Source of the DNA: Pseudogymnoascus verrucosus
Taxonomy: Eukaryota
Strand: one strand, 5' to 3'
Assembly: GCA_001662655.1 (NCBI GenBank)
Contig: KV460252.1
DNA: 64,000 nucleotides
Numbering within the stretch: the stretch's first letter is position 1; the number at the start of each line of letters is the position of its first letter. Both the position numbers and the translations under genes were made by a program. Shown here one piece after another: positions 1 through 64,000 of the stretch. The notes under the pieces are model-generated. The model was not told where the DNA came from. It made no database searches and saw only the letters and a list, made by a program, of their open reading frames with translations.

Positions 1-371
1 CCGTTAAGGCAGTAACAGAAGAGCCTGTTCAGTAACACAAAGACAAAGACGTAGAGCGCCACCATCCACAGGGGGAAAAGCAGCCAGAGCGGCGTGGAAA
101 GGATGAAGAGCCCCTGTGTGATGAAGAGGATCACGTGGTTGAAGATGGAGAAGATGTTGCCGGGGGAGGGGTAGAGTTCATCGTAGAATCCGGTCGGCCA
201 GGGGCGCCAGGGCGTGATGATGGAGAAGATGGAGGGGAGTAGGTGGATGAAGGTTATGAAGTCGGAGCGGAGGAGTTGCCAGGGCGAGGATGTGTAGGCT
301 AGTGGTGCGCTGGGCTTGGAGAGGGGGATGAAGGGCGGGGGGTTCTCATCTGTGGTGGTGATGGCAGGCAT
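1..371 (-). CDS. Hypothetical fungal membrane protein, 5' part (runs off the window's left edge)
   Basis: Not in the ORF track. Manual translation from ATG at 371 gives an open frame to base 1: MPAITTTDENPPPFIPLSKPSAPLAYTSSPWQLLRSDF...DELYPSPGNIFSIFNHVILFITQGLFILSTPLWLLFPLWMVALYVFVFVLLNRLFCYCLN, with hydrophobic segments and C-ending codon bias. Confidence 0.7.
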   Translation of the reverse strand, partial: MPAITTTDENPPPFIPLSKPSAPLAYTSSPWQLLRSDFITFIHLLPSIFSIITPWRPWPTGFYDELYPSPGNIFSIFNHVILFITQGLFILSTPLWLLFPLWMVALYVFVFVLLNRLFCYCLN

Positions 372-1679
372 CTTGAAGTGGTGGGTGTTGGAACTGGCGG
401 TGTCCCAGCCGCGATATGTTGGTGAAATGAAGTGATACTGCAGTCGTTTTTGTAAGAAGAAGGTTGTAGATCAAGTTGGGATAAAGCAGGAAGGTCCAAA
501 CCTTATACCGACGCTGTTTGCACTGTTCCGTGAGTTGACAGACAGGCAGCCACAAGGATATGCTTGCACCCCAGAGCCTAAGTACTCATACTCCAGAGAG
601 AACAGTTTAGCGCTTACCGCAGATGATCCCCTACTTTGGTAATATTCAGTATGATGCTGCAGGTGATTCAGAGCTGAGGAGGAAGTTAACACGAGAAGGA
701 GGGCATAGGAATGTGGCTGGTGATGATATTATGTCTCAAAGAGGCAGGGGGGAAGTTCATCCTTCGAGGAAAGTACGTAGTAGAGTAGGAAGAAGGCTGA
801 GACGGGGCGGAATGCTGGACGTATAGAACTCGAATACCATGGAATATATATATTTATTTATGTATATATCTGTATAGATACATATATGCTCAGCTGAACA
901 GAAGCTGAAGAGCACCTGATTTGAGGTTAAACAAACAAGAACAGGCGATCTGGTCACGAGGCTGGAGACAGGGGTAGGCACCTGCCAAGAGTTCCGGAGA
1001 TGTGGAGGAAGTGAGTGTAACAAGGCCCCAAGAGATTTTTGAATCAGCGACTCCCCAGTCACATGACCTCTATCTCCTCTGTACCTTTAGATAACCTTTA
1101 AATAGATAGTGTTATCTTTGTTTACTTTCTTACAGTGTAGTTTAAAGCATCATCAATCTCTCCCAGCTCATATACCACCGTAAATTAGGAGTTGTTGAGC
1201 TGCACTCACTCATCACCCGCCAAGTGTAAACAAACCCGGCACTTGGCTGATCTCTCCGTTGCCATGCCCCCATCCCGTCCAATCCAAAATCCCAACCCAG
1301 ACGCGTCTATGCACAAACACGGCGCGTCTCACCCAATCGTCCCCATATGCAGGCTCTCATCCCGAACCACCTTTCAAGGCCCTAGTTTGTGTTTACTTCT
1401 TTCCTATTATGGCCAAGAACCCTGATACAGGGCCCATTTATGGACCGCGGTGACTATAATGTTTTGACTTATCTTGCTCTCGTCTCTTCTCTCTCTCTTC
1501 TCTCTCCTCCCATCGCGTCTCTGTTTGTGTATCTGTTTGTGCCTCCTTCTTGTTCATGGTCATTGCCATGAAGCATTTCTTTTCAGCATAATTTACGACA
1601 CTCGACTACTAACAGCAGCAAACTTGTGATATATATTTACCAAGAGACTTATACGACTAGCCTCCACCACCGTCCAACA

Positions 1680-4178
1680 ATGAACGACCTTCCCAGTCCT
1701 GCTCCCTCGAGCTCAACTTTCGATGATGAGCTCCCAATAGCTCTCAGACGGGTCCGGAGAAGCTGCTCAAACCAGAATCTCCTACAAGATTCTCCTTCCA
1801 GAGCTTCCCGCCGAAGCAACCGCGTCTTTGGAATCGAAACTCCACCAGCAACTCCCCAGCGAAGGAAGAAGCGTGTCAGGTTCTCTGACCCAGGCCCTGC
1901 TATTGCAGCAGCTACTGGCCTGACGCCTTTCATCAACCGCCACTTCTCGATTTCCACACCGTCAAGCAATCGAAGACACTCGGCCCCCAGCCAATGGAAT
2001 CTTGCACAAGATGATGCCCCGCTATCGGGCACTCTGCAGTTTGCACCACTCCGTCAAGTCCTTGATGGAAGGGTCAAGAGACGCATACGAAGAAACCGAT
2101 TGAGTGAGGAGATCAACACTATCGAATGGGAAAAGAAACAAGAGAAGAAGGCTGAGCGGGGAGAGATATCAAGACTACAACATGCCCTCCGCCAGAAGGA
2201 TATCGAGCTACAATACCTACGCGAAGAGCAAGAAACTGCAAGTCAACTAGGCGGCGAAGCTCTGACTCCGACTGCTCGAGTACACGACCTCGAAGCACAG
2301 GTTGCTGAGCTCAAAGCAGAGTTGGAGAAGAGAGAAGTCTCTGGACAGGATGACCCCAACTGGACTATGGCCGCCCGTGACCCATACGATGAGGATGCTT
2401 TCATGCAAGATTATGATAATGACTTCGATGACGGGATGACCGAAATGATTATCAGCACCCCCCTACGCCGCTCCTTCCCTTCACCACCAGCAACAGTCCC
2501 CAACACCCCCAGCAAAGGGCCAGTCAACCACAACATCGGCGTCCAAGCCTCCATACCCGACCCTTCCAAACAACTCCTAGAACAACAACTCCAAACACTC
2601 CAATCCGAACTCGCCTCTCTCACCAAAACACTCGAGCTCAGCAACACAACCCACGACCGCCTCTCCGCCAAACTCGCCCCCTTCATAACCCCCATCGACG
2701 CCTGCCCCAACGAATCCCTCGACTTCGCCCTCGACAGCATCCTCACCCACCTCGCCCTCGCCCAATCCTCGGAGCTCGAATCAACACACCGCTTCACAGC
2801 CCTAACCACCGAACTCCACGCCCTCTTCCCCACCACCAGCACCCCCTCCGGCGCCTCCGCCGAAGAAATCATCCAAGCCTTGCACTCCCAATTCCGCGCC
2901 GCCCGCCTGGAATTAGAGTATCTCCTCCCCGGCGAGCAGCCAGAGGGCTTCGACAACACCGCCCTCCTCTCCATGCTCCTCGCCCGTCTCCGCCAACTCG
3001 TCGACCGTGTAAAGACCCAGGATGACCACATAGACCAGTACCACGAGCAAGAACTCTCTCTCCGCTCCCAACTCTCCGCGCGCGTCTCAGCCATGCAAGG
3101 CCTACAAGAGAAACTCGCCAGCGCAGACGTAGTAATCCGCACCCTCGAGCGCGAAGTCGGCGACAAAGACGCGGGGTTGCGGAAACTCACCACCGCGCTA
3201 GAAAGTTACCGCACCGAGGTCTCGAATCTGGAAACCCTCATCTCCCGACTGGATGTTGAGCACACCGCTACGATCGAATCGGCGAAACAACAACTCTCCT
3301 CCCTCCACGCCGCGGCGGAATCACGCATCCAGCAGGAAATGAACAACGCCTCCACCATCCAAGGGCAGGCAGAGGAGCGAATCCGCCAGGAAATGGAGAA
3401 TGCGGCGTCGATACAAGCAGCCGCGGAGCAGCAAGCTGCGCAGGCGGCGGCGGAGTCGGAGTTACATGACTCCCTTATCCGCGAGCTGGATGCGCGGCTC
3501 TCGTGCGCGATTATCGCTTCAGACACTCTACGCGCTGAGCTAGAGGAGCTGGCTACCACCCACGCAGCCGAGACATCCGCCCTCGTCACCGCGGCCTCGG
3601 AGCGCGAAATCTCCCACGCCGAAGAGACGTCCGCCCTCCGCGCCGTCGCCACACAGCGGGAGACAGACCACGGCGCAGCGCTCGCCCTCCGCGACGCGCG
3701 CGTGTCGGAGTTACGAGAGGAAGTGGGACGCGTGAATGTTGCGCTTAGGGGGGCACATGAGACGATCGCCATCCTAGGGAGAAGGGTTAGGGGATTGGAG
3801 ATCGTGGTGGAGGGCGAGAAGATGAGGGGGAGGGAGGGGGTGGAAAGGATTAGGGGGGAGTTGAGACGGGTGCTGGAGATGGGGAAGGGGGGGACGCCTG
3901 CTAAGGGGAGGAGTGAGGGGGTTAGGAGGGCGTTGGGTCTTGATGCTAATATTGACGCGGGGGTTGATGGTGCGGCTGGTGTTGCGGTCAGTGGGGTACC
4001 AGAAGGACCAAAGGTGGGAGTAGTAAGACAAGGAGGCCTCTTCGATAAGGAACTTGCTAGACGCAGAAGTGGGAGTCTTGGCGCTGGAGGGGAGAAGAAG
4101 AGACGGAGGTATGATTCGGGACTTGGGTTTTTGGATGAGGAAGAGGAGGGTGAGGGGGGGATTGGACGGGCGCTGTAG
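1680..4178 (+). CDS. Coiled-coil protein of unknown function
   Basis: 2.5-kb uninterrupted ORF, first ATG at 1680. Long heptad-rich E/L/A/Q/R segments; basic NLS-like motifs RRKKRVRFSDPG and KKRRRYDSGLGF. Confidence 0.85.
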   Translation: MNDLPSPAPSSSTFDDELPIALRRVRRSCSNQNLLQDSPSRASRRSNRVFGIETPPATPQRRKKRVRFSDPGPAIAAATGLTPFINRHFSISTPSSNRRHSAPSQWNLAQDDAPLSGTLQFAPLRQVLDGRVKRRIRRNRLSEEINTIEWEKKQEKKAERGEISRLQHALRQKDIELQYLREEQETASQLGGEALTPTARVHDLEAQVAELKAELEKREVSGQDDPNWTMAARDPYDEDAFMQDYDNDFDDGMTEMIISTPLRRSFPSPPATVPNTPSKGPVNHNIGVQASIPDPSKQLLEQQLQTLQSELASLTKTLELSNTTHDRLSAKLAPFITPIDACPNESLDFALDSILTHLALAQSSELESTHRFTALTTELHALFPTTSTPSGASAEEIIQALHSQFRAARLELEYLLPGEQPEGFDNTALLSMLLARLRQLVDRVKTQDDHIDQYHEQELSLRSQLSARVSAMQGLQEKLASADVVIRTLEREVGDKDAGLRKLTTALESYRTEVSNLETLISRLDVEHTATIESAKQQLSSLHAAAESRIQQEMNNASTIQGQAEERIRQEMENAASIQAAAEQQAAQAAAESELHDSLIRELDARLSCAIIASDTLRAELEELATTHAAETSALVTAASEREISHAEETSALRAVATQRETDHGAALALRDARVSELREEVGRVNVALRGAHETIAILGRRVRGLEIVVEGEKMRGREGVERIRGELRRVLEMGKGGTPAKGRSEGVRRALGLDANIDAGVDGAAGVAVSGVPEGPKVGVVRQGGLFDKELARRRSGSLGAGGEKKRRRYDSGLGFLDEEEEGEGGIGRAL

Positions 4179-6603
4179 TCATTCGCTACAATATTTTCTT
4201 TTGTTTTGTTTAGAGGGCGTTGCGGGGAGTTTGGGGGTGTTTTGGGGGGGGCCTTGTATAGATGTTGAATTGGTGCGTGTTTGGGTTGAATTTATATTTT
4301 ATATCATATCATATTATATCAATTTATTTATTTATTGCAGTTGAAATGAAAAAATATGTGATCTGATCAAGTCCTGCCACTACATAGAGATTATATTATT
4401 TTATACCATATCTATTTATTCACCGAACTTGAAAGTAAAAAGATATTATGGAGCTCTACAACTGCATATAGAATATATTTTATATTTCTACTACACAACA
4501 CTCATTCATGGCATGCTGAGTCTCAATAATCCTGATTCGACCCACTAAGTCAAGAATCAGACTCATAAGTCGACGAGTTTTCAAGCTCAGCCCTGTCTCA
4601 CCTTCCCTCTGCCCCCTACTCGCCCAGTTTCCCACACCTCTCCCAACTCGGCTGGGGTTTTGAGGATCGGTTGGCTAGACGGTTCTTTACGATGAAAATT
4701 ATTGTTATACTTGCGCTGCTACTCGCTGGGTTTAAATATGTGTAAGACGAATATATACACCCACTGTCTCTAATACCGGGGCATGTTACGTTTTTAATGC
4801 CCTTCCAACGTTATGTTATTCGTCTGTACACTGCGAGTTTCTGAAAGATTACGATGGTATAGCTAAACCGAAATACGTGTAACGCGCGCGTATATCACGT
4901 TATGTGTCTGTAGCCAGGACATTGCAGGGTTTTTGGGCGATGCAAGTGTAACTGTCTTACTTTTCGGCTCTGGGATAGGGGATCTTGGTTTTATGATAGA
5001 ATGTGGCGCTGCGTTAAGTTTAGTTATTGCTGCACACCCCCTGGTATGACTGGCTGGCTTTCTTTCTGCTCTGGGATATGAGAATTTCTTCGTCTTATGA
5101 GAGAAAATGGCGCCGAGTTAGGTTTTAATTTTGCTGCCCGTTGAGGGATCAGAGAGGCTGCTACTATATAGTACTCATACCCCCTCTATGCCCTTTCCAA
5201 AGCAGCCTCCTAACTACTACTTTAGCTATCACTGATCTAGCCTACAGGGCACACTCCGAGTCAAAATTCTCCTTTCCCAGCTCCTCCCACTTGCTCTTGC
5301 CACCTCAGCGGTGGCTCAAACCGCACAGGTAACGTCGATATAAACACATTTAGGGGGGACGCATCACTAATTCCCAACCTTTGTCAAGATCACATTCTAC
5401 TCAGCCTTCAAATATCAGGGCAAATCAGTCAACTACACTACATCAGCCTCTGATCAGCAAAACCACTGCCAAGACATCTACCTTTCCCTGTACGCCCCTT
5501 CCTACCCCTCTACACCCAACACGCAACTAAACACACATACAGCGACGGCCGCCCTGCCTATTCCGCTCGTCTCAGCACCGGCTGCGTGTGCCGCATGTTC
5601 CCGTGAGTCCCTCCCCTGGAAACTTAGTATGGTAATGAGGTGCTGACGCCGGCAAAGTGAGAGTGGGTGTCGGGGACACGTGGTGGTCGCCAACAAAAAC
5701 GTTCCTTATATACTGCGTGAGAAAGGGGCTACTTCGGTTACATGCACGTTCCCGGATGCATAGTTCAAGAGTAGGGTGGTACGCCTGGGCTATGAGGGAG
5801 AGGTTTGCTTTTCTTGTCTTACTCTTCTGGCCCTGGGTGGAATGTCTGAATATGGGGGGATATATGTTGGGTGGAATTCTCACACTCTGTTGGCAGCTGG
5901 TTTATTGTATTGGCCCAGATTGTATTGGGGACTGTAGGCAATATAGTACACTATATTCTATATTGCGAGCTGTTAAGTTAAGTAAGGATGAGTTAATCGC
6001 TTTACTTAGTCACGAAGAGAGCTTTCATGGAACTATTTTTAGAGGGGTTGGCTGAGAGATTGATTCGACAGGTTTGGTAGGCAGTTTTTCTTTCCTGATT
6101 TGGGCGCAGGAGGTGTATTTCTGGCCAAGTCTACCATTCTCTTCTCATCATAAATGGTACATTGGACCCATCAGTATGCCTGCGCTATCACCGAGTTGTG
6201 ATCTCACCACTCCACCCCATAGTCACACTGACTTCCTTGCCCCTATACAGACCGCTGCTGACTGGCAATGGGGACACCCCTGCAAACTCTCCTTAAAAAT
6301 CCTACAATCACGCTATGATTGAAACCAAATGGGTATCTATGAGGGCTACATCCCGAATCTCAGCCCCCTTGTCTCGAAACAAGCAAATAGAAGAGTGATG
6401 GAATAGTGGTTAGCTCCTAGTGGCAACATATCCCCTCCTACCTCATTAAGAGGACCCAAAAACAAAACCAGTGCTTCCTCTATCACTGAGTTGTCTGTGC
6501 CCGATCCCGAGTTCCAGGCATTCCTTTTTTATTGCCTTTTCGTTTGAATCCAAGCACTACCGCCTGACTGCTTTGGGGTTGAGCAAAAAATAGGCGCCAT
6601 TTA

Positions 6604-8256
6604 TTATTCATGCGCTTTCCTATCAAAGTCCTTCAAGTAAGCCGGTCGATCCACCAACTCCACGTCCGACGCATCAGCCCGTTCAGTACTATAAACATTC
6701 ACTTCCGTCGACTTGGAAATCCCCCCAAAGTTTTGGTTGCTACCAGAGTTCTCTGAGCGTTTGGAGCGATTGAAATATGAGCTTTTGTCGCTGCGATCGT
6801 ATCCGGTCGAGTCGCCGGTGTCGCTGGATGACCGCATTCTACTAAAGACTGCGTGTATAGAAGGCATACAGGCAACGATGATGAAGAGATCTGCCTCGAT
6901 TGCGCACCAATAGATAGTAGGCGTATTATCATCTGCGGCCATAGTAAGCAATCCTCCACGGAGTCAATTGGGGGAGGTGGGGTATACAGGTTGGATTTGA
7001 GGTTTTGGCAAACTGGACCAAGGCATGCAGTCGGGCGCAGCTAACACCAGTGATACTGAAGAAAAGCCAGTTAGCATGAGACTGAAAGACAAGCCGCCAA
7101 TAAAATAGTCATTAGGTGGACTTACACAAAGCCGACGCAGAACATAGACATGATATGGATCTTCTTCTCCAAAGACATGTGAAGTTTAGCAAGCATAGGC
7201 AGCGGAAGGCACAGAATAACCAGATCGAGACCAATCTCAATGCCGCCACGGACGAAGCTGAATAGATTCATGTCGATAGAACTAGTAGCAACCATCTCGC
7301 CTTTCCAGCCATTCCAAAAGAAGTTTATGGGCGTGACCGAGAAAATCATGCAGAACGTGTTTGCGATTCCGAAGGCAGTGACAAATACCATAAGACCCTT
7401 GACAAAGAGCAAGGTCTTTTGGTCCATCATAAAGCGGAGGTAAAAGGCGAGGATGGAAACCTGGCAGAAGGCCTCGGTGGTCATATAAAAGGGGTAAGCC
7501 AGATAGAGAAACTACCTCATTGTCAGTTTCAATCGAATAATAGATTGAGGCTGTGGCTTACACGAAGGCAATTGGTAATCTGAGTTGGTGTCAAACCCCA
7601 TATGTCTGTTCCAAACCCTTCCTTAACAGCTAGACGCGCAATTAACCAATGCTCATTTAGTTTCATATTTAGGCTACTAACCAAGGAGGGCTGGAATTGT
7701 CATAGCCATAGATGATAACTAGAAGTCGGAAAGAGTCAGTATGATAGAAAGGAGAACACAGAAAACTTCATACTCCAGCCAGACCAACTAAATAATCATC
7801 CCAGCCTAGCTTTGCTTGTGTAGAAAAGTGTCGATGAATCAGACGCAAAACGACCATGACCCAAGCCATAACGCCAAAGGATCCGGCGAGTCCAGTTATT
7901 GTCGTGCCCTGACTGCGTATCGGGACGCCACATGCCGCATAAGTCTGGTTGGTGCTCTCTGTACAACAATGTTAGATGCTGTTCGATGTTTATAATCGAT
8001 AACAATGAGGGCTGTATGTTCACTCACGCAGATTCTCAACAACGGTGCAATTGCCAGCATTGCAAGCCGCGACAGTATTGATGAATGGTGCGTCGACGCA
8101 AAGACACCCAAGGTCAGTGGCCGAGCACGTTGTTGTGGGTAAAGCAGCCGCAAAGCATAGCAACGCGCATTGTGGTAATTGACTCAAGAGATCCTGCTGG
8201 GCGAAGCAAGCCCTCAAGAGGATTGTCCATGGTAATATGACACGAAGAAGCAACAT
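6604..8256 (-). CDS. CFEM-domain PTH11-like integral membrane receptor (multi-exon)
   Basis: Signal-peptide-like start MLLLRVILPW, then a CFEM cysteine pattern (LPQCALLC...CSATDLGCLC...ACNAGNC). Downstream exons encode typical PTH11/rhodopsin-domain helices (SILAFYLR, DLVILCLPLPMLAKLHMS, WCAIEADLFIIVACMPSI). Several short GT-AG introns. Confidence 0.88.
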
Positions 8257-8378
8257 TTCGCATGCGACTGTGGATGGCAGAACAATGACAGAACGGCTCA
8301 CATGTGCCAAGGGTAGTTGATAGATATATGGGCTCAGTCTGGTCTATGCATTCAGGGGCGTTCCGAGGGAAGTGCCGA

Positions 8379-8441
8379 ACTGTTGGTTACAGGCATGAAC
8401 AGTTCGTTGCAGGCATACGTGCTATGCCTGTAACCAACAGT
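8379..8441. repeat. Perfect 18-bp inverted repeat in the CFEM/P450 divergent intergenic region
   Basis: ACTGTTGGTTACAGGCAT (8379-8396) and its exact reverse complement ATGCCTGTAACCAACAGT (8424-8441), 27-nt spacer. Confidence 0.9.
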
Positions 8442-9388
8442 ACAGGGAAAGGGCAGTAGATCTCAGGGGTGTTAGAAGACAATCCGGCATCTCAAAACTG
8501 GGAGACGAATCCTACATGGCCATTTCAGTATTCTATAGTTGCTTTTTCAACACTAGTTTTAAGTCCTTAACAAAACAAAGCTAACGTGAGACGCAAAGTA
8601 TTCCTGTCAATGTCAATACTTGCCTCTATTAATGGCAATCGGAATAAGAAACTTTGCCACATAATTTCGGGCCCAAATACACCTGAGCTTTGGCTGGTAG
8701 TTTTCTTGCAGCCTATTAGGAGCAATAAATGGCGTGCACGGGCCGGTACGGCCCCACTTCCCCTACTAAACCGCCGAGGCACCGCGCCGTGCCGCACACG
8801 ATCACCGCCCCGTAAACCCCCACCGCCACATAACACGACAAATAATATGATCTTCCTATTAATTCCGTGGATAACATGTGATATGTCCCTGAAGAGGTTG
8901 TATAGAAGACTATCATATCTCCTTTTCCCAATTGTTGAAAGTAGTCATACGTTTCGATCGGAAGAGTCGATTATTTCAGCCATTATCTCGACATCGCTGC
9001 CCCAAATCGCTCACAATATTCCCTTTCACACCAGCTTTGCATTTCTAGCGCACAAGATCCTTTGGAAAAGGCTCCTTCGGTAACCAATAGTTTGTTCTTG
9101 GGCACGTGGGATTGGCATAATGGTTAACGGCTAAAGAGAACACTGAAACCAACCCGTGTCTTTGCAAGGGATATGCTAGGATCGTGTTGGTTTTGTGGAT
9201 CTCTATCCTTCTGTAATTTCACGCTACCCAATAGCTCTGAACAGTGTGTGTGTGTTTTAACCCACTTATAATGTCGTTGAAGGCATTACTAAGTATCTGT
9301 ACAATAATACGAAGGTCGCTCGCTCATTTGCTTTTTCCTTGCTCATTCTCTCATTACCTGCGATTGGAAGTCAAAATTTCAAGTCAGG

Positions 9389-11334
9389 ATGGCTATTATA
9401 TCACCTACTCTCACGGTATCCGTTGCCTGTGGTGTCCTCGCTCTGTACGTAATCAGTCGACTGTTGCGAGGTAATGGTGATCGCCGATCACTACCTCCAG
9501 GTCCTAAAGGCCTCCCAGTTCTTGGGAATATCAGTGACCTGCCTAAACCCGGTGAGCCTGAATGGCTACACTGGCTCAAGCACAAGGACCTCTATGGTGC
9601 GTATCTTTTATGGCAGTTTTGCAATGTTAGAGTGAGACAATAGCTAAAAATAAGCTATGTGCTGCCAGGCCCAATCAGCTCAGTCACAGTCCTAGGGCAG
9701 ACCATGATCATCATTAACGACCTCGAAATTGCCTTTGAGCTCATGAGAGACCGGGCGGCCATACACTCTTCGCGACCTAGTCAGATCTTCAGTGGTGAAA
9801 TGTATGCTTAGTCTAGTCATAGTTCTTCTAATAATGCTAACCCAGTAACTAGTGTCGGATGGAAAAATGCAACAGCTATGAGCCAATATAACGACGTCTG
9901 GAAGATCCATAGGAAGAATATCGCCAAGGTTGCCAGTACTAATACTTCCCTCAAAATGTTCAATCGGGTCCAGGAGGTTGAGTCTGCGCATTTTCTACTC
10001 AACCTTTTGGATTCCCCGAATGATCTGTTTGATCACATCCGAAGGTAAGTTCTTACTCGGCACGGCCTCCACCATATCCAGCATTGCATAAATCTAAACA
10101 TAAATCTGACTACTACACACAGAGAAGCCGGCAGCGTTATTTTGAAGACTACGTATGGCTACACAGCTGAATCCCATGGCCGAGACCCCTTCGTCGACTT
10201 GGCTGGCGAAACCATGGCGGGATTCGCTGAAGCTGTAATTCCTGGCAAGTGGATGGTGGACGTCATGCCTTTCTGTAAGTTTGCACAAACAAAAAAACAT
10301 AGTACCTCTAACAGAAACAAGTAAGATATCTCCCAGATGGATTTCCTGGCACAGCATTCAAAGGCACTGGTCGTCAAATGGCCGATACATTAAAGCAATG
10401 TGTTGACCAGCCGTACGAATTCGTCAAGCAACAAATGCGTGAGAAGAGACATAAGACGTCTTTCCTGTCTCAGGCCATTGAGGATATTGGCACCGACGCA
10501 GAGATGGAGTTTGTACACAAGTGGTCGGCGCTCTCCCTGTTCACCGGTGGAGCCGATACAGTAACTCATCTACACCCAAGATAATTGGGCTATTGCTAAC
10601 TGTCTCATAGACTGTTTCCGCGCTGATGACCTTCTTCCTCGGCATTGCTGTGTTCCCTGAAGTTCAGAAGAAAGCTGCAGAGGAGCTCGACCGTGTCATC
10701 GGAAGTGGCCGACTTCCTATTAGCACAGACCGTGATAATTTGCCATATATCATGGCAATTGTGAAGGAGACACATCGTTGGCATCCTATTGGGCCTATGG
10801 GCTTACCCCACGCCAGCTCCGCAGAGGACACCTGCCGGGATTACAGGATTCCCAAGGGAGCCATAATATTTGCCAACGCTTGGTATGTATCATGCTCATA
10901 AAATTCCCGAGGCACCCTGTCACTAACAAGAATACAGGTGGTTCACCCACGATCCTGCTGTTTACGCCGACCCTATGGCCTTCCGCCCTGAACGCTTCCT
11001 CGATACCCCAACCCACAAAGCAGAACCTGACCCACGTAGCATCACCTTTGGCTTTGGCCGCCGCGTCTGCCCTGGCCGCTACGTCGCTGACAACGCACTC
11101 TTCATCACCATCGCGCAAACTCTTGCAGTATTCAGCATCGGGAAGCTCGTTGAGAATGGTAAAGTGGTGGAGCCAGAGGTCAAGTTTGAGCCCGGCATGG
11201 TCAGCCACCCTGCGCCATATCGGATTTCGATCAAGCCGAGATCGAAGATGCATGAGGAGTTGATTAAGGCGGCAGAGCAGGAGTACCCGTGGGAAGAGAG
11301 TGATGCGAAGGAGTTGGAGAATGTGAAGTGGTAG
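9389..11334 (+). CDS. Cytochrome P450 monooxygenase (multi-exon)
   Basis: N-terminal membrane anchor and LPPGPKGLPVLGN; I-helix GGADT; KETHRW (ExxR); FRPERF (PERF); heme motif FGFGRRVCPG. Confidence 0.95.
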
Positions 11335-11595
11335 ATGTTGAGTGTGTAGCCGCGTACTCTGGCGCGTAACTGATGTGACATGAAATAGGAATATTAACCT
11401 GCAAAATAATGTTAGTCATGTTTATTTGGACTTAGCTGTGAGGCGATATTGCGACGTTTAGCATACTCGTCAGCTGGTCCGTATGTTAGGGTTAGATTAT
11501 ATTGCACCACGTTCATTTACTCATCGGGTTTGGAATAAATAATATATGGAAATGATAACTCCCCCCTATGTAAATGATATATTAAACTAGAATGT

Positions 11596-13569
11596 TTATC
11601 TCTTCGGGAGCCACAACCACGCTAAGAGATTAAGCCCTGGCGCTTTTATTTCAGTAATCGAAGTTGTCGTTGGGTATCGAGGCTCTGCATCAACAACAAT
11701 AGAAACAAGTGCATCCTTAAACGCCTCGGTCATATCATCATAAAGCTTATTTGTCCCTTCTGGGGACATGTCAGTCCAAGTCCAAATCTTACCATCCTTC
11801 AATGGAAACAGAATTCCCCTCAATATCCTTGCCAGCCCCTTCAAACACTCAAATTCCGGCGAAAACTCCTCCAAGACAGCCTCAAATCCCTTTTCGCCCA
11901 TATCCGCGGTCTTGCGCACCTGCTGTCGCTTGTCCTGCCTCCACTGCAACAGCCGGCTTGTCTCGGGCAGTTCCTCGGTTTTGGTGCCGTCTTCCTCGCG
12001 TGGGCATATGGCGATGAAAAGGAAAACGTAGAAGAAGGACTCGAGGTCGTGGCGGTAAGTACGCGGGTTATTCTGAACGTATGCTTCAAGAGCGCCGATA
12101 GCCATGAAAGGCGAAGTTCCTACCATAGAACCTTGAGGTGTTGGACCGCGAGAGATATCCCAGGCCGTGTCAAGATCAATAAGCATGCCCTTTGGCGACT
12201 CTGCCGAAGTTGTGGGAGGAGCAATTATTATGTTTGATGCTGCAATGTCCCTGTGGAGTATGCCGCCATCTTGATACAGAGATCGATGGGCCTTGATGGC
12301 ATCGCGGAAGACCTCTAAAAGCTGATGAAGATTGGCGTAATCGAAGATTGAAGTACCAGGGGGCGAAATAATCAAGCAGCTGAATACAGTACTGCGGTAC
12401 CCAGGGCTCTTGGGGAGGTTGGGTCTGTTTTCCTCAAACGTTTCAAGCAGAGCCTTCGCACCGACGGCCCCCGCACTAGTCTCGTTTGATTCTGCAGTCT
12501 GTTCTACAGCTTCTGTATCCTTAAACTGTTGTGGTGGGCCAAAGATTAGGTCTCTTCGCAGGTCCTCAGTTTTATCAATAACTTTGTAGCTATGGAATTG
12601 AACAACCCCCCAGACATTCCTGTCCCGGACCCTTTTTAGTTGTTCTGCCTCTGGTTCGTGCCATGGCGGCTTCCACTTATACTTAACCACAAAATTCCAT
12701 GGCGCATCAGGAGATTCCCTGCCTCTGTGGCACAAAAGGCTGCCCCTGGCAATGACCTCTTCGTCTCTGATGAAAAATGGTGGGGTCTGGAGGTACATCT
12801 TTCCTGGTACTTTTGTTTTCTCATCCTCTACACAAACGTAGGTGCCTTCACTGTCCTCCTTGATAAAGTTGCTCCGTCCCCATTCCTGGTCGCTCATCGA
12901 AGCGTAAGCATCCATGATTGTAAGGAAGCGTTCTGGATGCTCTGTTGTGTTAAACGGCTCGCAGCTGTAGGCTCCAGATCTATCAAACATCCAGCATTCC
13001 ATGGTATTCCCAAAGAGATAAAATCCATGGACGAAAGAACGATCTGGTCGTTTGCTAAACACTGCACGAGCATGACCAAAAAGTTCAAAAAGGCCATCTT
13101 TGTAATCTGAAGCTCCTCCGGGGCGGAATACTCCAACGACTTCAGCTCGTGGTTCTGACTCCGTTATGGCGCTGAACAAGGCAATGCCACCACTCGGACG
13201 TAATGGCGACTTGCTAGGCGGTGTCTGAACTGGACAATATATCACACCCCTTTCATTCAGTTTCAACACTTCGTGTAGCAATAGACACAAATCGATTGGC
13301 GATTCTATCTTTGAAGAGCTTGTCTTGAAATCATCAAGGTCCACAGACGAGACGACCTTTTGAGTGGCTGGAGACCATGATTTGCCGTCGAAGAATTTCT
13401 CAAGGAAGCCTGCAACAGCGGCATGGATACAGCCGTCAATGTCGTCGAGGATATATTCATAATCGTATGCGGAGCTATCGGTAGCAGCTGACGGAGATAT
13501 AAGAGTACCCCGGTCACGAACCAGCAACTTGCCGTTGTCACGAGATAATTTTGATGAAGCACTTCCCAT
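11596..13569 (-). CDS. Fungal-type protein kinase (FunK1 / Pkinase_fungal family)
   Basis: RSFVHGF...WMFDRSG, FVVKYKW, ILHRDIAASNII, GMLIDLD, GTSPFMAIGAL and TYRHDLESFFYVFL are FunK1-type motifs. N-terminus MGSASSK resembles an N-myristoylation signal. Confidence 0.88.
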   Translation of the reverse strand: MGSASSKLSRDNGKLLVRDRGTLISPSAATDSSAYDYEYILDDIDGCIHAAVAGFLEKFFDGKSWSPATQKVVSSVDLDDFKTSSSKIESPIDLCLLLHEVLKLNERGVIYCPVQTPPSKSPLRPSGGIALFSAITESEPRAEVVGVFRPGGASDYKDGLFELFGHARAVFSKRPDRSFVHGFYLFGNTMECWMFDRSGAYSCEPFNTTEHPERFLTIMDAYASMSDQEWGRSNFIKEDSEGTYVCVEDEKTKVPGKMYLQTPPFFIRDEEVIARGSLLCHRGRESPDAPWNFVVKYKWKPPWHEPEAEQLKRVRDRNVWGVVQFHSYKVIDKTEDLRRDLIFGPPQQFKDTEAVEQTAESNETSAGAVGAKALLETFEENRPNLPKSPGYRSTVFSCLIISPPGTSIFDYANLHQLLEVFRDAIKAHRSLYQDGGILHRDIAASNIIIAPPTTSAESPKGMLIDLDTAWDISRGPTPQGSMVGTSPFMAIGALEAYVQNNPRTYRHDLESFFYVFLFIAICPREEDGTKTEELPETSRLLQWRQDKRQQVRKTADMGEKGFEAVLEEFSPEFECLKGLARILRGILFPLKDGKIWTWTDMSPEGTNKLYDDMTEAFKDALVSIVVDAEPRYPTTTSITEIKAPGLNLLAWLWLPKR

Positions 13570-14660
13570 TGCTATAGGGGCGCTAGGGTGTATCGACGTT
13601 GATGACCGACGTTGGAGATAGTGGGCCTGTACGACCTATCAAAACTCTAAAAGCGATGCTGGCTCCGCTTTCTCTCCCCCGCGTCTCTAGTTGTTTAAGA
13701 GCCTCAAAATGGAAGAGCCTCATGGGGGGGGGGGATAGCGCTAGAATATGATTGCCTGGGATCTCTCATTCGTGGGCGAGGGCGAGGGCGAGGGCGAGGG
13801 GGAGTATAGAGGCCCAAGACTGCAGTAATCCCGGTCGGTCCGATCCGTGTTATGAGCCTTGCCGAAGGGGGAAGGGACTATCCTGTGATGCTATCCGGTG
13901 ATAGCTGTGATGCTGTGATGCGCTGTACCAGATGCTCTCACTAGTCCTAGTGAGAGCCGTCCCAGAGATGTGGGAGAGCAAGCATTTTACAGTCTTTTGC
14001 TACCCATGACAAGGCTGAGATGTAACCCTATCCTGTTTCCATTTTTGGGGGACGTGCCGTCGACGAATCGGTGGCTGATTGGTGTATCCGAACCGGTGAG
14101 AGATTGGGCAACCGGTGAAGCAGGATGGATCCCTGTTGTCAGACACAGCCTCGTCGCACCAATGGATTAAAGCCTATGCATGTTGTCTAGTACATAATAT
14201 TCTGTTTGCTGTTTAATAACCCTAACAGTTTCAGCTTTTTTTATTGGACGCCCTTTTTTATTTCCTTAACTCCGCCTTTAACATGGCCACAAGTGGTTCA
14301 CCCCGCTTTAGCCTCGTCTTCGCCCGCTCACATATATCACATTCGTGATTGTTGTAGACCGGTCTTCCTTTGGACCGGCTACCCTGGCCTAATCACATGG
14401 AGAGCTGCAGCCTCATGGAGCGTGGCTGCATATGGGTTATATACTTATGAAGCCTTGCTTATATCTTGCCTTACTTATATATTGCCCGTATGCATGCGCT
14501 GGCAGTGTAACATACATATATCAGAAGATGTAATGAGGCTCAGCAAGGCACTAATAGTTATGAGAGCACTAATTAGTCGCAGTCGCAGCCGCAGCCGCGC
14601 ACATATTCTGTAGAATACGAACCTCGCAAAGTCTCATCTTTCCTCTGGCCCACTCCGGCG

Positions 14661-15506
14661 ATGGCGCTGATTCAGGAGGGCTTCGTTTCAGCAGATACAT
14701 ACAACTCTCTCCCTACCATACAAGAAGTTGCCGATGTCCCACAGGAATATGCAGCCGATCTAGAACATCTCCAAGAGCTGCTCGCTAGACATAATGTTCC
14801 AGAATCCATCAGCATCCGCCTCATTCACAGACACTATGACATTGCCGACGGCGACGCCATGGTCTTCAGAGATATCGCACTACCAGCACATGGCACAGTC
14901 GAAGTCATGCGAGCTACACCAATAGCTTCTGCTCAGCTTCATGGAAAGAATTTCTTTGTTAGCTCTACAGCCCAGCTTCAGGCATACGAGTACACAACTG
15001 AGACAACTGTGGGCCTCTCCGAATATGAGACATTTATTGCAGAGTTTGTCGAAATTGTGGTTCAGCGGAAGTTGCAGCACAAATTTGGCCTCAAAATCAA
15101 TCACCGCAGTGAAATGGAGGTCAAGGCGGACCAGAAGGAGTTCGAATTTCCAGAGGAACAATGCACAATCACGATTCCCATCACCTTACCTCTACCAGAA
15201 GCTACTCATGAGATTGATGTTGACACGGATTGGGGCGCCGTCGACATCCAGCATAAGCGCAAGCGGGGAAAGACCAAGCCGAGGCCAAGGCCAAGCAGTA
15301 CTCGAACAACCTGCAGTCATGGTGGTCCTGCTGCCCCGGAAGATTGTCGAGGAGAATGTGCGAAGGAGGGTCATGGTGGTCCTGCTGCCCCGGAAGATTG
15401 TCGAGGGGAATGTGCGAAGGAGGGCGGAATATTGTTTGATGGAAGGATTGTTCAGCTGGGTACACCTTTCCATGGGCTGCTTAACAACCTCATGGAAGTA
15501 TGGTGA
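14661..15506 (+). CDS. Hypothetical protein with a duplicated Cys/His 18-aa repeat
   Basis: 281-aa ATG-initiated ORF of globular composition; basic patch KRKRGKTKPRPRP; HGGPAAPEDCRGECAKEG twice. Confidence 0.7.
   Translation: MALIQEGFVSADTYNSLPTIQEVADVPQEYAADLEHLQELLARHNVPESISIRLIHRHYDIADGDAMVFRDIALPAHGTVEVMRATPIASAQLHGKNFFVSSTAQLQAYEYTTETTVGLSEYETFIAEFVEIVVQRKLQHKFGLKINHRSEMEVKADQKEFEFPEEQCTITIPITLPLPEATHEIDVDTDWGAVDIQHKRKRGKTKPRPRPSSTRTTCSHGGPAAPEDCRGECAKEGHGGPAAPEDCRGECAKEGGILFDGRIVQLGTPFHGLLNNLMEVW
15316..15423 (+). repeat. 54-bp tandem duplication inside the 281-aa ORF
   Basis: GTCATGGTGGTCCTGCTGCCCCGGAAGATTGTCGAGG(A/G)GAATGTGCGAAGGAGG x2 with one synonymous mismatch. Confidence 0.95.
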
Positions 15507-15743
15507 TGTTCATATTGTATTTGACTGTTATTATAGCGTATGATTAGTTTGTTACGGAAACATAGGGTTGTTAGTTAGCCCATATGCTTCAAGAGGCGCA
15601 CATGATGAGGATATATCCAGTTTCTACCAAGACCAAATTGAAATTGCATGTGCAGGAAAGTAAGACACCTTGTAAAAGACAAGGCACCCACGGGTTCTCG
15701 AGTACGATCTAACATACAGTATTCGCCTAAATCCCCTCCACAA

Positions 15744-16790
15744 TTAAGATTTCTGACTTTCGATCTCCAGCATTCCGATCTTCAATCCTGCCTCATGAGA
15801 GCTCTTAAATTGAGACCAGGCGGCATTCATGGCAGATGATGTACCCATAGCAGCCACCATTCTCTCATGAATCATTTCCACTGGACTCTTCCCGCCATAC
15901 TGGTTTCCAATACAAATCAGAGTCTGATCCCTTGCTTCAATGACCCCAAACAAATTATTCGACAAAAGCAAATGTTCCTCTCCGCTAATGGCATAGTCTG
16001 GTGCCACGAAATGACCTTGGTGTAACGCGGCCTGGTTATTGAGTACGATTCGTTCGAATGTACTACCTGTCGCACGAGTCGCATATCCCTTCATGGAAAA
16101 TGCTGTAACTGCCCGTGATACTTTGTCGACTGCAATACTAGCGATGATTTGCATTTCTTCCTTTTCAACACCAAGGTTCTCGAGTGATGATTGGTAGACC
16201 GTCATCTGAGTTTCGGGGTCCTTCGGCTTGAAATCGGTATTGAGACGATCGAGCAACATTGTAACCTCGGCCAGTGTCTTTTCAAGGCCTTCCTTATCAA
16301 TCATTGACCACGATACACGTCTGCGGACCATATTGGAGCTCTCATATGTGCTCGTGCGAGTTGCTCTTCTAGACAGCTTTTGAAACAGCTTCCGGTGCCT
16401 GCTCTCATTCTCCTCCTCTTTTGCCAAACTGCTTCCAACTTTTTCAAATGCTAGAGGTTCGTCGCTAAAGTGATAGTCATTCAGAGTTTCGTTTGCATCG
16501 TCCATGAGCTTTTGGATGTGAGTCAACGTTTGAGCTGCGAGCTTCGCATTCTTCTCCGTGGGGCGCTCGATGAGAAACTTGTTTGAAGGCGCCCCGGAGC
16601 GGTCCATTAGGCCCACGGCTTCTGCCCAACTTCTTGTCGAGTTGTCAAGCAACGTAGCCTGGAGCATTAAAGTTGTTAGGTCCTTGGGGAAGTTGCGCGC
16701 CCTGGTGAAGTCCTTGTAACATTGAAGGAGGTTCTGAAGCACGGAAGCCACTCCGGCGATTCCAAGGATAGTCGCAGCAAGTTCTGCCAT
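15744..16790 (-). CDS. HET-S-like protein: HeLo (prion-inhibition) domain plus two-repeat HET-s-related amyloid domain
   Basis: N-terminus MAELAATILGIAGVASVLQNLLQCYKDFTRARNFPKD is colinear with HET-S as recalled (G10, G13-V14-A15, N20, C24, R32, F34, D37); also W-AEAV and the HeLo-type RVSWSMIDK...L. The C-terminal region has R1 STFERIVLNNQAALHQGHFVA, a 15-aa loop and R2 NLFGVIEARDQTLICIGNQYG-GK (HET-s R2 ends LIGNEYGGK). Confidence 0.88.
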   Translation of the reverse strand: MAELAATILGIAGVASVLQNLLQCYKDFTRARNFPKDLTTLMLQATLLDNSTRSWAEAVGLMDRSGAPSNKFLIERPTEKNAKLAAQTLTHIQKLMDDANETLNDYHFSDEPLAFEKVGSSLAKEEENESRHRKLFQKLSRRATRTSTYESSNMVRRRVSWSMIDKEGLEKTLAEVTMLLDRLNTDFKPKDPETQMTVYQSSLENLGVEKEEMQIIASIAVDKVSRAVTAFSMKGYATRATGSTFERIVLNNQAALHQGHFVAPDYAISGEEHLLLSNNLFGVIEARDQTLICIGNQYGGKSPVEMIHERMVAAMGTSSAMNAAWSQFKSSHEAGLKIGMLEIESQKS

Positions 16791-17520
16791 GATGGTATCT
16801 AGGATTTGCGAGGCTGTGAGCTATTTATATAAAACATATAAGACCCTCAAAGACAACCTATAGAGTGATAAATTGGAGACAAGCAATAAAAGTTCTTTTC
16901 ACAAGAGGCACCAGGTTTGATGAGCAGCAGGAGCAGACCTGAGGCTGATGATAAAGAAAAGGAGGACGGCTAAAGTTAACCCCCCATCTGCCTATTCCTA
17001 CCCAACGGTAAATGAACTGAGCCGCTTCATAAATGAGGCGGCCTGTTTAATAACTGTCTTGGTTTACAGTTGGGCAGGAACATATACCTTCGTAGTTGCG
17101 AGGGCCTTGAAGTCGCCTTGGACCAAGGCTTGGAGAGCCTCGGATAACTGATGCGCTGGAATTCTGCATTAACCATAACGTATCAGAATGAAACATTTTC
17201 TCTATGGTCGCAATCTACAAACTAGTTGGCTGACTGAGGAATTTTTTATAATTGATGGACCTCATTGAAAGAGCAGCGCTTATTTTTATTTTAGTGTGCT
17301 TGCATGGGTGGATGACGGTGTGGGTGCCTCTCATGCAGACATATGTGTTCGGTGAGCGACTAATGTGATGCCTTGCATCCTGCATGCCCTCTTCCCATGA
17401 CTTCCCGCCTCCCTCATTTCCACGAGAGCCTTGCGACCGTACGTATTTACTCTGTACATATCTTCCATTAGATGGACTGCTATCATCGGTGGACTGCATT
17501 GCAAAGTATCTGAAATCAAA

Positions 17521-20101
17521 ATGTCGCAGATTCACGGCCATAAGAGTAATTCATACGATAGCATTAAGCTCGATGGCACCAGCCGGCTTAGTATCGGTGA
17601 TACCTTCAATAATACTGTGTGTACGTAAACCGTGTACTAAGGCTCGCATTTGCTGCCATATTATCTAACATATTCAAGTCCAACAACCCGTGGCGCCGTT
17701 GCCAGTCCCCAAGCAGCATTTCAACGTTCTCCTTCCAAGGGCCCAGCATTTTGTAGGGCGAGATGGAGAATTGGCACAACTTACCAAGGCTCTTGAGTCC
17801 GGAAAAAAGGCGGTCGTAGCAGGACTTGGGGGCGTAGGGTATGTTACGTCTTATAATAATATGAGCAGAGTTCCTAACTACCCGAATAGAAAATCACAGA
17901 TTGCATTAGAATACTGCTATCAGTACCGAAAGAAATACCCGATTAGTTACGTATGGTGGATTGATGCAGTTAACACGGCCAGAATCGTTCAGGCGTATTC
18001 TGACATTGCAGAAACTCTCCATCTACCCGTCTCAAGCAAAGAAAATCTGATGAGAGATGTCCGCATTTGGTTCTCGCAACCTGAGAATGGCCAGTGGCTA
18101 TTTGTTTTTGACAATGTAAACGACCCGGAGGCGGTTCTCCAGCGTCCAATCGACGGACAGACAGGATCAATGCTCGACTATATGCCACACAACCATCTAG
18201 GGGGTCAGATTATAATTACCTCCATAACAAAGGAGGCGGCATATATCGTCAATGCGGAGCTTATTGAGGTCGATATCCTCCCTAGTTCAGAAGCTCGCCT
18301 GCTGATTAGGTCATATCTGCCACAGCCCCCTGACAATTCAACATCCGAGGATCTTGATATGCTGGCAGATACACTTAGCTGCATTCCTCTTGCACTAACA
18401 CAGGCTTCGAAGTATCTTAGACAGATGGGAAAAACTGTCAAGGAATACCTCTCGATGCTTAAAAACGGTGCTCAAAAGTCTTCGCTATTATCAAGGCATC
18501 TAGGCTCGCATCATCAGTATCATGAGAATCAGCATACAATCTTCACGGTCTTGAATGTTTCATATACAACACTCAAACACAAACATAAGTTGGGGTTCGA
18601 GATGCTGAACATTGCCTGTTGGCTTCATCGCGTCAACATCCCAGAAAGAATCCTCCGCCAACATTGTCAAGGCGACAAGGAGATGAGCGAAGTTGAATTT
18701 GACGAGGCAATATTGCCATTAATGCAATATTCTTTCTTGGAGAAGCAAAGCCGAGATTCAGGTTCAGACGAGGCTGTGTACTGTATGCACAGCTTAATAC
18801 AAGCTGTAGTGCAGATTTTTCAGTCTGAAGAGGGCCTGGAAGACGCCTCAAAATCAAACGCTCTGATGCTTATTGAACAGGAGACTATTCCACTAATGTA
18901 CAAACACAACTGGCACGCCCTAGAGTCTTGGCTGCCACATATCCACTCTGTCATTCAGTGCAGCAATGGCTCTACACTTATACAACATCAATCACGTTCG
19001 CCCCTCCATCTTCTTCTTGGTACATACAGTTTCAGCGTGCTATCTCGTGAGGATGAAGCTATGGAATACCTAGAAGCTAGTCTACCTGACTTGCAGCGAC
19101 CAGTAGATATATCTAACGGCGCCGTCTTTCTTGCATCCTGCTATGAGGAGAAAGTCAATGGAAAACCTAAGGCTATAGAACTACTCAGGTTGACCCTGGA
19201 ACGCCCAGATATCTGCTCAGCTCCTATGAGCTTAGCAATTAGATTAGAGGCCCGATTCAGGTGCAAGATTGCAGCCCTACTATGCGAATTATCGCCTCCT
19301 CAACCCAAAGAAGCGCAAGACGAAGTTTCTAAAGCCGCGGAGCTACTAGGGAGATTTGAAATTGTGGGTCATTCTTATGAGCAACTCATCCCGTACATGA
19401 TCACGCGGTGCCGTGGTAAAATTGCTCTTGTGCACGCTGCGACTAGCAACTCTAAAGAAGCCGACGAACTCCTTCGCGAATCAGAAATTGAGGTACTAGA
19501 GTACTGGAAGCGGCTCAAAGATATTAAGACACCATCTAATGTTGATAACAATCGAAAAGTTGGCCTATTGTCCCTGCTTGGGCAGGTCTATATGGCACAG
19601 GCAGCACGTGGACAACCTCAAGTCAAAGAACAGAAATTGAAAGACGCTGAGCTGTCGTTTAGGACATGCTACAACTTTTGCAGGCATGATAGCGGTGATC
19701 TCAGTACATGGGCTCTAAGGGCTTTATATGAGCTGGCTGAATGTTTGCGGGAGCAGAAACGATACTACGACATGGAGGTGTTACTGAAGGTTCTAACGTC
19801 TAACTCGGGCATAGCGGAGCAGGGGAAGACGAGTGCAAAGTTCCTCAAGTCTGTAGATCTTTTGAGTTGGGTGCTAATGGAGCAGGGAAAGTGGCAAGAG
19901 GCATTGGATGTCTGTGAAAATTTCTACCCGGCCATGGAAAAGGTTTGTGGCGAAGGTCATCGTAACACTGTTGATGTTAGAAAGCGGCAGGTCGTACTAA
20001 GGGTGGCTATTGATCGGCAGCGGGAGAAGATGAATTGGGATAAGCCGAATTGGGATACGATGAACTGGAATAAGATGAAATGGTTCTCCTCCTGGATGTA
20101 A
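17521..20101 (+). CDS. NLR-like protein: N-terminal amyloid motif (R0), NB-ARC, TPR-like helical domain; exons 17521-17620, 17679-17838, 17890-20101
   Basis: Exon 1 encodes MSQIHGHKSNSYDSIKLDGTSRLSIGDTFNNTV. Intron GTACGT...CTAAC...AAG (17621-17678) splices in frame. Removing a 51-nt intron GTATGT...CTAAC...TAG (17839-17889) restores Walker A GLGGVGKS. Also FVGRDGEL, Walker B WLFVFDNV, CIPLAL (GLPLA-like), MHSLIQ (MHD-like) and TPR-like LAECLREQKRY, LMEQGKWQEA, GEGHRNT. Confidence 0.9.
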
Positions 20102-20697
20102 TGCGTTATGGGAGTCGAAGCAGACTTCGCAAAACTTTCAGCTATGTCTGCTTCGATATAACGATATAATGATATAACGACGGAGTTTTGGAGTTATAGT
20201 TAGTGAGCAACTATTTTATTCCTAATTTTGAAATTCTCATAATTCGATTGGATTGCCGCCCTCTCTACCCCACAAGAGAGGGACGGAGCGGTTTCATCGT
20301 GTTTGTGGGGTAAGGATCCACCAATATGATAACCTTGGCGTACGTCACGCCACATTCTGGTGGTGCCAGGTACGAAACCCACGAACAACCAACAACGACC
20401 AACAAGGAAAGGAAAACAAATATAACTTCGACTTTTAACCTTGGCTGTGTGAATATATATATTTATTGCTTGGATAAATATCACTAAAGGTTTTGGATAC
20501 CACGGCCGCGAAAGAGAACACCTGTGGAGAATAACCGTCGAACGACTCCAGTAGGGATTATCAGAAACCAACAACCCCACATCCACCATCGTCCCCTCAA
20601 CCAACTATCACGAAAGTATCACGAAACAACCTCACACCTTTCACATCACCATCTACATCCTCAAACCCTAAAAAACAACACAGCTACAACAGCAACA

Positions 20698-21337
20698 ATG
20701 ACAGAAGCCACCTCCCAAATGGACACCACCACCAGGTCCCTCGCCTCCCGCTCCCCAACACCAACAGCCCTCGTCTCACCCCCCACACCCACATCTGGGA
20801 CATCGACACCGGACATGCCGTAGGTCCCCTAAATTATCCCCCTCCACCCAGTCTACAGCTAACCCCTCCCCCAGTGGCACACCAACCTCAACAACAACCT
20901 CCCTCTCCACCCTCTCCACAACAGCCATCAAAGACGGCCACCGCGGCACCCACCCCCCAGCCCAAGACGCCGAGCGCGACGACCGCATTAGCCGACTAAC
21001 CGGCATGTCCGGCCTCCGCCACCCAGGACCACGAGTCCTCTCCACCGTCGGCAGCGCGAGCGCCACGAGCGCAGGAGGCGGACGCGGAAACGAGGATAAT
21101 GGGTCAGTAGGCGGCTCAGCGGCCGGGGAAAGGGGTGATGGAGATGAAAGTGGGGTGGAGAGCGCGATGGGGGAGGGGACGCTAAGTTTGGCAGGGAGTC
21201 AGGAGGGGGCGGGACGGGAGGCGGAGAGGATTGTGAGGAGGCTTGATGGGGGGGATGGAGAGCCGGCGGGGGGAAGGGCGATGGGGAGTCCGGAGGGGGA
21301 GGGGCTTGGGAGGTTTTATTTCGAGGATAAGAGGTGA
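20698..21337 (+). CDS. Hypothetical low-complexity protein (2 exons; intron 20820-20874)
   Basis: Exon 1 MTEATSQ...TPDMP; GTAGGT...GCTAAC...CAG intron splices in frame to GTPTSTTTSLSTLSTTAIKDGHRG...STVGSASATS...GLGRFYFEDKR. Confidence 0.75.
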
Positions 21338-21609
21338 TTTGTGGGAGAGGGGCGCGGTGATGGGGAAGATTGGGGGAAAGGTTCAAATGCGGACTGGATT
21401 GATAAGCAGAGGCACGCGGGAGGGTGAAGTGTAGACTGCAGATGGATAGGTGGAGGTGCAAAATGTACTGGTATTGGAGAAAGCCATAAAGCACTCTATA
21501 GCAGCGAAAATCACCCCAATTCCGGCCTTCAGCAACTATATATTGTTCCTATGCGACTTTTATGACATAAGTCCCCCCACCCAAGCAACACCCACACACG
21601 CGGCACCTA

Positions 21610-21904
21610 TTACCTCCGTTCCCGCAACACACAAATATCACTCCGAACAATATCCACATTCACTCTCACTAAATACGTAAACTCTGTGGCCTCAGCTATG
21701 ACGGATGGCACATGCGATAATGCACACAGAAAAGGCGATGGTCGAGAGGCTGAGAAGCAGCTTAATGGTGCCCCGGGCCGAGAGTTTGGTTTTGATGCCG
21801 CTGCGGACGGGGAGGGGGATAGGTTCTTGTGATTCCTCATCGTAGAGTAGGGGTTTGGCGGGGTCTGAGCTTGGGATTGGGGTCTGTGGCCTTGGGTCCG
21901 CCAT
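21610..21904 (-). pseudogene. DEESQ-TM micro-gene paralog A (frameshifted)
   Basis: MADPRPQ...LLYDEESQEPIP...hydrophobic helix, then stop. The tail homologous to paralog B (VIAEATEFTYLVRVNVDIVR) continues in another frame after about 21700. Confidence 0.55.
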
Positions 21905-22394
21905 CTTGAGATACGTGGAGGGTAGAGTGGTGTATGAGTTGCTGGGAGGGTATATGAGCCAAGCGATATAGTGAGGGGATTTGGTGTCCGATATTATGAT
22001 CAACCCGTATAATTTTTTCATGAGCGATTGGAATGGTTGAGCTTCAAAGGAATGGAGCGATGGCGGTTTAAATATTTATATAAATAAGGTGGAGCGATGG
22101 TAGTAGCGCACTTTGACGCACCATAGTTATAGTATAAGAGCGAAGCTTTCTAAAACCACGCCACTTATGGCAGCCATGCTATGCCTCGGCCGTTCCCATC
22201 CATTTCTAAAAGAGCGGAAATATGGATATCAAAACTAAACTCATAGCAAAATGCACCCTCTTATCCCTCACGCCGCAGCTATCATCCGCCTATGAAACCA
22301 CACTACAGCTGCAGCTCCTGACCTGCTCTCATTCAAACAAGCACCCTCTCACACCCCTCCTACTCCTCAGTTCCTGTAACATACAAATACCACA

Positions 22395-22681
22395 TCACTC
22401 ATCCCCCGACCATATATCCCGAAAAATATCCACACTAACCTTCACCAAATACGTAACCCCCGCGACCTCAGCCATGAGCAGGCAGATGCAAAGTGCGATG
22501 AGCAAGATGGCGAGAAGATACACGATGGTGCGCTGGTACCAACCTTCGGGGTAGAAAAATGTATGGATTAGTTGTGTTCCTTGTCGTAGACGGGGACGAG
22601 GGGTTGTGATTCTTCGTCATAGATGGGGGGCTTGGGAGAGCTCGAGCTCCGGACCGGATGCGGCCTTTGCGGGGACGTCAT
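22395..22681 (-). pseudogene. DEESQ-TM micro-gene paralog B (frameshifted)
   Basis: MTSPQRP...PIYDEESQPLVP stops at 22568. The TM tail TIVYLLAILLIALCICLLMAEVAGVTYLVKVSVDIFRDIWSGDE* is in a shifted frame. Confidence 0.55.
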
Positions 22682-23247
22682 CTTGGAAGGTTTGTTGGGC
22701 CAAGTAGTTTGGGTGTTGTAGGAGCTGGGAGAGATGGTGAAGAGCTTGGAGTCTGATGTTGTGATAAACTCCTGTGGGAAGCTGGAAGGAGGCTGTGGCA
22801 AGGTCAAGGATTATGGAGGGCATATAATATAAGGATGTTTAGCTAGCTTTAAAGGAAAGGAACGAGCTGCTTTGAAAAGATTTCTAAATAATCTGAATGG
22901 ATGGAAGTAGCGCATCGCTGGCGCATCACCATGCACTAGAGTTATACTATAAGACCAAAACAATCTATGACGCCACTCAGGGTAGCCATGCTATTCCTCG
23001 CTACGATCGATTTCTAACAAATGAAGTAGAAATATGAATATCAAAGCCAAGCCTAGCACTATACACACCCCTTCTGCCTCACAACGTATCAATAATTTAG
23101 CCATGAACCCGCACCGTTTTCCACTCCCCCGATCTCGTGCGAACTACCACACACACCTCTAACTGCCCATTATCACAGCCCCTATAACCAGTCAGCCCTC
23201 CCTCTCCCCATCTCCACAGCCCCTGAAACTTACTACATCTCTCACTC

Positions 23248-23655
23248 TCACCCATCCAGCACACCCTCTTCCTCCTCCTCCTCCTCCTCCTCCTCCTCCT
23301 CCTCACCACCTACCCCAAGCAAGCTTTCCGACTGACAAAACACACTCCTCGGACTATCAATCCTGACGCCCAAATGCTTAACCAGATTGAGCACATCATA
23401 CACGTCCGCCGAGTGCTCATCCGGCGAGCCAGAGAAAACAAGGATATCATCCACGTATATTATGGCGTAACGCCGACGGGACTGCGCGAAAACGGCTTCA
23501 AAGTAGTGGTGCGGGGGTGGAGAGTCGGCGGAGTTCACTAGCGATAGGTAGGTGAAACAGGTGTTGACGCGGGCGGGTGGAGGTGGAGGTGCCTCTTTGC
23601 TGCGGATTGGGAGTTTGATGGAGGTTGTGGCGTCTTGCTGCTTTGGGGTTGTCAT
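23248..23655 (-). CDS. Small ORF derived from a Ty3/gypsy-type reverse-transcriptase palm fragment (YVDD), with poly-Glu tail
   Basis: RYAIIYVDDILVFSGSPDEHSADVYDVLNLVKHLGVRIDSPRSVFCQSESLLG matches the LTR-retrotransposon pattern YxDDILI(F/Y)S...EH...V...L...G...F...LG. No gag, protease, RNase H, integrase or LTR seen nearby. A second exon at 23181-23097 is possible. Confidence 0.6.
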   Translation of the reverse strand: MTTPKQQDATTSIKLPIRSKEAPPPPPARVNTCFTYLSLVNSADSPPPHHYFEAVFAQSRRRYAIIYVDDILVFSGSPDEHSADVYDVLNLVKHLGVRIDSPRSVFCQSESLLGVGGEEEEEEEEEEEEEGVLDG

Positions 23656-24099
23656 GTTGGAAGATTATTGTTGGTTTGGAGAGGTTGTGGAGAGCTGAGG
23701 GAAGCTGAGGGGAGCCGTGAGGAGCTGTGAGGAGCAGAGGGGTTTTGTGAGCTGGGACATGTTGTGGGATGTTGATATCACGAAGTAAACAGTCACACAC
23801 AAATATGCTTCAAACGGAAGGAGCGAGGCATTCGAGGGGTTCTCTGAATAAGGCAGGAGCGATGGTAAGTAGTGCTGCACCAGCGCACCATTAGAGCACA
23901 ACAGTTATAAAATAAAATCCAACCTCTCAAACACAATCTTTAGACCAGTCTCCTGCTAGAGGCAGTCAAGCCATGCCTCGTCCCTCTACACACTCCGTGC
24001 TTTCCGAGCCACGGAGAAAGCAAAAACAGAGCACAGGGCAAGAGAACACCCCCCTCCCCTCTCAGGTCCCACGCTCCTACGCCCCCCCTATTATCCTTC

Positions 24100-24412
24100 C
24101 TTCCCCCGCCCACCATCTACACAACGCACCCGACGTACACCCCTTCTCCCAAATCTCCCGATACATCCTAACATCCAGTATCGCAAGATACACGCCCCCC
24201 ACGCAGAGGACTATGACATAGAGTACGTTGAACGGATAGGGCAGGCTGTCGTATACCTAGTTGCAGGCGCGGAGATATGGGCATCGGCGCGGGGCGGGGG
24301 GGAGTTGTGATTCCTCATCTTGGAGGGCGAGTTGTGATTTCTCAGAGGTGGTGGCGTGGGGTAGTGTGATGGGGGTTGTTAGAGGGTAGTGGTGCTGTTT
24401 CTCGGATGCCAT
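24100..24412 (-). pseudogene. DEESQ-TM micro-gene paralog D (in-frame TAG; 3' end approximate)
   Basis: MASEKQ...LQDEESQLPP...ACN*(24257-24259)VYDSLPYPFNVLYVIVLCVGGVYLAILDVRMYREIW; the tail resembles GVTYLVKVSVDIFRDIW of paralog B. Confidence 0.5.
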
Positions 24413-24984
24413 TTTGGGAGACGAGCTGGTCGATGGGTTGTAGAGGCTCCAAGGAGCTGATAGATTTTGAGGGATATTGTGAGGGGATATTGGGAGGTGA
24501 GAAGCTGTGATGTAAATACACGCACTCAAACCCGAATCATAAGAAAGGGATATCACAGTGGTTTAAATAAGTTCTCTTCAATAAGATGACCAGACGCAGC
24601 AGTAGCTTACCACTACCACCGACGGCGCCAAAGCTATAATACACAAGAGCCCTGCGAAACCTCCCATCAAAAAACCAATCTTTTAAACCAGTCTATGCGC
24701 ACCACCACCCCACTCTCGAGAGTAGCCATGCCATGCCATGCCATGCCATGCCATGCTCACACCACAACCCGCCCGCCCACTTCGAAAAAGCACTCAAACC
24801 CAAACCCAAAATCGCGCACGAGAGGAACAACTCCACAGGCTCACCACCAGCACCAGCCACACTAACGCCATAATCCGTAGTAACACATAAAATAGAATCC
24901 ACAAGCAGTAGAAGAAGAACAAGGAAGACGACATAAAAACAGTCTAGCATTTGCATCCCCATCCTATCCAGGGAGTAGTAAACC

Positions 24985-27679
24985 TCACATCCCCCCACCG
25001 CCGCCGTTAGCCTGCCCGCCATTAACACCCGCCTGTGCCACATTCCGTGCTGCCGCCTGCACACCCTGCTGTTGCGCCAACTGCGCCCGCTGCCGCTCCA
25101 TCATGCTCGACTGCTCCGCCGGCGTCATCACAGTGTGATACCCCGTCGGCCCGAGCGGAGCTGCCTGAGGCTGCGGCGTCGATGGCGCACCACCATTGGG
25201 GTAGTACGACGCTGGGAACGGCCGCGGTGCCGTTGCGGGGAGGTGCGAAGTGTATCCCTGCTGCGGCTTCTGCGGAGAAGCTTGTCGCGCGGGCGTCGCG
25301 TATGGGTACGCTGCTAGGCCGTTCGCAGGGGGTTGCGCGCGCTGAGCGGCGTACGCTGCATTGGCTGGGGGTTGGTAGCGTTGCTGTGGTGCTGTTTGGG
25401 GTGGTTGGGCGTACTTCTGCGCGTTAGGAGTTTGGTAGTAAGCTTGTGGGCCGGAGGGGTATTGTTGGGGAGGGCCGGGGCGAGGGACCTGGTGGGGGTA
25501 GGTCGGTGTGCCGTAGGCTTGTTGTGGCCGGTATTTTGTGCCTGAGATGGTGCGGGGAGGGGTGTAGGGGATGGGACCGACGGTTGAGGGAGGGCGGACC
25601 ATGTTGGTTGAGGGAGCGCGGTTGGGGGTTTGGGATTGGTTGTAGTATTGCGCCGGTGGTGCGGAGGGACGTGCTGAAGCCGCCGCGTACTGGTTTCCGT
25701 ATAGGGAGGAAGAGCGGTGGTGCGAGGTCGACGGTGTGTGTCTAGAGGTTGTAGCAGCTGTCATCGCGGCGACCTTGGCACGAGCTGCGTATTCGTCCTC
25801 TTCCAGCACCCCCTTGAAAGTATCTGTTAACACAGGGACCTTTGTGCTGATGCTGAGATCAGACAATTGATCCGAATTCAATTTCGCAACAGCATAAGGC
25901 GGTAACGTCGCGATCATTAAAGTTAATTGGGACTTGAGAATGCTGTAGGTGGCAGCTTCTGCTTCGCTTGGTTTGGCCGGGCTTGGTATGTCGGCGCCAG
26001 GCATGACGCCAGCACGGGGGACGGCGCTCAGAGAAAGATTGCGGTTTCTCTGGTACGAATTCAGCGTCTCGAGAAGATCAGAAATACCGTCCAGCACCTC
26101 TGCAACGTCCTTATCCTCAATCGACTGGTCGTTTGCGTCTGAGGTGGAGTCTTCGAGGCTTGGATCGATAACCTCTTCCCAGTTATCAACGGCATCCTTG
26201 AACTTCTCATCTTCGTCGTCAACAGAGTCAACAGCCATATTATCCGACGTAGATTGCTGGGCATCCAGTCCAACTAATGCCATGGTCTCCATGTTGTTGG
26301 CGAGCCGTTGGAAGGTCTTCTCGCCGACCCGTTGCCACCAGATTTTGCTAACCACCCCTTGTGGGACAACAGCTGCCGCATCATCCTTTGTTGGAGCAAA
26401 TGACGAATATGCACTTCGGAAGAGCGCGTCTAATTTCGCAGCTTCTTGTTCAGCAGTCTCCGCTTCTGATGTGGAGGCCTTGACCCCGTTAAGGCTCATG
26501 GCTCTCTCTCGTTGTTTTCGCTTCGGGTCTGGAAGGTTTGAGCTGCCGGTATATTCAAGCCAGTGGCCGGATGATATTGGTTGACTATAATAACTCTGGT
26601 TGTTGCGCGCGCGTTCGATGTCCGATACCGATGGTTGCGACCAACCGATCGCGAGGCCCTTGTTTGAAGAAGCCCTTATCGGTTTGGGCGGCAGGAAAGG
26701 CAATGTGGATGTAGACGTAGAGAACAAGTCGCCCAGTGTCTGTAATTGCTTCTTGTCGTCCACGGCCCCAGATGTATCTATCGGGACGATCTGTGTAGTG
26801 TTGATCCCATTTGGCAGACCTACCTCCCGCAGCGGCTGTGGTACTCTGATGGTTCCATTCGGCACCTTAGCCGTCTCTTGGAGAGACGAAAACAGCTGCT
26901 TCGCGCCGGGAGCATTGCCGTACAAAGTCAAAACGAGCTTATGCTCGCCGGGCGTCATCGATATTTGCGTCGAGGCTTTCGGGGACGTTCCGTTTGTAGG
27001 GTAGTTCGAGATATTTGGGCTCTGTTCCCGCTCCTCTTTTGCCGACTTTAACTCGTCTTGTGTCTTCTGACGATGCGCGAGGTCTTCGGCCGTCTTTGTA
27101 AAGAGATTGATGTTCGTGACGAGCTGTGATTCCCGGATAGACAAGGGTGTGTTGTGGGTTCTGGTTGACCCGTTGGGCAATTGAAGCTCGTCGGTCAAAG
27201 ATTTGGAAGCGGCTTTGGCGTCGGAGATGACATCGTTGAGGCTCGAATACGCGTGAGCAGCTGCGCGCGCGATGATGGTGTTGGCATTGTCGGTCTTCGA
27301 TCGCTTTGCCTGTGGCTCTTTCGACTCTTCACGATTGGATAGCGGGCGTTCGAGGATGGAGGGGGTTGTATCGAATCTGTCAAGGCTCAGTTAGAAATCG
27401 GGTGGAAGACAATATTCCGTGGTGGCGGGATCTGCATATCAGGTAAGTGGTGCGCGCGTACCTTTTGAGGATGGTGATGAAGTCGTCGATCTGTTCGTGC
27501 GAATTCGTCTTGGGAGCTCCATTGGTTTTTGGCTCAGTCGTGCCGTTCACATGGATGGACGACTCTTCATTGCTATTAACGCGCTTCCGTTTTGCTGATG
27601 TTGAAAGAGGGGATTGTGACCGATCGTCTTGCGGCTGAGGGCTCAATAGGCCATTCGGCGACATGGCGACGTCTGTCAT
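24985..27679 (-). CDS. Probable nuclear protein with Pro/Gln/Tyr-rich C-terminus (possibly Rsc58/BRD7-like; uncertain)
   Basis: ATG at 27679 (MTDVAMSP...AKRKR). Intron GTACGC...CTAAC...CAG (about 27461-27377) splices in frame into the 737-aa ORF. The motifs WLEY and YSSFAPTKDD loosely recall Rsc58/BRD7-type segments (inference only). Confidence 0.8.
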
Positions 27680-28488
27680 CGTGCTGGAAGATATGGTAAT
27701 CCGCGATCTGTTGGGCGAAAGGCGCGTTTCGCGAATCGCGATGCGATCGCAAAAGTGTAGCGTGTGGTGTAGTAAGTAGTACGGGTCAGGTCGTTTAAAG
27801 TCCCGGGGCAACTCGATCTCTCTGTTTGTCTCTGTAGAGAACAGGACTAAAGAGCCACAGGAAGGTTATCCCACGAGAATTATAGCCACCATGAAAGCAG
27901 TAGATGTCGGGAACCCAAAGAGACTTTCAAAATAACCTCAATAATTAGAAAATATGATGTTGAACGTGATGAAGTCAGGGATGGGGAGACATTTCCAGTA
28001 CCGTTAAATCGTTAAACCGATAATATTCCCTGGTCACGTATGAGGAGCCGCAAAAGGCACGGGTCGCTTATGTAAGCAACGCGGCGGCGCGATTGGGAAA
28101 AGGTACGAGGGAGGAAAGGCTGTATAACAAATAATTTATAGGGAAAGGACCACCGACAAACATCAACAATTCTACACAGGAGAAGACGAAGAATACATAT
28201 ACTATAGCAGCTACGACTTTGGGCTTTGCTCTTTCTGCCTCTACATCCATTGACAGCCAGTCTACGCTGTGGAAGAGCACCTGCTCCCGTCTCTTCATCA
28301 AGGTAAGGCCCATTCCCCAATCCCCCAATCCTGTGTTTGCCTTTCCATGTCTTCACAATGCGAATCCAGTCTTACTCATTATACAGTATCCTATTATACA
28401 CCCTACTTGCTTCAATTTCACACCTCCCACCGCTCTACCTGGCCACGAAAGTCGATTTTAACTGGATCGGGCTTTCCAAAATGAACGG

Positions 28489-31400
28489 ATGCAATCGCGT
28501 GTAGTTTACGGCAATGTCTACGGCAATTGTAGCAATGTACGACGCCGACAGGTTGCAAGCGCCTTGACATTCAGCGAACTTCGTCCAACATGCATTTCAG
28601 CGAGGCGTGCTATCCCCCGGGGAGGTGACCAAGCCATTCGATGGGCGTCGCTTTCCTCGGCCGCTGCGGTGAAGGCGGCGCATCAGTCAGAAGCATACGA
28701 GCAACCTCCGGAAGAAGACAGGCTATTGCACCCAATTACGAGGCCATCTTTGGATTATAGACACTCGACATCTGGCGCACAATCTGTCTCTCCGCCCCAA
28801 CAATCAACCACGGGAGTAGCCTCCGAATTCCGCGTAAGGGGAAATAAAGCCCCAATCTCAAGGGCGGCCATTGTAGCCTCCAAATTCCGCACAAATAGAC
28901 CGCCGAACTCAGTGGCTAGTGGGGAGAGAGACAGAACCCCAATGTCAAGGGCGACTGTAGCCTCCAACCTACGCGCAAAGAAGAACAGACCAGCGAACTC
29001 GACGGACTACAAACCGAATTCGCTTGACATCAAAAAGGACAACAGTGGCCTAGAACATGTTTCCGCCCAACGTGCATCTTTGCTACATTCTTCAAAGAAA
29101 CCAGATCGCCAGGTCAACATCAGGCCTCGCAGCAACAGGCAACTCAAAAGTCAACGCCCCTCTCCCAGCCAAATAATAACTGCCTGGCAATCTGGGACTA
29201 TAAATTTCCTATCTAGCGGAGATGTCGAGGGATGGTCAAAGTCGGACGCATTAACAAGCATATTCGTGCAATATATGAAGTATATGGAGTCGCCACATTT
29301 ACCACAATTTTCTCAGGCCAACCCTGATCAACTGGAAAGACTGTTAAGACCATCTGAGCCCTTTTTTACTGAGGATATCACGGCCAGCCTTCAAAAACAC
29401 GGCTGCACACCTCAGGATGTACGAGGATGGGCCTGGATTGTTCTAGCACCCAATGCCCACGTTGCTGCTGAACGATACCTTTCGGCAGATACCACTTTTC
29501 CTCCGGTTGCAATCCTCACCAACATCCTGCGCATGAAGAAGATGCATATCAAAACTCTGCGACAATTGGTTTTTAGAGTTTCTACTATGCTAACCAAAGT
29601 CTCCACCTCTCCGACCAGCAAGAATCGTGGTATACTGGAGGACAACTCGTTTCAGACAGTGGTCTGTGGCCTTCTGAGGCATGCTCGGGAAATCGATCCG
29701 CTTTCGTTCACCGGCATTGCCCGCTTGGTTAGCCAGTACTGTGGTATTGTTACATGCATTTCCGACGAGGCTCGTGGTTTTGGTGGGAAGGAGTACACCA
29801 GGCTGACCAACATCTGTCGAACTGTCATCTGCCGGCTCTCAATACCCGCGGCCAAGTCTCCTTACGCGTCAATGGGGTATGCCTGGGAAGCGCAGCAGGT
29901 CATCCTCGAGGCAGGGAACTCGCTCCAGCCGGCACTAGAACTGGATGCCAGAAGCTACCAGGCTATAGCTTGTGTGCTACTTGCCGACAAGAAGACCGAG
30001 GCGGAGACTGAAGCGGTTGCACATCTTCATCGGTCGTGGCCGCCTTGGAAGAAGGTCTTGGATGGAATGGATGCGCGCCGTCAGCCAGAGGACGATGCAT
30101 CGCGAGCAACCCGCGTTCTTGAGAATATGAAATCAGCTGGGTATCCCCCGACATCGTTCGAGAATGCGATAAGCATTCTCGCAGGACGGGATACAGACGG
30201 CACTCCGGCGATTCCTACGCGGACAATTATGCATCTTGTGCGGCAAAAGTTATCCAAGGATATCAGACACAACAAACCCCTCCAGCCCGCTCACAAACGC
30301 CCATCAAACGTTGCTAGCAAACAACCCTCCAAACCCATCCAGAACAGCGCCTCCGAACCCGCCCTCACAAACCCCCTCAAATCCGCCGGCGAAAGAACCC
30401 CTGCATCCAACGGCAACAACTCCGCCGGCAAAAGCCCCGCCGAATGGGCTGCTCGCATCCGCGCCACCCGCGACGTCCAAGAAGCCTGGGCAGCCTTCCG
30501 AGCCTACCAGGGCCTCCCCTCACAAGCAATGTTCCACGAGATGTTCCTCAAGCTTATCTACGACAAGGTGAACCGCTTGCGCCCGCGCATGCACCACCCC
30601 GCCCCTGGCGACGGGTTTGAGGTCTTCCCAGTCGAGAACGACAACCTGAGCGATTTCGAGATTGAGCGCAAGGCCCCGCCGGACGTCAGGGGACTATACG
30701 AGCTCATGAGGGCGGCGCAGCTAACTGCAACTGACCGAACGCTCCGCCACCTCCTCGCGCAAGCCGATTCGATCAGCTGGGCGCTCCGACTCCTCCTCGA
30801 CTCCGGCCTACCCAGCGACGCCGTGAGTGCGCTCGTTCGCGGCAACGACCGAAAATCACGGCACTCATTCCCCAGCGAAACATCGCCCGCCTCGCCCAAT
30901 TCCCTCAATCAGAAGGAAACCGCCCTCGCCCGCGTCCCCCATGGCATCTTCACAGCTCACATCAAGCTCCTCGCCCGCCTCTCCCTCTCCACCCCCCATC
31001 CCAGACAAACCCCTCCAATAACACACCTCCACACCGCTCTCACGCTTCTCAAATCTCACCCTTCTCCTCCCAACTCAGCATGGCACGCCTTCCTCCGCGC
31101 GGCAGCCGCGCCGAAGACCCTCGCACAGCCGAACAACACATCCCCCGACACCGCGCTCCTACGCACATACAACCACAGGTCAGCGCCGTACTGGAACTCC
31201 GTCGTCCGGGAGACGGTCGCGCATCTGAGGGAGGGTGAGGGGGACGTAAACCCAGATATCTTTCAATACGCTGCGTATGCGCTGTATTCAACCATCTTCG
31301 CTGCGCGTCGCCGCGACGTTGCCGGCGCGCACGAGGAGGCGGAGAAGAGTCTCCCTGCCCTCCATGAACTCTGGGATGCGATAACGGAACCATCGGAGGA

Positions 31401-31842
31401 CGTAGGTGGTGTCGGGGGGGAGATGGTACATCAGGTTATGGGAACGCATGTCTTGGCGTATTTACGCGTCCTCGCTATCGCGGATGCGGATGAGGAGATC
31501 GAGAAGGTGCTGGAGTGGATGGTGCGCTATCAATCTACACTAGGTGTGGTTGGACGCACGAGGGGGAATGGAATTGCGAGTTTGAGGAGGGTGATTGTTG
31601 CTGTGCGCGCGTATTCAGAGAGGAGGGATGCGGAACGAGAACGCGATGGAGAGGGTGAGAGTTTTGAGGGGGAAGACGAAGGGATGACGCAGCGTTTAGT
31701 GGCGCTGGCGGAGGAGATTGAGGAGGAATGGGGGGGGTGGCCGAGGGAGGAGGAGGTGGAGGAGTATTTTAGGGAGGGGGAGGAGAGGTATGGTGGCGGG
31801 TTTGGGGAGGGGGAGTGGGTTGTTGGGGGGTTGGTGGGGTAG
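28489..31842 (+). CDS. Large helical protein, probably mitochondrial (PPR-like; uncertain)
   Basis: 1117-aa ORF; R/S/A-rich presequence-like N-terminus; helical segments such as RVLENMKSAGYPP, LYELMRAAQL and WAARIRATRDVQEAWAAF. Confidence 0.75.
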   Translation: MQSRVVYGNVYGNCSNVRRRQVASALTFSELRPTCISARRAIPRGGDQAIRWASLSSAAAVKAAHQSEAYEQPPEEDRLLHPITRPSLDYRHSTSGAQSVSPPQQSTTGVASEFRVRGNKAPISRAAIVASKFRTNRPPNSVASGERDRTPMSRATVASNLRAKKNRPANSTDYKPNSLDIKKDNSGLEHVSAQRASLLHSSKKPDRQVNIRPRSNRQLKSQRPSPSQIITAWQSGTINFLSSGDVEGWSKSDALTSIFVQYMKYMESPHLPQFSQANPDQLERLLRPSEPFFTEDITASLQKHGCTPQDVRGWAWIVLAPNAHVAAERYLSADTTFPPVAILTNILRMKKMHIKTLRQLVFRVSTMLTKVSTSPTSKNRGILEDNSFQTVVCGLLRHAREIDPLSFTGIARLVSQYCGIVTCISDEARGFGGKEYTRLTNICRTVICRLSIPAAKSPYASMGYAWEAQQVILEAGNSLQPALELDARSYQAIACVLLADKKTEAETEAVAHLHRSWPPWKKVLDGMDARRQPEDDASRATRVLENMKSAGYPPTSFENAISILAGRDTDGTPAIPTRTIMHLVRQKLSKDIRHNKPLQPAHKRPSNVASKQPSKPIQNSASEPALTNPLKSAGERTPASNGNNSAGKSPAEWAARIRATRDVQEAWAAFRAYQGLPSQAMFHEMFLKLIYDKVNRLRPRMHHPAPGDGFEVFPVENDNLSDFEIERKAPPDVRGLYELMRAAQLTATDRTLRHLLAQADSISWALRLLLDSGLPSDAVSALVRGNDRKSRHSFPSETSPASPNSLNQKETALARVPHGIFTAHIKLLARLSLSTPHPRQTPPITHLHTALTLLKSHPSPPNSAWHAFLRAAAAPKTLAQPNNTSPDTALLRTYNHRSAPYWNSVVRETVAHLREGEGDVNPDIFQYAAYALYSTIFAARRRDVAGAHEEAEKSLPALHELWDAITEPSEDVGGVGGEMVHQVMGTHVLAYLRVLAIADADEEIEKVLEWMVRYQSTLGVVGRTRGNGIASLRRVIVAVRAYSERRDAERERDGEGESFEGEDEGMTQRLVALAEEIEEEWGGWPREEEVEEYFREGEERYGGGFGEGEWVVGGLVG

Positions 31843-32219
31843 ATTAGATGCTATACTGCGTGTGGTTGCGGTGTGTTTGGGGGCCTTCTCAAGAGCTGAG
31901 GGGCGTGTTTATGTGTGTGTGTGTATTATTGGGATTGAGGATTTTGTATATAAGATGGAGATACGTTGTAGATGTAGATTGATTGATAGATATGGTAATA
32001 GAATAATACCCAATGTATTCGCTACTCTGGCTCTATCTAGTCTCTCTACCTCTCAAAGGCATCTCTCTCACTGTTACGAGCCGTAACACTCGTCCAATTC
32101 AAACGGGGTATCATTTTTCACCATCATCCAAAACTCCTTTCCTCCCCCCTTTTTCCACCCTCCACCCATCCATCCCCCCTTTTTTGAATCCTTTCCTTTC
32201 CCTCTCCCTCAAAACAACC

Positions 32220-34446
32220 TCAAACAACAACAGCAGCAACCAATATCCCCGCCCCCCACCCCCAAACCAACCCCCACCCTCCCCCTCCCCCAACAATCCC
32301 CCTCAACCCCCCGCCCTGCGCACTAACCATCCCCCACAACATCCCCGCCACCAACACCGCGACAGCAATACGTCCCACGAAGTTAGGGACCACGGTGAAC
32401 ATAAGCACAGGGAGCAGGATCGAGGCGAGCGCCGCGAGGAGGAGCGCGCGTTGGGTGTGTGGCTGCGTTTGTTGCTGGTGTTGGTAGTGCGTAGGTGGAG
32501 GAGGGGTGAGGGTACGCTGTACACTCTCCACTGGTGCTACCACCGGCGCGGCAACCGGCGCAGGAGGTGGAGGCGGGGGGGCGAGAGATATCAAATCCCC
32601 CCCCCTCTCGAGGAACCTCGCCTCCTCCCACACAACCGGCTGTGTATTCGCCAAAAACGCGCGGTAAGCTTCAACATCCTTACTCTCAGCCGCGGGAAGA
32701 CGGGAGGTTTTAGCAAAGGAGGTGAGAGACGCATTATACTGCGCCATTTTGTAACTAACCCGCGCGAGCAGGTCGGCGCGGTGGTGGTCTAATTGCGAGG
32801 GCTGCTGGGCCGCCGCGCGCCGGGAGGAGGGGTGGGTGTGCGTTTTCAACCCCCTTTCTCTGTTCTCCTCGTTCCTGCGAGACCTCCGACCACCAGGTGA
32901 TCTAGCAACGGCGGAGGACGGCGTAGGCGGTAGTGCTAAAGTGCGCGACGCAGCGTCCGCGGCGTCGAGGGCGGAGAGATGCGATTCTAACTCGCAGAGC
33001 TCATCTTGCATGTGTAACAACAACCTATGATTCAGCGTCGCGAAACGCCTGTACACCGGCGGAGAGGTGGTTAAGTGCGTAGCGAGGGCGTCGTATCCGC
33101 TTGGTGGCGGTAAGCGGGGAGATAGGGCCTGCATGTCTTGGTGGGGATGAGGGTGCAGCGAGAGGGGTGGGGGAGTGTGCTGGTTTTGATGACGGGGGTG
33201 CTGGTGGTATCCCCCGGGCGTGGAGTGGAAGTCTTGTCGCATTTGCGCTGCTCTCATTTGTGCTGCTAATTTCGCCTCCGTTGGCGACGCGAGAGGTTGT
33301 GCGCCTGTGGGGGGTCGGGATAAGAGCAGTCGCGGCGTCGGCGAGGGAGACCCTTTGACGGATTGCTCAGGACTCGTACTCCGATCTGTATCCATGTCGA
33401 CGTCGGCGCGGGACGAGGTATCAGACGCCGTGAAAGAGGATGCGGAGGACAGGGAGGGTGTGCGGGCGTGCGAGGAGGAGAAGGTTGGAGCCATAGGGGT
33501 GGCGTCGTCGGCGGAGGAGGTGGGGGAGAGGGGGTGCAGCCAGGTGGTTTGAGGACGGGGTTGGGAGGGGTGGGAGTCGTCGTCGTCGGAGTGAGAGTCG
33601 GGGGTTTCTGAGTCGTTGGGGTGAGGTGCGGGTGATGGGGCGTGGGGTGCGTATTGGATGGTCTCGTCGTTCTCGTTTTCGTCTATGTCGGAATCTGAGT
33701 CCGAGTCTTCGTCTTCTTCCTCGTCCTCATCGGAGCTGGAGGAGTCTTCGTCGAGGTATGCGAAGACGTTTGGTGGGTCGGGTGCAGCTGTATCTGTTAG
33801 AAATGGAAAGGCTTAGGAGTGTGAGAAACATACCAGGTGATAATGGACCCTCCTCTGGCTCCTCAGTAGTCCCCGAAATAGTAACCTCCTGCACAGTCTC
33901 AGTGCGCGACATCGACGCCTGCGTGATAGTCGAGTTACTCCCACTCGATCCGCCCGAATTATTCGTCGCAGTCGTGAGAGACGTCATCGTCGACAGAAGC
34001 GAAGGAGACGTCAACCGTCCCCTCGCAGCAGCCAACACCGATCTATAATCCTTTGGTTCTTCCTCCTCCTCCTCCTCCTCATCCTCCTCCGAAGAAGAAG
34101 AATCGCTATCCGCATCCCTCCTAGCATGTCGCGGATGCTGCCGCACTAAACTCTGCGACGACTCCTCACCATGCGCCGGCGCGTACCGCTTCGCCGAATT
34201 GGCTTTTGGTTTGCTACTTTTCGAAACATGTTTGCTGCTGCTGCTGCTGAATGATGAGCGATGCGATTTCCTCGATTTCTCTTTGGAATGTGCTGCTGAC
34301 GTTGTGGTTGTGGGAGAGGGGTTGCCATCTCGGCGCTGCTTCTTATCACTTATCGTGCGCGACGCACCCCTGGACCCAGCAAGGTCCTCGTCGGGAGACT
34401 CGATGATGGCGTCGATGGACTGTGAGTGTTGGTATCTGGGAGCCAT
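32220..34446 (-). CDS. DUF6594-like protein with C-terminal TM helices (2 exons)
   Basis: Exon 1 MAPRYQ...PLSP; GTATGT...CTAAC...CAG intron (about 33833-33788) joins in frame to APDPPNVFAYLDED and the 424-aa ORF containing PVYRRFATLNHRLLLHMQDELCELE and hydrophobic C-terminal helices. Confidence 0.8.
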
Positions 34447-37443
34447 TTTTTGTATTGATTCAGGATGATAAATGAGTTACTCAGAATGAGTGAGACCTGC
34501 GGGGGGATTTGGGTCAATATTTATCAATCAACCGCGGGTATTGTATTTGAGGAGTTGGTTGGTGGTGGTATAGGAGAGGGGTGTTAAGACTCCCTCTTAC
34601 CATGTCCGGCAGCATGTGCGAGTTTGGTGGAGATTGGGGTGTCTTACCTGACGTGACGGGAAGAGAAAATGTGAGAGCTGATCAATGCGACCTGTCTCAC
34701 GCAGCGGCAGAATTCGATAGAGGGGTATTATTGTATTTCGAGATAGATTGATTTCTCTTTTTTTTTGTTCACAATTCCATGGCCACGAGTGAGGCCGCGT
34801 ATGATATATAATATAGCTTTCTTTTGACGGGGGTAGATAAATCGAGTTGCGTCGTATCTTAGTAGTGGCGGTTGGTGGTGTTCCAGACGTGTTTCAGCGC
34901 TTCATGGCCACGAGACTGCACTCAAACATTTGGCGGGGTGAGAAGGGAGGGAGAGCGGGTGAGAGGATGGGGGGTGATGTATTGGATCAATTCGGGTTTT
35001 TCTTTTAAAACAAGATCTGAGGGTATTTTGTTTCGAGCTGATGAATGGGATGGTTGTGTCGATCGATCCTTGGGGAAAACGCCTTGCGCCAATGGTGGAA
35101 GTAAGGAGGTACTGGGGTTGTTTGCAGCAATCGCAGGAATCGCAGTGATTTTCTGGTAGTTTTCTTCTCGTTTTCTGTCGTTTTCTGGTAGTTTTCTGGT
35201 CGTTATTGGTGGTTGTCGTTGTTCGTGGTGGTTGCTGCTAACTATCCCTTCCCTGGGCCGTTTGTGTGGCTGAGAGCTGAAGCTGAAGCCGGAGCTTGGT
35301 TGTCGGGGATTCTATTGTTGGATCATAACTTGGATCATCGCGGGATCGTCGTGATGCAAAGTAAATCCCAAAAATAGTCGTACAGACGATGATGATGAGT
35401 ACAGACGAGATGATCAAGACAGTATTGTATTGTACAGACTGTAAGACGGCGGAACGGAGGAGCAGGTAAGGACAAAGACAAGTGTACGAAGTAAGGGACA
35501 GGCAGACGAAGATGTCGTGATGATGTCCGTGATGCCGTACTGTACAAATCGTATTGTACAGAGTGAAGAGTAAGGAGTGGACGGTGAAGGGTGAAGAATG
35601 AGGAGTGCAAAGGAAGGTTATGATGTAAATGAGGCCGTGGTAGTGATTGTCGTGATAGTACTGGCAGTAACTGTGCGCACACAACAAAATTGTACTGTAC
35701 TGTACACACAAACTGTTACAGCGCAACAACGTCCGTCAGAGTCAAAAGTCAACAACATCCTACTCTTCCCGGGGCTTCACCTTCTTTTCTACTGCAGCAT
35801 CGACGCCCAACTACTATGCAAGAGAACAAACCGGGGCGCCCTGCACGCCGCCGAACTCTCTGGGCAAACCTGGGGGCAAGAGTAGAAAAAAAAAGTGCAA
35901 AACCACCACCGACCAATGCACGGAAAACACATCATGTCCCACCGCCGTACATATGACGCTGTACACAAGAGGATCCCCCTCGCCTCATCCTCTGCCCATC
36001 CTGCACGTAAGAGGAGTGTCAGTGTCATGCTGGATATGCTGTGCATACACCCTCTTGCACAACACTGGCCGCCTTGGATGCACAAACCTGCACTCCTCCT
36101 CAGAGCACGCACAGTGGCCACCAAAGAGAGGGGAGGAAGAAAGTCAGTGGGAGAAGTCAGCTGCACATCTGCTGTTCTTGTCGTGATGGCGCTGGGGAGC
36201 AAATCATAGCACCGAAGGAAGATGGATTTCTCCATCCAGCTGCAGCTGCACAGTGCAGAATCCATGTATACCGCCCATAACCACGTCCATCTACCGACCC
36301 CCTATGAACCTTACCGACCCAACCCTTTTGTGCCATTGGGTGCATAACCCGACCATGACGACGGGCTTGTCTGCGCGTGCGAACCGCCCAAGCATATTTT
36401 ATCCACGCGCCCAATCTTGGGGAAGGAGGCAGGTATGTAGTTATGCCTTGCTTACACAGCTCGAAGCTTCCCCGCGGACTGAAGCTGTCGAAGGTACGCA
36501 CGGTGAGGAAGGAAGGGATGGAACGATACACGCTCTCGAGTACGCACAGTGGGGTCCCTTCTATCCGCTCACCGTCTCCCCACTATCTCCACCTCCCCGC
36601 CGTCACGGGCAAAACCTTCACAAAAATCCGTCAGCGTGTGGATGTGGAGTGAGGGACCTAATGTGGCGCCTCGCCTCGCCTGTGCTGTGCTGTGGCTAAC
36701 CCCTCCGCGCCAAGCCAGATCCAAGCTACAGCACACCACACTACACTACCCTCCCCCCAGCGCCGGCGCGGCTCGAAGATCCCACCCCATCTCAAGGTCC
36801 CTTCCCCGAGACCTTAATATAGGGTGTCCGACAGCATATCGATAGTTGATACTCGGCGTCACTTATGATATCCGCAAGGAGAAGGTGAGTCTGTTGAGGT
36901 GAGGAACTGGCGGGGAGGGTGAGACACGGAGACACTTGTTCCGGAAGGAGGGGATGGAGGTTGGGGGGGAGATGGGAGGGGAGAGGAAGAGGTGGTGGGA
37001 TTGGGATTGGAAAATGGCGGAGGAAAGGGGGAGGGGGGAATCAGGAGATGGGAGTGATAGGCTTGGTCAGGATTGGTAAAGATCTCAGGTAGCTATCACA
37101 TATAATATATGAGAGAAACACTGGCACAATATCCTGACCTCCGCGAGCAACAACGATTGGGAAGCGATGGACTATGTCGTGCTTGGGCGATTTATCCAGC
37201 CAGAGGACGACGATGAGATGCGTTTATTTGTACTATAGTTCCAGCGGCGATGACTCCGTACCCACGGCTCGGTAGGTTGGTAGACGACGACGACATGATA
37301 ATGACGGCGCGGTGGGAGTGACGGTAGTTCGTAACGGTGACAGAAAGGCTGCGGCGACGAGAAAGCTGTTCTGGTGAGAAGGAGGGTGACTGTAGGGGAG
37401 TCGAGCCTAAAGCTACAGATGTTTATTACTAAGCCTCGTTAGA

Positions 37444-38826
37444 ATGAATGCCTCCAGCGACGGTCGAGAACAACCAACCCCGCTCTTCGTCGAGTTGGAA
37501 GGCGAACAACCCGCCTCGCTTTCTATGGCCCCCTATCTACCGCAAGAGATTATTGATCTGATAATCTGGCACACCGAGGATAATCTGACGCTGGCCTCAC
37601 TACGGCTGGTTTCAAGACTATGTCGGAGCAGTGCCACCCCTCTCTATTTCAGGCGGCTACCTATTATGTTATCGAACAACTCCGCTGCTAACATCGAAAA
37701 CCTTACTCGATCACCTTATAGTAGCTATGTGGAAGAGCTCCATTGGGCTGACAAGGAACTCCAATACCAGTTAAATGACAACCTCGAGACTTTTCAAGAC
37801 GCCTTTAAGGAGAGATTAGCAGGGTTATCGAGCGAGGCCGTAATAGAGTGGCATGAGAAATATCGCGCCTGGTACAGCGGACAGGAAAGCTTGTACTATC
37901 CCATTTACGTTGGGACTGGCGAGAAAACCTTCGACGTGAGGGGTTTCGTCAACCTGAAAAGGGTGTCTGTTACCAATGACTGTGAAGCTGGGGCTGAGCA
38001 ATACCCAACTGCACTCGAGGCACCAGATATCCTCGACCGTCCCGCCCCATGGAGCACCACGAGATCGTGCAGCCCGCAGCGGGGAGGCACGTATGTCATG
38101 ATTCTGAAGTCTCTAGCTACGCTAAACAGGCTCACGCATTTGTCTATCAAAACAGAGGGCGCGAAATGGGAGAGGGTATTCATGTCTCCCCGTCAGATAC
38201 CTAATGGAACTAGACCGGTATCGCTGTCGCTGTTTGAAAGCATCACGCACCTCGATATTGATCTGTGCATGTGGGACGTGCATCCGTATGGCCATATACC
38301 AACACCTCAGTGCCGTGTCATAAACTTTGGAGAGGCTAGAAACCTCGAGTCGCTGACTTGGAAAACCCATCTCCATGCCGTGGATGAGGCAGGGAACCTA
38401 GGGAGGCCGCTAAAGGGGCTCCAGGCCGCTCGCTGGTGTCCTCCTGTATTTGCAATTCGCTCTGAACTCTATCCCAAACTCCGCTACCTTGAGGTCGATT
38501 GCTTCCGCGTTTCTATACATTGGCTCATAACTGGCTTAACGGCTCTGCAATCGTCCCTCCAGTCTCTCATCTTGAGACGCTGCATTTTCAAGCCCCCTCT
38601 TGCGAAGATATTCGTGGAACTCCGGAAGAGAAAAATCGTGCCACCTGTGGCTATATTTGAGAACAGCCAAAACAATGCCAGTCAACCAGATCCGGAGAGA
38701 CCAAACGTTTTGAATGAAGTTGCTATTACACGATATCTAGTCTGGTTGGGGATGAAGGAAACCTTGTGTCTGCACTCCTGGGATGAGCAGATTGAGGCCT
38801 ATGAGGAGCGGGCTCTGAGAGTGTGA
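37444..38826 (+). CDS. F-box-like / LRR-like protein (start may be ATG 37525)
   Basis: LPQEIIDLII...LASLRLVSR...ATPLYFRRL F-box-like pattern; LRR-like LxxLxL repeats (LTHLSI, ITHLDI, LESLTW, LRYLEV, LQSLIL). Confidence 0.72.
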   Translation: MNASSDGREQPTPLFVELEGEQPASLSMAPYLPQEIIDLIIWHTEDNLTLASLRLVSRLCRSSATPLYFRRLPIMLSNNSAANIENLTRSPYSSYVEELHWADKELQYQLNDNLETFQDAFKERLAGLSSEAVIEWHEKYRAWYSGQESLYYPIYVGTGEKTFDVRGFVNLKRVSVTNDCEAGAEQYPTALEAPDILDRPAPWSTTRSCSPQRGGTYVMILKSLATLNRLTHLSIKTEGAKWERVFMSPRQIPNGTRPVSLSLFESITHLDIDLCMWDVHPYGHIPTPQCRVINFGEARNLESLTWKTHLHAVDEAGNLGRPLKGLQAARWCPPVFAIRSELYPKLRYLEVDCFRVSIHWLITGLTALQSSLQSLILRRCIFKPPLAKIFVELRKRKIVPPVAIFENSQNNASQPDPERPNVLNEVAITRYLVWLGMKETLCLHSWDEQIEAYEERALRV

Positions 38827-39104
38827 AAAGATGGATTTACGCCGCATAAGACAGCGACGGATGCTACCATTTTCAGCAGCTTCTTTGCCGTCAGACAATT
38901 AAATGGAGTTGACTTTACGTACGCGTCGTGTTACTCGTAATAAATTTGTTATAACTTTATTATAAGTGATAATTTGAGATTATGTCATCACGGACCGGGC
39001 CCATCGGCGCCCTGACTAGGGAAACGCCGACCAAAATATTGTCGTCAGCTAAATCCGATTCCACGACTTCCACAAAGTCTGCCTCCCCACCATAAGCCAA
39101 CACC

Positions 39105-41006
39105 ATGCCGCGAATCCCACCGCGGCTCATCCAGAGCTACATATTCGGTGGCAGCATCCGTTCACACCAATGCCTCCGCCCCAGCCGCACAGCCACGGCA
39201 TCCCTCCTCCGCCCCCTCCACACCAGCCCAGCGCGGCATAGCCCAGGAGTCGAGCCTCCCTCCCCCAACGACGCCGGCGACGAACCCTACGTCCCCCTCC
39301 GCAAACAAATCAAAGACGAGCTCAAGCGCCGCAAAGCTGCCGCGCGCAACCCCTCCTCCAGCCCCCCCAACGCCTCCGCCGAGCGTCTCCCAGACTGGGA
39401 ACTCACAGTTGGCATCGAGATCCACGCCCAGCTCAACACCCCCACGAAGCTCTTCTCCGTCGCCTCAACCGCGCCCTCCCCCACCCCAAACACGAACATC
39501 ACGCCCTTTGACCTCGCCATCCCGGGCTCCCAGCCCATATTCCAGCCTACAACCCTCATCCCCGCCGTGCGCGCCGCGCTGGCCCTGAACTGCACTATCC
39601 ACAATACCTCCACCTTCGACCGCAAACACTACTTCCACTGGGACCAACCGGCCGGCTACCAGCTGACGCAGTTCTACCGCCCCTTCGCGACAGATGGACA
39701 CATCACACTCTACGAACATGACGGCATCTCCCCCGAAGACTGCCCCATGGTGACCATCGGCATCAAACAAGTGCAGATGGAACAAGACACCGCCAAAACC
39801 ATCACAACCACCGACGCCGACGGCTCCGAATCCCACCTAATCGACTACTCCCGCGTCGGCACCCCCCTCATTGAAATCATCACACACCCCCACCTCGCCC
39901 ACCCCCGCACAGCCGCCGCACTCATCCGCAAAATCCAAACCCTCCTCCACTCCGTCAACGCCTGCGTCATCGGCATGGAAAGCGGTGGTCTCCGCGCAGA
40001 CGTCAATGTCTCCGTGCGACCCCGCGAGTCCGCATCAGTAGAGCTAGGCCAGCGCACGGAGATCAAAAATCTCTCCTCCTACAAGAGTATCCGCGACGCC
40101 ATCGTCGCCGAGCGCACGCGCCAGATCGACGTCCTCGAGTCCGGCGGCGTCGTCCTCGGCGAAACCCGCGGCTTCAGCGTCGGCGACTCGGAGACGAGAC
40201 GACTACGCGCTAAGGAGGGAGAGGTAGATTACAGATACATGCCCGACCCCGACATCCCCCCCATCATAATCGGCACCGACCTCGTCACCCGCCTCTCCGA
40301 GACCCTCGGCACGCTCCCCGACGCCGAAATCGGAATCCTCGTACAGGAATACGGTATCTCGCTCAAAGACGCCCTTTCCCTCGTCGCCCTCGAGAATGGA
40401 GGCAGGGCAGAGTACCTCTACGCCGTCGTCGAAGAACTACGACCTTTTCTCCCCCCTGCCGCTGCCGCCGCCGGCGGCATAGTCCCCCTGGCCCGCAAGG
40501 CGGGGAACTGGGTCCTCCATGAGCTGGGCGCCGCTGCCAACTCGGCTGTCGAGGCAGGGAACGATGCACCCCTCTTTGATGACGAGGGTGTGTGCGTCGT
40601 CTCTCCCGCGCAGATGGCGCGGATCATATACCACGTTGAGCGCGGTGCCATAACAGGAGCGACGGGGAAGGAGCTCCTCGCCGGATTCGTAGCAGCAGCT
40701 GGTGACGGGAAGGGAGCGCCGATTACGAGTGGCGATGAGGTAGATGCGGTTATCGAGAGGGAGGGGATGTGGTTTAAGGGGCTGGATGAAGAGGGGTATA
40801 AAGCGCTTGTTGTGGCGACGAGGGAGGATCGGATTGTGGAGGATGTGAGGAAGAAGGGGTGGGAGAAGGGGAGGGGGAAGATTATGTATTGGGTTGGGCG
40901 GATGGTGAGGGAGGGTGGTGGAGGGGTTGATGCCAAGGTTGCGGAGGGGTGGGTTAGGAGGGCGTTGGAGGAGGAGATTGGGGTTGATGGGAAGAAGGGG
41001 GAGTGA
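39105..41006 (+). CDS. PET112: Glutamyl-tRNA(Gln) amidotransferase subunit B, mitochondrial
   Basis: Mitochondrial presequence; GatB motifs VGIEIHAQL, FDRKHYF, QMEQDTAK, LRADVNVS, RTEIKNL, GETRG, YRYMPDPD. Confidence 0.96.
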   Translation: MPRIPPRLIQSYIFGGSIRSHQCLRPSRTATASLLRPLHTSPARHSPGVEPPSPNDAGDEPYVPLRKQIKDELKRRKAAARNPSSSPPNASAERLPDWELTVGIEIHAQLNTPTKLFSVASTAPSPTPNTNITPFDLAIPGSQPIFQPTTLIPAVRAALALNCTIHNTSTFDRKHYFHWDQPAGYQLTQFYRPFATDGHITLYEHDGISPEDCPMVTIGIKQVQMEQDTAKTITTTDADGSESHLIDYSRVGTPLIEIITHPHLAHPRTAAALIRKIQTLLHSVNACVIGMESGGLRADVNVSVRPRESASVELGQRTEIKNLSSYKSIRDAIVAERTRQIDVLESGGVVLGETRGFSVGDSETRRLRAKEGEVDYRYMPDPDIPPIIIGTDLVTRLSETLGTLPDAEIGILVQEYGISLKDALSLVALENGGRAEYLYAVVEELRPFLPPAAAAAGGIVPLARKAGNWVLHELGAAANSAVEAGNDAPLFDDEGVCVVSPAQMARIIYHVERGAITGATGKELLAGFVAAAGDGKGAPITSGDEVDAVIEREGMWFKGLDEEGYKALVVATREDRIVEDVRKKGWEKGRGKIMYWVGRMVREGGGGVDAKVAEGWVRRALEEEIGVDGKKGE

Positions 41007-41111
41007 AGGGGGGGTGTAGAATATTGTAATTTATGTAATATACCGTACAAATACCAACGCTTTTTTGACAGCTTCAGCGCAACAACAACTCGTTGTGCAC
41101 GCATACCCCAT

Positions 41112-41930
41112 CTACAACTTCTTACACAAAACCACACACCCATCCGCCCTCACCCCTTTTTCCCCACTCACCCCGCCATCCATAACAACCCCCCACCTCT
41201 CAAATCCCTGCCTCCCATAAAACCTATCGGCACCCTCATTCCCCGCCCCCATAACAAGATGAACCCCCCGCACCTCCCTCCCCCTCAATTCCTCCATCAA
41301 CCTTTCTATCATCTTCGCCCCCAACCCCTTGGATTGAAAGGCGGGGAGGATATCGATGTGAAGGTGTGCCGGGTACTCCTCTACCAATTCTGGAAAATCG
41401 CTGTGGAGCATCGACGACGGGTTGTGGAGAGCTTGCAGCATCCCTCCTCCCAGCGTGGCTCCCGACCATGGAAGCGCGGGTGGTGGAGGCGCGGCCCACG
41501 AGGAGGGGAGGCTGGGGAGGTAGGTCTCCTCGTATGCAGCGACAAATGAGGGCGTTGAAGGTGCGCAGAGGATGTAGCCTACGCAGTTTGCGGGTACTAG
41601 GCTTGACGTTCCCGTTACATCCTCGTTATTGCTGTCATTAGAGGCGGAGGCGGAAGCATCCAGGACGAAACATGTCCCGGGTTCTAGCCGCACATAGGGG
41701 ATTGCCCATAGATACGGCCCCAGTGGTGCTGACGGCGCGGGGGCGAGGACGGAGCGTACGTCTGGGGGAGCGGTGATTTCGCACTGGGGGTGTTAGATTT
41801 ATGTCTTGCAATTGGGTGATAGGGGGACTGGAGGGGGGCGTACGATGCGCGAGACAGCTACTTCGTCCCACGAGTCTGGAGCAGAATTGAATGGTCTAAT
41901 CACGATCCCTGACTCTGAGTCTGAGGCCAT
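41112..41930 (-). CDS. GNAT-family acetyltransferase (2 exons)
   Basis: ATG at 41930 (MASDSESGIVIRPF); GTACGC...CTAAC...CAG intron; LWAIPYVRLEP, VGYIL, YPAHLHIDILPAFQSKGLG (acetyl-CoA motif), GVHL...N..A.RFY...GF. Confidence 0.88.
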
Positions 41931-43215
41931 CTTTCTTTCTGTCTCCTCAGATGTTATGGTAGATGTTGCTATTGCTGTTGGTTTCGGTGTTGGCGGGGTA
42001 AGTGTGAGTACTAGTAGTAAATCGAGGGGTAATTATGTCATTCCAATATCACCACAAACAGCAGTCGCGACGCAGGTGCGAACACCCATCTATATAGGCC
42101 CCTCCCACCCCGCGTCCCACTTCCCCTCCCACGGTGCAACGTTCGCCGTCCAACATCGCCGTCACCTACCTAGCCCCTCGGCGCCAGTTACCACGACGGT
42201 GGGTGGCGCACGAACCGGTCCGCTATCCCGGGGCAAACACCGAAGGCCGAAGTTACGCCGTGCGCCTCGCTCTCTCACTTTCACCACCAATGGATCAAAT
42301 TCCTTCTCATATCCCCGTCGACGCGCGCCGCCAGTTCACTCCCGTCTCTCTAGCACTAGGAAACTCACCCGTGCTGTCCGGTCCTCGCCGCCATGCCCAT
42401 CTCCACCGCATGACCCCTCCTCCCCCACTTCATCGGCAATCCCAACTTCACCGAACCCTACCGCTCCGCCCCCGACTACGCCGACTCCAATGACACCGTA
42501 TTCTACACCATCGCTGAATCATCAGCCTCGAGTCACGCAAGCGCCGCGGTCTAGTAGACCCCGCTAGACTATCTAGCATCGTACATGCTTAATGAGCAGC
42601 TCCAGCCAGGCGGCCCCGACCCCAACCCCCCCTCCCCGCCTTGAGGTGCGCCCGCCCGACAACCAGATTGTCGGCGCTGACGCCGACGCTACAGGGGAAT
42701 GGTGGAGTGGGGGGGTTGCTAGGGTTGGATTGGGGGGAGTGGTGTGGGGTTGGAAACGACAATGTAAATGTGCTTATTGATTGATCGATTATAAATTATC
42801 ATCCACCCCCCCAACATCTAATCCAAAACACCAACCCTCTCGCCCTCTATCCCGTCTAACACTAAGACCCTCACCCTCCCATCGGATATGTTGAGGAGAA
42901 GAAGGTCAATCTCTAGGATACGCTCGTTTTGACCCTGAAATGATAGGTTTCCTTTGTGATCACAGCGGGCAGCTCCCCGATTAGCTCTCATGCGCCAGCG
43001 TATGCAGCCACCCGTTCAATCACCAACTGAACTCCTAGATCCTGAGGGCGCGTTGGGGATTTGGGGATGTCCCCAGAGGCCTACAAATACAATACGTATG
43101 CCCGTAGGCAAAGTGATAGTTCAATTGATCTATCTATTCTATTAACTGTACTGATTGCTATTTGTTCTATATACTGTACCGATTGAAGCCTCCTGTTCCA
43201 TTCTGCTAGCCACAA

Positions 43216-43941
43216 TGCCCATCTCCACCGCCGACCTTTCCTCCACCGCCGAACTCCCCTCCCCCACCACCACCCCTATCCTCACCCCCGAGACAGCCTA
43301 TCTCGACATCATCGGCGCTGCGGTCAACCAGAGAAAACCCAGATTCGCCTCAACCTACAGCACCACGCTCTCAAGCTCCACAACGGCTGCGACGACCGCG
43401 TCCTCTACACCATCAGCTGTATCTCCAGCACGATAGAGCTCATGCACGACCTAGACGCCCACCAACTATCCCACTGCGCGCAAGTCTTCAACGAATCCCT
43501 CCGGGACACCACCAACTCCTCCGTCCAGGCGCGAACATTCTCCCAGATCGAAGCAGGCGCCACCTTCGCCGCCAGTGAGGTCCCGCACGTCTCGATCCTC
43601 ACCACCATCGCCTTTCGCCAAGCGGCACGCATATACGCGCTCGGTGTGTTGGGGCGCTACGCCCGCCGCTCCGACAGCATCCGCCCCCTCGTGTCGTGTC
43701 TGACTCGGACGCTAACACTGTTGCCCAAGGCGAATGGCCCCGGCGAAGCGGGGCAGCTATGGATGTATCTCGTTGGTGGAGCGCGAGCATGCCCGCCAAT
43801 GCATTTCGGGTGTTTTTGCCGGCGCGGATGGAGCGCGAGAGGGATAGGAGATTTAGGGCTGTGGTGATTAAGATGATGGAGGCGTGGGGGAAGGATGATG
43901 ATACAAGGGAGGGCATGGGGGAATGGACGCGTGCGGTGTAG
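43216..43941 (+). pseudogene. Degenerate fungal transcription-factor-like (Fungal_trans_2-type) remnant
   Basis: Fragments in shifting frames: AYLDIIGAAVNQRKPRF; IAFRQAARIYAL; LWMYLVGG; FRVFL...MMEAW. These resemble the C-terminal domain of Zn2Cys6 regulators but are broken by stops and frameshifts. Confidence 0.4.
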
Positions 43942-44637
43942 TTGCGTTGGGGTGGGGAAGCTGGTGATACGGATAGAGCCTATAGGGGCGTGTTTGTTAG
44001 TTTTTATGTAATTGCAAATGGGCGTTCAGATGGGATGTACAGGTCTGACAACTTGTGGCCTTTCCAAATGGCGCATCAGTGGTAGATTGTGAGAAACTAT
44101 GATTTAAATGCGATGCTTGGTTCTCATCTCTAAAGTATGATCCTCCCTCCTAATATCTGAACCAAAATACCACTCTCCTCCCCCCCACTATCTCCACATT
44201 CCCCACGTCCAACTCATCCCTTTCCAAAGTCTGCACATGAAATTACCATCTTCCAAGGGAATTGCGAGCGCTGTGATTCACTGTGAAAACTATTAAACCT
44301 CAGTTTATGATATTGTCAAGCCCGATCATCTGTAGCTTATGGTGTGGCTAGATTATAGTAGGACCGTCAACCAGAGAGAGGGACAAACAGAACACATTCT
44401 ATATATATATATAGAATGTATTGACACCGGAATCTCGACACTGCCCATCCCGAACGGGAATTTGCCCTCCACGCCGATTTTGCTCGGGCCAGGCTCTGGG
44501 CCAGCTACGGCTCACCTACAGCTCGAGTTCACAGGTGAGCAGACCATCTACAGCTCAGATCAGTTCAGGTTTGCTTAGGTCTGCTCAAGTTTGCTCACCA
44601 CTGCTAAGGTGAAATACGTCAAGGCTGTCGAAGTTAA

Positions 44638-46228
44638 CTAAACCTTTTCTCCACTCCCTACAATAACAGTTTCTTCCTCCAAGCTACTCGAACTCTTATT
44701 TCCCTCTCCCTCACCACCAACTTCCGCAGTCTTATCCCAGACCCCAAACACAGCGATTAATGTAAACGGCACAGTCACTGCCCACAGAACAAAAGCCAAT
44801 ATCATCGAGTTCAGATTAGACCAATGTGTAGCCCCCACCACATAAGCAAAGGTACTCCCAACAGACTCCCAAGACCTCAATATCCCAGTCGTTCTTGAAA
44901 TATCGCCGGCCTTCTGCTCCGCACCAGTCTCGCCCATCAGCCAATAAAGATAAGTTTGGAGCATCTCATAGAAGAATTTGAAGAGTAAATATACGACGAA
45001 GGCGGAGTTGAAAATCTTTCCAGAGCCGATGTCCAGAGTCGGTGCTTCGGATTTGGATGAGAATTCCGCTTGAACAGCAGCTATCCAGGCCCAGGATGCC
45101 GTGATGAAAAATGCAATGACGACGTATACCCACTTTGGCTTCGCAAGGTTCAGGTCGAGAATGATACCAGTGAGGATGTTTCCAGCGAACCCGACGATGG
45201 CTGTTAGAAGGGATGCCAATGCTCGAGCTCGAACAGTGAAGTATCCTAACCCAACGAGTAAGACATCTACCGATTGGAGAGAAGGGAAAGAAACAAAGAC
45301 TAACCTGTAAGATAATTACCCTGGTATGTCACACCCCATTGGCCGGCAATAAATACGGGGATCAATAACAAAATCCTCCGACTCTTCATCTGTTTCCAAA
45401 GAGCTCTTGCCTCGATACTAATGCTTGTTTGTTTCATATACGGTATCTTCGTGCCGTCGCTCCTCACAACTTTATCCGGTTGGGAAAGCAGCAGAGCAAA
45501 TGGAGCACCAAGAGACGAAATGGCAATCAGACCCAAATAAGTGTTGTAAGATACCTTACCAGCATGTGTCGTCTTCACGTTGAGCGCAAGGGAGATTGCT
45601 CCTCCAACTAGTGGTCCTAGTTGTCGAATGCACATCCACTAGAGCAAACTGTCAGCATATTTTCGCTGGGGTTTGGGAGAACGAGGAGGAAGAGGGGGTT
45701 TGAAATACACAAGAATAATAAAGGGGGCTTCATACAATGCCTACATATCGTCCTCTCTTCGACTCTTCAGGATAGCCAACTGCAATCGCCGCCTCGCTAG
45801 CCCAAAGTAACGAAGCACCAATCCCACAAAGCACTGCTCCCAAAAGCATAAACCACTCATTTCCATAGCGGTTATTGCAGTAGAGGCCAGCGGCGTAGGG
45901 TGTATAAAATGCAGCTCCGATGACTAGAGTCCATTTTGCAGAAATCTTGTTTGATATTCCTCCTGCGATTGTGCAGCCGAAACTCATTATTCCGTATGTT
46001 AATGCATTAGCTGCGTTGTTGAGCCATGGCTGTATAATTAACGGGTCGTTAGTAAGTGGGGATGGGATTAAAGTAGAGGATTGGATTTAACATACTGTAG
46101 CTTGGCCACCAGCGCCGAGATTATTTAGTGCTGTCCATATTCCAGGCTCACAGAAGGCAACAAGACCAACGATGATAATCTGGAAGAGACAGGAGCGGTA
46201 GAACTGGGGGATGGCGATGGAAACCATC
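44638..46228 (-). CDS. UNC-93-like MFS transporter (multi-exon)
   Basis: MVSIAIPQFYRSCLFQIIIVGLVAFCEPGIWTALNNLGAGG; GIGASLLWASEAAIAVGYPEESKRGRY; QPDKVVRSDGTKI; YFTVRARAL; GILRSWES. Confidence 0.9.
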
Positions 46229-48487
46229 TTCACGTATGGGTAGATCACGTAGGTTGGGTTAAAAACGTTAAATGGAAGAAATTGTTAGGAAAACATAATT
46301 ATAAACGATAACATTATTTTAATATCTCATATACTGAAAATATATATAAAAATATAGTGAGCACGACATGCCCCATAGCAAAGACGACACCTAAAATCGG
46401 CCGAGCATTCAATTGCCGATATTATGGAGACAAGACATTTAAAAATACCCTGAGTTACAATTCGCTGTAACCTCTAGGTTGGAAGTAATGCTTGTCTTGT
46501 GCATATAATGCAGGTATAGGCCTGGCCCCTTTGATGGGTATTTGGGGTCTCTAGAGGTGGCTTCTCGCCGAAGTCAGTTTGGAGGGGTTGGTGGGGCATG
46601 TTTGCTCCTTCGGCATTCTGCCTTAACGGAGGAGAGCACGCCATCCCATTCCCCTAATTGCCGTTCTAACTAATGCCAGATTGCATATTCTAATAATTTA
46701 CTGTTAATCTCTGCTAACCTGAATAGCTTCATGAGGTCGGCGCATTTTGAGCAGCTTGCTGCTATTATGAATCTGAATTGCTTGAGTGACTCCCTGTTAT
46801 CCTCGGCCTAGTTTCACAGTTGTCGCGGGAAGGAAGCATATAACAGCTCAGGTCCAAAGCTGGAGGTGTAAATTGACCATGTTGAGGTGCTGGTATCGAA
46901 TTGTCTGTAATAAATTCAAATTATGTTAAATAAGATGATTAGCATGAGTTGTAGTAATAAAGCAGGAGAATATATATATATATATATTTATACTTTTTTT
47001 CTCACAAAATACCAAAATACCCAAAAATATATCCCCAACCAAGTCATTCTACAATAAAACCTATTAATTAGCCACACTATAAATCACAATATCAAATCCC
47101 ATTCATCATCCCCCCCCCAATCTAATACTCGAAATTTGACCCCCAGCACACTGGCAAAACCCAACACCAACATCACCACCACCTCCCCTCCCGCCGCCCC
47201 CGCCGCCCCCACAACCACAAACCCGGGCCCAAGCCACACCACACCACACCACACCACGGCCCGGCAGTGCACCCACCAGCCATACCACGTGTTCGCGCGT
47301 GTGTGTGCCGGACGGAACACGAGTAAGGTAAGGTAAGGTAAGGTAAGGTAAGCTATTGTGGATGTGCGCCTCCAACGGAAAGGGCGTGAATGGGGGTGCC
47401 GTTGCGGTGCGGGGTGTGGGATAGATGCGGGGGAGTCGGAAGTCTGGTTGTCGGTGTGTTCGTTACCTGGTTCTGCGGGGGGATATGGGGGATATGGATA
47501 TGGATTGTGGTGAGCTGGACCGAGTAGGTGTAAGATCGGGTATTCGAACTGGCGGCGGTTAGAAGTCCGTACAGAGTCATGAGCAGCGGGCGGTGAGTGC
47601 GCACGTGGGGTGGGTGGGTGTCACGTGCGTTGTCACATGCTAGGCTGGTTCCCCTGAAAATTAAAATCCGGTTTATCTCCAGGACACGTGATGAATAAAT
47701 GTATGGTGTGTGCGTGAGATTGGGTAGGGTAGAGTAGACGGGTCGGGCGGTTCTTGGCAAAGATGATGACGATGCTGTTCGGGATGGGGATGTGATACAG
47801 AGATGGGAGTTGCTGGTTGTGAGAGGGAAACTTAGGGGGAGGTGGTGGGACGGCTGGTTGTGGCGGAACGGGCGTGTTTGTGTGTGAGGAGGTCGACGTA
47901 TGCGTTTGGGGAGGTTGACGTATGCGTTTGGGAGGAGGATGTATGTGTTTGATCGGGACTGCTGGTCTAAGGGGGTTTGTATGTGTCTAGGTGTCTTTGT
48001 GTGAGATTGTGTGTTGTTTGTATTGCTAGATCCGGGTGAGTTGTCTGTGTGTGTGAAGCTGTACTATGTATGAGGACGGTGGCCCTGTGTGTGTGCACGG
48101 CGGCTATTAAGCCAACTGTGGTAGGTGGATGGTAGGTGTATGGTATATATGATTATCTGTAGATCAATTGATCATATGAGCCTATGGAGCAGGTAGAACC
48201 CACGGCCACGACGACCACAATCTCTCTAGCATCAATTCCCTCTAGTAGAACCACAACCAGAACCACAATCTCTCCCTACTTACATACCATCAATTTCACA
48301 TGCAGCAAACACGCCCGCGCCATGAAACAACTCTACCCGACGGTAGACGGAAGGGAAGTTGTACTTTTGGCGTATGGCGGTCGACGGAGTAAGTCGTACT
48401 ATTACCCTATGGCGGTAGAGGGGAGTAAGTCGTACTATTACCCCATGTTGTTGCACATATACTATTACCAGATGCCGTCGTGCAGAT

Positions 48488-48770
48488 AGCAGGAACGATG
48501 GGAATAGTGTCACAGTCGACAGCAAGCAGGTACGATGGGGATAATGTGTCGCCGTCGCTTTAACTTTAACAGCCGGCAGGTACGATGGGGATATAGTGTC
48601 GCCGTCGTACAGACAGCAGCAGCAGCAGCAGGTACGATGGGGATAGTGTCACCATCACCCTAAACAGCTAGTAGCAGGCAGGTACTATGGAGATAGATAG
48701 ATAGTGCCACCGTCATCACCTCAAACCAGCTAGCTAGTAGGTATGACGGTGTCACTATCCCCATCACCCT
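48488..48770 (+). repeat. Array of about five diverged ~30-bp direct repeats plus one inverted partial copy
   Basis: Core GCAGGTACGATGGGGATA-GTGTC at about 48489, 48526, 48576, 48628 and 48678; inverted GACGGTGTCACTATCCCCATC at about 48745-48765. Confidence 0.8.
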
Positions 48771-50363
48771 AAACCAGCCAGCAAACCAGGAAACCACCAA
48801 ACCAACAAAACAACCCGCACAAGCCAGCACAATCCCGCACAAACCAACACCAACACAACACACTGACGCGTGGTTGTACACCCGTCTTACCGCGAACCTC
48901 CCCTTCCCCTTTCCTCCTCCCGGCACTTGGCAGGAGAAGGTACTTCATCATTACATACAATTCCCCCTCTAGGACCATGTACCCTCGCACTCGCTCTCTC
49001 CTCCGCCCTTACTCGCGTACTCGGCACCTGTGATCGTATAACAAGGCATACGTAGTTCCATACGCGGCTCACTAACCGCAATCTCCACTAGTGACTTTTA
49101 GTTAGAGTGTCTTTAGTGAAAGTGTACAAGGTTGGTACCACTCTTTTACCCAACTAATCACTACTAACTACCGTGTAATTAGCACGCACTACCACCCGTC
49201 CGCCACACAATTCAGGGCAACAGTGACTTGTACTCCACATGTACATTCCCCCTGCTCTTTTGACTATCCATTGTACCCCACTGACCTCCACTAACATCCA
49301 CTGACATCCACTGGCCTCCACTGACCTCACCCCCCCAACCTCCCTAACTGCCCTATGAGCTCTACTAGAGTCTGTCTACTTTACCTTCTCCTCCCCTCTC
49401 TACCCCATCCACTTGCAGGTAAATTGTGAAATAACCAGTCTTAACCCAGTATAATCACTCCTAACCCCAGTCCTAGTCACTCCTAACCACTCTCTAACCC
49501 GGTCCTAGTCACTCCTAACCACTCTCTAACCCAGTCATATCCTCTCCCAACCACTCTTATGTGGGTTATACAATTAAACACTAGCATGGTTTAACTTCAC
49601 CTAACGTCGTCTAACATCGTCTAACGTAGCCTAGCACGGTCTAGCATATCTTCCTACCATGTTCAACTGTACAGACAGCATACACCATCTCACGCCGTCA
49701 TATCCGTAATATCCCCATTTGACCTCTTCCTCCATCTCTAGTCTCTCCGCCATTCCCTGTCCTAATGTCCTTACAATGACCTCTATATCCCATTCTAAAG
49801 GATCTATGCATCCAGACCTTCAAAGCCGCCATCTCTTTAGCTATAATCCCACTCCTCCCCTCCTCCCCGACCCCTCTCCAAGCACCACACGCGACTCGCC
49901 GCTCCACACTTCGACAGCCGCCGCCGCCGCGCCGCTGCTTTTTATCATCCCTACCGCATTTTCTTGGCTTCCCTTGGCGGCATTTCGCTGGAGCCCTTAT
50001 TTCTTTGCCACTTGGCCGTCTTGATCCTCCTATCCCCTTATGCCTGCTTCCAAGAAAACGATCTAAACACGACTAAGAAGAGCCCACCCCACACTCTTTT
50101 TTTCCTGGATCCGGATCCGGACTCGGTTCCTGGATATAACCAACTGCCACTACGTGCGTACAACCACCACGACCGCGAACCCACGACGACACTTTCAGCC
50201 TCTCCTCCGCACTTTCACCCACATCACATACATACCTCGAAACCTTGAGGATTGCGAAACGACGTCGTCTCTTTCTGCTCTTTCTTTCCTCTCTTTTCGA
50301 CCTTGCTTCAGCGTTCTGTCCGTTGTGTCTGTCTTTTACATGTTGAGCTGGGGATAAGGGATA

Positions 50364-51953
50364 ATGGTTGTGAAGCACGAGAATGTGAAATGGGTTGATG
50401 TAAGTTCACTCACTCCCCCAGCAAACAAACACCTCTCCTGTCCCCAATCCACCATCCTGTCCTCCTAGCCCTCTCACAAGATCTCGTGGTCCAGCCTCAC
50501 CAACAGCTCCCCCCATCACCCAAACCTCAAAAAAGAAGACCCCCCAAGCTAACCCTCCTCCCCCCCAGGGCCTACGCGGTCTCGCCTCCGTCTCCGTGGT
50601 CGTCACCCATCTCGCGCGCACCTTCGACCAGATCCTCTTCTACCCCAACACAGGCGGCAGCCCCGAAAACCAGCCCTACTTCCTCCAATGGCCCATCATC
50701 CGCGTCTTCGTGCAGGGCCGCATCGGGATCGCCATCTTCGCCCTGGTGACCGGCTACGTGTGCGCGCTCAAGCCGATCCGGCAATCCAAGAGCGGCAACA
50801 TCGACGGCGCCCTCACGAGCGTCGCGAAATCAGCATTCCGCAGAATCCCTCGCTTGTTCCTGCCGACGACAATCGCGACGTGTATTATGTGGGTGCTGAG
50901 CCAGCTGGGGGCGTATGATGTCGCGGCGGCGACGGATAGTTACTGGTTGATTACGACGAGCCCGGCGCATCGTCGGCCGTTTAGTGCGGCAGTGCATAGT
51001 CTGTTTCGCGAGATCATGGTGACGTGGACGATGCTGCAGAATAATTATGATCCGAATCAGTGGACGCTGCAGCCGCTGCTCAAGGGGAGTATGATGGTGT
51101 ATATGCTTATTTTTGGGACCATCTATATGCAGCAGAAGTATAGGATGATGATCAGTCTGGCGTTTTACGTATATTTCTTCTTGGCTGGCGAAGGTGCGTT
51201 CCCCCTTCCCCCCCCTCACTGTTCAACCCCCCCCGTTCCCAATCACACCAGCTAACACAACCCCCAGTCACATTCAGCATGCAATTCTTCTTCGGCATGT
51301 TCCTCTCCGACCTCTCCAATCACCAGCCCACCCTCGACTACATCAACGCGCGCATCTGGATCCGCCGCTTCCTTCCCCCCCTCCTAATGTTCATCGGCCT
51401 CTGGATCGCCTCCTACCCCGAAGACCACGCCGACTGGGCCAACTGGTCGCAGCAGCTCAAGGACATGTCGACCTACATCCTCCTCATGAAGCAGGACACC
51501 GCGCGCTTCTACACCGGGCTGGGGATGGACTTCATCTGCGTCGCCATCTTCCTCTCCCCCACCCTCAAGGACGTCCTGAGCAGCAAATACCTGTTGTGGC
51601 TCGGAAAGAACTCCTTCGCCGTCTACCTCATCCACGGCACGCTCATCCGCACCATCCTAACATGGTGCATGTACGGCATGTCCATCCCGGCAAAAGTAGA
51701 GAAGGAAGTTGACGGCAAGATGACTCTCGTCAACGGCCCGGGTCTGAAACACGGCGGGTACGTGTACATGACTGTCTTCATCCCGCTCTTCTTCGTCCTC
51801 CTCTACTTCCTCGCCAATCTGTGGACCATGCATGTTGATCCGCTGTGCGCGAGGTGGACGGCGGCGTTTGAACGCGCCACGCTGAATGAGAGTGAGAAGA
51901 CTACGTCGAGTGGGCCGGCGGGGCACGGGTTGTTGAGTCAGCCGCCTGCTTGA
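50364..51953 (+). CDS. Acyltransferase family 3 (membrane O-acyltransferase), 3 exons
   Basis: Spliced N-terminus MVVKHENVKWV-DGLRGLAS...VTH; IFALVTGYV; AFRRIPRL; QWTL; LLWLGKNSFAVYLIHG. Confidence 0.9.
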
Positions 51954-53267
51954 GGGGTGGTTTTCTCTCTCTTTTCTCGTCTTTGGTATTTTTTTGGGCA
52001 GGGTTGTGGGGGGGTTGTGGTATTGATGGGTTGGCCTGGGGGAGGGGAGAGGCAAGCGTCAAATGAGATGATATGAGATGTCTTTGCATAGCCAAGTGCA
52101 TATGGGATGGGCGTGTTCCCTCCCAACTACAGTTTTTGTTGTTTGTTTATTCATTTCCGTCGTCAACTAGGGAAGGGGATAGGGATATAGTTTTTTTTGT
52201 GGAGAGGAGGGGATGGATGGATGGATAGATGGGATGGAGATATGATCGCGAGATGGGGATAAACCTTTTTTTTTGTGTCCATCATCAACCCAACCCACAG
52301 GCTACGGCCTTTTGTTTTGTTTTATTTTCGTTACCTAACTCTCTGTCTACTACTACTACCTACTACTGTTTTGTACGATTAGGAGGAGGAGGATGGGATC
52401 AATTGTGGTATACATGTTTTTTCATTTCGTTACCTTTTTTTCTTTTTTGAAAACGGACTTTGCTTGTATGTATGGAGAAGAAGGATATATACCTCCATCT
52501 TAGTGGGGATGACCACAACGGGAAATGGGGATTGTGTGTATGATGGGAGAGAGGGATAGAGAGAAAGGGGTGATAGAGTAGTATGTACGGAAATGGAACA
52601 GTACATACCAACCCTTGACCAATTCCCCTGACAGCGCTTAATCTGCCTTGAGAGTGCCTTACGCCACGATGTCCTTGGCGGGATGGTTTGTGCGCCATCA
52701 TTGTTTACGGAACACAACAATCATATCACGTGCTGGAGTCGCGAGCTGAACAATGTTGAGACTAAGACGCGGGGGGTCTTCATACCGACTGTAGAGCTAT
52801 ATTATAGCAACATGGATCTCTAGATAAGAACGGTTGGCGGTCAGTTTCCATAATGCAGACAAGGGATTCTACAGACAGATCATCCTATAGACATAGGATT
52901 CTACTTATACCGCCGCCAAAATATTCTTGAAATCGGCCCATAGCTGCAGCAGTCAAATAGCAGCTCCAATCAAGCCAGTTTAGTTCTCAGTTTAATTCTC
53001 AATCCAGCCCTCACTCCCCCCCCCGCCCCCCCCCTCCACTCGCCAATCCATCCATCTCCCCCCTCCTCCCCCTCCTCCTCCCCCTCACCCTCACCACCAC
53101 AGCATCCCTAACCTACCCCACAACCATCTCATCGACCTCCTCTTCCCCCTCAACGCAAACTACAACCGCAACTTCACCTCCCCCCTCCATCGTCCTCGGG
53201 ATCCAAAACGTGCAGGCGGCGTATGCCTATGAATGGGGCATTCACTGGGGGATCTGGGCCGCCTCCC

Positions 53268-53341
53268 GGTCGCTTAGCTCAGTTGGTTAGAGCGTGGTGC
53301 TAATAACGCCAAGGTCGCGAGTTCGACCCTCGTAGTGACCA
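53268..53341 (+). tRNA. tRNA-Ile (anticodon AAT), intronless
   Basis: Acceptor stem GGTCGCT/AGTGACC plus discriminator A; D arm TAGCTCAGTTGGTTAGAGC; anticodon arm TGGTG-CTAATAA-CGCCA; T loop GTTCGA; T-run Pol III terminator just downstream. Confidence 0.96.
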
Positions 53342-53809
53342 TATTACATTTTTGTAATTTTGCTTGCTTCAGCTTCTTTCTCTTTTTGAACGTCTGTTGT
53401 GGTTGATATGTGGTACATTCCGGGTATGCGAGGCATCGCAACGTCGTGGGAGAGGGGGGGTTAACGAGTTCCAGTACTACTTCAACGATGTGGCGATTGT
53501 GCCGATGAAATATGAGTTCTTGATCGAGTTGCGAGAGCGTTTAGAAAGGTGGATCCGGACTGGCCTATGTATTATACTCCTGGGAACAATAGCGTGGGAG
53601 ATAGTGAGGATGATGGTTCAAGCTCTAACGGAACAGACACGTCTTCTAACAGGACTGGGACTGGGAGCCGGGATTCTAAAGAGGATGCTAGTGTATCTAA
53701 CCGTCCTGGTCTATCTGGGATTGCTTTGGGGTGTTTGGGGAGGTGGTGGCGGTGATGGCTGTGTAGGTTTATTGTAAATAAGGCGGTATAGCATAGTTTA
53801 GATATGCTG

Positions 53810-54150
53810 GAAATGATATATTTCAATATGGATATGAACTATTCTCTTAATATTACCTCAGTAACCCTTTTACAGCCTTCCTAAGTACCTAACTGTAATA
53901 TGGCTATACTAAACTTGTAAATACTTCCATGAAATGATATATTTCTAGTATAAATATGGACATGGATATGGGCTGTTCTCTTAATATTACCCCGCCAACC
54001 CTTCTATAGCCTTCCTAAGTACCTAAATCTATAATGCTACACTAAACTTGTAGATATATATATTCTTGTAAATATATTCACAAAATAATATATTTCTAGA
54101 CCATCCCCCTCAATATTACCCCACCAACACCTTCCACGGCCTTCCCGTAG
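53810..54150. repeat. About three degenerate ~130-bp AT-rich tandem repeats
   Basis: AATATTACC anchors at 53849, 53983 and 54112; TTCTCTTAATATTAC, AGCCTTCCTAAGTACCTAA and CTAAACTTGTA are shared by copies 1 and 2. Confidence 0.8.
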
Positions 54151-54850
54151 CGTTGGGTACTTCTGCATGTGCTTGTTTTCGCCCTGACTCCTTGTACTTC
54201 CCTAGCGTCAAACCAACCACCACCAACCAAACCTCCCAAACTAAAAAAAAAGCGGCCGCCGTTCTGTTTTTGTGCGCCCCACACAAATATTATTCTCACG
54301 CCCGCGCCTCACCTCCTCCCATCTCCTTCCTTTCATCTCTTTACCTCTTTCTTCCCCTCTCTCTCTCTCCACACACGCGCGCCAATTCTCACCCTCGGTG
54401 TCAGAGACAAGCTACTAAAGGGCCTCTTATTCTTCATCTTCTCACCTCTTCCTACTCGACTCGAGATATTATTGGGATTCAGTTCTCAGTGATTTTCAAG
54501 CCACCAAAACTCAGCCAACCAGCAAAACTTCGAAAGAGGCATTGCCTGATCTACCAACAGACGGACTACGGACAAGACAACGGACTCCAGACAAAGCAAG
54601 AGATTACTTTCACAAGTCTTTCTCTGTTCTAGGAAAGTTGGACATAAGGAACCCTTTGTTCAGCCAAACCCAAGCAAGCTCGAACCGTACGACTACGCTC
54701 GAACCTTTCGAAACTCCGCAAAGCCAACAACCCAACACACTACCACTACTACCAACGAACGCACTAAGCTTCACACGCCCACCACAACCCACGAAGAAAA
54801 ACGAACACACCGGCCCACCAACCCGACACACGCCGTGCCTTTAACTAGCC

Positions 54851-56959
54851 ATGGCTTCCACCACCACCACCACCGCGCCCCCCCCGCAGTTCGCCTTCCG
54901 CACCCTCAAGGAAATCGGCCTCACCGACGCCGCGCCCCTCTATGCGGCCGTGCCCGGCTTCACGCGCCCCCAGGGAAACTCGCGCTGCTGCATCTACTCG
55001 CCCTGCGGACGCTACTTCGCCTGGGCCGCCGTCGAGGGCGTGCACGTCGTTGACTCGGCTACTGGCCTCCCCGTCGCGGATCTCCCAGTCCCGAACGTCT
55101 ATGAGCTCGCCTTCTCGCCTCGCGGATCGTACGTTATTACGTGGGAGCGCCCGAGCAAGGACGAGGCGGGCGATGCGGTCAAGAACCTGAAGGTGTGGCG
55201 GACGATTGAGGAGGGGGAGCGAACGGTGCTTGGGCGCTGGGTGCAGAAGAGCCAGACGGGGTGGAATTTGCAATACACCGCTGATGAGAAGTACTGCGCG
55301 CGCGTCGTGACGAATGAGGTGCAGTTCTATGAGAGCCATGAGTTGGCTGTGCCGTGGAACAGGCTGAGGGCCGAGGGTGTGGCGGATTTTGCCTTGTCGC
55401 CTGGGAACAATAATTCGGTGGCTGTCTTTATCCCGCAGCGCAAGGTATGTCTATTTGACTAGGAGGAATTAAGTTGAGGTCACAGCTAACGAAAAACTCA
55501 GGGTCAACCCGCCGCAGTCAAGGTATTCAATGTGCCTCAGTTCGGTACCGCCGTATCCCAGAAGACATTCTTCAAGGGCGACAAGGTCCAGCTGAAGTGG
55601 AACGCCCTAGGCACGACCCTCATCGTGCTCGCCCAAACCGAGACCGACAAGACCGGCAAGAGCTACTACGGCGAGACAACCCTATACGTGCTCAGCGCCA
55701 ACGGCGGCTTCGACTCGCGCATCACTCTCGACAAGGAGGGCCCCATCCACGACGTCACCTGGTCGCCCAACTCGCGCGAATTCGGTGTCGTCTACGGCTA
55801 CATGCCCGCTAAGACGACCATCTTCAACACCCGCGCCGTGGCGACGCACTCCTTCCCCCTCGGACCGCGCAACACGATCCTTTTCTCGCCCACCGGCCGC
55901 TTCGTGCTCGTTGCCGGCTTCGGTAACCTCGCGGGACAAGTCGATGTCTACGATCTGAGCAAGGATTACCGCAAGCTCACGACCATCGAGTCTGGTAACC
56001 CCAGCGTCTGCGAATGGAGTCCCGATGAGCGCTTCCTCCTCACCGCGACGACCTCCCCACGTCTCCGCGTCGACAATGGAATCCGCATCTTCCACGTCTC
56101 CGGCTCCATCGTCTACAACGAAGACATGGTGGAACTCTACCACGTCGCATGGCGCCCGTCTCTCCCAGGCCCCAACACGGTATCCAACCCGCTCGCGCCA
56201 GTCCCCCAACACTCGTCCGCAGCGCAGTACCTCACAACCGTGAAAACCCCCTCCAAGCCCGCTGGCGCCTACCGCCCCCCCGGAGCCCGTGGCACTAGCA
56301 CCCCCCTCCACTTCAAGCGCGAAGACGAGGGCGGCGCCGCACACACCGTCAGCAACGGGACCTCCCTCGTCAGCGCCCCCGTTTTCGGGCACCAAGGTCC
56401 GCGGGCTCGTCGCGCTGTCCCGGGCGCGGAATTAGTCGAGGCGACCCCCGCTGCGAGCGCGGAGGATGAGAATCTCTCCAAGGCCGCGCTGAAGAATAAG
56501 AAGAAGCGCGAGGCGAAGAAGGCGAAGGAGGCCGAGATTAAGGCTGGTGGTGGAGCACCTGCTGTGCCGCCTGGATTTGAGGGCGTTGCGGCTGGGGGCC
56601 AGGGCCAGAGGGCGAATGGTAATGCGAATGGCAATGCCAACGGCGGTCGCGGGGCTGGGCGTAACACCCCTGCTGCTGCGTCTGCTGCGCCTTCTACGCC
56701 TGCCCGTAACCGCGCCCCTGCTCCTGCTGCTGCGGTGCCGGTTCCGGAGCCGGTGGTGGTTGTGGAGGAGGTGTTGAGCCCGGGAGGCGGGTCGGCGCAT
56801 GCGAAGAAGTTGAGGGGGTTGCAGAAGAAGATGAGGGCCATTGAGGAGTTGGAGATGAGACTTGCGGGGGGGGAGAGGCTGGAGGATACGCAGATGAGGA
56901 AGATTGGGACGAAGGCTAGTGTGGTTAAGGAGTTGGAGGGGTTGGAGGTGGGGGTTTAG
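54851..56959 (+). CDS. eIF2A: Eukaryotic translation initiation factor 2A (intron 55445-55501)
   Basis: SPRGSYVITWER, KTFFKGDKVQLKWN, DKTGKSYYGE, LDKEGPIHDVTWSP, AGFGNLAG, TTSPRLRVDNG, AYRPPGARG, KKLRGLQKKMRAIEEL. Confidence 0.96.
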
Positions 56960-57881
56960 GGTAGTTAGTTGGATGTTGGATGTTGGTGGGGGAAGGGGGT
57001 AATATAGAGATGAATGAAGTAGTGCATTTATACCAGTCTTGCAATATCTGCCATCATGTGGGTATGTTTGCTTCTTGTCCTGTTGTAATAAATGTATACC
57101 CCTATCTTGAGTATAACCCCCCCTAATTTCTCGTTTCGCTACTTTAAAGCCGCTCCATCACTACGGAGCCTGGCACATACACTGTTACTGCTGTTTGTGG
57201 TGATATTGGAAAAATATAAGAACCCGTCGATCTCGTAGTACTCACTACCTACCTTGCTATACACGTAGATGGGGAAGATTGGGATGAAGGCAAGTGTAGT
57301 TAGTGTCTGGGTGTTCTATAGATGATAGTTAAATCGGCTTCTTCTATCAAGACTTCGAAAATTGAAACTAAGCCACTCTCCTAAGACGCTAGCCACATAT
57401 CCCTGCACATACCCGCTGTCAACCATTCTCCGAATCTCACCTACAATTGTCACGTTTGTCGTAGTAAAAGACAGGCGCTTCTTCGTCATAGTTATGGTTC
57501 TCTTTGTCTACGCAGGATTTGTACCCTGAGAACCGCATCTAGAGGTCGATTTTGACTTCTAGACTGATGTCGCGGCGGTGGATAAGGGAGTGGACGATTT
57601 TCTTGTAGCCTTTTGGTGGGGAGAATTTTGTGGAAGTCCTATCACCTTCTCTACCCTATGAGAGGCGTTAACGGTGACTAAGGGCTCCAGACAAGGCTGG
57701 GGCTGAGCAGTTGGGGGAGCCTGGTGTAGAGACCCCAACAATAATGTTACATCCTGTCCGTTCTATTCCCTTTAGTATACTGTATCAAGTGTGTGCGTTT
57801 CTTGACGATATTCTCTGCGCGTAGCTCGTTAGGTACGATCTATCATCGCTCCCTGCCTCCAAGTTATTGTGTAAGGCTCTG

Positions 57882-60800
57882 ATGATGGTGCGTACGAATC
57901 GAAACACGGCCTCAATCGGACTTACCACACTCTACGAGCCCGAGGATGCACTGATCGAGTAAGTCTTGCGTAGACGGTGATTTTGGTCTGACCGTTTCGA
58001 CTCGAAGCTGCTAACATATAAGGTAGCATCGTCTTTATCCACGGCTTCAACGGCCATCCCGAACGGACATGGACATACAAGCGGGCAGATGCCGACCCCC
58101 CAAATCATTCCAATGATCCCGAACTCCCTGAACGTCCGTCCAAGTTTCGAAAACTCAATCCCTTCAGCAAGGACCAGGAGAGAAACAGCTGCCCCCCGAA
58201 GGAAACATATTGGCCCCGAGACCTTCTTCCCCACACTGTCAAGAAGGCTCGGGTCCTGACATTCGGCTACGACACAACGGTGCATCACAGGTTCGGGCAA
58301 ACGAGGAACCGCAATACCATCTACGACTTTGCCTGGGAATTTCTGAACTGCCTTAGCGATGCTCGCCAGTCAGATGGGCAAAGTCGGCGTCCGCTTCTCT
58401 TCGTCGCTCATAGTCTCGGTGGGATCATTACGAAGGAGGCCCTGCGGCAGGCCAACTTAAAAAGCGCGCACGAGTCCTGTGCACATCTCAGGGATATCTT
58501 CTTGTCCACCTCGGGCATCATTTTCTTTGGTACACCACACCGAGGAGCAGATCCAAGAGGTTTTCTTCAGCATGTTGCTGAAAGAGCTGTTCGTGCTGCG
58601 GGGTTCACGGTCAACCAGAAGGTCTTTGATACACTTTTGCCCGACTCAGAGCGCCTGAAGGAACTCCTTGATGAGTTTCCTCTACTTGTTAGTAAGATGA
58701 AGTGGAACATTGTCTCTTTTAGAGAGATGCATGGTATGGCAGTCCTAGGCGGTAAAAAGGTCTGTTTGTATCCTTCATATTATTGCTTGTACCCTTTATA
58801 CTGCTCGCGACCTCTTTACTAACTAGCTATTAGGTTGTTGACGATGCATCATCTTGTCTTGGTGATTTCAACCTAGAGATTGTCAGAGACATAGAGAGTG
58901 ATCATAGGGATATGTGTCGATTCTCTGGTCTTAACGACCCTCGATATAACAAGGTTGCGGCGGCTATCCACCGTATTGTACAACCTTCACTTGGGGAATT
59001 GAATAAAGAAATATGTGTCGAGGAGTCTAGGTCGAGGCCGAGAGCAATGACTCCTGAACCTAAGACTCCTGAACCAAAGACTCCTGAACCAAAGACTCCT
59101 GGACTAACGACCCCTGGACCCGCGACTCCTGGAACAACAACTTCCGAAACCAAGGACGATGGCAAAATACTTTCTGAGGCTCAGCAGAAAGAAATGATGG
59201 ACCGATTACGCTTTCAGCAAATGGACGCCCGTCTATTAACACTCAAGACAGCACAAGCAAAAACCTGTCGTTGGCTACTCAAGAACGGAAACTACAAGGA
59301 TTGGATCAATACGACGAAGATCAAAGAGCACCACGGCTTCTTTTGGATTAAGGGCAAGCCTGGAACTGGAAAATCTATTATGATGAAGTTTCTATTTTGG
59401 GAGGCAAAGAAGTCCATGAAGGGCTCGATTGTCATGTCGTTCTTTTTCAACGCTCGAGGTGGAGACCTCGAGAAGTCGACTACTGGATTATATCGTGCGC
59501 TGCTTTTGCAGCTCTTAGAGAAAGCTCCGGAAACTCGCCACGTCCTCGACTACTACGGAACGTCTGGGTTTAATGCCATTAAGGAGGCTAGTGATTGGCC
59601 TGATGAAATGCTCAAAGAGGCGTTTACTCGAGCTCTCGAGAAACTAGGAGATCAGCGAATCGTTTGTTATATTGATGCCCTAGATGAATGCCCCGAGGAT
59701 GATGTCCGTGATATGATATCGTTCTTTGAAGGACTTGGGGATCTTGAGAAAGCAGTGGAATTCCGCGTTTGTTTTTCGAGCCGCCATTATCCGGAAATCA
59801 GCATCCGAACTGGTCTCCAGCTTGTCCTTGAATCAGAGCAGGATCACAAAAACGACATCATTCTCTACATCGATACCCACCTTAAAATCGGCACAACTAC
59901 TCAAGCTGAGGACATCAAGGCACAGATTTTAAAAAAATCTTCAAACATCTTTCTTTGGGTTGTATTGGTCATTCCTATCCTGAACAAGGAATACGATCGT
60001 GGGAGGATTAAGGCTCTGAAGAAAAGACTTGGGGAGATCCCTGCCGGGCTGCACGAATTGTTCCTCGATATACTAACGAGGGACCATAAGAACATCGGTG
60101 AACTCCTGGTTTGCATTCAGGCTATACTATTCGCCGCACGACCATTTAGACCAGATGAACTCCGGATCGCAGTCGAAGCAGGTAACGAGGACGATCCTAC
60201 AGATGGGCCATGTGATCCGGCTCAGATGACGGCCGACAATTTGAGGAGATTTGTATTAGATGCTTCTAAAGGGTTGGCAGAAATCACCAAATCCAAAGAG
60301 CCAACTGTCCAGTTTATACACGAGTCGGTACGCGACTTTCTGCTTAAGGATGGAGGACTGAAGAAACTACTTCCTACTGCGAAGAATTTTGAGGGACAAG
60401 GGCATGACACTCTCAAGAGAATTTGCTCACTCCAGCTTTCGCTATATACTGCACGACTGGCCTTATTTACTGAACGAGTGTCAGTAAGGGGCGAGAACCC
60501 CTTACTTTGGGCCAAGGAATACCCATTGTTACAATATGCAGTAGATCATATCTACTTTCACGCGAATTGGGCACAAAAACAGGGTCTAGATCAGACTGTG
60601 TTCCTCGAGACTTTCAATACTCGAGAGTGGCTGCGGGCACGTAACGCTTCTCACAAGACGCTGCTACCATCGGAAACCTGGCACAATCGCCCTCACCTCT
60701 TGTACTTTCTCGGCGAATATGGTTGTGCTGATCTTATTGGAATCCACCCCGAGAGAGACCAGCACCTTTCATTAGAATGGGGACCTTTTGGATATCCTAT

Positions 60801-62274
60801 AGTAGCAGCTCTATATGGTGGCCATAGTGCTGCTGCTCGCGCATTTGTAAACCTCCCTCAACTGCATGATGAGACCTCAGCGAATCCAGCGCAACCGATA
60901 TCTCGCCGCAGTTTTACGAGGAAGAAGGGAGGCTTTAATAAGATACGGCATGTCATCTCCTTCCTATGCCAATTCGGCGATGTGGACATTTTGAGGGTAG
61001 TGCTGGAATCTAGCCTTCCCGGAGCTAAGCAAAACCTAGGGGTTTTGCTTAGCTCCCAGGACACTATGTGGGAGTGCTTACAATACGCCTCATCAGAAGC
61101 GATTGTAGACATGCTTATGGAATTCAACACTGCTTACATTGGGATCACTGAAATCATTGGTCACAAAAAGCCGCTCAATCTATTAAATAACGGCGAGGAG
61201 CCGACTCTCTCGAAATTTCCACATCTGGAATTAGCCCTGAAAAAGCACCCTCCCCTAATAAATAAGGGTGGATTCTGGGGTAATTCTATAAACCTGTTGA
61301 GCTATGCGGCCAAGAGAGGGTTCGAAGATATCTCGAAGCTCTGCATAAAAGATACATATGCCTGTAATATATCAAATGCCCTACGGTGCGCGGTCCGTGG
61401 ACGTATTAACCACAGCAGTCGATTGGTAATCATTGAAATTTTGCTAGATGTCGGAGTAGACCTAAGGGCTGGCGAAAATCAGAATATTGACGGATTGATC
61501 TTCGACGCAATGATGCAAACTCACAACGAGGAGGTCGTCGCTTTACTGTTATCCACATCATCCTTGGATCTAGAGGCTAATAGGCAAGGTTTGACGCCAC
61601 TCCTCTGGGCAATTCAAGAATCGCGAAAGACATTTGTCAAAATGCTCTTGGAGGCTGGCTCGGACCCTATGGCACGTACTCCAAATGGAACCACAGCCTT
61701 GACTCTCGCCGTGAAGTTATCCGATCTCAGCTCATTTCGATGCATGCTTAGCAATCCAAAGTGTGAGGTCGACGCTCGAGATGACAATGGGCGGACAGCC
61801 CTATCTTGGTGTGCGACAGTGGCAGATAAAACTGCTATAGCAATGGTCTCGGACCTCATCAAACTACAGAGCGTGGATCCAAATTCAAGGGACTATTCTG
61901 GCCAGACTGTATTAATACGAGCAGTACGGTCTGGCAACCCTGAGCTGGTCGAGGCACTGCTCAATTCGCCTAGAATTGATCCAGACCTTCCGGCAAACAG
62001 GGGCTCAACTCCACTGATGCTCGCCATTAAATTTTCTCGTGATTATGGCTGCAATCGAGTGTTCTGGGAAATATCACGAATGCTCCTCTTGACAGGGAAG
62101 GTTGATATTGATCGTTATAATAGGCGCACTACACTTCATTCACTTGCTGAATATTATGGAACAGTCGAGCTGGTAAGATTAGTGGAATGCTTCTATCGAT
62201 GTAGCGGAAGTCAAATGGACGAATTGAAGGACTTGGAGTGGGATGGCAAGGAAATGCCACAAACTCTGCAGTAG
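57882..62274 (+). CDS. NLR-like protein: SesB-like alpha/beta hydrolase, NACHT, ankyrin repeats; exons 57882-57958, 58027-58759, 58834-62274
   Basis: Spliced DIVFIHGFNGHPERTW, RVLTFGYD, FVAHSLGG, IIFFGTPHRG, DHRDMCRF (hydrolase); WIKGKPGTGKS, FFFNARG, YIDALDEC, FSSRHYP, VQFIHESVRDFL (NACHT and winged helix); ankyrins GLTPLLWAI, GTTALTLAV, GRTALSW, GQTVLIRAV, GSTPLMLAI. Confidence 0.92.
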
Positions 62275-62805
62275 ACCACGGGAAACTCGAGGGATTCCAC
62301 ACTTGTTATATCAATTCCGCTTGGTGGACCACAAACCCATCTTGGCCTGCCACCTAAGTCATTTCTGACGCTATCATGGTAAATACTAGGATCTGTGCAA
62401 CACTCTGTGTACCATTTTAATCGTCACTAGCGAGAGATTTTACATCTGCGGATAGTTGAACAGTTTAAATGTGTCACAGTACCTAGCCAGCTCCAGCTGG
62501 GTATAGTATGCGACGGCTGCCCCACCGCTAAAACAGTATGAGAATGAATCAAATATCTCAGCATTTCTCATACAAAAACTGGTGGCGTGTGCCAAAGCAC
62601 AGACTTTAGTATTTCCCACCCGAACTGCCCATATTCTGTGATGCAGCCCTGAGGTCTAATAATTAAATATCTAATACTTGCATACAATCAGATCTAGACA
62701 TGCAACAAAGACCGCCCGTGTCTTCGCCTATCGAGTTGAATATTGCTGAATCCTAATGGGGGGTATATTGTAGTGTTGGGACACGGATCCGTTCGGGGTG
62801 TCGAT

Positions 62806-64000
62806 TCAAGCGAAATTTGTGATATTCGGTATAGACCCAGCCAGATTTATGGCTGTATCAGAGTCTGGGTGGACGAAGAATGCAATGGCAATAGTAACAT
62901 AGCTGAGAACGAAATCATTATTAGGCTAGCCAAGGAAAGAAGAGGGTGGCGAGGTACTTACGTGCCGATCAAAAGCACACCTTCAAAGTAATTGGTCTGT
63001 CCGTCACGAACCAGGCAGTTCACTATGAGGACTGACATGGTGAGAGCAATGGTTTCGAAGGTGTCGAACTGCAATGTCATGTCTTTCCCAATGATCCAAC
63101 CTACTATCACCAAGAACGGGGTAACGAACAGTGATATCTGTAACGTACTCCCCACAATGACGGAAACTGCAAGGTTTATCTTACCAGTCCTGGACCATTT
63201 AACCGTGGCGACGTAGCATCCCGCATTCCCAACGATGGGCACGATGATGAGACCGATAAAGCTGCGACTGACACCTAACGCCTCGACGAAGCCGTCGACA
63301 CTGTCGATGAGATAATCGGAGCAGACCGCCACACCGACAGTCGCAAGAATAAGAACCGTGCTGCTAGACCAGGTGCTCAACTTGTCGCTTTGCTCGTCCT
63401 CTTCCTCTTCAGTGAAGAGATGACTGTGGGTATAAGACTGGAAGAATAAATACAGCAGGTAAAATATGAGGAGGATTATGGATGTGGTGCGGGATAAGTT
63501 CAAGATATAATCGTTTGGATTATGGTTGGAGTCATTAGACCCGGGATTGGCGATATAGAGAGCGGACGGAATGATGAGAGAGGAGCACGAAATGATCATC
63601 AACGACGTGAGAATGCCGGCAATGTCAATGTTGATGTCAACCGTTTGCTTTCCCACTCCGACACAAAAAAAAGATGTACCAAGAATCTAGAGACAGGTGT
63701 CAGCGCGGATTGGGAGTGACCAAAGCAGTGGAGGGAAGCCTTACAAGCAAGATGGATGATAGAATACTGCCGATCATACTCGACTGCACAATGCTTATTT
63801 CCCCCTCCTTGAGAGCACTTATGCCAACCTGAAGAGACAAAGTCAGCGACGAAGGAGTCATGGGTTTCTGGTGAAGGAGTCTGCGTAGGGGCAAGAAAGC
63901 ATACTATCATTTCCACGGCATTGCCAAACGTGGCATTGATCAATCCACCAATGACCGAGCCAAACTCGGCTGCCAGTTGCTCAGTCGAGAAGGTCAATAT
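62806..64000 (-). CDS. Vacuolar Ca2+/H+ exchanger (VCX1/CAX family), 3' part
   Basis: TEQLA...[70 protein letters not shown]; final exon [13 protein letters not shown]...NFA* ends at 62806; the 5' end lies beyond the window. Confidence 0.92.

What the first reader, a model, noticed from the sequence alone, without database searches (positions are those of the whole stretch)
15744..20101. Head-to-head amyloid-signalling pair: HeLo effector with two HET-s-type repeats and an NB-ARC/TPR NLR with a matching R0 motif
Seen: three 21-aa repeats align without gaps. NLR R0 is NSYDSIKLDGTSRLSIGDTFN (17548-17610). Effector R1 is STFERIVLNNQAALHQGHFVA (aa 243-263) and R2 is NLFGVIEARDQTLICIGNQYG (aa 279-299), separated by a 15-aa loop. 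All three have an aromatic at position 3, Ile at 6 and Gly at 17. The start codons are 730 bp apart on opposite strands. Established: in Podospora anserina, the NLR NWD2 templates the HET-S beta-solenoid through an N-terminal R0, which releases the pore-forming HeLo domain; HET-s R1 and R2 are also 21-aa repeats with a 15-aa loop. Inference: this is a programmed-cell-death module with divergent motifs (R1 has Ser and His where HET-s has its Asn ladders) on an NB-ARC-TPR sensor rather than NACHT-WD, possibly a distinct HRAM variant. The ORF track hides it because it starts the NLR at 17690.
Basis: partly seen in the sequence, partly recalled or inferred. Interest (0 to 1): 0.88.

Follow-up and report, generated by a model that had tools for sequence, protein, structure and literature searches.

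The report
HET-S-like amyloid cell-death gene pair
Two neighbouring fungal genes encode a pore-forming cell-death protein and a sensor that share a short amyloid-forming motif, a well-known kind of fungal immune switch of which this is a new, previously uncatalogued example.

Summary
At 15744-16790 (-) lies a 348-aa HeLo protein (Pfam HeLo 85.6 bits) with two 21-aa repeats 36 residues apart. 730 bp away on the other strand lies a three-exon, 823-aa NLR whose exon 1 carries a matching motif, R0 (17548-17610). My spliced model is identical to a deposited Pseudogymnoascus sp. VKM F-103 protein.

In this genome alone the three repeats share 4 of 21 residues, which is no better than shuffles. The relation shows up at family level:
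- Profile-profile P is 2.5e-6 to 3.5e-5, and 0 of 200 column shuffles reach the observed score.
- A profile built only from distant effectors' repeats ranks the R0 exon first of 1793 six-frame ORFs (E 1.1e-5).
- The effector profile aligns without gaps to HET-s(218-289) (E 8e-4).
- An AlphaFold model gives a two-rung solenoid resembling 2RNM.
- The two genes are adjacent in at least 3 other Pseudogymnoascus genomes.

I read this as a HET-S/NWD2-type amyloid-signalling pair: a new member of a known kind, not a new kind. NB-ARC/TPR sensors with such motifs exist elsewhere. Three things are mildly new: a conserved 45-50-aa tail after R2, mixed HRAM1/HRAM3 features, and absence from two published catalogues. 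Splicing, fibril formation, seeding and killing remain untested.

The parts
15744..16790 (-). Effector gene: 348-aa HeLo protein with a C-terminal double HET-s-related amyloid motif (stop codon included)
   Evidence: A single uninterrupted ORF. 13 homologues at 58-99% identity cover 99-100% of its length, and 2 more cover 92-95%.
16155..16769 (-). HeLo pore-forming domain (aa 8-212), preceded by a hydrophobic N-terminal helix
   Evidence: Pfam PF14479 scores 85.6 bits, E 5.4e-24. PDB sequence hits to 2wvn/2wvo/2wvq have E 1e-8, or 6e-16 with the family profile. Foldseek to 2wvo/2wvq/2wvn gives probability 1.00 and TM(target) 0.59-0.68.
16002..16064 (-). R1, the first 21-aa repeat (aa 243-263)
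   Evidence: Located. In the model the strands are 242-250, 255-258 and 261-262, with block pLDDT 85-92. It scores 11.3-11.7 bits on HRAM3-type profiles and about 0 on HRAM1-type profiles.
15957..16001 (-). 15-aa loop between the repeats (aa 264-278)
   Evidence: Located. The spacing is the same as in HET-s, and the alignment to 2kj3/2mus is gapless.
15894..15956 (-). R2, the second 21-aa repeat (aa 279-299), followed by GGK
   Evidence: Located. It scores 19.2 bits on the HRAM1-type r2 profile. Pfam PF11558 matches here at a sub-threshold 13.3 bits.
15747..15890 (-). 48-aa Met-rich C-terminal tail after R2 (aa 301-348); function unknown
   Evidence: The tail is 45-50 aa long in 11 of 13 genus orthologues. 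The model predicts a helix at 303-329. Among 101 repeat-bearing representatives the median tail is 6 aa, and only 3 have a tail of 40 aa or more.
16791..17520 (.). 730-bp intergenic region between the divergent start codons (presumed shared promoter; not analysed)
   Evidence: Coordinates.
17521..17620 (+). NLR exon 1 (33 codons plus 1 base)
   Evidence: It begins with the first ATG of its ORF. If left unspliced, it stops after 35 codons. The deposited protein P0019 contains it.
17548..17610 (+). R0, a single HET-s-related motif (NLR aa 10-30)
   Evidence: It is the top hit of 1793 six-frame ORFs with an independent HRAM1-type profile (E 1.1e-5, 22.1 bits). hhalign to R1 and R2 gives P 2.5e-6 and 3.5e-5. 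It is conserved in 8 of 9 orthologue models read.
17621..17678 (+). Intron 1 (58 nt; GTACGT donor, CTAAC branch site, AG acceptor)
   Evidence: No RNA evidence is available.
17679..17838 (+). NLR exon 2 (linker and the first part of the P-loop)
   Evidence: It contains no in-frame Met, so exon 1 is needed to supply a start codon upstream of the P-loop.
17839..17889 (+). Intron 2 (51 nt; GTATGT, CTAAC, AG), in frame and without a stop, inside the Walker A motif
   Evidence: Removing it restores GLGGVGKS.
17890..20101 (+). NLR exon 3: the rest of the NB-ARC-like NOD and a degenerate TPR-like C-terminal region (stop codon included)
   Evidence: Sub-threshold Pfam matches: AAA_16 24.7 bits, DUF7779 17.1 bits, TPR_12 24.6 bits. 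12 of 14 family members match PF00931. The family profile hits the NB-ARC of ZAR1 (E 4.4e-9) and NRC1 (E 5.9e-7).

Best explanation
This is a two-gene amyloid-signalling cell-death module of the HET-S/NWD2 type, in a Pseudogymnoascus species.

Inferred mechanism, by analogy with Podospora anserina:
1. The NLR binds an unknown ligand through its TPR-like C-terminal region and oligomerises through its NB-ARC-like ATPase domain.
2. Oligomerisation brings several copies of the N-terminal R0 motif together. They stack into a beta-solenoid-like amyloid nucleus.
3. This nucleus templates R1 and R2 of the neighbouring HeLo protein into a two-rung solenoid.
4. That refolding releases the hydrophobic N-terminal helix of the HeLo domain, which inserts into the membrane and kills the cell.

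Shown here: the domain architectures, the three related motifs, the HET-s-like repeat spacing, the predicted fold, the gene model, and conserved adjacency.

Inferred: splicing in vivo, ligand sensing, amyloid formation, cross-seeding and toxicity.
For: Effector:
- Pfam HeLo scores 85.6 bits.
- Sequence and fold matches to the HET-s/HET-S HeLo structures.
- A 17-sequence family profile aligns positions 245-302 without gaps to HET-s(218-289) chains 2mus and 2kj3, with E 8.3e-4 and 1.6e-3.
- An AlphaFold2 model built on 111 sequences has mean pLDDT 81.8. It has the same three strands in each repeat, with block pLDDT 85-94. Foldseek matches it to 2rnm/2lbu/2mus with probability 0.99-1.00, TM(target) 0.55-0.61 and rmsd 3.5-3.9 A.

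R0:
- hhalign of the R0 alignment (8 sequences) against R1 gives P 2.5e-6 and against R2 gives P 3.5e-5. R1 against R2 gives P 6.7e-6. 0 of 200 column-shuffled R0 alignments reach the observed score of 23.3 (mean 9.3, maximum 19.6).
- I built a profile only from the repeats of 20 distant N3-type HeLo proteins, leaving out this subfamily and all NLRs. It puts the exon-1 ORF first of 1793 six-frame ORFs, at E 1.1e-5 and in register.

Motif rules of Daskalov 2015 (PMC4518210, Results section), checked:
- G19 is present in 34 of 34 repeats.
- Position 8 is Ile in 33 of 34.
- Position 5 is aromatic.
- Position 16 is hydrophobic.
- Charges are complementary between R1 and R2 at position 6 (E in 11 of 13 against K in 11 of 13) and at position 12 (K/R in 8 of 13 against D in 11 of 13).

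Gene model:
- The spliced product is identical to deposited protein P0019.
- Exon 2 has no Met.
- The Walker A motif GLGGVGKS is intact only after intron 2 is removed.

Linkage:
- Consecutive locus tags on the same contig in 3 other genomes: V493_02841/02842, VE03_01401/01402 and VE02_04293/04292.
- A 39%-identical effector on metagenome contig L001 sits beside a NACHT-ankyrin NLR that has its own R0-bearing first exon.

Mechanistic precedent: the NWD2 N-terminal motif forms prion amyloids and activates HET-S (PMC4344463, abstract).
Against: - Within this genome the three repeats are no more alike than chance: 4 of 21 identities per pair, and shuffles often reach the same score.
- An HMM of the family's own R1 and R2 sees R0 only at E 1.7.
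- Pfam HET-s_218-289 is far below its threshold for both proteins, at 13.3 and 11.9 bits against 32.2.
- The window's NLR gets no Pfam NB-ARC hit at E<=10, and its TPR matches are sub-threshold. The sensor is therefore divergent and could be decaying.
- R1 is atypical. Its core position 18 is Gln in this strain and varies among orthologues (Q6 L4 R2 V1). Its position 3 is Ser rather than Asn or His. It scores about 0 bits on HRAM1-type profiles.
- R0 resembles generic HRAM1 repeats (25.8 bits) more than it resembles its own partner's repeats. This leaves room for a non-adjacent partner.
- AlphaFold has seen HET-s in training, so the solenoid model is not independent evidence.
- There are no RNA, fibril, seeding or toxicity data.
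Confidence: 0.82

Rival explanations
1. The pair descends from a true amyloid-signalling module but no longer works as one in this lineage. The sensor is degenerate, R1 has drifted, and the effector is either inert or acts alone, for example as a prion-like allorecognition factor in the way het-s does.
For: - The window's NLR misses Pfam NB-ARC altogether, and its TPR matches are below threshold.
- R1 has polar or variable residues at core position 18 and scores about 0 bits on HRAM1-type profiles.
- In strain 03VT05 both deposited models are truncated: the effector P0016 (256 aa) lacks the repeats, and the NLR P0029 (547 aa) has a disrupted P-loop.
Against: - Both ORFs are intact here.
- Walker A is intact, and the Walker B-like FVFDNV region is conserved.
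- R0, R1, R2 and the tail are conserved across orthologues at 58-85% identity, with invariant G19.
- Charge complementarity between R1 and R2 is maintained.
- 12 of 14 family members do match NB-ARC.
Confidence: 0.1
2. The R0 resemblance is real but the neighbouring genes are not cognate partners. R0 signals to another HRAM effector elsewhere in the genome, or the effector is templated by another NLR.
For: - R0 scores higher on generic HRAM1-type profiles (25.8 bits) than R1 or R2 do, and higher than it scores against its neighbour's own repeat HMM (5.1 bits).
- The genus carries other HRAM effectors, with 6 HRAM3 entries in the supplement of PMC4518210.
- Signalling between non-adjacent genes is discussed in PMC9815663 (passages).
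Against: - Head-to-head adjacency is conserved in at least 3 other genomes.
- The profile-profile match of R0 to both R1 and R2 is in register.
- In the published set, r0 fell in the same group as its neighbour's r1 and r2 in 82 of 90 cases (PMC4518210, Table 2).
Confidence: 0.05
3. Exon 1 is not part of the NLR transcript. The R0-like peptide is a chance short upstream ORF, and the NLR has no amyloid motif.
For: No RNA evidence could be obtained. The gene models in all strains are computational predictions.
Against: - Without exon 1 there is no in-frame ATG upstream of the P-loop. The first one lies inside intron 2 and would delete Walker A.
- The donor, branch and acceptor signals are canonical.
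- The 21-aa peptide is conserved without frame breaks in 8 orthologues.
- It is the best HRAM match among 1793 ORFs.
Confidence: 0.03

Closest known systems
HET-S / NWD2 of Podospora anserina (the founding HRAM1 pair)
   Same: - A HeLo effector with two 21-aa repeats and a 15-aa loop.
- An adjacent NLR with a single N-terminal repeat.
- A gapless profile alignment to HET-s(218-289).
- R2 ends in IGNQYGGK, against IGNEYGGK in HET-s.
- The predicted solenoid superposes on 2rnm.
   Different: - The sensor is NB-ARC-like with TPR-like repeats, not NACHT-WD.
- Position 5 is aromatic.
- R1 has Ser at position 3 and a variable position 18.
- A 48-aa tail replaces the 7-9-aa C-terminal loop.
- Pfam PF11558 is not reached.
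HRAM3 HeLo proteins of Pseudogymnoascus (6 entries, KFX/KFY/KFZ accessions, in supplement 2 of PMC4518210)
   Same: Same genus, HeLo plus a double repeat, an aromatic residue at position 5, Ile at position 8, and GD/GN after G19.
   Different: This is a different paralogue family. Those proteins have His at position 3, an 11-aa loop, a 2-residue gap in r1 and a short YGGKDFWD end. None of the window family's signature strings occurs in that table (0 hits).
The nearest effector subfamily: Stachybotrys elegans P0018, metagenome loci L001 and L002, and representatives P0053-P0067
   Same: 31-38% identity over the full length, an R1 that starts TG-x-x-F/Y, an R2 that ends FGGKS/YGGK, and tails of 20-26 aa in most members, rather than about 6 aa.
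   Different: - Several members have His at position 3 (P0056, P0059, P0063).
- The L001 copy is paired tail-to-tail with a NACHT-ankyrin NLR rather than head-to-head with an NB-ARC/TPR one.
TPR-type NLRs with an HRAM R0: Penicillium roqueforti CDM29510.1 (motif NLR13 at residues 7-28; C-terminal annotation TPR) and Aphanocladium album P0041
   Same: A single HRAM at the extreme N-terminus of a TPR-type NLR.
   Different: Both are only remote relatives of the window's NLR; P0041 is 25% identical over 35% of the query. Their partner effectors were not examined here.

Membership tests
HET-s-related amyloid motif (HRAM) effector, as defined in Daskalov et al. 2015 | N-terminal HeLo (or HeLo-like/SesA) domain | tested here: met
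   PF14479 scores 85.6 bits against a cut-off of 23.2. The HET-s/HET-S HeLo structures are the only Foldseek hits with E<=0.001.
HET-s-related amyloid motif (HRAM) effector, as defined in Daskalov et al. 2015 | Two 21-aa pseudo-repeats joined by a 6-18-aa loop, C-terminal to the HeLo domain | tested here: met
   R1 is aa 243-263 and R2 is aa 279-299, with a 15-aa loop. The R1/R2 profile comparison gives P 6.7e-6. The alignment to HET-s(218-289) is gapless, with E 8e-4 to 1.6e-3.
HET-s-related amyloid motif (HRAM) effector, as defined in Daskalov et al. 2015 | Invariant Gly at position 19 and hydrophobic residues at positions 5, 8, 10, 16 and 18 | tested here: met
   G19 is present in 34 of 34 repeats, and position 8 is Ile in 33 of 34. 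Positions 5 and 16 are hydrophobic throughout. Two exceptions: R2 position 10 is Gly or Ala (it is Gly in HET-s r2), and R1 position 18 is Q6 L4 R2 V1.
HET-s-related amyloid motif (HRAM) effector, as defined in Daskalov et al. 2015 | Repeat region compatible with a two-rung beta-solenoid | tested here: met
   The AlphaFold2 model shows three strands per repeat at block pLDDT 85-94. Foldseek to 2rnm/2lbu/2mus gives probability 0.99-1.00 and TM(target) 0.55-0.61. This is a prediction only, and the method was trained with HET-s in the PDB.
HET-s-related amyloid motif (HRAM) effector, as defined in Daskalov et al. 2015 | Forms self-propagating amyloid; conversion activates HeLo toxicity | not testable with these tools
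   This needs fibril, seeding and cell-death assays.
Pfam HET-s_218-289 (PF11558) | Score at or above the gathering threshold of 32.2 bits | tested here: not met
   The effector's C-terminal region scores 13.3 bits (R2 only) and NLR aa 9-36 scores 11.9 bits. Only 38 of 155 published HRAM proteins meet this model (PMC4518210, Results section).
NLR partner of an amyloid-signalling pair (NWD2-like) | A single HRAM copy at the N-terminus in place of an effector domain | tested here: met
   R0 lies at aa 10-30. With an independent HRAM1-type profile it ranks first of 1793 ORFs, at E 1.1e-5. The same position is hit in 8 orthologues.
NLR partner of an amyloid-signalling pair (NWD2-like) | Gene adjacent to the effector gene, with linkage conserved in relatives | tested here: met
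   The two start codons are 730 bp apart, head to head. Three other genomes have consecutive locus tags on the same contig.
NLR partner of an amyloid-signalling pair (NWD2-like) | Exon carrying R0 is spliced to the NOD exons in the mRNA | not testable with these tools
   No RNA run was listed. The indirect support is canonical splice signals, the absence of any alternative ATG, and identity to the deposited model.
NB-ARC / TPR STAND NTPase | Walker A P-loop and an NB-ARC domain match | tested here: inconclusive
   Walker A GLGGVGKS is present. The window's protein has no PF00931 hit at E<=10; it gets AAA_16 at 24.7 bits (cut-off 32.6) and DUF7779 at 17.1 bits. However, 12 of 14 family members match PF00931. 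The family profile hits the NB-ARC of ZAR1 (4.4e-9), AfsR (5e-9) and NRC1 (5.9e-7). An orthologue is labelled NB-ARC in the S1 table of PMC9815663.
NB-ARC / TPR STAND NTPase | C-terminal tetratricopeptide repeats | tested here: inconclusive
   TPR_12 scores 24.6 bits (cut-off 30.1) and TPR_10 scores 20.3 bits (cut-off 27.5). The strong kinesin-light-chain TPR hits of profile A2 come mainly from its distant members.
HRAM1 subfamily | Asn at motif position 3 (with a 15-aa loop being usual) | tested here: inconclusive
   Asn is present in R0 (7 of 8) and in R2 (13 of 13), but R1 has Ser in 10 and Asn in 3 of 13. R0 scores 25.8 bits and R2 19.2 bits on N3-type profiles, while R1 scores about 0. 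Formal clustering with the published motifs was not done.
HRAM3 subfamily | His at motif position 3 | tested here: not met
   No His occurs at position 3 in any of the 34 repeats. The aromatic at position 5 and the best score of R1 (11.3-11.7 bits) are nevertheless HRAM3-like.

The most novel reading that the evidence does not exclude
The conserved 45-50-aa Met-rich extension after R2 (predicted helix 303-329) may be a new regulatory element of an HRAM prion domain. It could be a cap that holds the solenoid-forming repeats in check or gates HeLo release. Together with the hybrid R1 (HRAM3-like) and R2/R0 (HRAM1-like) make-up, this would define a distinct HRAM subfamily with a second level of control. 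Both published catalogues missed this subfamily.
Probability: 0.12. Interest if true: 0.55.

Novelty: new member of a known kind. Interest (0 to 1): 0.3.

Why it matters
Fungal NLR-to-HeLo amyloid templating is an established paradigm, related to necroptosis signalling in animals. One more pair does not change the picture.

Its modest value lies elsewhere:
- It is a cleanly delimited, apparently intact pair in Pseudogymnoascus, a Leotiomycete genus.
- It shows how catalogue filters lose real cases. A 2015 survey kept only proteins of at most 310 aa and looked only at their last 80 residues. A 2022 census marked an orthologue 'noasm' (no amyloid signalling motif found).
- It offers a natural test of cross-seeding rules, because R1 and R2 lean towards different HRAM subfamilies.
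- It also offers a test of what a long C-terminal extension does to a solenoid prion domain.

Tried and rejected
- RNA evidence for the junctions: no RNA holder was listed for 15700-20150.
- Whole-genome search for other HeLo/HRAM genes: no genome is held for this window.
- Earlier notes of this scan: none.
- Complex prediction on effector aa 226-310 with NLR aa 1-45: the queue was full three times and then the tool was declared unavailable. It never ran and gave no verdict.
- First AlphaFold run on the 17-sequence alignment: mean pLDDT 45.2, too poor to use. I replaced it with the 111-sequence run.
- Pairwise BLOSUM scoring with shuffles, and an HMM of the family's own R1 and R2, did not detect R0 significantly. 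I kept these as negative results.
- Tail: an HMM of the tail found no second copy in the window or in L001/L002; the best non-self hit had E 1.6.
- Metagenome scan: 80 stretches matched a pattern, but only 2 encoded a relative (39% and 32% identity). No close orthologue DNA was obtained, so intron conservation at DNA level could not be checked.
- Formal clustering with the published 310 r1/r2 and 98 r0 motifs was left out, because those sequences are not session sequences. As a substitute I built classes from the representative search, using the residue at position 3.
- The idea that an NB-ARC/TPR sensor is unusual for an HRAM was rejected.
- Two paper-reading runs failed on term syntax. They were re-sent or replaced.

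Full report
**What is in the sequence**

On the minus strand, 15744-16790 is one uninterrupted ORF of 348 aa. On the plus strand, an ATG at 17521 opens a 100-nt exon. It is followed by a 58-nt intron (GTACGT...CTAAC...AG), a 160-nt exon, a 51-nt intron (GTATGT...CTAAC...AG) that sits in frame inside the P-loop, and a 2212-nt exon ending at 20101.

Joining the three exons gives 823 aa with no internal stop. That product is identical, residue for residue, to P0019, the deposited protein V499_01691 of Pseudogymnoascus sp. VKM F-103. The window is therefore from that fungus or a near-identical isolate, and the public annotation already carries exon 1.

**Is the repeat relation more than chance?**

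Taken alone in this genome, it is not. Each pair of repeats shares 4 of 21 residues. A shuffled R2 reaches its best score on the NLR in 1026 of 5000 trials. R0's best 21-mer in the effector is not a repeat at all. An HMM built from R1 and R2 of 15 effector homologues sees the R0 exon only at E 1.7.

With families, the picture changes.
- As separate blocks, R0-R1 gives P 2.5e-6, R0-R2 gives 3.5e-5 and R1-R2 gives 6.7e-6.
- 0 of 200 column-shuffled R0 alignments reach the observed score.

The strongest test avoids circularity. From a search of 1.84 billion representatives (504 hits at E<=1e-3, 150 listed) I took the distant HeLo proteins that carry two repeats. I left out the 15 closest relatives and all NLRs, and built a profile from the 20 proteins with Asn at motif position 3. 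That profile ranks the exon-1 ORF first among 1793 six-frame ORFs of the window plus two metagenome loci, at E 1.1e-5 and in the right register.

**The effector**

Pfam HeLo matches at 85.6 bits over aa 8-212. The HET-s/HET-S N-terminal domain structures are hit by sequence. They are also the only four Foldseek matches with E<=0.001 to a confident AlphaFold2 model (mean pLDDT 81.8 on 111 sequences).

The family profile aligns positions 245-302 without a gap to HET-s(218-289) chains 2mus and 2kj3 (E 8.3e-4 and 1.6e-3). The repeat spacing is therefore the HET-s spacing.

The model gives the same three strands in each repeat, at block pLDDT 85-94. It superposes on 2rnm, 2lbu and 2mus with probability 0.99-1.00 and TM(target) 0.55-0.61. 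AlphaFold was trained with HET-s in the PDB, so this shows compatibility rather than independent proof.

Pfam's own HET-s_218-289 model is not reached (13.3 bits against 32.2). That is usual: only 38 of 155 published HRAM proteins reach it (PMC4518210, Results section).

**Motif anatomy**

- G19 is invariant in 34 of 34 repeats.
- Position 8 is Ile in 33 of 34.
- Position 5 is aromatic and position 16 is hydrophobic.
- R1 and R2 carry opposite charges at position 6 (E against K) and at position 12 (K/R against D), as expected for stacked rungs.

The departures are these:
- R1 has Ser, not Asn or His, at position 3.
- R1 has a variable position 18 (Q6 L4 R2 V1).

R0 and R2 score best on Asn-type (HRAM1-like) profiles, at 25.8 and 19.2 bits. 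R1 scores only on His-type (HRAM3-like) profiles, at 11.3-11.7 bits. The family thus sits on the HRAM1/HRAM3 border, which the 2015 paper itself calls blurred.

**The sensor**

Removing intron 2 restores Walker A, GLGGVGKS.

The window's own protein gets no Pfam NB-ARC hit at E<=10. It gets only sub-threshold matches: AAA_16, DUF7779, TPR_12 and TPR_10. At family level the case is better:
- 12 of 14 aligned homologues match PF00931.
- Their profile hits the NB-ARC domains of ZAR1, AfsR and NRC1.
- A 2022 census labels the 24MN13 orthologue NB-ARC.

I therefore call it NB-ARC-like with a degenerate TPR-like C-terminus.

This architecture is not unusual for an HRAM. A Penicillium roqueforti TPR NLR is listed with the HRAM motif, and an Aphanocladium NB-ARC/TPR homologue carries a canonical R0.

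**Linkage**

Effector and NLR orthologues have consecutive locus tags on the same contig in three other Pseudogymnoascus genomes. R0 is conserved in 8 of 9 orthologue models that I read.

A 39%-identical effector on metagenome contig L001 lies tail-to-tail with a NACHT-ankyrin NLR. That NLR's own short first exon encodes an R0 followed by a canonical intron. So the effector family keeps an NLR partner even when the type of sensor changes.

**What is known, and what is new**

The mechanism is established for NWD2 and HET-S (PMC4344463, abstract; PMC3531502, search listing only). HRAM pairs are described as common in fungi (PMC4518210; PMC3321046 and PMC5485727, passages).

This particular family is absent from both published catalogues.
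- The 2015 table holds none of its signature strings (0 hits). The six Pseudogymnoascus entries there are another paralogue with an 11-aa loop. The likely reason is the cut at 310 aa and the last-80-residue window.
- In the 2022 NLR table, as held here (the file was cut when stored), none of the 80 VKM F-103 rows is 823 aa long. The 824-aa 24MN13 orthologue is marked 'noasm'.

The one structural oddity is the tail. After R2 come 45-50 conserved, Met-rich residues (in 11 of 13 genus orthologues) with a predicted helix at 303-329. The median tail among 101 repeat-bearing representatives is 6 aa, and only 3 have a tail of 40 aa or more. Its role is unknown, and it has no second copy nearby.

**Verdict**

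The pair is a new, uncatalogued member of a well-known kind. Splicing, fibril formation, seeding and killing are all inferred and remain to be tested.

Noticed in passing
L001:795-1754 (+) and L001:2047-5997 (-): This metagenome contig carries a 39%-identical HeLo/double-repeat effector lying convergent with a NACHT-ankyrin NLR. A short first exon of that NLR (about 5911-5985, minus strand) encodes an R0-like motif, followed by a GTGTGT...CTAAC...CAG intron. It is the second-best HRAM hit of 1793 ORFs (E 2.3e-3).
   Followed up: partly
window 15747-15890 (-): The effector has a 48-aa Met-rich tail after R2. It is conserved in the genus at 45-50 aa in 11 of 13 orthologues and is predicted to be helical at 303-329. 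No match was found elsewhere in the window. Tails in related HRAM proteins have a median length of 6 aa.
   Followed up: partly
proteins P0016 and P0029 (Pseudogymnoascus sp. 03VT05, locus tags VE02_04293 and VE02_04292): In this strain both deposited models look damaged. The effector has 256 aa, a foreign N-terminus and no repeats. The NLR has 547 aa and a disrupted P-loop region. This could be pseudogenisation of the pair or poor gene models.
   Followed up: no
window 11596-13635 (-): A 679-aa ORF matches Pfam Pkinase_fungal (297 bits). It lies about 2 kb beyond the 3' end of the effector gene.
   Followed up: no
window 14661-15506 (+), repeat near 15330-15450: A 281-aa ORF with no Pfam match contains a perfect tandem duplication of a 17-aa Cys/Glu-rich unit (GGPAAPEDCRGECAKEG, twice).
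   Followed up: no
window 24985-27390 (-): An 801-aa ORF carries DUF7877 (75.7 bits) and DUF7785 (112.4 bits). The 1126-aa ORF at 28462-31842 (+) has no Pfam match.
   Followed up: no
PMC9815663, supplementary file 2: The census lists 80 NLRs for Pseudogymnoascus sp. VKM F-103, and every row I saw is marked 'noasm'. The window's 823-aa NLR is not among them, and its 24MN13 orthologue (OBT53277.1) is marked 'noasm'. Divergent NODs and this R0 type seem to escape that pipeline.
   Followed up: partly
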